Assembly: GCA_964016885.1 (NCBI GenBank)
Contig: OZ024746.1
Span: forward strand, 64,852,001 to 64,916,000
DNA: 64,000 nt
Direction: 5' to 3'
Origin: Eledone cirrhosa
Taxonomy: Eukaryota
The translations under genes and the position numbers were made by a program. The notes beneath the pieces are model-generated. The model was given only the letters and a program-made list of their open reading frames with translations, was not told where the DNA came from and searched no databases. Below, one piece after another: positions 1 through 64,000 of the stretch. How positions within the stretch are numbered: the stretch's first letter is position 1; each line of letters starts with the position of its first letter.

Positions 1-3000
1 CTTACATTACCTCATATTCCTCTTACATTACCTCATATTCCTCTTACATTACCTCATATTCCTCTTACCTTACCTCATATTCCTCTTACATTACCTCATA
101 TTCCTCTTACATTACCTCATATTCCTCTTACATTACCTCATATTCCTCTTACATTACCTCATATTCCTCTTACATTACCTCATATTCCTCTTACCTTACC
201 TCATATTCCTCTTACATTACCTCATATTCCTCTTACCTTACCTCATATTCCTCTTACATTACCTCATATTCCTCTTACATTACCTCATATTCCTCTTACA
301 TTACCTCATATTCCTCTTACATTACCTCATATTCCTCTTACCTTAACTCATATTCCTCTTACATTACCTCATATTCCTCTTACATTACCTCATATTCCTC
401 TTACATTACCTCATATTCCTCTTACATTATCTGATATTCCTCTTACGTTATCTCATATTCCTCTTACATTACCTCATATTCCTCTTACATTACCTCATAT
501 TCCTCTTACATTACCTCATATTCCTCTTACATTATCTCATATTCCTCTTACGTTACCTCATATTCCTATTACATTACCTCATATTCCTCTTACATTATCT
601 CATATTTCTCTTACATTACCTCATATTCCTCTTACATTACCTCATATTCCTCTTACATTACCTCATATTCCTCTTACATTACCTCATATTCCTCTTACAT
701 TACCTCATATTCCTCTTACCTTACCTCATATTCCTCTTACATTACCTCATATTCCTCTTACCTTACCTCATATTCCTCTTACATTACCTCATATTCATTA
801 CCTCATATTCCTCTTACATTACCTCATATTCCTCTTACATTACCTCATATTCCTCTTACCTTACCTCATATTCCTCTTACATACCTCATATTCCTCTTAC
901 ATTACCTCATATTCCTCTTACATTACCTCATATTCCTCTTACATTACCTCATATTCCTCTTACATTACCTCATATTCCTCTTACATTATCTCATATTCCT
1001 CTTACATTATCTCATATTCTCTTACATTACCTCATATTCCTCTTACATTACCTCATATTCCTCTTACATTACCTCATATTCCTCTTACCTTATCTCATAT
1101 TCCTCTTACATTACCTCATATTCCTCTTACATTACCTCATATTCCTCTTACATTACCTCATATTCCTCTTACCTTACCTCATATTCCTCTTACATTATCT
1201 CATTTTCCTCTTACATTACCTCATATTCCTCTTACATTACCTCATATTCCTCTTACCTTACCTCATATTCCTCTTACCTTATCTCATATTCCTCTTACAT
1301 TACCTCATGTTACTCTTACATTACCTCATATTCCTCTTACATTACCTCATATTCCTCTTACCTTATCTCATATTCCTCTTACATTACCTCATATTCCTCT
1401 TACATTACCTCATATTCCTCTTACATTACCTCATATTCCTCTTACCTTACCTCATATTCCTCTTACCTTATCTCATATTCCTCTTACATTACCTCATATT
1501 CCTCTTACATTACCTCATATTCCTCTTACATTACCTCATATTCCTCTTACCTTACCTCATATTCCTCTTACCTTATCTCATATTCCTCTTACATTACCTC
1601 ATGTTACTCTTACATTACCTCATATTCCTCTTACATTACCTCATATTCCTCTTACCTTATCTCATATTCCTCTTACATTACCTCATATTCCTCTTACATT
1701 ACCTCATATTCCTCTTACATTACCTCATATTCCTCTTACCTTACCTCATATTCCTCTTACCTTATCTCATATTCCTCTTACATTACCTCATATTCCTCTT
1801 ACATTACCTCATATTCCTCTTACATTACCTCATATTCCTCTTACCTTACCTCATATTCCTCTTACCTTATCTCATATTCCTCTTACATTACCTCATATTC
1901 CTCTTACATTACCTCACATTCCTCTTATCTTACCTCGTATTCCTCTTACCTTATCTCATATTCCTCTTACATTACCTCATATTCCTCTTACATTACCTCA
2001 CATTCCTCTTACATTATCTCATATTCCTCTTACATTACCTCATATTCCTCTTACATTATCTCATATTCCTCTTACATTACCTCATATTCCTCTTACCTTA
2101 CCTCATGTTCTTCTTACATTACCTCATATTCCTCTTACATTGCCTCATATTACTCTTACATTACCTCATATTCCTCTTACATTACCTCATATTCCTTTAA
2201 CATTATCTCACATTCCTCTTACCTTACCTCATATTCCTCTTACCTTACCTCATATTCCTCTTACATTATCTCATATTCCACTTACATTATCTCATATTCC
2301 TCTTACATTACCTCATATTCCTCTTACATTACCTCATATTCCTCTTACATTACCTCATATTCCTCTTACATTACCTCATATTCCTCTTACATTACCTCAT
2401 ATTCCTCTTACATTACCTCATATTCCTCTTACCTTATCTCATATTCCTCTTACCTTACCTTATATTCCTCTTACATTACCTCATGTTACTCTTACATTAC
2501 CTAATATTCTTCTTACATTACCTCATATTCCTCTTACATTATCTCATATTCCTCTTACATTACCTCATATTCCTCTTACCTTACCTCATATTCCTCTTAC
2601 CTTATCTCATATTCCTCTTACATTACCTCATATTCCTCTTACCTTACCTCATATTCCTCTTACCTTATCTCATATTCCTCTTACATTATCTCATATTCCT
2701 CTTACCTTACCTCATATTCCTCTTACATTACCTCATATTCCTCTTACATTATCTCATATTCCTCTTACATTACCTCAAATTCCTCTTACCTTACCTCATA
2801 TTCCTCTTACCTTATCTCATATTCCTCTTACATTACCACATGTTACTCTTACATTACCTCATATTCCTCTTACATTACCTCGTATTCCTCTTACATTACC
2901 TCGTATTCCTCTTACATTACCTCGTATTCCTCTTACCTTACCTAATATTCCTCTTACCTTAACTCATATTCCTCTTACATTACCTCATATTCCTCTTACA

Positions 3001-6000
3001 TTACCTCATATTCCTCTTACATTACCTCACATTCATCTTAAATTATCTCATATTCCTCTTACATTACCTCATATTCCTCTTACATTACCTCATATTCCTC
3101 TTACATTACCTCATATTCCTCTTACATTACCTCATATTCCTCTTACATTACCTCATATTCCTCTTACATTACCTCATATTCCTCTTACATTCCCTCATAT
3201 TCCTCTTACATTACCTCATATTCCTCTTACATTACCTCATATTCCTCTTACATTACCTCATATTCCTCTTACATTCCCTCATATTCCTCTTACATTACCT
3301 CATATTCCTCTTACATTATCTCATATTCCTCTTACATTACCTCATATTCATCTTACATTATCTCATATTCCTCATACATTACCTCATATTCATCTTACAT
3401 TATCTCATATTCCTCTTACATTACCTCATATTCCTCTTACCTTATCTCATATTCCTCTTACATTACCTCATATTCATCTTACATTATCTCATATTCCTCT
3501 TACCTTACCTCATATTCCTCTTACCTTACTTCATATTTCTCTTACATTATCTCATATTCCTCTTACCTTACCTCATATTCCTCTTACCTTACTTCATATT
3601 TCTCTTACATTATCTCATATTCCCCTTACATTACCTCATATTCCTCTTACCTTACCTCATATATCTCTTACATTATCTCATATTCCCCTTACATTACCTC
3701 ATATTCCTCTTACCTTACCTCATATTTCTCTTACATTATCTCATATTCCCCTTACATTACCTCATATTCCTCTTACCTTACCTCATATTTCTCTTACATT
3801 ATCTCATATTCCCCTTACATTACCTCATATTCCTCTTACCTTACCTCATATTCCTCTTACATTACCTCATATTCCTCTTACATTACCTCATATTCCTCTT
3901 CCATTACCTCATATTCCACTTACATTGCCTCATATTCCTCTTACATTACCTCATATTCCTCTTACATTACCTCATATTCCTCTTACATTACCTCATATTC
4001 CTCTTACCTTACCTCATATTCTCTTAACTTACCTCATATTCCTCTTACCTTACCTTATATTCCTCTTACATTACCTCATATTCCTCTTACATTACCTCAT
4101 ATTCCTCTTACATTACCTCATATTCCTCTTACATTATCTCATATTCCTCTTACATTATCTCATATTCCTCTTACATTATCTCATATTCCCCTTACATTAC
4201 CTTATATTCCTCTTACATTACCTCATATTCCTCTTACATTACCTCATATTCCTCTTACATTACCTCATATTCCTCTTACCTTACCTCATATTCTCTTACC
4301 TCACCTCATATTCCTCTTACATTACCTATATTCCTCTTACATTATCTCATATTCCTCTTACCTTACCTCATATTCCTCTTACATTACCTCATATTCCTCT
4401 TATATTACCTCATATTCCTCTTACATTATCTCATATTCCTCTTACCTTACCTTATATTCCTCTTACCTTACCTCATATTCCTCTTACCTTACCTCATATT
4501 CCTCTTACATTACCTCATATTCCTCTTACTTCATATTCCTCTTACCTTACCTTATATTCCTCTTACCTTACCTCATATTCCTCTTACATTATCTCATATT
4601 CCTCTTACTTCATATTCCTCTTACCTTACCTTATATTCCTCTTACCTTACCTTATATTCCTCTTACCTTAACTCATATTCCTCTTACCTTACCTCATATT
4701 CCTCTTACCTTACCTCATATTCCTCTTACATTACCTCATATTCCTCTTACTTCATATTCCTCTTACCTTACCTTATATTCCTCTTACCTTACCTTATATT
4801 CCTCTTACCTTACCTTATATTCCTCTTACCTTACCTCATATTCCTCTTACATTACCTCATATTCCTCTTACTTCATATTCCTCTTACCTTACCTTATATT
4901 CCTCTTACCTTACCTCATATTCCTCTTACATTATCTCATATTCCTCTTACCTTACCTCACATTCCTCTTACATTTACCTCATATTCCTCTTACCTTACCT
5001 CATATTCCTCTTGCCTTACCTTTTATACCTCTTACCTTACCTCATATTCCTCTTACATTACCTCATATACCTCTTACATTACCTCATATTCCTCTTACCT
5101 TACCTCATATTCCTCTTACCTTATCTCATATTCCTCTTACCTTACCTCATATTCCACTTACCTTACCTTATATTCCTATTACCTTATCTTATATTCCTCT
5201 TACATTACCTCATATTCCTCTTACCTTACCTTATATTCCTCTTACCTTATCTTATATTCCTCTTACATTACCTCATATTCCTCTTACCTTACCTTATATT
5301 CCTCTTACCTTACCTTATATTCCTCTTACATTACCTCATATTCCTCTTACATTACCTCATATTCCTCTTACATTACCTTATATTCCACTTACCTTACCTC
5401 ATATTCCTCTTACAATACCTCATATTCCTCTTACATTACCTCATATTCCACTTACCTTACCTCATATTCCTCTTACATTACCTCATATTCCTCTTACATT
5501 ACCTCATATTCCTCTTACCTTACCTCATATTCCTCTTACGTTACCTCATATTCCTCTTACATTACCTTATATTCCTCTTACATTATCTCATATTCCTCTT
5601 ACATTACCTCATATTCCTCTTACGTTACCTCATATTCCTCTTACATTACCTCATATACCTCTTACATTACCTCATATTCCTCTTACCTTACCTCATATTC
5701 CTCTTACATTACCTCATATTCCTCTTACCTTACCTCATATTCCTCTTACATTATCTCATATTCCTCTTACATTACCTCATATTCCTCTTACATTACCTCA
5801 TATTCCACTTACCTTACCTCATATTCCTCATACCTTACCTCATATTCCTCTTACATTACCTCATATTCCTCTTACATTACCTCATATTCCTCTTACCTTA
5901 CCTCATATTCCTCTTACATTACCTCATATTCCTCTTACATTACCTCATATTCCTCTTACATTACCTCATAATCCTTTTACCTTACCTCATATTCCTCTTA

Positions 6001-9000
6001 CCTTACCTTATATTCCTCTTACCTTACCTCATATTCCTCTTACATTACCTCGTATTCCTCTTACCTTATCTCATATTCCTCTTACATTATCACATGTTCC
6101 TCTTACATTACCTCATAATCCTCTTACCTTACCTTATATTCCTCTTACCTTACCTCATATTCCTCTTACATTACCTCATATTCCTTTAACATTATCTCAC
6201 ATTCCTCTTACCTTACCTCATATTCCTCTTACATTACCTCATATTCCTCTTACATTACCTCATATTCCTCTTACATTACCTCATATTCCTCTTACCTTAC
6301 CTCATATTCTTCTTACATTACCTCATATTCCTCTTACATTACCTCATATTCCACTTACCTTACCTCATATTCCTCATACCTTACCTCATATTCCTCTTAC
6401 ATTACCTCATATTCCTCTTACATTACCTCATATTCCTCTTACATTACCTCATATTCCTCTTACCTTACCTCATATTCCTCTTACATTACCTCATATTCCA
6501 CTTACCTTACCTCATATTCCTCATACCTTACCTCATATTCCTCTTACATTACCTCATATTCCACATACATTACCTCATATTCCTCTCACATTACCTCATA
6601 TTCCTCTTACCTTACCTCATATTCCTCTTACATTACCTCATATTCCTCTTACATTACCTCATATTCCTCTTACATTACCTCATAATCCTCTTACCTTACC
6701 TTATATTCCTCATACATTACCTCATATTCCTTTAACATTATCTCACATTCCTCTTACCTTACCTCATATTCCTCTTACATTACCTCATATTCCTCTTACA
6801 TTACCTCATATTCCTCTTACATTACCTCATATTCCTCTTACCTTACCTCATATTCCTCTTACATTACCTCATATTCCACTTATCTTACCTCATATTCCTC
6901 ATACCTTACCTCATATTCCTCTTACATTACCTCATATTCCACATACATTACCTCATATTCCTCTCACATTACCTCATATTCCTCTTACCTTACCTCATAT
7001 TCCACTTACCTTACCTCATATTCCTCTTACATTACCTCATATTCCTCTTACATTACCTCATATTCCTCTTACATTACCTCATATTCCTCTTACATTACCT
7101 CATATTCCTCTTACATTACCTCATATTCCTCTTACCTTACCTTATATTCCTCTTACATTACCTCATATTCCTCTTACATTACCTTATATTCCTCTTACGT
7201 TACCTCATATTCCTCTTACATTACCTCATATTCCTCTTACATTACCTTATATTCCTCTTACGTTACCTCATATTCCTCTTACGTTACCTCATATTCCTCT
7301 TACATTACCTCATATTCCTCTTACATTACCTCATATTCCTCTTACATTACCTCATATTCCTCTTACATTACCTCATATTCCTCTTACATTACCTCATATT
7401 CCTCTTACATTACCTCATATTCCTCTTACCTTACCTTATATTCCTCTTACATTACCTCATATTCCTCTTACATTACCTTATATTCCTCTTACGTTACCTC
7501 ATATTCCTCTTACATTACCTCATATTCCTCTTACCTTACCTCATATTCCTCTTACATTACCTCATATTCCTCTTACATTACCTCATATTCCTCTTACCTT
7601 ACCTTATATTCCTCTTACATTACCTCATATTCCTCTTACATTACCTCATATTCCTCTTACATTACCTCATATTCCTCTTACATTACCTCATATTCCTCTT
7701 ACATTACCTCATATTCCTCTTACCTTACCTTATATTCCTCTTACATTACCTCATATTCCTCTTACATTACCTTATATTCCTCTTACGTTACCTCATATTC
7801 CTCTTACATTACCTCATATTCCTCTTACCTTACCTCATATTCCTCTTACATTACCTCATATTCCTCTTACATTACCTCATATTCCTCTTACCTTACCTTA
7901 TATTCCTCTTACATTACCTCATATTCCTCTTACATTACCTCATATTCCTCTTACATTACCTCATATTCCTCTTACATTACCTCATATTCCTCTTACATTA
8001 CCTCATATTCCTCTTACATTACCTCATATTCCTCTTACATTACCTCATATTCCTCTTACATTACCTCATATTCCTCTTACCTTACCTTATATTCCTCTTA
8101 CCTTACCTCATATTCCTCTTACATTACCTCGTATTCCTCTTACATTACCTCATATTCCTCTTACATTATCACATGTTCCTCTTACATTACCTCATATTCC
8201 TCTTACATTACCTCATATTCCTCTTACATTACCTCATATTCCTCTTACATTACCTCGTATTCCTCTTACCTTATCTCATATTCCTCTTACATTACCTCAT
8301 ATTCCTCTTACATTACCTCACATTCCTCTTATCTTACCTCGTATTCCTCTTACCTTATCTCATATTCCTCTTACATTACCTCATATTCCTCTTACATTAC
8401 CTCACATTCCTCTTATCTTACCTCGTATTCCTCTTACCTTATCTCATATTCCTCTTACCTTATCTCATATTCCTCTTACATTACCTCATATTCCTCTTAC
8501 ATTACCTCATATTCCTCTCACATTACCTCATATTCCTCTTACCTTACCTCATATTCCACTTACCTTACCTCATATTCCTCTTACATTACCTCATATTCCT
8601 CTTACCTTATCTCATATTCCTCTTACATTACCTCATATTCCTCTTACATTACCTCATATTCCTCTTACATTACCTCATATTCCTCTTACATTACCTCACA
8701 TTCCTCTTATCTTACCTCGTATTCCTCTTACCTTATCTCATATTCCTCTTACATTACCTCATATTCCTCTTACATTACCTCATATTCCTCTTACATTACC
8801 TCATATTCCTCTTACATTACCTCATATTCCTCTTACATTACCTCATATTCCTCTTACCTTATCTCATATTCCTCTTACATTACCTCATATTCCTCTTACA
8901 TTACCTCATATTCCTCTTACATTACCTCATATTCCTCTTACATTACCTCATATTCCTCTTACATTACCTCATATTCCTCTTACATTACCTCATATTCCTC

Positions 9001-12000
9001 TTACATTACCTCACATTCCTCTTATCTTACCTCGTATTCCTCTTACCTTATCTCATATTCCTCTTACATTACCTCATATTCCTCTTACATTACCTCATAT
9101 TCCTCTTACATTACCTCATATTCCTCTTACATTACCTCATATTCCTCTTACATTACCTCACATTCCTCTTATCTTACCTCATATTCCTCTTACCTTATCT
9201 CATATTCCTCTTACATTACCTCATATTCCTCTTACATTACCTCACATTCCTCTTATCTTACCTCGTATTCCTCTTACCTTATCTCATATTCCTCTTACAT
9301 TACCTCATATTCCTCTTACATTACCTCATATTCCTCTTACATTACCTCATATTCCTCTTACATTACCTCATATTCCTCTTACATTACCTCACATTCCTCT
9401 TATCTTACCTCATATTCCTCTTACCTTATCTCATATTCCTCTTACATTACCTCATATTCCTCTTACATTACCTCATATTCCTCTTACATTACCTCATATT
9501 CCTCTTACATTACCTCATATTCCTCTTACATTACCTCATATTCCTCTTACATTACCTCATATTCCTCTTACATTACCTCACATTCCTCTTATCTTACCTC
9601 GTATTCCTCTTACCTTATCTCATATTCCTCTTACATTACCTCATATTCCTCTTACATTACCTCATATTCCTCTTACATTACCTCATATTCCTCTTACATT
9701 ACCTCATATTCCTCTTACATTACCTCATATTCCTCTTACATTACCTCATATTCCTCTTACATTACCTCACATTCCTCTTATCTTACCTCGTATTCCTCTT
9801 ACCTTATCTCATATTCCTCTTACATTACCTCATATTCCTCTTACATTACCTCATATTCCTCTTACATTACCTCATATTCCTCTTACATTACCTCATATTC
9901 CTCTTACATTACCTCATATTCCTCTTACCTTACCTCATATTCCTCTTACATTACCTCACATTCCTCTTATCTTACCTCGTATTCCTCTTACCTTACCTCA
10001 TATTCCTCTTACATTACCTCATATTCCTCTTACATTACCTCATATTCCTCTTACATTACCTCACATTCCTCTTATCTTACCTCATATTCCTCTTACATTA
10101 CCTCACATTCCTCTTACCTTACCTCATATTCCTCTTACATTACCTCACATTCCTCTTACCTTACCTCATATTCCTCTTACATTACCTCACATTCCTCTTA
10201 CCTTACCTCATATTCCTCTTACATTACCTCACATTCCTCTTATCTTACCTCGTATTCCTCTTACATTACCTCATATTCCTCTTACATTACCTCACATTCC
10301 TCTTATCTTACCTCGTATTCCTCTTACCTTATCTCATATTCCTCTTACATTACCTCATATTCCTCTTACATTACCTCACATTCCTCTTATCTTACCTCGT
10401 ATTCCTCTTACCTTATCTCATATTCCTCTTACATTACCTCATATTCCTCTTACATTACCTCATATTCCTCTTACATTACCTCATATTCCTCTTACATTAC
10501 CTCATATTCCTCTTACATTACCTCATATTCCTCTTACCTTATCTCATATTCCTCTTACATTACCTCATATTCCTCTTACATTACCTCATATTCCTCTTAC
10601 ATTACCTCATATTCCTCTTACATTACCTCATATTCCTCTTACATTACCTCATATTCCTCTTACCTTACCTCATATTCCTCTTACATTACCTCACATTCCT
10701 CTTATCTTACCTCGTATTCCTCTTACCTTATCTCATATTCCTCTTACATTACCTCATATTCCTCTTACATTACCTCATATTCCTCTTACATTACCTCATA
10801 TTCCTCTTACATTACCTCACATTCCTCTTATCTTACCTCGTATTCCTCTTACCTTACCTCATATTCCTCTTACATTACCTCATATTCCTCTTACATTACC
10901 TCATATTCCTCTTACATTACCTCACATTCCTCTTATCTTACCTCATATTCCTCTTACATTACCTCACATTCCTCTTACCTTACCTCATATTCCTCTTACA
11001 TTACCTCACATTCCTCTTACCTTACCTCATATTCCTCTTACATTACCTCACATTCCTCTTATCTTACCTCGTATTCCTCTTACCTTATCTCATATTCCTC
11101 TTACATTACCTCACATTCCTCTTACCTTACCTCATATTCCTCTTACATTACCTCACATTCCTCTTACATTACCTCATATTCCTCTTACATTACCTCACAT
11201 TCCTCTTACCTTACCTCATATTCCTCTTACATTACCTCACATTCCTCTTACATTACCTCATATTCCTCTTACATTACCTCGTATTCCTCTTACCTTATCT
11301 CATATTCCTCTTACATTACCTCACATTCCTCTTATCTTACCTCGTATTCCTCTTACCTTATCTCATATTCCTCTTACATTACCTCATATTCCTCTTACAT
11401 TACCTCACATTCCTCTTATCTTACCTCGTATTCCTCTTACCTTATCTCATATTCCTCTTACATTACCTCATATTCCTCTTACATTACCTCACATTCCTCT
11501 TATCTTACCTCGTATTCCTCTTACCTTATCTCATATTCCTCTTACATTACCTCATATTCCTCTTACATTACCTCACATTCCTCTTATCTTACCTCGTATT
11601 CCTCTTACCTTATCTCATATTCCTCTTACATTACCTCATATTCCTCTTACATTACCTCACATTCCTCTTATCTTACCTCGTATTCCTCTTACCTTATCTC
11701 ATATTCCTCTTACATTATCACATGTTCCTCTTACATTACCTCATATTCCTCTTACATTACCTCGTATTCCTCTTACCTTATCTCATATTCCTCTTACATT
11801 ACCTCATATTCCTCTTACATTACCTCACATTCCTCTTATCTTACCTCGTATTCCTCTTACCTTATCTCATATTCCTCTTACATTACCTCATATTCCTCTT
11901 ACATTACCTCATATTCCCCTTACATTACCTCATATTCCTCTTACATTACCTCATATTCTTCTTACATTACCTCACATTCCTCTTACCTTATCTCATATTC

Positions 12001-15000
12001 CTCTTACATTACCTCATATTCCTCTTACATTACCTCATATTCCTCTTACATTACCTCATATTCCTCTTACATTACCTCATATTCCTCTTACATTACCTCA
12101 TATTCCTCTTACATTACCTCATATTCCTCTTACATTATCTCATATTCCTCTTACATTACCTCATATTCCTCTTACATTACCTCACATTCCTCTTATCTTA
12201 CCTCGTATTCCTCTTACATTACCTCACATTCCTCTTACCTTACCTCACATTCCTCTTATCTTACCTCGTATTCCTCTTACATTACCTCACATTCCTCTTA
12301 CCTTACCTCACATTCCTCTTATCTTACCTCGTATTCCTCTTACATTACCTCATATTCCTCTTACATTACCTCATATTCCTTTTACATTACCTCATATACC
12401 TCTTACATTACCTCATATTCCTTTTACATTACCTCATATTCCTCTTACATTACCTCATATTCCTCTTACATTACCTCATATTCCTCTGACATTACCTCAT
12501 ATTCCTCTTACATTACCTCATATACCTCTTACATTACCTCATATTCCTCTTACCTTACCTCATATTCCTCTTACATTATCTCATATTCCTCTTACCTTAC
12601 CTCACATTCCTCTTACATTTACCTCACATTCCTCTTACATTTACCTCATATTCCTCTTACCTTACCTTATATACCTCTTACCTTACCTCATATTCCTCTT
12701 ACATTATCTCATATTCCTCTTACATTATCTCATATTCCTCTTACATTATCTCATATTCCTCTTACCTTATCTTATATTCCTCTTACCTTACCTCAGATTC
12801 CTCTTACCTTACCTTATATACCTCTTACCTTACCTCATATTCCTCTTACATTATCTCATATTCCTCTTACATTATCTCATATTCCTCTTACATTACCTCA
12901 TATTCCTCTTACATTACCTCATATTCCTCTTACATTACCTCATATTCCACTTACCTTACCTTATATTCCTATTACCTTATCTTATATTCCTCTTACATTA
13001 CCTCATATTCCTCTTACGTTACCTCATATTCCACTTACCTTACCTCATATTCCTCTTACAATACGTCATATTCCTCTTACATTACCTCATATTCCACTTA
13101 CCTTACCTCATATTCCTCTTACATTACCTCATATTCCTCTTACATTACCTCATATTCCTCTTACCTTACCTCATATTCCTCTTACATTACCTCATATTCC
13201 TCTTACATTACCTTATATTCCTCTTACATTATCTCATATTCCTCTTACATTACCTCATATTCCTCTTACCTTACCTCATATTCCTCTTACATTACCTCAT
13301 ATACCTCTTACATTACCTCATATTCCTCTTACCTTACCTCATATTCCTCTTACATTACCTCATATTCCTCTTACCTTACCTCATATTCCTCTTACATTAC
13401 CTCATATTCCTCTTACATTACCTCATATTCCACTTACCTTACCTCATATTCCTCATATCTTACCTCATATTCCTCTTACATTACCTCATATTCCTCTTAC
13501 ATTACCTCATATTCCTCTTATATTACCTCATATTCCTCTTACCTTACCTCATATTCCTCTTACATTACCTCATATTCCTTTAACATTATCTCATATTCCT
13601 CTTACATTACCTCATATTCCTCTTACCTTACCTCATATTCGTCTTACATTACCTCATATTCCTCTTACATTACCTCATATTCCTCTTACCTTACCTCATA
13701 TTCCTCTTACATTACCTCATATTCCTCTTACATTACCTCATATTCCTCTTACCTTACCTCATATTCCTCTTACATTATATCATATTCCTCTTACATTACC
13801 TCATATTCCTCTTACCTTACCTCATATTCCTCTTACATTATCTCATATTCCCCTTACATTACCTCATATTCCTCTTACATTATCTCATATTCCTCTTACC
13901 TTACCTCATATTCCTCTTACCTTACCTTATATTCCTCTTACCTTACCTCATATTCCTCTTACCTTACCTCATATTCCTCTTACCTTACCTCATATTTCTC
14001 TTACCTTACCTTATATTCCTCTTACCTTACCTCATATTCCTCTTACCTTACCTCATATTCCTCTTGCCTTACCTTATATTCCTCTTACATTACCTCATAT
14101 TCCTCTTACCTTACCTCATATTCCTCTTACCTTACCTTATATTCCTCTTACCTTACCTCATATTCCTCTTACCTTACCTCATATTCCTCTTACATTACCT
14201 CGTATTCCTCTTACCTTATCTCATATTCCTCTTACATTATCACATGTTCCTCTTACATTACCTCATATTCCTCTTACATTACCTCGTATTCCTCTTACCT
14301 TATCTCATATTCCTCTTACATTACCTCATATTCCTCTTACATTACCTCATATTCCTCTTACATTACCTCACATTCCTCTTATCTTACCTCGTATTCCTCT
14401 TACCTTATCTCATATTCCTCTTACATTACCTCATATTCCTCTTACATTACCTCATATTCCTCTTACATTACCTCATATTCCTCTTACATTACCTCATATT
14501 CTTCTTACATTACCTCACATTCCTCTTACCTTACCTCATATTCCTCTTACATTACCTCATATTCCTCTTACATTATCTCATATTCCTCTTACATTACCTC
14601 ATATTCCTCTTACATTACCTCATATTCCTCTTACATTACCTCACATTCCTCTTATCTTACCTCGTATTCCTCTTACATTACCTCACATTCCTCTTACCTT
14701 ACCTCACATTCCTCTTATCTTACCTCGTATTCCTCTTACATTACCTCATATTCCTCTTACATTACCTCATATTCCTCTTACATTACCTCATATTCCTCTT
14801 ACATTACCTCATATTCCTTTTACATTACCTCATATTCCTCTTACATTACCTCATATTCCTCTTACATTTCCTCATATTCCTCTTACATTACCTCATATTC
14901 CTCTTACATTACCTCATATTCCTTTTATATAACCTCATATTCCTCTTACATTACCTCATATACCTCTTACATTACCTCATATTCCTCTTACCTTACCTCA

Positions 15001-15862
15001 TATTCCTCTTACGTTATCTCATATTCCTCTTACCTTATCTCATATTCCTCTTACCTTACCTCACATTCCTCTTACCTTACCTCATATTCCTCTTACATTA
15101 CCTCATATTCCTCTTACATTACCTCATATTCCTCTTACATTACCTCATATTCCTCTTACATTACCTCATATACCTCTTACATTACCTCATATTCCTCTTA
15201 CCTTACCTCATATTCCTCTTACCTTATCTCATATTCCTCTTACCTTACCTCATATTCCTCTTACATTACCTCACATTCCTCTTACCTTATCTCATATTCC
15301 TCTTACATTATCTCGTATTCCTCTTACATTACCTCATATTCCTCTTACATTACCTCATATTACTCTTACATTACCTCATATTCCTCTTACATTATCTCAT
15401 ATTCCTCTTACATTACCTCATATTCCTCTTACAGTACCTCATATTCCTCTTACCTTACCTCATATTCCTCTTACATTACCTCATATTCCTCTTACATTAC
15501 CTCATATTCCTCTTACAGTACCTCATATTCCTCTTACCTTACCTCATATTCCTCTTACAGTACCTCATATTCCTCTTACATTACCTCATATTCCTCTTAC
15601 AGTACCTCATATTCCTCTTACCTTACCTCATATTCCTCTTACATTATCTCATATTCCTCTTACATTACCTCATATTCCTCTTACATTACCTCATATTCCT
15701 CTTACATTACCTCATATTCCTCTTACCTTACCTCATATTCCTCTTACATTACCTCATATTCATCTTACATTACCTCATATTCCTCTTACATTACCTCATA
15801 TACCTCTTACATTACCTCATATTCCTCTTACATTACCTCATATTCCTCTTACATTATCTCAT
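1..15862. repeat. 21-bp satellite array, consensus CCTCATATTCCTCTTACATTA, ~755 monomers; runs off the left edge
   Basis: Direct tandem periodicity. The LLHYLIF, PHIPLTL and SYSSYIT heptad ORFs are the three frames of the monomer. Array ends at ...acattatctcat|gtttcatt. Confidence 0.98.
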
Positions 15863-15989
15863 GTTTCATTTTCTAAGATGATAAGAGAAAGGTTTGAGGA
15901 AGATTGGGCTGCTATTTTTAACAATTCAATTGTCTACATCATCTGCCTAGTTTACTACAACAACACATGTATTTTAAGATCATTTTCCC

Positions 15990-16640
15990 TGGCAAGCTTC
16001 TCCATTTTGCCGTATGACCTGCATATATCCTCGCCAATCTCTGGCCTTCATTTCATTCTTCATCACTTTTATCCATATCTTTCTTGTCCATCCTCTTCCT
16101 TCCACTTTCTTCCACATTCATTTCTATCATTTTCGTCCTTCTATAACACAAGACCCAACCATATCATTACATTTCTTTTCAGAGCATTCATATCTGGCTC
16201 TATTCCCATCATTGTTTCTCTTCCTCTCTCTTAATGGTACTTCATCCCCCAAACCATTCTTTTAGTTCTGTTCTTCCCAGCCTTCTCTGTTGTTCAGTAT
16301 TTGTCAACCATGTTTCACTCCCATTAATTATGACACTTATTTCACACATGCAACATTCAGCTTTCCCTTCAGTTTCAGCATTATTTCCCTCTTCATTAGC
16401 ACATGTCTCTGTCTCTGGAATTTCTTTCATGCACATCTCAACCTAGCTACTGTTGCGAAGTCCAATTTACTTTCTCTATTCAATATTCCTTCTAGGCAAC
16501 AGGCATTTCCTCACCTTCCATTTTCACACTACTCCTAAAATTCAGCTTAACATCTTTTCCAAATGCAGCTCTCTTCATGCACACCTTACACTGGAGTGTA
16601 GTGGCCACATTATTTAATAATCCTTTCTGTCTTTCTCATT
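15990..16640 (-). pseudogene. Old degraded RTE-type LINE fragment (C-terminal part of ORF)
   Basis: Minus-strand frames give ATVARLRCA*KKF..LKLKGKL, GSETWLTNTEQQRRLGRTE, LKRNVMIWLGLVL*KDEND and KVEGRGWTRKIW. These are collinear with [29 protein letters not shown] and GRPRKTW of ORF 21676-22896, with stops and frameshifts. Confidence 0.8.
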
Positions 16641-16769
16641 TACTCTCAAGTGGAAATATATAAATAATACTGTGTCCAAAAGTAAAATATTTTGTTATGA
16701 CAAAACCTGCACCTTTGATGAATTGTAGTGCACCTGAGCACTGTACACAATTTTCATCATTATTATAAG

Positions 16770-16890
16770 TAGGCATGACTGTGTAAAACATTTCCAGGTT
16801 CTTGGGAAAGAGCTTTCTATTGTAGTTTCATGTTGATCAATACTTTGTGAGTGGGATTTGGTTGAAAGAAACTGTGTGGAAACCCGTTGA
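16770..16890 (+). mobile_element. Degraded SINE fragment (octopus-type, probably tRNA-derived)
   Basis: cttgggaaagagctttctattgtag...ttgtgagtgggatttggttgaaagaaactg resembles my recollection of a common octopus SINE body. Not verified by search. Confidence 0.45.
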
Positions 16891-16965
16891 AAATGCATGC
16901 ATGCATGTATGTTCTTCTGTTTATATATTTCTTTTATTAATTACTCACCGATAAAGAGATAGATA

Positions 16966-16966
<1 letters not shown>

Positions 16967-17007
<41 letters not shown>
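16967..17007. repeat. (TG)n(AG)n microsatellite
   Basis: Directly visible. Confidence 0.95.
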
Positions 17008-17077
17008 AAGTCAAAAAGAAGAATTTTACATTGGAAGCCAGACAACTAGGTAATTATGTATATATGTCTGTATATGT

Positions 17078-17178
17078 CAGAGGAGATGACGAAAGAATGC
17101 AACGAGTGGAGAGATGCTGTGCTGGGAAAGACTCGTCCAACCCATGCAAACATGGAAAAGTGGACGTAAACATTATGA
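17078..17178 (+). mobile_element. RTE LINE extreme 3' end (short-UTR type)
   Basis: Translates MTKECNEWRDAVLGKTRPT (cf. [19 protein letters not shown]), followed by the family terminus aacccatgcaaacatggaaaagtggacgtaaa and then (TA)n. Confidence 0.75.
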
Positions 17179-17232
17179 TATATATATATATATATATATA
17201 TAATTAAGTCAGTCATACAAAAGTGAGTTACA

Positions 17233-17261
17233 AACGAAACGAAATTTAATTTCGTTTCGTT
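17233..17261. repeat. Perfect palindrome with 14-bp arms, AACGAAACGAAATT-T-AATTTCGTTTCGTT
   Basis: Arms are exact reverse complements with a 1-nt spacer. Confidence 0.9.
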
Positions 17262-17265
17262 ATTT

Positions 17266-17304
<39 letters not shown>

Positions 17305-17305
<1 letters not shown>

Positions 17306-17400
17306 AGTGAAACTTCCGTTCACAAACTTAATTCCTTTCCGAAAGGCGTTCTCCCCCCAAAATATTCGTAATCCCAAACTATTTTTCCCATATGAAATGT
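17305..17400. mobile_element. Possible Tc1/mariner (pogo/Tigger-like) terminal fragment
   Basis: Starts CAGTGAAAC...aacttaattc.ttccgaa...ttttcccat, resembling Tigger-type termini from memory. No partner TIR found. Confidence 0.35.
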
Positions 17401-17417
17401 TGAAAGAGAAATAAATA

Positions 17418-17435
17418 AATATATATACACACACA

Positions 17436-17471
<36 letters not shown>

Positions 17472-17572
17472 CACACGTGTGTATATATATATATATATAT
17501 ACACACATGCATATAGATATACACACACACATATATATAAAGATATACACACACACAAAAATACATACATAC
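17418..17572. repeat. Compound (TA)/(CA)/(CGCA)n microsatellite
   Basis: Directly visible. Confidence 0.9.
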
Positions 17573-18026
17573 ATATTGTCTGTCAGTTGTGGAGTCTCCT
17601 TACTTAACCATCTCAATTATCATTGAAATTTATGACGAGGATTTGTAAAAATTTTCTGGAATATCAGTGGAACTCAAACGACATTCTGTTGCCATTAAAC
17701 CAAATATCAATATCGATCCATAATGTAACAGTTACACTTTACACTCTGCTTAATTCATCATTGGAGTTAAGAACCACAGTGAGAGAATTGAAATGTATGT
17801 CTACATAGCATTTTTTGTTCATTGACTTTAGTATTAGTTATTGCAGTCAGGTTCACCACACATTTCTTTCTCTATCACCCTCTCTTCTTCCTCTATCACA
17901 TTCTTGCACACACACACACGCACGAGCACACACACACACATTATATATATATATATATATATCTAAGAAGAAACAGTTATATAAAGAAATATATAAGTAG
18001 ATGTATATACACACACACATGTATAT

Positions 18027-18166
18027 ATCATCATACGTCCATTCTTCCATGCTAGCATGGGTTAGACAGGTTGTCCTGTTGTGGGCAATGCTAGGTCGGG
18101 TGACCTCGTCTTGCTCATACGGGAACTGATTTTGACTTGATTTCTACAGCTGGATGCCCTATATGT

Positions 18167-18200
<34 letters not shown>

Positions 18201-19290
18201 ATACTCACTCACTCACTCACTCACACACACATATATACACACATATATACACATATATACACATATATACACATATATATATATATATATAAATTGTTAT
18301 ACTTTGGGAGGGTCATGCTGCCTATAAAAACACATGCACCCCTTAGATTTCACTTCAATTTATTATAAACTCTGTCGGTTAGTTTAATAAGTGTGGACTG
18401 GGTGTTTTTTTTTATTGTGGCACCAAAACAATCACTTTACATTGTGGGCTGGGTGCTGTTGTGAGCACTTGATGCTCTTTTGTCATAATACCTTAAAGGG
18501 AAGGCTAGGTACTTTTTTGTCATGGCACCAGCATGAGCACATTACATGGTGGATAGGAGCTTTTGTTGTGTCACTAGCCTGACCACCTTACAGGGCTGAC
18601 TGAGAACTTTTAGCCATTTCAGCAGCATTGTGGGAAAACATGTTCATCTTTCCATGCTTGTCTATATGGGTTTGTCAAGGAAGGTGCCTCAGATGTGAGA
18701 AGTGGGGATGGGGTTGCTAGTATATGAGGTGGGAATTTGGTGAGGTAGGTCTAGGGAGGTGTACTTAGCTGGTGAAGGGTTGAGTGTTAAGACTTAGGAG
18801 GTGTATGGAAGGGAGTGGAGGAAGGGTGTATATTAGAGACCACTAGACATTGCTTCATGCCCATGGGAATGTGGGTCTTCTGCATTACTGAATAATGCCA
18901 GAGACCTCGATCCTGTGTCATTGCCTTTGAGAGATTGAATTGTGTGAGGTCATCTTTTATCATCTCATCACAAGCTTCCCTAGGTCTTCCCATTCCTTAA
19001 CTTCCATCAGCTCCCTGAACCTTCTCCATCCTATTCTCATTCAGGCTTCTGTACTTTTGGAACACCCACTTCTATTGCTAATTTGGTTAACCAGGTCACA
19101 GAAAATGTCAACTGCTTCTACGGAATCTGCTAAGAATTTTATAGGGCATGTTTCCTGTGAGCTCTTGCTGCTTATTGCTCTTGTGCATGGAACACATGTA
19201 AAACCTACATTCTTTGCTAGCCTACCTGAGATCATGGTACATCTCTTGAGTATCTATTCTAAAAACCAAGGTCTCAAAGATGTTAGCCAG
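18027..19290 (-). mobile_element. Degraded, internally deleted RTE LINE with long 3' UTR, interrupted at ~18161-18390
   Basis: 19041-19235 (GRLAKNVGFTC..DSVEAVDIFCDL..SGCSKST) and 18787-18993 (GRPREACDEMIKDDL..DRGLWHYSV) match ORF 21676-22896. The UTR/tail at 18027-18160 matches 20708-20860. Confidence 0.8.
18293..18385 (-). mobile_element. Terminal fragment of the same Penelope-like family as 62724-64000
   Basis: attgttatactttgggagggtcatg.tgcc.ataa.aaacaca.gcacc...tttcacttcaattta matches the sequence from 62724. Both start at the same point next to (TA)n. Confidence 0.8.
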
Positions 19291-19302
19291 AATGTCATGG
19301 GA

Positions 19303-19520
19303 TCATCATCATCATCATTTCATGCCCGCTTTTCCCTGCTTGCAAGGGTGTGAGGGGTCCTATTCAGCACAGCATCTCTCCATTCGTCATGGTCCTTCGT
19401 GATGTCCTCCATGAGCTTCAGCGATCTGAGGTCAGCTCTCACCACCTCCGCCCATGATTTTTGTGGTCTTCCTCTACTGCATCTTCCTTCTACTGGGATT
19501 TCTTGGCACTTTTTTACCTG
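19303..19520 (-). mobile_element. RTE LINE 3' end, short-UTR subfamily with (GAT)n tail
   Basis: Minus frame VKKCQEIPVEGRCSRGRPQKSWAEVVRADL..DHDEWRDAVL, then the tail (catcatcat on +). Confidence 0.8.
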
Positions 19521-19637
19521 AAACTTCTCATTTGATGAACAGGACTTATATATTTAGGTGCCTCAACATAAAGCACAAACAAATCAACACCAAACCAAAG
19601 CTAACAACAAATTTCAACAAATGTAATCCATAAGACT

Positions 19638-19686
19638 ATACCTAACCATACCTACCAGATACCTAACCATACCTACCAGATACCTA
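19638..19686. repeat. Short 21-bp tandem duplication (TACCTAACCATACCTACCAGA x2.3)
   Basis: Directly visible. Confidence 0.85.
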
Positions 19687-19868
19687 CTACACTAGACAAA
19701 ACATAAAGCTAGTCGCACCCTTCAAAACATACCCAAATACTTCCAGCATAACAACAACCAAAGCTGCACCAATTACTGTTACATGGGTAACGAAGTACAT
19801 GAGGTTACATACAGTCTTTTATTACAGGAAGGAAGGGCATTTAGACTTAGAAACCATGTTAAAAGGAA

Positions 19869-20110
19869 TCATCATTCATGTGCATTACACGTCAATACCA
19901 GAACACTCTTCTCTCTTGTACACTACTTCTGATTCCTCTTATACTCAGTGTCTCACACAGTTCATCCATGCATTATTGTTCACTCACAATAACATCACAC
20001 ACCCATCAAAGTATCTTTGCTTCATTTCTCTCCAGCCTTCACATATTCTCTGTATTCACTATCCATGGTTCACTGCAATGCAGCATTACACTTTGCACAC
20101 AGGTATCATA
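19869..20110 (-). pseudogene. Degraded RTE LINE ORF fragment
   Basis: Minus frame YDTCVQSVMLHCSEPW..M*RLERNEAKIL*W..SIRGIRSSVQERRVFWY*RVMHMNDD, against [54 protein letters not shown]. Confidence 0.85.
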
Positions 20111-20461
20111 TCAAAATTACATATTATACTATATACAACAGGTCAATGACAAAAACAATAAAGATCTGTTTAACCTTTTATTCATTATTCACATTTCTTA
20201 ACTCTCTTAAGATATTCCTAAAAACATCCAGCATAATCATCTTCAGTAAACTGAGACTAATGTTTCTTCATGTATTTACATAAGTTATAGTTTGCTGTCT
20301 TTGTTTATACAGGTTTGCTGTCTCCAGAATGGACTCAGGCTAAATAAATACAACTACAAATACTGATATACCTGCTTTGATATAATCAACAAGAATATGG
20401 ATCTAACATAAGTTTGGGGCTGGGAATTTCATATATATATATATATGTACATATTACATTT

Positions 20462-20493
<32 letters not shown>

Positions 20494-20541
20494 CCATGCT
20501 AGCGTGGAAAATGGACGTTAAACGATGATAATGATGATGAT
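20494..20541 (+). mobile_element. RTE/SINE 3' tail stub
   Basis: ccatgctagcgtggaaaatggacgttaaacgatgataatgatgatg, the family terminus, flanked by TA tracts. Confidence 0.75.
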
Positions 20542-20606
20542 ATAAGTATATATGTATGTATGTCTATATATATGCATGTATATACATATATATATATATG
20601 TGTGTG

Positions 20607-20643
<37 letters not shown>

Positions 20644-20707
20644 CCTGTGTATGTATATATATATATATATACATATATATGTATGCATGTGTATGTATAT
20701 ATATATA

Positions 20708-21155
20708 TCATCATAATCATCATCACCGTTTTATGTCCGTTCTGCCATGCTAGCATGGGTTAGATGGGTTGTCCTGTTGTGGGCAGTGTCCAGTCGGCTG
20801 ACCTTGTCTTGCTCATACAGGAACTGATTCTGGCTTGATTTCTACAGGTGGATGCCCTTCCTAACACCAACCTCATTTACAGTGAGTGCAGGGTGCTTTT
20901 TTTTCCATGGCACCTACACGTCCACTTTACAGTGTGGCCTGAGTGCTTTTTTGCCATGGCACCTTCACGACCACTTTGCTGTGGGAGAGGCCAGGGGCAT
21001 ATTGTCTATATGCTTCAGCTTCGGCTTGTACCCGTGGGGGGTCAGGTCTTCTGTATTACTGCGGGACGCCAGAGGTCACGCCGTGTGTCATCGCCCTTGA
21101 GAGGTGCAATTGGGTAAGGTCGGCTTTTATCACCTCATCACAGGTCTTCTTGGGT
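20708..21155 (-). mobile_element. RTE LINE 3' end with long UTR
   Basis: RPKKTCDEVIKADLTQLHLSRAMT, UTR core ggatgcccttcctaacaccaacc at ~20850, and (CAT)n tail at 20708. Confidence 0.85.
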
Positions 21156-21272
21156 CTATATATATCATCATCATCATCATCATCATCAGGTTTAGCGTCC
21201 GTGTTCCACGCTTGCATGGGTTTGGACGGGGGTTTTCCCACTTGAGGCAAGAGTGGTTGTCTTGCTCGCATA

Positions 21273-21504
21273 GGACTGTCTGGCGGGTTTTCTACAGTTG
21301 GATGCCCTTCCTAACACCAACCACATTTACAGTGTGGGGCTGGGAGGTTTTTACCGTGTTGCCTACACGGCCACATTACAGCGTGGACTGTCTGGCAGGT
21401 TTTCTACAGCTGGATGCCCTTCCTAACACCAACCACATTTACAGTGTGGGGCTGGGAGGTTTTTACCGTGTTGCCTACACGGCCACATTTACAGCGTGGA
21501 CTGT
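21273..21504. repeat. 112-113-bp tandem duplication within the RTE 3' UTR
   Basis: ggactg recurs at 21273, 21385 and 21498, delimiting two near-identical units that each carry the TGCCCTTCCTAACACCAACCAC core. Confidence 0.93.
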
Positions 21505-21675
21505 GTGTTTTTTTTTGTCGTGACACCTACACGATCTCATTTGTTTCAGCCTGGATGTTGTGGGACCAACATAACTTTACATTGAAAGGGGCGGTGTGGA
21601 TGGGGTGAAGGTGGTGGGACGGGGGGGGGTGTTGATAGAGATGCCTACTGACTGTAGTAGGTTTTTACTTTGTAT

Positions 21676-22896
21676 TTAGGTAAGGCGGGTCTTCTCTATT
21701 ACTGAGTACCGCCAAAGGTCTCGGTCCAGTGACATTGTCTTGGAGAGGTGTAAGCGTGTGAGGTCGGAATTTATCAGCTCGTCCCATGTTTTTCTGGGTC
21801 TGCCTACTCCGTGGCTACCGTCTATCTTTATTGCCCTGCACTTTGTTATACAGCTGTCGTCTTTCATGCGCATCACGTGACCGTACCAACGTAGCCTTCT
21901 CTCGAGTAAACAACATCTGATCCCTCTTATTTCTAATTTTTTCCTTAGTTCGTTTATGCTTTGCCGTTCACATATATTACTATTGCACATCCAGCGGAGC
22001 ATGCAAGCTTCGTTCCTCTCTAGTCTGCGTATATCCTCTGCACACAATGCCCAGGTCTCACTGCCATGCAGCATTGCTGTTCGTATGCAGGCATCGTATA
22101 ACCTGCCTTTCATTTTTAGGGAGAACCCTCTAGCGGCTAATAGTGGTATAAGCTCTCTGAACTTTTTCCATCCAGTTCTGACTCTAGCTACTGTACTTTC
22201 AGAGCACCCTCCCCCACTGCTGATTTTGTCACCCAGGTAACGGAAGCTGTCCACTATTTCTATAGAACCCTCTGCGCAGTTGAAGGAGCTAGTATTTTGT
22301 GGGCACTTGCTGCTACTTATTGCACCAGAGCACCGGCCACATGTAAAATCTATGTTCTTAGTTAGCTTACCTGTGATCCCACTACATCTTTTATGCACCC
22401 ATACTTTGCATTTGGGACATAAAATGGAGTTTCTACCTACGCCTTTCCTACACACTGAGCATGGCCATTTCCCAGATGGGACTGCCGCCTTATTTTCTTT
22501 CCTACAAACTAGAACTTTAGTCTTAGCCAGGTTAATTTTAAGGCCTTTTGATTCTAGGCCGTGCTTCCATGTTTGGAATTTCTTCTCTAGTTCGGTCATT
22601 GATTCAGCTATGAGCGTTAGATCATCTGCGTATAGGAGTTCCCATGGGCAGCCGGTCTTGAACTCCTCTGTTATAGCCTGAAGGGCAATAATAAATAGTA
22701 GGGGGCTAAGAACAGAGCCCTGATGGACACCAACTTTTACGCTAAACTCTTCACTATATTCGTTGTTAATTCTAACCTTGCTGACTGTTTCTTTATACAT
22801 GGCTTGTATAGCTCTCACAAGCCATTCGTCAACACCTAGTTTTCTAAGAGACCACCAGATAATGGAACGGGGGACTCTGTCGAAGGCTTTCTCCAT
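21676..22896 (-). CDS. RTE-type reverse transcriptase, C-terminal 406 aa (truncated, lacks the APE endonuclease)
   Basis: Motifs [54 protein letters not shown] and GRPRKTW. Cys/His insert CSVC..CPKC..HKRC..CGRC. No stops. Confidence 0.93.
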
Positions 22897-23240
<344 letters not shown>

Positions 23241-23705
23241 CATAAATAGTCATTTCCTACTATAACAAGTGTTAAATTAATATATTTATGCATTGTACTG
23301 TATTTGCTTTGTTGTTTCCATTTACTTTTTCAAATATATATATATATGTATATGTGTGTGCATGTTGAAAAAATTCAGAGAGTGCTATGCCTACAAGATA
23401 GCATAATATCTCAATCCATGAGTCATTGCACCATTCATCCAACATTTACATAGACAGCTTCGTATTAATAAGATTTTGTCTTAACATATTGATTAACAGG
23501 GTTATTGTGTTTCTATAATTCTGTCAGTAGTGTTGTTTGTTCAATGTACATACATACATTTTATATATATATATATATAAATATACATTTATATATATAA
23601 AATATGTAGTTTAGAAAGCCACAACAATGCAGATGGGAAATCTCGAGGTAGGAAGTGAGTGGGAAATAGGAGAAAAGTGCATATATATGTATTTATGCAG
23701 GATTT

Positions 23706-23931
23706 GAATATGCATAGGAATATATATGTATGTACACACACCTACACACAAATGTGTATGTATGTATATGTATGTATATATATATATATATATATTTATT
23801 TATATATATATATATATACTTTTCGTTTAACAATATATATATATATATATATATTTATAGATATGAATATGTATATATATGTATGTACACACACCTACAC
23901 ACAAATATGTATGTATGTATGTGTATGTATG

Positions 23932-23970
<39 letters not shown>

Positions 23971-24085
23971 TCGTTTAACAATATATATATATATATATAT
24001 ATTTATAGATATGAATATGTATATATATGTATGTACACACACCTACACACAAATATGTATGTATGTATGTGTATGTATGTATGTA

Positions 24086-24116
<31 letters not shown>

Positions 24117-24310
24117 TTTCGTTTAACAATATATATATATATATATATATTTATAGATATGAATATGTATATATATGTATGTACACACACCTACACACAA
24201 ATGTGTATGTATGTATATATATATATTTCGTTTAACTATATATATATATATATATATAGATATATATATATATTTATAGATATGAATATGTATATATATG
24301 TGTGTACATG
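23706..24310. repeat. ~148-bp minisatellite (~4 copies) built from microsatellite blocks
   Basis: gtacacacacctacacacaaat at 23732, 23885, 24033 and 24181; cgtttaac at 23824, 23972, 24120 and 24229. Confidence 0.9.
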
Positions 24311-24321
24311 CATACATGCTT

Positions 24322-24376
<55 letters not shown>

Positions 24377-24377
24377 T

Positions 24378-24420
24378 ATCATCATCATCATCGTTGTTTT
24401 GATGTCTGCTTTTCCTGCTA
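24378..24420 (-). mobile_element. RTE/SINE 3' tail ~180 bp upstream of the 23-bp satellite
   Basis: (atc)n-gttgttttgatgtctgcttttcctgctag resembles the tails at 19303, 20708 and 21166. Confidence 0.7.
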
Positions 24421-24596
24421 GGAAGAAGAGCTGCGTGTGTCTACACAGACCAAGTCGGTATAGAAGCAGTGGCTTCTGATCTCTCAGACAAGCCACGGAT
24501 CTGTCGCCTCACTTATGTACACTTTCACATTCTACCAAATGATGTACAGGAGAGGTTGTCATGTCTTTAACACAACTAATTCTCCACCCAGCCCTT

Positions 24597-27500
24597 TGCC
24601 CTTCCTATCACCAACCATTTGCCCTTTCTATCAGCAACCACTTGCCCTTTCTATCAGCAACCACTTGCCCTTCCTATCAGCAACCACTTGCCCTTTCTAT
24701 CACCATCCACTTGCCCTTCCTATCAGCAACCACTTGCCCTTCCTATCAGCAACCACTTGCCCTTTCTATCACCATCCACTTGCCCTTCCTATCAGCAACC
24801 ACTTGCCCTTTCTATCACCATCCACTTGCCCTTCCTATCAGCAACCACTTGCCCTTCCTATCAGCAACCACTTGCCCTTTCTATCACCATCCACTTGCCC
24901 TTCCTATCAGCAACCACTTGCCCTTCCTATCACCATCCACTTGCCCTTCCTATCAGCAACCACTTGCCCTTCCTATCAGCAACCACTTGCCCTTCCTATC
25001 AGCAACCACTTGCCCTTTCTATCAGCAACCACTTGCCCTTTCTATCAGCAACCACTTGCCCTTCCTATCAGCAACCACTTGCCCTTCCTATCAGCAACCA
25101 CTTGCCCTTCCTATCAGCAACCGCTTGCCCTTCCTATCAGCAACCGCTTGCCCTTCCTATCAGCAACCACTTGCCCTTCCTATCACCATCCACTTGCCTT
25201 TTCTATCAGCAAGCACTTGCCCTTTCTATCAGCAACGACTTGCCCTTCCTATCAGAAACCACTTGCCCTTTCTATCAGCAACCACTTGCCCTTTCTATCA
25301 GCAACCACTTGCCCTTCCTATCAGAAACCACTTGCCCTTCCTATCACCAACCACTTGCCCTTCCTATCAGCAACCACTTGCCCTTCCTATCAGCAACCAC
25401 TTGCCCTTCCTATCAGAAACCACTTGCCCTTCCTATCAGAAACCACTTGCCCTTCCTATCAGAAACCACTTGCCCTTCCTATCACCAACCACTTGCCCTT
25501 CCTATCAGCCACCACTTGCCCTTCCTATCACCAACCACTTGCCCTTTCTATCAGCAACCACTTGCCCTTTCTATCAGCAACCACTTTCCTTTTCTATCAC
25601 CAACCACTTGCCCTTCCTATCAGCAACCACTTGCCCTTCCTATCAGCAACCACTTACCCTTCCTATCAGCAACCACTTGCCCTTCCTATCAGCAACCACT
25701 TGCCTTTTCTATCAGCAACCACTTGCCCTTCATATCAGCAACCACTTGCCCTTTCTATCACCAACCACTTGCCCTTCCTATCAGCAACCACTTGCCCTTT
25801 CTATCACCATCCACTTGCCCTTCCTATCAGCAACCACTTGCCCTTCCTATCAGCAACCACTTGCCCTTCCTATCAGCAACCACTTGCCCTTTCTATCACC
25901 AACCACTTGCCCTTCCTATCAGCAACCACTTGCCCTTTCTATCAGCAACCACTTGCCTTTTCTATCAGCAACCACTTGCCCTTTCTATCAGCAACCACTT
26001 GCCCTTCCTATCACCAACAACTTGCCCTTTCTATCACCAACCACTTGCCCTTCCTATCAGCAACCACTTGCCCTTCCTATCACCAACCACTTGCCCTTCC
26101 TATCAGCAACCACTTGCCCTTTCTATCAGCAACCACTTGCCCTTTCTATCAGCAACCACTTGCCCTTTCTATCAGCAACCACTTGCCCTTCCTATCAGCA
26201 ACCACTTGCCCTTCCTATCACCAACCACTTGCCCTTCCTATCACCAACCACTTGCCCTTCCTATCAGCAACCACTTGCCCTTTCTATCAGCAACCACTTG
26301 CCTTTTCTATCACCAACCACTTGCCCTTCCTATCACCAACCACTTGCCCTTTCTATCAGCAACCACTTGCCCTTCCTATCAGCAACCACTTGCCCTTCTT
26401 ATCAGCAACCACTTGCCCTTTCTATCAGCAACCACTTGCCCTTTCTATCAGCAACCACTTGCCCTTCCTATCAGCAACCACTTGCCTTTTCTATCAGCAA
26501 CCACTTGCCCTTGCTATCACCAACCACTTGCCTTTTCTATCAGCAACCACTTGCCCTTCCTATCAGCAACCACTTGCCCTTCCTATCAGCAACCACTTGC
26601 CCTTCCTATCACCAACCACTTGCCTTTTCTATCACCAACCACTTGCCTTTTCTATCACCAACCACTTGCCTTTTCTATCAGCAACCACTTGCCCTTCCTA
26701 TCAGCAACCACTTTCCCTTTCTATCAGCAACCACTTGACCTTTCTGTCACCAACCACTTGCCCTTCCTATCAGCAACCACTTGCCCTTCCTATCACCAAC
26801 CACTTGCCCTTTCTATCAGCAACCACTTTCCCTTCCTATCAGCAACCACTTGCCCTTTCTATCAGCAACCACTTGCCTTTTCTATCACCAACCACTTGCC
26901 CTTCCTATCACCAACCACTTGCCCTTTCTATCAGCAACCACTTGCCCTTCCTATCAGCAACCACTTGCCCTTCTTATCAGCAACCACTTGCCCTTTCTAT
27001 CAGCAACCACTTGCCCTTTCTATCAGCAACCACTTGCCCTTCCTATCAGCAACCACTTGCCTTTTCTATCAGCAACCACTTGCCCTTCCTATCACCAACC
27101 ACTTGCCTTTTCTATCAGCAACCACTTGCCCTTCCTATCAGCAACCACTTGCCCTTCTTATCACCAACCACTTGCCTTTTCTATCACCAACCACTTGCCC
27201 TTCCTATCAGCAACCACTTGCCCTTCCTATCAGCAACCACTTGCCCTTCCTATCAGCAACCACTTGCCCTTTCTATCAGCAACCACTTGCCCTTTCTATC
27301 AGCAACCACTTGCCTTTTCTATCACCAACCACTTGCCCTTCCTATCACCAACCACTTGCCCTTTCTATCAGCAACCACTTGCCCTTCCTATCAGCAACCA
27401 CTTGCCCTTCCTATCAACAACCACTTGCCCTTCCTATCAGCAACCACTTGCCTTTTCTATCAGCAACCACTTGCCCTTCCTATCAGCAACCACTTGCCCT

Positions 27501-30500
27501 TCCTATCAGCAACCACTTGCCCTTCCTATCAGAAACCACTTGCCCTTCCTATCAGAAACCACTTGCCCTTCCTATCAGAAACCACTTGCCCTTCCTATCA
27601 CCAACCACATGCCCTTCCTATCAGCCACCACTTGCCCTTCCTATCAGCAACCACTTGCCCTTTCTATCAGCAACCACTTGCCCTTTCTATCAGCAACCAC
27701 TTGCCTTTTCTATCACCAACCACTTGCCCTTCCTATCAGCAACCACTTGCCCTTCCTATCAGCAACCACTTGCCCTTCCTATCAGCAACCACTTGCCTTT
27801 TCTATCACCAACCACTTGCCCTTCCTATCAGCAACCACTTGGCCTTTCTATCAGCAATCACTTGGCTTTTCTATCACCAACCACTTGCCCTTCCTATCAG
27901 CAACCACTTGCCCTTCCTATCAGCAACCACTTGCCCTTCCTATCAGCAACCACTTGCCCTTCCTATCAGCAACCACTTGCCTTTTCTATCAGCAACCACT
28001 TGCCCTTCCTATCAGCAACCACTTGCCCTTTCTATCAGCAACCACTTGCCCTTCCTATCAGCAACCACTTGCCCTTTCTATCACCATCCACTTGCCCTTC
28101 CTATCAGCAACCACTTGCCCTTCCTATCAGCAACCACTTGCCCTTCCTATCAGCAACCACTTGCCCTTCCTGTCAGCAACCACTTGCCCTTCCTATCAGC
28201 AACCACTTGCCCTTCCTATCACCAACCACTTGCCTTTTCTATCACCAACCACTTGCCCTTCCTATCACCAACCACTTGCCCTTCCTATCAGCAACCACTT
28301 GCCCTTTCTATCAGCAACCACTTGCCTTTTCTATCAGCAACCACTTGCCCTTTCTATCAGCAACCACTTGCCCTTCCTATCACCAACCACTTGCCCTTTC
28401 TATCAGCAACCACTTGCCCTTCCTATCAGCAACCACTTGCCCTTCCTATCACCAACCACTTGCCCTTCCTATCAGCAACCACTTGCCCTTTCTATCAGCA
28501 ACCACTTGCCCTTTCTATCAGCAACCACTTGCCCTTTCTATCAGCAACCACTTGCCCTTCCTATCACCAACCACTTGCCCTTCCTATCACCAACCACTTG
28601 CCCTTCCTATCACCAACCACTTGCCCTTCCTATCAGCAACCACTTGCCCTTTCTATCAGCAACCACTTGCCTTTTCTATCACCAACCACTTGCCCTTCCT
28701 ATCACCAACCACTTGCCCTTTCTATCAGCAACCACTTGCCCTTCCTATCAGCAACCACTTGCCCTTCTTATCAGCAACCACTTGCCCTTTCTATCAGCAA
28801 CCACTTGCCCTTCCTATCAGCAACCACTTGCCTTTTCTATCAGCAACCACTTGCCCTTCCTATCACCAACCACTTGCCTTTTCTATCAGCAACCACTTGC
28901 CCTTCCTGTCAGCAACCACTTGCCCTTCCTATCAGCAACCACTTGCCCTTCCTATCACCAACCACTTGCCTTTTCTATCACCAACCACTTGCCCTTCCTA
29001 TCACCAACCACTTGCCCTTCCTATCAGCAACCACTTGCCTTTTCTATCAGCAACCACTTGCCCTTCATATCAGCAACCACTTGCCCTTTCTATCACCAAC
29101 CACTTGCCCTTCCTATCAGCAACCACTTGCCCTTTCTATCACCATCCACTTGCCCTTCCTATCAGCAACCACTTGCCCTTCCTATCAGCAACCACTTGCC
29201 CTTCCTATCAGCAACCACTTGCCCTTTCTATCACCAACCACTTGCCCTTCCTATCAGCAACCACTTGCCCTTTCTATCAGCAACCACTTGCCTTTTCTAT
29301 CAGCAACCACTTGCCCTTTCTATCAGCAACCACTTGCCCTTCCTATCAGCAACCACTTGCCCTTCTTATCAGCAACCACTTGCCCTTTCTATCAGCAACC
29401 ACTTGCCCTTTCTATCAGCAACCACTTGCCCTTCCTATCAGCAACCACTTGCCTTTTCTATCAGCAACCACTTGCCCTTCCTATCACCAACCACTTGCCT
29501 TTTCTATCAGCAACCACTTGCCCTTCCTATCAGCAACCACTTGCCCTTCTTATCACCAACCACTTGCCTTTTCTATCACCAACCACTTGCCCTTCCTATC
29601 AGCAACCACTTGCCCTTCCTATTAGCAACCACTTGCCCTTCCTATCAGCAACCACTTGCCCTTTCTATCAGCAACCACTTGCCCTTTCTATCAGCAACCA
29701 CTTGCCTTTTCTATCACCAACCACTTGCCCTTCCTATCACCAACCACTTGCCCTTTCTATCAGCAACCACTTGCCCTTCCTATCAGCAACCACTTGCCCT
29801 TCCTATCAACAATCACTTGCCCTTCCTATCAACAACCACTTGCCTTTTCTATCAGCAACCACTTGCCCTTCCTATCAGCAACCACTTGCCCTTCCTATCA
29901 GCAACCACTTGCCCTTCCTATCAGAAACCACTTGCCCTTCCTATCAGAAACCACTTGCCCTTCCTATCAGAAACCACTTGCCCTTCCTATCACCAACCAC
30001 ATGCCCTTCCTATCAGCCACCACTTGCCCTTCCTATCAGCAACCACTTGCCCTTTCTATCAGCAACCACTTGCCCTTTCTATCAGCAACCACTTGCCTTT
30101 TCTATCACCAACCACTTGCCCTTCCTATCAGCAACCACTTGCCCTTCCAATCAGCAACCACTTGCCCTTCCTATCAGCAACCACTTGCCTTTTCTATCAC
30201 CAACCACTTGCCCTTCCTATCAGCAACCACTTGGCCTTTCTATCAGCAATCACTTGGCTTTTCTATCACCAACCACTTGCCCTTCCTATCAGCAACCACT
30301 TGCCCTTCCTATCAGCAACCACTTGCCCTTCCTATCAGCAACCACTTGCCCTTCCTATCAGCAACCACTTGCCCTTCCTATCAGCAACCACTTGCCTTTT
30401 CTATCAGCAACCACTTGCCCTTCCTATCAGCAACCACTTGCCCTTTCTATCAGCAACCACTTGCCCTTCCTATCAGCAACCACTTGCCCTTTCTATCACC

Positions 30501-33500
30501 ATCCACTTGCCCTTCCTATCAGCAACCACTTGCCCTTCCTATCAGCAACCACTTGCCCTTCCTATCAGCAACCACTTGCCCTTTCTATCACCAACCACTT
30601 GCCCTTCCTATCAGCAACCACTTGCCCTTTCTATCAGCAACCACTTGCCTTTTCTATCAGCAACCACTTGCCCTTTCTATCAGCAACCACTTGCCCTTCC
30701 TATCACCAACCACTTGCCCTTTCTATCAGCAACCACTTGCCCTTCCTATCAGCAACCACTTGCCCTTCCTATCACCAACCACTTGCCCTTCCTATCAGCA
30801 ACCACTTGCCCTTTCTATCAGCAACCACTTGCCCTTTCTATCAGCAACCACTTGCCCTTTCTATCAGCAACCACTTGCCCTTCCTATCACCAACCACTTG
30901 CCCTTCCTATCACCAACCACTTGCCCTTCCTATCACCAACCACTTGCCCTTCCTATCAGCAACCACTTGCCCTTTCTATCAGCAACCACTTGCCTTTTCT
31001 ATCACCAACCACTTGCCCTTCCTATCACCAACCACTTGCCCTTTCTATCAGCAACCACTTGCCCTTCCTATCAGCAACCACTTGCCCTTCTTATCAGCAA
31101 CCACTTGCCCTTTCTATCAGCAACCACTTGCCCTTCCTATCAGCAACCACTTGCCTTTTCTATCAGCAACCACTTGCCCTTCCTATCACCAACCACTTGC
31201 CTTTTCTATCAGCAACCACTTGCCCTTCCTGTCAGCAACCACTTGCCCTTCCTATCAGCAACCACTTGCCCTTCCTATCACCAACCACTTGCCTTTTCTA
31301 TCACCAACCACTTGCCCTTCCTATCACCAACCACTTGCCCTTCCTATCAGCAACCACTTGCCTTTTCTATCAGCAACCACTTGCCCTTCATATCAGCAAC
31401 CACTTGCCCTTTCTATCACCAACCACTTGCCCTTCCTATCAGCAAACACTTGCCCTTTCTATCACCATCCACTTGCCCTTCCTATCAGCAACCACTTGCC
31501 CTTCCTATCAGCAACCACTTGCCCTTCCTATCAGCAACCACTTGCCCTTTCTATCACCAACCACTTGCCCTTCCTATCAGCAACCACTTGCCCTTTCTAT
31601 CAGCAACCACTTGCCTTTTCTATCAGCAACCACTTGCCCTTTCTATCAGCAACCACTTGCCCTTCCTATCACCAACAACTTACCCTTTCTATCACCAACC
31701 ACTTGCCCTTCCTATCAGCAACCACTTGCCCTTCCTATCACCAACCACTTGCCCTTCCTATCAGCAACCACTTGCCCTTTCTATCAGCAACCACTTGCCC
31801 TTTCTATCAGCAACCACTTGCCCTTTCTATCAGCAACCACTTGCCCTTCCTATCAGCAACCACTTGCCCTTCCTATCACCAACCACTTGCCCTTCCTATC
31901 ACCAACCACTTGCCCTTCCTATCAGCAACCACTTGCCCTTTCTATCAGCAACCACTTGCCTTTTCTATCACCAACCACTTGCCCTTCCTATCACCAACCA
32001 CTTGCCCTTTCTATCAGCAACCACTTGCCCTTCCTATCAGCAACCACTTGCCCTTCTTATCAGCAACCACTTGCCCTTTCTATCAGCAACCACTTGCCCT
32101 TTCTATCAGCAACCACTTGCCCTTCCTATCAGCAACCACTTGCCTTTTCTATCAGCAACCACTTGCCCTTCCTATCACCAACCACTTGCCCTTCCTATCA
32201 CCAACCACTTGCCCTTTCTATCAGCAACCACTTGCCCTTCCTATCAGCAACCACTTGCCCTTCTTATCAGCAACCACTTGCCCTTTCTATCAGCAACCAC
32301 TTGCCCTTCCTATCAGCAACCACTTGCCTTTTCTATCAGCAACCACTTGCCCTTCCTATCACCAACCACTTGCCTTTTCTATCAGCAACCACTTGCCCTT
32401 CCTGTCAGCAACCACTTGCCCTTCCTATCAGCAACCACTTGCCCTTCCTATCACCAACCACTTGCCTTTTCTATCACCAACCACTTGCCCTTCCTATCAC
32501 CAACCACTTGCCCTTCCTATCAGCAACCACTTGCCTTTTCTATCAGCAACCACTTGCCCTTCATATCAGCAACCACTTGCCCTTTCTATCACCAACCACT
32601 TGCCCTTCCTATCAGCAACCACTTGCCCTTTCTATCACCATCCACTTGCCCTTCCTATCAGCAACCACTTGCCCTTCCTATCAGCAACCACTTGCCCTTC
32701 CTATCAGCAACCACTTGCCCTTTCTATCACCAACCACTTGCCCTTCCTATCAGCAACCACTTGCCCTTTCTATCAGCAACCACTTGCCTTTTCTATCAGC
32801 AACCACTTGCCCTTTCTATCAGCAACCACTTGCCCTTCCTATCAGCAACCACTTGCCCTTCTTATCAGCAACCACTTGCCCTTTCTATCAGCAACCACTT
32901 GCCCTTTCTATCAGCAACCACTTGCCCTTCCTATCAGCAACCACTTGCCTTTTCTATCAGCAACCACTTGCCCTTCCTATCACCAACCACTTGCCTTTTC
33001 TATCAGCAACCACTTGCCCTTCCTATCAGCAACCACTTGCCCTTCTTATCACCAACCACTTGCCTTTTCTATCACCAACCACTTGCCCTTCCTATCAGCA
33101 ACCACTTGCCCTTCCTATTAGCAACCACTTGCCCTTCCTATCAGCAACCACTTGCCCTTTCTATCAGCAACGACTTGCCCTTTCTATCAGCAACCACTTG
33201 CCTTTTCTATCACCAACCACTTGCCCTTCCTATCACCAACCACTTGCCCTTTCTATCAGCAACCACTTGCCCTTCCTATCAGCAACCACTTGCCCTTCCT
33301 ATCAACAACCACTTGCCCTTCCTATCAGCAACCACTTGCCTTTTCTATCAGCAACCACTTGCCCTTCCTATCAGCAACCACTTGCCCTTCCTATCAGCAA
33401 CCACTTGCCCTTCCTATCAGAAACCACTTGCCCTTCCTATCAGAAACCACTTGCCCTTCCTATCAGAAACCACTTGCCCTTCCTATCACCAACCACATGC

Positions 33501-36500
33501 CCTTCCTATCAGCCACCACTTGCCCTTCCTATCAGCAACCACTTGCCCTTTCTATCAGCAACCACTTGCCCTTTCTATCAGCAACCACTTGCCTTTTCTA
33601 TCACCAACCACTTGCCCTTCCTATCAGCAACCACTTGCCCTTCCAATCAGCAACCACTTGCCCTTCCTATCAGCAACCACTTGCCTTTTCTATCACCAAC
33701 CACTTGCCCTTCCTATCAGCAACCACTTGGCCTTTCTATCAGCAATCACTTGGCTTTTCTATCACCAACCACTTGCCCTTCCTATCAGCAACCACTTGCC
33801 CTTCCTATCAGCAACCACTTGCCCTTCCTATCAGCAACCACTTGCCCTTCCTATCAGCAACCACTTGCCTTTTCTATCAGCAACCACTTGCCCTTCCTAT
33901 CAGCAACAACTTGCCCTTTCTATCAGCAACCACTTGCCCTTCCTATCAGCAACCACTTGCCCTTTCTATCACCATCCACTTGCCCTTCCTATCAGCAACC
34001 ACTTGCCCTTCCTATCAGCAACCACTTGCCCTTCCTATCAGCAACCACTTGCCCTTTCTATCACCAACCACTTGCCCTTCCTATCAGCAACCACTTGCCC
34101 TTTCTATCAGCATCCACTTGCCTTTTCTATCAGCAACCACTTGCCCTTTCTATCAGCAACCACTTGCCCTTCCTATCACCAACCACTTGCCCTTCCTATC
34201 AGCAACCACTTGCCCTTCCTATCACCAACCACTTGCCCTTCCTATCAGCAACCACTTGCCCTTTCTATCAGCAACCACTTGCCCTTTCTATCAGCAACCA
34301 CTTGCCCTTTCTATCAGCAACCACTTGCCCTTCCTATCAGCAACCACTTGCCCTTCCTATCACCAACCACTTGCCCTTCCTATCACCAACCACTTGCCCT
34401 TCCTATCACCAACCACTTGCCCTTCCTATCAGCAACCACTTGCCCCTTTCTATCAGCAACCACTTGCCTTTTCTATCACCAACCACTTGCCCTTCCTATC
34501 ACCAACCACTTGCCCTTTCTATCAGCAACCACTTGCCCTTCCTATCAGCAACCACTTGCCCTTCTTATCAGCAACCACTTGCCCTTTCTATCAGCAACCA
34601 CTTGCCCTTCCTATCAGCAACCACTTGCCTTTTCTATCAGCAACCACTTGCCCTTCCTATCACCAACCACTTGCCTTTTCTATCAGCAACCACTTGCCCT
34701 TCCTGTCAGCAACCACTTGCCCTTCCTATCAGCAACCACTTGCCCTTCCTATCACCAACCACTTGCCTTTTCTATCACCAACCACTTGCCCTTCCTATCA
34801 CCAACCACTTGCCCTTCCTATCAGCAACCACTTGCCTTTTCTATCAGCAACCACTTGCCCTTCATATCAGCAACCACTTGCCCTTTCTATCACCAACCAC
34901 TTGCCCTTCCTATCAGCAACCACTTGCCCTTTCTATCACCATCCACTTGCCCTTCCTATCAGCAACCACTTGCCCTTCCTATCAGCAACCACTTGCCCTT
35001 CCTATCAGCAACCACTTGCCCTTTCTATCACCAACCACTTGCCCTTCCTATCAGCAACCACTTGCCCTTTCTATCAGCAACCACTTGCCTTTTCTATCAG
35101 CAACCACTTGCCCTTTCTATCAGCAACCACTTGCCCTTCCTATCACCAACAACTTGCCCTTTCTATCACCAACCACTTGCCCTTCCTATCAGCAACCACT
35201 TGCCCTTCCTATCACCAACCACTTGCCCTTCCTATCAGCAACCACTTGCCCTTTCTATCAGCAACCACTTGCCCTTTCTATCAGCAACCACTTGCCCTTT
35301 CTATCAGCAACCACTTGCCCTTCCTATCAGCAACCACTTGCCCTTCCTATCACCAACCACTTGCCCTTCCTATCACCAACCACTTGCCCTTCCTATCAGC
35401 AACCACTTGCCCTTTCTATCAGCAACCACTTGCCTTTTCTATCACCAACCACTTGCCCTTCCTATCACCAACCACTTGCCCTTTCTATCAGCAACCACTT
35501 GCCCTTCCTATCAGCAACCACTTGCCCTTCTTATCAGCAACCACTTGCCCTTTCTATCAGCAACCACTTGCCCTTTCTATCAGCAACCACTTGCCCTTCC
35601 TATCAGCAACCACTTGCCTTTTCTATCAGCAACCACTTGCCCTTCCTATCACCAACCACTTGCCTTTTCTATCAGCAACCACTTGCCCTTCCTATCAGCA
35701 ACCACTTGCCCTTCCTATCAGCAACCACTTGCCCTTCCTATCACCAACCACTTGCCTTTCTATCACCAACCACTTGCCTTTTCTATCACCAACCACTTGC
35801 CTTTTCTATCAGCAACCACTTGCCCCTTCCTATCAGCAACCACTTTCCCTTTCTATCAGCAACCACTTGACCTTTCTGTCACCAACCACTTGCCCTTCCT
35901 ATCAGCAACCACTTGCCCTTCCTATCACCAACCACTTGCCCTTTCTATCAGCAACCACTTTCCCTTCCTATCAGCAACCACTTGCCCTTTCTATCAGCAA
36001 CCACTTGCCTTTTCTATCTCCAACCACTTGCCCTTCCTATCACCAACCACTTGCCCTTTCTATCAGCAACCACTTGCCCTTCCTATCAGCAACCACTTGC
36101 CCTTCTTATCAGCAACCACTTGCCCTTTCTATCAGCAACCACTTGCCCTTTCTATCAGCAACCACTTGCCCTTCCTATCAGCAACCACTTGCCTTTTCTA
36201 TCAGCAACCACTTGCCCTTCCTATCACCAACCACTTGCCTTTTCTATCAGCAACCACTTGCCCTTCCTATCAGCAACCACTTGCCCTTCTTATCACCAAC
36301 CACTTGCCTTTTCTATCACCAACCACTTGCCCTTCCTATCAGCAACCACTTGCCCTTCCTATCAGCAACCACTTGCCCTTCCTATCAGCAACCACTTGCC
36401 CTTTCTATCAGCAACCACTTGCCCTTTCTATCAGCAACCACTTGCCTTTTCTATCACCAACCACTTGCCCTTCCTATCACCAACCACTTGCCCTTTCTAT

Positions 36501-39500
36501 CAGCAACCACTTGCCCTTCCTATCAGCAACCACTTGCCCTTCCTATCAACAACCACTTGCCCTTCCTATCAGCAACCACTTGCCTTTTCTATCAGCAACC
36601 ACTTGCCCTTCCTATCAGCAACCACTTGCCCTTCCTATCAGCAACCACTTGCCCTTCCTATCAGAAACCACTTGCCCTTCCTATCAGAAACCACTTGCCC
36701 TTCCTATCAGAAACCACTTGCCCTTCCTATCACCAACCACATGCCCTTCCTATCAGCCACCACTTGCCCTTCCTATCAGCAACCACTTGCCCTTTCTATC
36801 AGCAACCACTTGCCCTTTCTATCAGCAACCACTTGCCTTTTCTATCACCAACCACTTGCCCTTCCTATCAGCAACCACTTGCCCTTCCTATCAGCAACCA
36901 CTTGCCCTTCCTATCAGCAACCACTTGCCTTTTCTATCACCAACCACTTGCCCTTCCTATCAGCAACCACTTGGCCTTTCTATCAGCAATCACTTGGCTT
37001 TTCTATCACCAACCACTTGCCCTTCCTATCAGCAACCACTTGCCCTTCCTATCAGCAACCACTTGCCCTTCCTATCAGCAACCACTTGCCCTTCCTATCA
37101 GCAACCACTTGCCTTTTCTATCAGCAACCACTTGCCCTTCCTATCAGCAACCACTTGCCCTTTCTATCAGCAACCACTTGCCCTTTCTATCACCATCCAC
37201 TTGCCCTTCCTATCAGCAACCACTTGCCCTTCCTATCAGCAACCACTTGCCCTTCCTATCAGCAACCACTTGCCCTTTCTATCACCAACCACTTGCCCTT
37301 CCTATCAGCAACCACTTGCCCTTTCTATCAGCAACCACTTGCCTTTTCTATCAGCAACCACTTGCCCTTTCTATCAGCAACCACTTGCCCTTTCTATCAG
37401 CAACCACTTGCCCTTCCTATCACCAACCACTTGCCCTTTCTATCAGCAACCACTTGCCCTTCCTATCAGCAACCACTTGCCCTTCCTATCACCAACCACT
37501 TGCCCTTCCTATCAGCAACCACTTGCCCTTTCTATCAGCAACCACTTGCCCTTTCTATCAGCCACCACTTGCCCTTTCTATCAGCAACCACTTGCCCTTC
37601 CTATCACCAACCACTTGCCCTTCCTATCACCAACCACTTGCCCTTCCTATCACCAACCACTTGCCCTTCCTATCAGCAACCACTTGCCCTTTCTATCAGC
37701 AACCACTTGCCTTTTCTATCACCAACCACTTGCCCTTCCTATCACCAACCACTTGCCCTTTCTATCAGCAACCACTTGCCCTTCCTATCAGCAACCACTT
37801 GCCCTTCTTATCAGCAACCACTTGCCCTTTCTATCAGCAACCACTTGCCCTTCCTATCAGCAACCACTTGCCTTTTCTATCAGCAACCCACTTGCCCTTC
37901 CTATCACCAACCACTTGCCTTTTCTATCAGCAACCACTTGCCCTTCCTGTCAGCAACCACTTGCCCTTCCTATCAGCAACCACTTGCCCTTCCTATCACC
38001 AACCACTTGCCTTTTCTATCACCAACCACTTGCCCTTCCTATCACCAACCACTTGCCCTTCCTATCACCAACCACTTGCCTTTTCTATCACCAACCACTT
38101 GCCTTTTCTATCACCAACCACTTGCCCTTTCTATCAGCAACCACTTGCCCTTTCTATCAGCAACCACTTGCCCTTCCTATCAGCAACCACTTTCCCTTTC
38201 TATCAGCAACCACTTGCCCTTTCTATCAGCAACCACTTGCCCTTCCTATCAGCAACCACTTGCCCTTCCTATCACCAACCACTTGCCCTTCCTATCAGCA
38301 ACCACTTGCCCTTCCTATCAGCAACCACTTGCCCTTTCTATCAGCAACCACTTGCCTTTTCTATCACCAACCACTTGCCCTTCCTATCACCAACCACTTG
38401 CCCTTTCTATCAGCAACCACTTGCCCTTCCTATCAGCAACCACTTGCCCTTCTTATCAGCAACCACTTGCCCTTTCTATCAGCAACCACTTGCCCTTTCT
38501 ATCAGCAACCACTTGCCCTTCCTATCAGCAACCACTTGCCTTTTCTATCAGCAACCACTTGCCCTTCCTATCACCAACCACTTGCCTTTTCTATCAGCAA
38601 CCACTTGCCCTTCCTATCAGCAACCACTTGCCCTTCTTATCACCAACCACTTGCCTTTTCTATCACCAACCACTTGCCCTTCCTATCAGCAACCACTTGC
38701 CCTTCCTATCAGCAACCACTTGCCCTTCCTATCAGCAACCACTTGCCCTTTCTATCAGCAACCACTTGCCCTTCCTATCAGCAACCACTTGCCCTTCCTA
38801 TCAACAACCACTTGCCCTTCCTATCACCAACCACTTGCCCTTCCTATCAGCAACCACTTGCCCTTTCTATCAGCAACCACTTGCCTTTTCTATCACCAAC
38901 CACTTGCCCTTCCTATCACCAACCACTTGCCCTTTCTATCAGCAACCACTTGCCCTTTCTATCAGCAACCACTTGCCCTTCCTATCAGCAACCACTTGCC
39001 CTTCCTATCACCAACCACTTGCCCTTCCTATCACCAACCACTTGCCCTTCCTATCAGCAACCACTTGCCCTTTCTATCAGCAACCACTTGCCTTTTCTAT
39101 CACCAACCACTTGCCCTTCCTATCACCAACCACTTGCCCTTTCTATCAGCAACAACTTGCCCTTCCTATCAGCAACCACTTGCCCTTCTTATCAGCAACC
39201 ACTTGCCCTTTCTATCAGCAACCACTTGCCCTTTCTATCAGCAACCACTTGCCCTTCCTATCAGCAACCACTTGCCTTTTCTATCAGCAACCACTTGCCC
39301 TTCCTATCACCAACCACTTGCCTTTTCTATCAGCAACCACTTGCCCTTCCTATCAGCAACCACTTGCCCTTCCTATCAGCAACCACTTGCCCTTCCTATC
39401 ACCAACCACTTGCCTTTTCTATCACCAACCACTTGCCTTTTCTATCACCAACCACTTGCCTTTTCTATCAGCAACCACTTGCCCTTCCTATCAGCAACCA

Positions 39501-42500
39501 CTTTCCCTTTCTATCAGCAACCACTTGACCTTTCTGTCACCAACCACTTGCCCTTCCTATCAGCAACCACTTGCCCTTCCTATCAGCAACCACATTTGCC
39601 CTTCCTATCACCAACCACTTGCCCTTTCTATCAGCAACCACTTTCCCTTCCTATCAGCAACCACTTGCCCTTTCTATCAGCAACCACTTGCCTTTTCTAT
39701 CACCAACCACTTGCCCTTCCTATCACCAACCACTTGCCCTTTCTATCAGCAACCACTTGCCCTTCCTATCAGCAACCACTTGCCCTTCTTATCAGCAACC
39801 ACTTGCCCTTTCTATCAGCAACCACTTGCCCTTCCTATCAGCAACCACTTGCCTTTTCTATCAGCAACCACTTGCCCTTCCTATCACCAACCACTTGCCT
39901 TTTCTATCAGCAACCACTTGCCCTTCCTATCAGCAACCACTTGCCCTTCTTATCACCAACCACTTGCCTTTTCTATCACCAACCACTTGCCTCTTCCTAT
40001 CAGCAACCACTTGCCCTTCCTATCAGCAACCACTTGCCCTTCCTATCAGCAACCACTTGCCCTTTCTATCAGCAACCACTTGCCCTTTCTATCAGCAACC
40101 ACTTGCCTTTTCTATCACCAACCACTTGCCCTTCCTATCACCAACCACTTGCCCTTTCTATCAGCAACCACTTGCCCTTCCTATCAGCAACCACTTGCCC
40201 TTCCTATCAACAACCACTTGCCCTTCCTATCAGCAACCACTTGCCTTTTCTATCAGCAACCACTTGCCCTTCCTATCAGCAACCACTTGCCCTTCCTATC
40301 AGCAACCACTTGCCCTTCCTATATCAGAAACCACTTGCCCTTCCTATCAGAAACCACTTGCCCTTCCTATCAGAAACCACTTGCCCTTCCTATCACCAAC
40401 CACATGCCCCTTCCTATCAGCCACCACTTGCCCTTCCTATCAGCAACCACTTGCCCTTTCTATCAGCAACCACTTGCCCTTTCTATCAGCAACCACTTGC
40501 CTTTTCTATCACCAACCACTTGCCCTTCCTATCAGCAACCACTTGCCCTTCCTATCAGCAACCACTTGCCCTTCCTATCAGCAACCACTTGCCTTTTCTA
40601 TCACCAACCACTTGCCCTTCCTATCAGCAACCACTTGGCCTTTCTATCAGCAATCACTTGGCTTTTCTATCACCAACCACTTGCCCTTCCTATCAGCAAC
40701 CACTTGCCCTTCCTATCAGCAACCACTTGCCCTTCCTATCAGCAACCACTTGCCCTTCCTATCAGCAACCACTTGCCCTTTTCTATCAGCAACCACTTGC
40801 CCTTCCTATCAGCAACCACTTGCCCTTTCTATCAGCAACCACTTGCCCTTCCTATCAGCAACCACTTGCCCTTTCTATCACCATCCACTTGCCCTTCCTA
40901 TCAGCAACCACTTGCCCTTCCTATCAGCAACCACTTGCCCTTCCTATCAGCAACCACTTGCCCTTTCTATCACCAACCACTTGCCCTTCCTATCAGCAAC
41001 CACTTGCCCTTTCTATCAGCAACCACTTGCCTTTTCTATCAGCAACCACTTGCCCTTTCTATCAGCAACCACTTGCCCTTCCTATCACCAACCACTTGCC
41101 CTTTCTATCAGCAACCACTTGCCCTTCCTATCAGCAACCACTTGCCCTTCCTATCACCAACCACTTGCCCTTCCTATCAGCAACCACTTGCCCTTTCTAT
41201 CAGCAACGACTTGCCCTTTCTATCAGCAACCACTTGCCCTTTCTATCAGCAACCACTTGCCCTTCCTATCACCAACCACTTGCCCTTCCTATCACCAACC
41301 ACTTGCCCTTCCTATCACCAACCACTTGCCCTTCCTATCAGCAACCACTTGCCCTTTCTATCAGCAACCACTTGCCTTTTCTATCACCAACCACTTGCCC
41401 TTCCTATCACCAACCACTTGCCCTTTCTATCAGCAACCACTTGCCCTTCCTATCAGCAACCACTTGCCCTTCTTATCAGCAACCACTTGCCCTTTCTATC
41501 AGCAACCACTTGCCCTTCCTATCAGCAACCACTTGCCCTTTATATCAGCAACCACTTGCCCTTCCTATCAGCAACCACTTGCCTTTTCTATCAGCAACCA
41601 CTTGCCCTTCCTATCACCAACCACTTGCCCTTTTCTATCAGCAACCACTTGCCCTTCCTGTCAGCAACCACTTGCCCTTCCTATCAGCAACCACTTGCCC
41701 TTCCTATCACCAACCACTTGCCTTTTCTATCACCAACCACTTGCCTTTTCTATCACCAACCACTTGCCCTTTCTATCAGCAACCACTTGCCCTTTCTATC
41801 AGCAACCACTTGCCCTTCCTATCAGCAACCACTTTCCCTTTCTATCAGCAACCACTTGCCCTTTCTATCAGCAACCACTTGCCCTTCCTATCAGCAACCA
41901 CTTGCCCTTCCTATCACCAACCACTTGCCCTTCCTATCAGCAACCACTTGCCCTTCCTATCAGCAACCACTTGCCCTTTCTATCAGCAACCACTTGCCTT
42001 TTCTATCACCAACCACTTGCCCTTCCTATCAGCCAACCACTTGCCCTTTCTATCAGCAACCACTTGCCCTTCCTATCAGCAACCACTTGCCCTTCTTATC
42101 AGCAACCACTTGCCCTTTCTATCAGCAACCACTTGCCCTTTCTATCAGCAACCACTTGCCCTTCCTATCAGCAACCACTTGCCTTTCTATCAGCAACCAC
42201 TTGCCCTTCCTATCACCAACCACTTGCCTTTTCTATCAGCAACCACTTGCCCTTCCTATCAGCAACCACTTGCCCTTCTTATCACCAACCACTTGCCTTT
42301 TCTATCACCAACCACTTGCCCTTCCTATCAGCAACCACTTGCCCTTCCTATCAGCAACCACTTGCCCTTCCTATCAGCAACCACTTGCCCTTTCTATCAG
42401 CAACCACTTGCCCTTTCTATCAGCAACCACTTGCCTTTTCTATCACCAACCACTTGCCCTTTCTATCAGCAACCACTTGCCCTTCCTATCAGCAACCACT

Positions 42501-45500
42501 TGCCCTTCCTATCAACAACCACTTGCCCTTCCTATCAGCAACCACTTGCCTTTTCTATCAGCAACCACTTGCCCTTCCTATCAGCAACCACTTGCCCTTC
42601 TATCAGCAACCACTTGCCCTTTCTATCAGCCACCACTTGCCCTTTTCTATCAGCAACCACTTGCCCTTCCTATCACCAACCACTTGCCCTTCCTATCACC
42701 AACCACTTGCCCTTCCTATCACGCAACCACTTGCCCTTCCTATCAGCAACCACTTGCCCTTTCTATCAGCAACCACTTGCCTTTCTATCACCAACCACTT
42801 GCCCTTCCTATCACAACCACTTGCCCTTTCTATCAGCAACCACTTGCCCTTCCTATCAGCAACCACTTGCCCTTCTTATCAGCAACCACTTGCCCTTTCT
42901 ATCAGCAACCACTTGCCCTTCCTATCAGCAACCACTTGCCTTTTCTATCAGCAACCACTTGCCCTTCCTATCACCAACCACTTGCCTTTTCTATCAGCAA
43001 CCACTTGCCCTTCCTGTCAGCAACCACTTGCCCTTCCTATCAGCAACCACTTGCCCTTCCTATCACCAACCACTTGCCTTTTCTATCACCAACCACTTGC
43101 CCTTCCTATCACCAACCACTTGCCCTTCCTATCACCAACCACTTGCCTTTTCTATCACCAACCACTTGCCTTTTCTATCACCAACCACTTGCCCTTTCTA
43201 TCAGCAACCACTTGCCCTTTCTATCAGCAACCACTTGCCCTTCCTATCAGCAACCACTTTCCCTTTCTATCAGCAACCACTTGCCCTTTCTATCAGCAAC
43301 CACTTGCCCTTCCTATCAGCAACCACTTGCCCTTCCTATCACCAACCACTTGCCCTTCCTATCAGCAACCACTTGCCCTTCCTATCAGCAACCACTTGCC
43401 CTTTCTATCAGCAACCACTTGCCTTTTCTATCACCAACCACTTGCCCTTCCTATCACCAACCACTTGCCCTTTCTATCAGCAACCACTTGCCCTTCCTAT
43501 CAGCAACCACTTGCCCTTCTTATCAGCAACCACTTGCCCTTTCTATCAGCAACCACTTGCCCTTTCTATCAGCAACCACTTGCCCTTCCTATCAGCAACC
43601 ACTTGCCTTTTCTATCAGCAACCACTTGCCCTTCCTATCACCAACCACTTGCCTTTTCTATCAGCAACCACTTGCCCTTCCTATCAGCAACCACTTGCCC
43701 TTCTTATCACCAACCACTTGCCTTTTCTATCACCAACCACTTGCCCTTCCTATCAGCAACCACTTGCCCTTCCTATCAGCAACCACTTGCCCTTCCTATC
43801 AGCAACCACTTGCCCTTTCTATCAGCAACCACTTGCCCTTCCTATCAGCAACCACTTGCCCTTCCTATCAACAACCACTTGCCCTTCCTATCACCAACCA
43901 CTTGCCCTTCCTATCAGCAACCACTTGCCCTTTCTATCAGCAACCACTTGCCTTTTCTATCACCAACCACTTGCCCTTCCTATCACCAACCACTTGCCCT
44001 TTCTATCAGCAACCACTTGCCCTTTCTATCAGCAACCACTTGCCCTTCCTATCAGCAACCACTTGCCCTTCCTATCACCAACCACTTGCCCTTCCTATCA
44101 CCAACCACTTGCCCTTCCTATCAGCAACCACTTGCCCTTTCTATCAGCAACCACTTGCCTTTTCTATCACCAACCACTTGCCCTTCCTATCACCAACCAC
44201 TTGCCCTTTCTATCAGCAACAACTTGCCCTTCCTATCAGCAACCACTTGCCCTTCTTATCAGCAACCACTTGCCCTTTCTATCAGCAACCACTTGCCCTT
44301 TCTATCAGCAACCACTTGCCCTTCCTATCAGCAACCACTTGCCTTTTCTATCAGCAACCACTTGCCCTTCCTATCACCAACCACTTGCCTTTTCTATCAG
44401 CAACCACTTGCCCTTCCTATCAGCAACCACTTGCCCTTCCTATCAGCAACCACTTGCCCTTCCTATCACCAACCACTTGCCTTTTCTATCACCAACCACT
44501 TGCCTTTTCTATCACCAACCACTTGCCTTTTCTATCAGCAACCACTTGCCCTTCCTATCAGCAACCACTTTCCCTTTCTATCAGCAACCACTTGACCTTT
44601 CTGTCACCAACCACTTGCCCTTCCTATCAGCAACCACTTGCCCTTCCTATCACCAACCACTTGCCCTTTCTATCAGCAACCACTTTCCCTTCCTATCAGC
44701 AACCACTTGCCCTTTCTATCAGCAACCACTTGCCTTTTCTATCACCAACCACTTGCCCTTCCTATCACCAACCACTTGCCCTTTCTATCAGCAACCACTT
44801 GCCCTTCCTATCAGCAACCACTTGCCCTTCTTATCAGCAACCACTTGCCCTTTCTATCAGCAACCACTTGCCCTTCCTATCAGCAACCACTTGCCTTTTC
44901 TATCAGCAACCACTTGCCCTTCCTATCACCAACCACTTGCCTTTTCTATCAGCAACCACTTGCCCTTCCTATCAGCAACCACTTGCCCTTCTTATCACCA
45001 ACCACTTGCCTTTTCTATCACCAACCACTTGCCCTTTCTATCAGCAACCACTTGCCTTTTCTATCACCAACCACTTGCCCTTCCTATCACCAACCACTTG
45101 CCCTTTCTATCAGCAACCACTTGCCCTTCCTATCAGCAACCACTTGCCCTTCCTATCAACAACCACTTGCCCTTCCTATCAGCAACCACTTGCCTTTTCT
45201 ATCAGCAACCACTTGCCCTTCCTATCAGCAACCACTTGCCCTTCCTATCAGCAACCACTTGCCCTTCCTATCAGAAACCACTTGCCCTTCCTATCAGAAA
45301 CCACTTGCCCTTCCTATCAGAAACCACTTGCCCTTCCTATCACCAACCACATGCCCTTCCTATCAGCCACCACTTGCCCTTCCTATCAGCAACCACTTGC
45401 CCTTTCTATCAGCAACCACTTGCCCTTTCTATCAGCAACCACTTGCCTTTTCTATCACCAACCACTTGCCCTTCCTATCAGCAACCACTTGCCCTTCCTA

Positions 45501-48500
45501 TCAGCAACCACTTGCCCTTCCTATCAGCAACCACTTGCCTTTTCTATCACCAACCACTTGCCCTTCCTATCAGCAACCACTTGGCCTTTCTATCAGCAAT
45601 CACTTGGCTTTTCTATCACCAACCACTTGCCCTTCCTATCAGCAACCACTTGCCCTTCCTATCAGCAACCACTTGCCCTTCCTATCAGCAACCACTTGCC
45701 CTTCCTATCAGCAACCACTTGCCTTTTCTATCAGCAACCACTTGCCCTTCCTATCAGCAACCACTTGCCCTTTCTATCAGCAACCACTTGCCCTTCCTAT
45801 CAGCAACCACTTGCCCTTTCTATCACCATCCACTTGCCCTTCCTATCAGCAACCACTTGCCCTTCCTATCAGCAACAACTTGCCCTTCCTATCAGCAACC
45901 ACTTGCCCTTTCTATCACCAACCACTTGCCCTTCCTATCAGCAACCACTTGCCCTTTCTATCAGCAACCACTTGCCTTTTCTATCAGCAACCACTTGCCC
46001 TTTCTATCAGCAACCACTTGCCCTTCCTATCACCAACCACTTGCCCTTTCTATCAGCAACCACTTGCCCTTCCTATCAGCAACCACTTGCCCTTCCTATC
46101 ACCAACCACTTGCCCTTCCTATCAGCAACCACTTGCCCTTTCTATCAGCAACCACTTGCCCTTTCTATCAGCAACCACTTGCCCTTTCTATCAGCAACCA
46201 CTTGCCCTTCCTATCACCAACCACTTGCCCTTCCTATCACCAACCACTTGCCCTTCCTATCACCAACCACTTGCCCTTCCTATCAGCAACCACTTGCCCT
46301 TTCTATCAGCAACCACTTGCCTTTTCTATCACCAACCACTTGCCCTTCCTATCACCAACCACTTGCCCTTTCTATCAGCAACCACTTGCCCTTCCTATCA
46401 GCAACCACTTGCCCTTCTTATCAGCAACCACTTGCCCTTTCTATCAGCAACCACTTGCCCTTCCTATCAGCAACCACTTGCCCTTTCTATCAGCAACCAC
46501 TTGCCCTTCCTATCAGCAACCACTTGCCTTTTCTATCAGCAACCACTTGCCCTTCCTATCACCAACCACTTGCCTTTTCTATCAGCAACCACTTGCCCTT
46601 CCTGTCAGCAACCACTTGCCCTTCCTATCAGCAACCACTTGCCCTTCCTATCACCAACCACTTGCCTTTTCTATCACCAACCACTTGCCCTTCCTATCAC
46701 CAACCACTTGCCCTTCCTATCACCAACCACTTGCCTTTTCTATCACCAACCACTTGCCTTTTCTATCACCAACCACTTGCCCTTTCTATCAGCAACCACT
46801 TGCCCTTTCTATCAGCAACCACTTGCCCTTCCTATCAGCAACCACTTTCCCTTTCTATCAGCAACCACTTGCCCTTTCTATCAGCAACCACTTGCCCTTC
46901 CTATCAGCAACCACTTGCCCTTCCTATCACCAACCACTTGCCCTTCCTATCAGCAACCACTTGCCCTTCCTATCAGCAACCACTTGCCCTTTCTATCAGC
47001 AACCACTTGCCTTTTCTATCACCAACCACTTGCCCTTCCTATCACCAACCACTTGCCCTTTCTATCAGCAACCACTTGCCCTTCCTATCAGCAACCACTT
47101 GCCCTTCTTATCAGCAACCACTTGCCCTTTCTATCAGCAACCACTTGCCCTTTCTATCAGCAACCACTTGCCCTTCCTATCAGCAACCACTTGCCTTTTC
47201 TATCAGCAACCACTTGCCCTTCCTATCACCAACCACTTGCCTTTTCTATCAGCAACCACTTGCCCTTCCTATCAGCAACCACTTGCCCTTCTTATCACCA
47301 ACCACTTGCCTTTTCTATCACCAACCACTTGCCCTTCCTATCAGCAACCACTTGCCCTTCCTATCAGCAACCACTTGCCCTTCCTATCAGCAACCACTTG
47401 CCCTTTCTATCAGCAACCACTTGCCCTTTCTATCAGCAACCACTTGCCTTTTCTATCACCAACCACTTGCCCTTTCTATCAGCAACCACTTGCCCTTCCT
47501 ATCAGCAACCACTTGCCCTTCCTATCAACAACCACTTGCCCTTCCTATCAGCAACCACTTGCCTTTTCTATCAGCAACCACTTGCCCTTCCTATCAGCAA
47601 CCACTTGCCCTTCCTATCAGCAACCACTTGCCCTTCCTATCAGCAACCACTTGCCCTTCCTATCAGCAACCACTTGCCTTTTCTATCAGCAACCACTTGC
47701 CCTTCCTATCAGCAACCACTTGCCCTTCCTATCAGCAACCACTTGCCCTTCCTATCAGCAACCACTTGCCCTTTCTATCAGCAACCACTTGCCCTTTCTA
47801 TCAGCAACCACTTGCCCTTCCTATCAGCAACCACTTGCCTTTTCTATCAGCAACCACTTGCCCTTCCTATCAGCAACCACTTGCCCTTTCTATCAGCAAC
47901 CACTTGCCCTTTCTATCAGCAACCACTTGCCCTTCCTATCAGCAACCACTTGCCCTTCCTATCAGCAACCACTTGCCCTTTCTATCAGCAACCACTTGCC
48001 CTTTCTATCAGCAACCACTTGCCCTTCCTATCAGCAACCACTTGCCCTTCCTATCACCAACCACTTGCCCTTTCTATCAGCAACCACTTGCCCTTTCTAT
48101 CACCAACCACTTGCCCTTTCTATCAGCAACCACTTGCCCTTTCTATCAGCAACCACTTGCCTTTTCTATCAGCAACCACTTGCCCTTCCTATCAGCAACC
48201 ACTTGCCTTTTCTATCAGCAACCACTTGCCCTTCCTATCACCAACCACTTGCCTTTTCTATCAGCAACAACTTGCCCTTCCTATCAGCAACCTCTTGCCC
48301 TTCCTATCAGCAACCACTTGCCCTTCCTATCACCAACCACTTGCCTTTTCTATCACCAACCACTTGCCCTTTCTATCAGCAACCACTTGCCCTTCCTATC
48401 AGCAACCACTTGCCTTTTCTATCAGCAACCACTTGCCCTTCCTATCAGCAACCACTTGCCCTTTCTATCAGCAACCTCTTGCCCTTCCTATCAGCAACCA

Positions 48501-48985
48501 CTTGCCTTTTCTATCAGCAACCACTTGCCCTTTCTATCAGAAACCACTTGCCCTTCCTATCACCAACCACTTGCCTTTTCTATCAGCAACCACTTGCCCT
48601 TCCTATCAGCAACCACTTGCCCTTCCTATCACCAACCACTTGCCCTTCCTATCAGCAACCACTTGCCCTTCCTATCAGCAACCACTTGCCCTTTCTATCA
48701 GCAACCACTTGCCTTTTCTATCACCAACCACTTGCCCTTCCTATCACCATCCACTTGCCCTTTCTATCAGCAACCACTTGCCTTTTCTATCACCAACCAC
48801 TTGCCCTTCCTATCACCAACCACTTGCCCTTTCTATCAGCAACCACTTGCCCTTCCTATCAGCAACCACTTGCCCTTCCTATCAGCAACCACTTGCCCTT
48901 CCTATCAGCAACCACTTGCCTTTTCTATCAGCAACCACTTGCCCTTTCTATCAGAAACCACTTGCCCTTCCTATCACCAACCACT
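24597..48985. repeat. 23-bp satellite array, consensus CCACTTGCCCTTCCTATCAGCAA, ~1060 monomers; ends at an assembly gap
   Basis: Direct periodicity. The 69-nt (3-monomer) phase gives the 23-aa NHLPFLSATTCPSYQQPLALPIS pseudo-ORF in all + frames. Confidence 0.98.
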
Positions 48986-49185
48986 NNNNNNNNNNNNNNN
49001 NNNNNNNNNNNNNNNNNNNNNNNNNNNNNNNNNNNNNNNNNNNNNNNNNNNNNNNNNNNNNNNNNNNNNNNNNNNNNNNNNNNNNNNNNNNNNNNNNNNN
49101 NNNNNNNNNNNNNNNNNNNNNNNNNNNNNNNNNNNNNNNNNNNNNNNNNNNNNNNNNNNNNNNNNNNNNNNNNNNNNNNNNNNNN
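48986..49185. other. Assembly gap (200 N)
   Basis: Run of N. Confidence 1.
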
Positions 49186-55904
<6,719 letters not shown>

Positions 55905-55980
55905 TAATATAAAAGACTTAAAATAAGAACATTTAAAAAAAAAAATTTTTTTTAAATTAACTTACCTACTTAAATTTTCA

Positions 55981-56060
55981 CTCCAACTAATTAGTTTCTG
56001 CAATGGGATAGAGACAGTTACGTAATGACCTGTTGAGAATTTCATTGCGTCATCAGGGAG
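55981..56060 (-). ncRNA. Type I hammerhead ribozyme motif (copy A)
   Basis: Reverse complement reads CUCC-CUGAUGA-C-GCAAUG...CAUUGC-A-GAAA-CUAAUUAG-UU-GGAG. Confidence 0.7.
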
Positions 56061-56854
56061 ATCATTCTCAGCCAAGTCTCCAGGCAATGCGCGGACACTG
56101 GGGACTCATATAAAAATAATAATAATTCGGTAAATGTAACAGCTATCGAGGACTGGATTCCAGGTACTAGAATTCTCACTGCCACTGATCATATGGCCGA
56201 TTCTAAAGAATCAATCACGTGACACAGAGGCTAGTCAGTAGGAATGGGATGGTAAGATGACAGACGCCTACTAACACCCCCAAAAAATGTTGAAGTGGTT
56301 TTGGCAGGTTTGCTCGACAAATCAGTGATTTGGAGATAAATATAGATAATTTAATATATCTACTAACATAAGCGCAAAGATGTACGCCAATGCCAGTAAA
56401 TACACAGGTTATGTCATAGTACCTAGGTGGTTCTTCTTTTCTTATTCTTCTTTTCTAAATAAGAAAGAAGAATAAGAAAAGAAGAACCACCTAGGTACTA
56501 TGACATAACCTGTGTATTTACTGGCATTGGCGTACATCTTGCGCTTATGTTAGTAGATATATTAAATTATCTATATTTATCTCCAAATCACTGATTTGTC
56601 GAGCAAACCTGCCAAAACCACTTCAACATTTTTTGGGGTGTTAGTAGGCGTCTGTCATATTACCATCCCATTCCTACTGACTAGCCTCTGTGTCACGTGA
56701 TTGAATCTTTAGAATCGGCCATATGATCAGTGGCAGTGAGAATTCTAGTACCTGGAATCCAGTCCTCGATAGCTGTTCCATTTACCGAATTATTATTATT
56801 TTTATATGAGTCCCCAGTGTCCGTGCTTTGCCTGGAGACTTGGCTGAGAATGAT

Positions 56855-56934
56855 CTCCCTGATGACGCAATGAAATTCTCAACAGTTCATTACGTAACTG
56901 TCTCTATCCCATTGCAGAAACTAATTAGTTGGAG
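56855..56934 (+). ncRNA. Type I hammerhead ribozyme motif (copy B)
   Basis: Stem I CUCC/GGAG; core CUGAUGA at 56859; stem II GCAAUG/CAUUGC with inner hairpin ACAGUU/AACUGU; GAAA at 56917; palindromic stem III ACUAAUUAGU; GUU cleavage triplet. Confidence 0.72.
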
Positions 56935-57124
56935 TGAAAATTTAAGTAGGTAAGTTAATTTAAAAAAAAAATTTTTTTTTAAAATTTTCTTATTTTACGT
57001 CTTTTATATTATTGTTCTGCATCCTCCTGCATTGTACCACCTAGGTACTATGACAAAACCTGTGTATTTGCTGGCATTGGCGTACATCTGTGCGCTTATG
57101 TTAGCAGATATATTAAATTATCTC

Positions 57125-59490
<2,366 letters not shown>

Positions 59491-59570
59491 TAATATAAAA
59501 GACTTAAAATAAGAACATTCTAAAAAAAAAAAATTCTTTTTTAAATTAACCTTACCTACTTAAATTTTCA

Positions 59571-59650
59571 CTCCAACTAATTAGTTTCTACAATGGGATA
59601 GAGACAGTTACGTAATGACCTGTTGAGAATTTCATTGCGTCATCAGGGAG
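59571..59650 (-). ncRNA. Type I hammerhead ribozyme motif (copy C)
   Basis: As copy A, but the stem II closing pair is G-U (CAUUGU). Confidence 0.65.
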
Positions 59651-60462
59651 ATCATTCTCAGCCAAGTCTCCAGGCAATGCGCGGACACTGGGGACTCATA
59701 TAAAAATAATAATAATTTGGTAAATGTAACAGCTATCGAGGACTGGATTCCAGGTACTAGAATTCTCACTGCCACTGATCATATGGCCGATTCTAAAGAA
59801 TCAATCACGTGACACAGAGGCTAGTCAGTAGGAATGGGATGGTAAGATGACAGACGCCTACTAACACCCCCAAAAAATGTTGAAGTGGTTTTGGCAGGTT
59901 TGCTCGCCAAATCAGTGATTTGGAGATAAATATAGATAATTTAATATATCTACTAACATAAGCGCAAAGATGTACGCCAATGCCAGTAAATACACAGGTT
60001 ATGTCATAGTACCTAGGTGGTTCTTCTTTTCTTATTCTTCTTTTCTTATTTTACGTCTTTTATATTATTGTTCTGCATCCTCCTGCATTGAACCACCTAG
60101 GTACTATGACATAACCTGTGTATTTGCTGGCATTGGCGTACATCTGTGCGCTTATGTTAGTAGATATATTAAATTATCTATATTTATCTCCAAATCACTG
60201 ATTTGTCGAGCAAACCTGCCAAAACCACTTCTAAATTTTGTTGGGGTGATAGTAGGCGTCTGTCATATTACCATCCCATTCCTACTGACTAGCCTCTGTG
60301 TCACGTGAGTTAATCTTTAGAATCGGCCATATGATCAGTGGCAGTGAGAATTCTAGTACCTGGAATCCAGTCCTCGATAGCTGTTCCATTTACCGAATTA
60401 TTATTATTTTTATATGAGTCCCCAGTGTCCGTGCATTGCCTGGAGACTTGGCTGAGAATGGT

Positions 60463-60542
60463 CTCCCTGATGACGCAATGAAATTCTCAACAGTTCATTA
60501 CGTAACTGTCTAAATCCCATTGCAGAAACTAATTAGTTGGAG
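60463..60542 (+). ncRNA. Type I hammerhead ribozyme motif (copy D)
   Basis: ctcc-ctgatga-c-gcaatg...cattgc-a-gaaa-ctaattag-tt-ggag. Confidence 0.72.
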
Positions 60543-60732
60543 TGAAAATTTAAGTAGGTAAGTTAATTTTAAAAAAAAATTTTTTTTTTAAATTTTCTTA
60601 TTTTACGTCTTTTATATTATTGTTCTGCATCCTCCTGCATTGTACCACCTAGGTACTATGACATAACCTGTGTATTTGCTGGCATTGGCGTACATCTGTG
60701 CGCTTATGTTAGCAGATATATTAAATTATCTC

Positions 60733-62723
<1,991 letters not shown>

Positions 62724-62880
62724 ATTGTTATACTTTGGGAGGGTCATGTTGCCAATAAGAAACACACGCACCAGTTGCTTTCACTTCAATTTAATTTAAT
62801 ATATATTTATAAATTTACAAATTTATAAATTTCTGGTTGGTTGGCTGGTTCCACAACCAGATAGTTGTTTATATATATAT

Positions 62881-62925
62881 AGTCATAGTTCTTTCGTCAC
62901 ACACTCTGTGACCTCTTCAGTGACT
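62881..62925 (-). ncRNA. Minimal type I hammerhead ribozyme in the PLE 3' region
   Basis: Minus strand: AGUCA-CUGAAGA-G-GUCACA(GAGUG)UGUGAC-GAAA-GAAC-UA-UGACU. Stem I AGUCA/UGACU, 6-bp stem II, minimal stem III. Confidence 0.8.
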
Positions 62926-63109
62926 GGGGATTTCTTTCTTCGTTTCTGTGCCTTTCCTTTCTTCTATCCTACGCCATTTTGTTTGTGTGTGGGTTGCGTG
63001 CTCAGTTTGCGCATACGCCACATCCGGGTGTCTGTGTGTGTTTGTGTTCATTTTTCTATTTTTCTATTTATATTTGTTTGTTTATTTATTTATTTTTTGT
63101 TGGTTGGTT

Positions 63110-63235
63110 GTTTGTTCTATGTGTGTGTGTGTTTTCATTTTGTCTTGTGTGTGTTTTCATTTTGTGTGTGTTTTCAATTGTAAGTTGTTTGTTCTATGTG
63201 TGTGTGTGTTTTCATTTTGTCCTTAATTGTAAGTT
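63110..63235. repeat. Short imperfect tandem repeats in the PLE 3' UTR
   Basis: ttgtttgttctatgtgtgtgtgtgttttcattttgtc and aattgtaagttg each occur twice. Confidence 0.75.
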
Positions 63236-64000
63236 GTGATGTTGCTGTTCCACTCATATTTTCTATTTAATTTTGGTTTTAATTCTTTTATGCTTACTGC
63301 CTCTGAAATTTGCCTAAACATTGCGTCTTTCTTGTGTGTGGATTCTATTTTTATTTCTATGCTCTCTAATTTACCCCTGTGTTCTATCTTAGCATGTTGG
63401 TAGAGCACAGATGATTCTTTACTATCTTGGAGGTCTCGCCTGTGTTCATTTATTCGTTCCCCTATACTACGAGCTGTCTCACCTATGTACACTATATTTT
63501 TGTTTCTACATTGTCCTTCAGTACATCTTATGCTATATACTACATTTCTAGTTTTACAGTTAATATGGGGGCTTATTTTACAGGTTATACATTTCTTATC
63601 TATACATGAGGGTCTTTGGAACGGGTATGTCTTGCTAATAAGTGTTTTTACGGAGGTACCAGGTCTTTCTACTATCTTAATATTGAGATTATGTTTCTTT
63701 AGGGCCCTTCTAAATTTGTAGGCTAGTTCGCCTCTAGGGGTTGTATTGATGAACATTACACTCTGGTATTTATTGCTATCATACCATGAGTTTATTCTAT
63801 TGGCCTTGTTCTTAGTTCTTTCTATTCTATTCCAAAATTTGCTCCTATACAATGGGCAGGTCCCATTTATGTCATTATTTACCATTTTTTCCCATTTGGT
63901 TCTGGCTCCTTTATACACTCTGATTCTATCTCTCTGATTGTAGCCAGAGAATTGCATACGGTGGATGAAGTGTTGTATGTGTCTCTCTAGTTCTTCGGGG
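63223..64000 (-). CDS. PLE polyprotein C-terminus: post-RT region, Cys-rich linker and GIY-YIG endonuclease (Neptune-like); 5' partial
   Basis: Frame is open to the window edge (PEELERHIQHFIHR-MQFSGY). Motifs PLYR, MFINTTP, CIDKKCITC, NVVYSIRC, VYIGETARSIGERINEH, RQISEAVSI and LNRKYEW. Confidence 0.9.
   Translation of the reverse strand, partial: PEELERHIQHFIHRMQFSGYNQRDRIRVYKGARTKWEKMVNNDINGTCPLYRSKFWNRIERTKNKANRINSWYDSNKYQSVMFINTTPRGELAYKFRRALKKHNLNIKIVERPGTSVKTLISKTYPFQRPSCIDKKCITCKISPHINCKTRNVVYSIRCTEGQCRNKNIVYIGETARSIGERINEHRRDLQDSKESSVLYQHAKIEHRGKLESIEIKIESTHKKDAMFRQISEAVSIKELKPKLNRKYEWNSNITTYN

What the first reader, a model, noticed from the sequence alone, without database searches (positions are those of the whole stretch)
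24378..24660. 24-kb satellite appears to have arisen in place from the RTE 3' UTR core motif
The monomer variant TGCCCTTCCTATCACCAACCAC differs by 1 nt from TGCCCTTCCTAACACCAACCAC in the RTE UTR (21303, 21415; similar at 20853), in the same orientation. The first monomer (24597) starts TGCCCTTCCTATCACCAACCA. It is preceded by gagaggttgtcatg 43 bp upstream (cf. gagtggttgtcttg 48 bp upstream of 21303) and by the family (CAT)n tail at 24378. Inference: a ~23-bp piece of a retroposon copy was amplified more than 1000-fold.
Basis: partly seen in the sequence, partly recalled or inferred. Interest (0 to 1): 0.75.

Follow-up and report, generated by a model that had tools for sequence, protein, structure and literature searches.

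The report
Satellite born inside one retrotransposon tail
A 24,000-base run of a 23-letter repeat, found at only this spot in the assembly, starts where the same 23 letters belong in the tail of a decayed jumping-gene copy, so it most likely grew on the spot from that copy; this is a clear but ordinary case of a transposon seeding satellite DNA.

Summary
The array (24596-48985, 1,060 x 23 bp, cut by an assembly gap) is single-locus: 812 of 812 genome matches lie in this window. Its left flank (24378-24595) is the 3' end of an old, dispersed LINE subfamily. In 8 of 14 paralogues the monomer sequence follows 26-28 bp after the flank, so the monomer is the next piece of the same element, behind a 26-bp deletion found only here. 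The source is not the young RTE-like copy at 21303: that shares only a 21-bp core, present about 54,000 times genome-wide. Fifteen other copies show independent 2- to 147-fold duplications of this core or the adjoining segment, so the core is no special hot spot. The seed was likely one microhomology template switch (deletion plus duplication), later amplified by unequal exchange (77% of monomers lie in duplicated blocks). The far end is unassembled. This is a known kind (transposon-derived mini/satellite), and the scan has noted RTE-tail satellites several times on other DNA of this genome. Here the unit was not a pre-existing tandem of the element.

The parts
24378..24392 (-). (ATG)n 3' tail of the founder retroelement copy, read as (ATC)n on +
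   Evidence: sequence; the paralogues start at the same kind of tail
24393..24595 (-). Decayed 3' UTR remnant of an old LINE subfamily (founder copy)
   Evidence: 1,448 candidates, 40 scored, best paralogues 75-81% identical; 31 of 205 differences from the column majority of 12 copies; 11 of 12 loci found with a UTR-ORF query carry both this flank and RT-like coding sequence
24595..24598 (.). Point of a 26-bp deletion relative to the subfamily, with a 2-nt TG microhomology, directly before monomer 1
   Evidence: alignments; core offset 1 here against 26-28 in paralogues; the joined form matches once in the genome
24596..48985 (+). 23-bp tandem array, 1,060 monomers, commonest TTGCCCTTCCTATCAGCAACCAC; irregular higher-order blocks; minimum length
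   Evidence: single locus
48986..49185 (.). 200-N assembly gap that cuts the array; the far border is missing
   Evidence: no element sequence found in 49186-64000 plus the next 10 kb
21164..22893 (-). Younger RTE-like LINE copy, 5'-truncated: RT and PHD coding fragment 21676-22893, 3' UTR with the core twice (21303, 21415; 112-bp repeat). A relative, not the source
   Evidence: ORF; Pfam RVT_1 E 3.5e-20, PHD E 5.8e-6; TRF; shares only the core with the founder
20708..20960 (-). Another retroelement 3' end carrying a core variant at 20853; not the source

Best explanation
The array sits at a single locus and begins at the position of its own monomer within a decayed LINE 3' UTR copy, and it most likely grew there from that copy. 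Step 1 (shown): an old RTE-like subfamily copy lies tail-first at 24378. Step 2 (lesion shown, mechanism inferred): 26 bp before the core were lost and the 23-bp core was duplicated. This was likely one microhomology template switch during break repair: the left end primed at a TG 26 bp downstream, copied the core, and rejoined at a T at the start of the original core. That one event gives both the deletion and the usual monomer junction. Step 3 (inferred): the dimer lengthened by slippage and unequal exchange or gene conversion, gained three common variants, and recently doubled blocks of 0.7-1.8 kb. It is probably neutral. Odds: in-place origin about 0.9; one-step repair seed about 0.45 of the seed routes.
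For: Single locus, 812 of 812. The flank is a dispersed element, and the monomer is its next segment in 8 of 14 paralogues, with a ninth at 8 mismatches. The T variant is shared with that subfamily. The deletion junction is unique in the genome. The 23-mer is not tandem in the paralogues inspected; their internal repeat is about 135-145 bp. A parallel lesion exists in the same subfamily at L069: spacer lost at a 5-nt CCCTT microhomology plus a 23-bp duplication of the core. A size series of independent duplications exists: 2 copies (L068, L069), about 4 (L065, L100), 6.2 (L117) and 147 x 19 bp from the adjoining segment (L154). Exchange inside the array: all four combinations at monomer positions 9 and 16, and at 6 and 16, are common. 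77% of monomers lie in duplicated blocks of 20 or more, against 0 in 5 of 5 shuffles; the longest block is 79 monomers with 1 differing.
Against: The far border is not assembled, so resumption of the element is untested. Of 15 other duplication loci inspected, 7 end at the duplication instead of resuming, which also fits a seed made during insertion. The microhomologies at the founder are only 1-2 nt. The first junction differs by one base from 1,042 of 1,043 monomers. No contig of three short-read runs spans the flank-array junction or holds the founder flank exactly; the tool warns that holes prove nothing. Near-identical kilobase blocks could be partly mis-assembled. The link between this lesion pattern and polymerase-theta repair is recalled, not from a call.
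Confidence: 0.8

Rival explanations
1. Same place of origin, but the seed was made during retrotransposition: the reverse transcriptase jumped forward 26 nt, then back 23 nt, perhaps repeatedly, at the 5' truncation point, and the array later grew from that multimer.
For: The + strand here reads as first-strand cDNA. 7 of 15 other duplication loci end at the duplication, including the 6.2-copy and 147-copy arrays. One monomer type still equals the subfamily core as seen in L128, although the flank is about 15% diverged, which hints at an early seed.
Against: 8 of 15 loci resume the element after the duplication. There is no direct sign of an insertion-time event, and one paper search on template jumping in RTE gave only an R2 paper (listing only).
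Confidence: 0.25
2. Same place of origin in two steps: the 26-bp deletion came first and created short TT/TTT direct repeats around the core, then replication slippage duplicated the unit (Haber-Louis model).
For: After the deletion the unit is flanked by TT. The model is the standard one for minisatellite birth (PMC6947457, passages). Clean duplications without deletion exist (L068, L134, L136).
Against: The model as quoted uses 5-10 bp repeats; here they are 2-3 bp. The longest flanking repeat (4 bp) would give a 24-bp unit, not 23. It needs two rare events at adjacent sites, whereas L069 shows the same pairing of lesions.
Confidence: 0.2
3. The satellite arose elsewhere from another copy of the core and was inserted or recombined into this element copy by homology.
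For: The core is very abundant, the assembly has gaps, and a 26-bp loss at the border could be an insertion scar.
Against: No other copy of the array is in the assembly. The array starts in register with an ancestral-type monomer, and it carries the T of this subfamily.
Confidence: 0.05
4. The array length or the junction is an assembly artefact at a contig end.
For: The array ends at a gap, its blocks are near-identical, and no short-read contig spans the junction.
Against: The junction is collinear with the element's own sequence, which a mis-join would not produce. Short-read contigs hold monomer dimers at a summed depth of 4,148-6,306, against 7.6-7.8 for a unique neighbour in two of those runs. 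These runs may be the assembly's own sample, and depth is no copy number.
Confidence: 0.04

Closest known systems
Retroposon-derived minisatellites: Alu-derived (Jurka and Gentles 2006), mouse B1-derived VNTR (Bois 1998), MaLR-derived Ms6-hm/Hm-2 (Kelly 1994); seen only as cited in PMC6947457 and PMC9659126 (passages)
   Same: A short unit cut from inside a dispersed retroelement copy, expanded in place, with a seed ascribed to short direct repeats.
   Different: LINE 3' UTR of an invertebrate; at least 24 kb, with irregular higher-order blocks; the seed is coupled to an adjacent deletion.
SINE-derived satellites (sSat) of squamates, PMC10702118 (part 1 of 5 and 9 passages read)
   Same: Part of a retroposon amplified in tandem; loci range from a few units up to about 950; the longest cobra locus is 94% alike; locus-specific variants alternate.
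   Different: sSat units are 70-290 nt and recur at many loci; this unit is 23 nt and private to one locus.
Ogre 3' UTR satellites of Lathyrus and pea PisTR-A, PMC7004042 (abstract and outline only); PMC9659126 (passages)
   Same: A retrotransposon 3' UTR is the source, and arrays expand occasionally in single copies.
   Different: There the tandem already exists in the element. Here the 23-mer is single within each ~135-bp UTR repeat in the paralogues inspected and needed a new duplication. Ogre is an LTR element.
LINE 3'-derived satellites: chicken HinfI (CR1 3' UTR) and the common cetacean satellite (L1 3' end), as tabulated in PMC9659126
   Same: LINE 3' end as the monomer source.
   Different: Here the founder copy is still attached and the array is single-locus; I did not read those papers.

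Membership tests
Transposon-derived tandem repeat (minisatellite/satellite) | Monomer homologous to a segment of a dispersed element | tested here: met
   One monomer type equals the core in L128; 8 of 14 paralogues carry it at 6 or fewer mismatches
Transposon-derived tandem repeat (minisatellite/satellite) | Head-to-tail array far longer than in the element | tested here: met
   1,060 copies against one per UTR repeat
Transposon-derived tandem repeat, grown in place | Proximal border collinear with the element | tested here: met
   the 26-bp deletion is private
Transposon-derived tandem repeat, grown in place | Element resumes or ends at the distal border | not testable with these tools
   assembly gap at 48986; nothing found beyond it
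Ogre-type (pre-existing tandem in the element expands) | Monomer already tandem in ordinary element copies | tested here: not met
   single in the paralogues inspected; tandem forms at a handful of loci against 53,759 exact cores
Classical multi-locus heterochromatic satellite DNA | Present at many loci or in very large blocks | tested here: not met
   812 of 812 matches in this window; true length unknown
Classical multi-locus heterochromatic satellite DNA | Heterochromatic or centromeric location | not testable with these tools
   no chromatin data; it lies between two other large arrays
LINE (non-LTR retrotransposon) 3' end as founder | UTR joined to an RT-coding frame and ending in a simple-repeat tail | tested here: met
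   11 of 12 loci found with a UTR-ORF query hold both (selected for this); RVT_1 in the window's relative
RTE clade | RT phylogeny within RTE; AP endonuclease; no separate ORF1 | not tested
A microsatellite tail is common in RTE (PMC9115989, passage)

The most novel reading that the evidence does not exclude
One microhomology template switch (polymerase-theta-type repair, or reverse-transcriptase stutter at insertion) deletes a spacer and duplicates the neighbouring 20-30 bp in a single step. In this genome such seeds arise at roughly one in several thousand LINE tails and form a visible series from 2 to over 1,000 copies. The assembly would then record satellite birth from non-tandem sequence, with the seed lesion readable and repeated independently in the same subfamily (L069).
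Probability: 0.35. Interest if true: 0.55.

Novelty: new member of a known kind. Interest (0 to 1): 0.3.

Why it matters
The first duplication is the least observed step in satellite birth. Here the founder element, the seed lesion and a size series of sister events are all readable, so a genome-wide count could separate repair, slippage and reverse-transcriptase jumps as the source of new tandem repeats. A single-locus array of this size would also likely be a hypervariable marker. No function is suggested by the evidence.

Tried and rejected
(1) The copy at 21303 as the source: rejected; only the core aligns and the core is everywhere. (2) The core as a special duplication hot spot: not supported. 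The adjoining segment gave 67 matches at 7 loci, against 20 matches at about 8 element-derived loci for the core pattern. The baselines of the two patterns were not counted separately. (3) A multi-locus satellite family: rejected within the assembly. The looser search gave 202 matches: 91 in the window, 18 listed outside (11 in two unrelated 21-bp arrays), 93 outside that I did not see. Stricter searches listed in full showed no other long array of this core (one C1 match not inspected). (4) Polarity: the share of ancestral-type bases is nearly flat along the array, with a slight fall at position 6, so there is no clear age gradient. (5) Coding: the long ORFs over the array follow from a stop-free unit on +; they are not evidence of a gene. 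(6) Reads: no RNA holder listed; the RAD runs gave no test of the locus; no orthologue in another species was available. (7) Element remains beyond the gap: none. (8) Print: six searches listed no paper on a cephalopod LINE-derived satellite. The library lacks most subscription papers, and no supplements were read.

Full report
Observation. The window holds a 23-bp array at 24596-48985 (1,060 copies, 93% matches) that stops at a 200-N gap. The monomer it names is the third commonest (141 of 1,043 23-mers) and is 1 nt from the core at 21303. The host is an animal genome of 3.0 Gb in 1,796 contigs. That it is octopus-like rests on my recall of these repeats and on earlier scan notes, not on a test.

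Single locus. A 34-base pattern across the monomer junction matches 812 times in the genome, all on one strand, and the window alone gives 812. A pattern for the flank-to-monomer joint matches once.

The flank is the founder. Window 24385-24600 finds 1,448 candidates; the 40 scored are 75-81% identical. Aligned paralogues start at an (ATC)n tail like 24378 and run collinear up to 24595. In 8 of 14 fetched paralogues the monomer sequence follows 26-28 bp later at 2-6 mismatches, in a ninth at 8; five are truncated or rearranged before it. Shuffles reach 6 mismatches in at most 1 of 200 per locus. In a second set of 11 loci, four show it at the same offset with 1-2 mismatches, three show it at other projected offsets, three do not, and one had no flank hit. 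Here the offset is 1, so the founder has lost 26 bp, at a TG microhomology. The array has T at monomer position 13 in 1,043 of 1,043 units. The subfamily has T there in 6 of 8 and 4 of 4 of those copies, while the young copy at 21303 has A.

Which element. One paralogue (L008) runs on into coding sequence 66% like the window's RT frame. A search with its UTR-ORF stretch gave 12 loci, of which 11 hold the founder-like flank and all 12 hold RT-like sequence (selected for this). The window's own frame (21676-22893, minus strand) has RVT_1 and a PHD finger. So the founder is the 3' UTR of an old LINE subfamily: 31 of 205 differences from the column majority, 18% mean pairwise within the family. 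The RTE label was not tested by a tree. The young copy at 21164-22893 shares only the core with the founder in a local alignment (score 37, against 187 and 202). The exact core occurs 53,759 times, so a copy 3 kb away is expected.

Sister events. Searches for tandem forms and inspection gave 15 element-derived duplication loci. Nine involve the core: L058, L065, L068, L069, L100, L104, L107, L115, L117. Six involve the adjoining segment: L134-L138 and L154. Sizes run from 2 copies to 6.2 x 23 bp (L117) and 147 x 19 bp (L154, 2.8 kb). Units and junctions mostly differ, so they are independent. Eight resume the element afterwards and seven end there. Left out as partial or doubtful: L098, L101, L102/L121, L114, unrelated simple arrays, and two matches not fetched (C1, C21). 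93 outside matches were not listed. The adjoining segment duplicates about as often as the core, so no hot spot is shown.

Mechanism. Shown: the deletion, the 23-bp unit and their adjacency. Inferred: one template switch explains both. If the left end primes at the TG 26 bp downstream, copies the core plus one or two T, and rejoins at the T that starts the original core, the product is the observed deletion followed by the usual monomer junction. L069, in the same subfamily, has the same anatomy with a 5-nt microhomology. Deletion with a templated insertion is, from my recall, the mark of polymerase-theta end joining. A reverse-transcriptase jump during insertion would leave the same string, and two-step slippage remains possible. 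Amplification is inferred from structure. Three positions vary at 16-43%, with all four combinations at positions 9/16 and 6/16. 77% of monomers lie in duplicated blocks of 20 or more, against 0 in 5 shuffles. The longest block is 79 monomers with one differing, and lags vary with no single period. This fits unequal exchange or conversion much younger than the insertion, with mis-assembly as a caveat.

Reads. Three runs of one sample hold 4 of 36 sampled words. Their contigs pile on monomer dimers at a summed depth of 4,148-6,306, but none spans the junction or holds the founder flank exactly. Two of the three hold a unique neighbour at 99% or better, at depth 7.6-7.8. This fits a real high-copy array. 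It is not a copy number and may not be independent of the assembly.

Known context. Retroposon-derived minisatellites and the short-repeat seed model are reviewed in PMC6947457 (10 passages) and PMC9659126 (12 passages). Squamate sSats reach about 950 units (PMC10702118; part 1 of 5 and passages). Ogre 3' UTR arrays expand from pre-existing tandems (PMC7004042; abstract). PMC13282606 (10 passages) has no occurrence of 'satellite' at word start in its main text. PMC5786205 and PMC9115989 (12 passages each) gave RTE background only. Six searches listed no cephalopod case; supplements were not read. The scan's own notes list 8 LINE-derived satellites elsewhere in this genome, six described as 48-bp or tail-repeat arrays (unchecked). 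None matched this sequence or place.

Verdict. It is a new member of a known kind, interest 0.3. Its distinctive point is a readable de novo seed in non-tandem sequence.

Noticed in passing
window 1-15862, and L155 (10 kb upstream): A second array, 21-bp unit, at least 25.8 kb. Its right border runs into another dispersed element, and the monomer resembles that element's adjoining segment (best 17 of 20 with L087, 4 of 300 shuffles; 3 of 9 loci show the same alignment). Suggestive of a second in-place birth, but weak because AT-rich.
   Followed up: partly
L154 (G000:C15:35407980-35410775): An independent 147 x 19-bp array, 97% matches, from the UTR segment adjoining and overlapping the core; both borders are assembled and the element does not resume after it.
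   Followed up: partly
L069 (G000:C6:18494038, minus strand): Same subfamily as the founder: spacer lost at a 5-nt microhomology plus a two-copy 23-bp duplication of the core; looks like an unexpanded seed.
   Followed up: partly
window 55932-56983: A ~1.05-kb near-perfect palindrome (arms of about 525 bp, 97-100% complementary, 10-nt centre at 56454-56463) inside the (TA) array, with a partial third copy at 57036-57130. It may be a fold-back rearrangement or a read artefact.
   Followed up: partly
window 49186-62725: A 13.5-kb degenerate (TA/TG) microsatellite directly after the gap; three very large arrays lie within 64 kb.
   Followed up: no
L090-L095 (G000:C27:21.705 Mb): A ~120-bp tandem array built from the element that borders the 21-bp array.
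   Followed up: no
window 21676-22893 (minus strand): An intact 405-aa RT C-terminal frame with a PHD finger directly after the RT domain.
   Followed up: partly
L053-L057 (G000:C1:406.05-406.13 Mb) and L059-L064 (G000:C2:213.61-213.69 Mb): Two further 21-bp CA-rich arrays whose matches spread over about 70-80 kb each; origin not examined.
   Followed up: no
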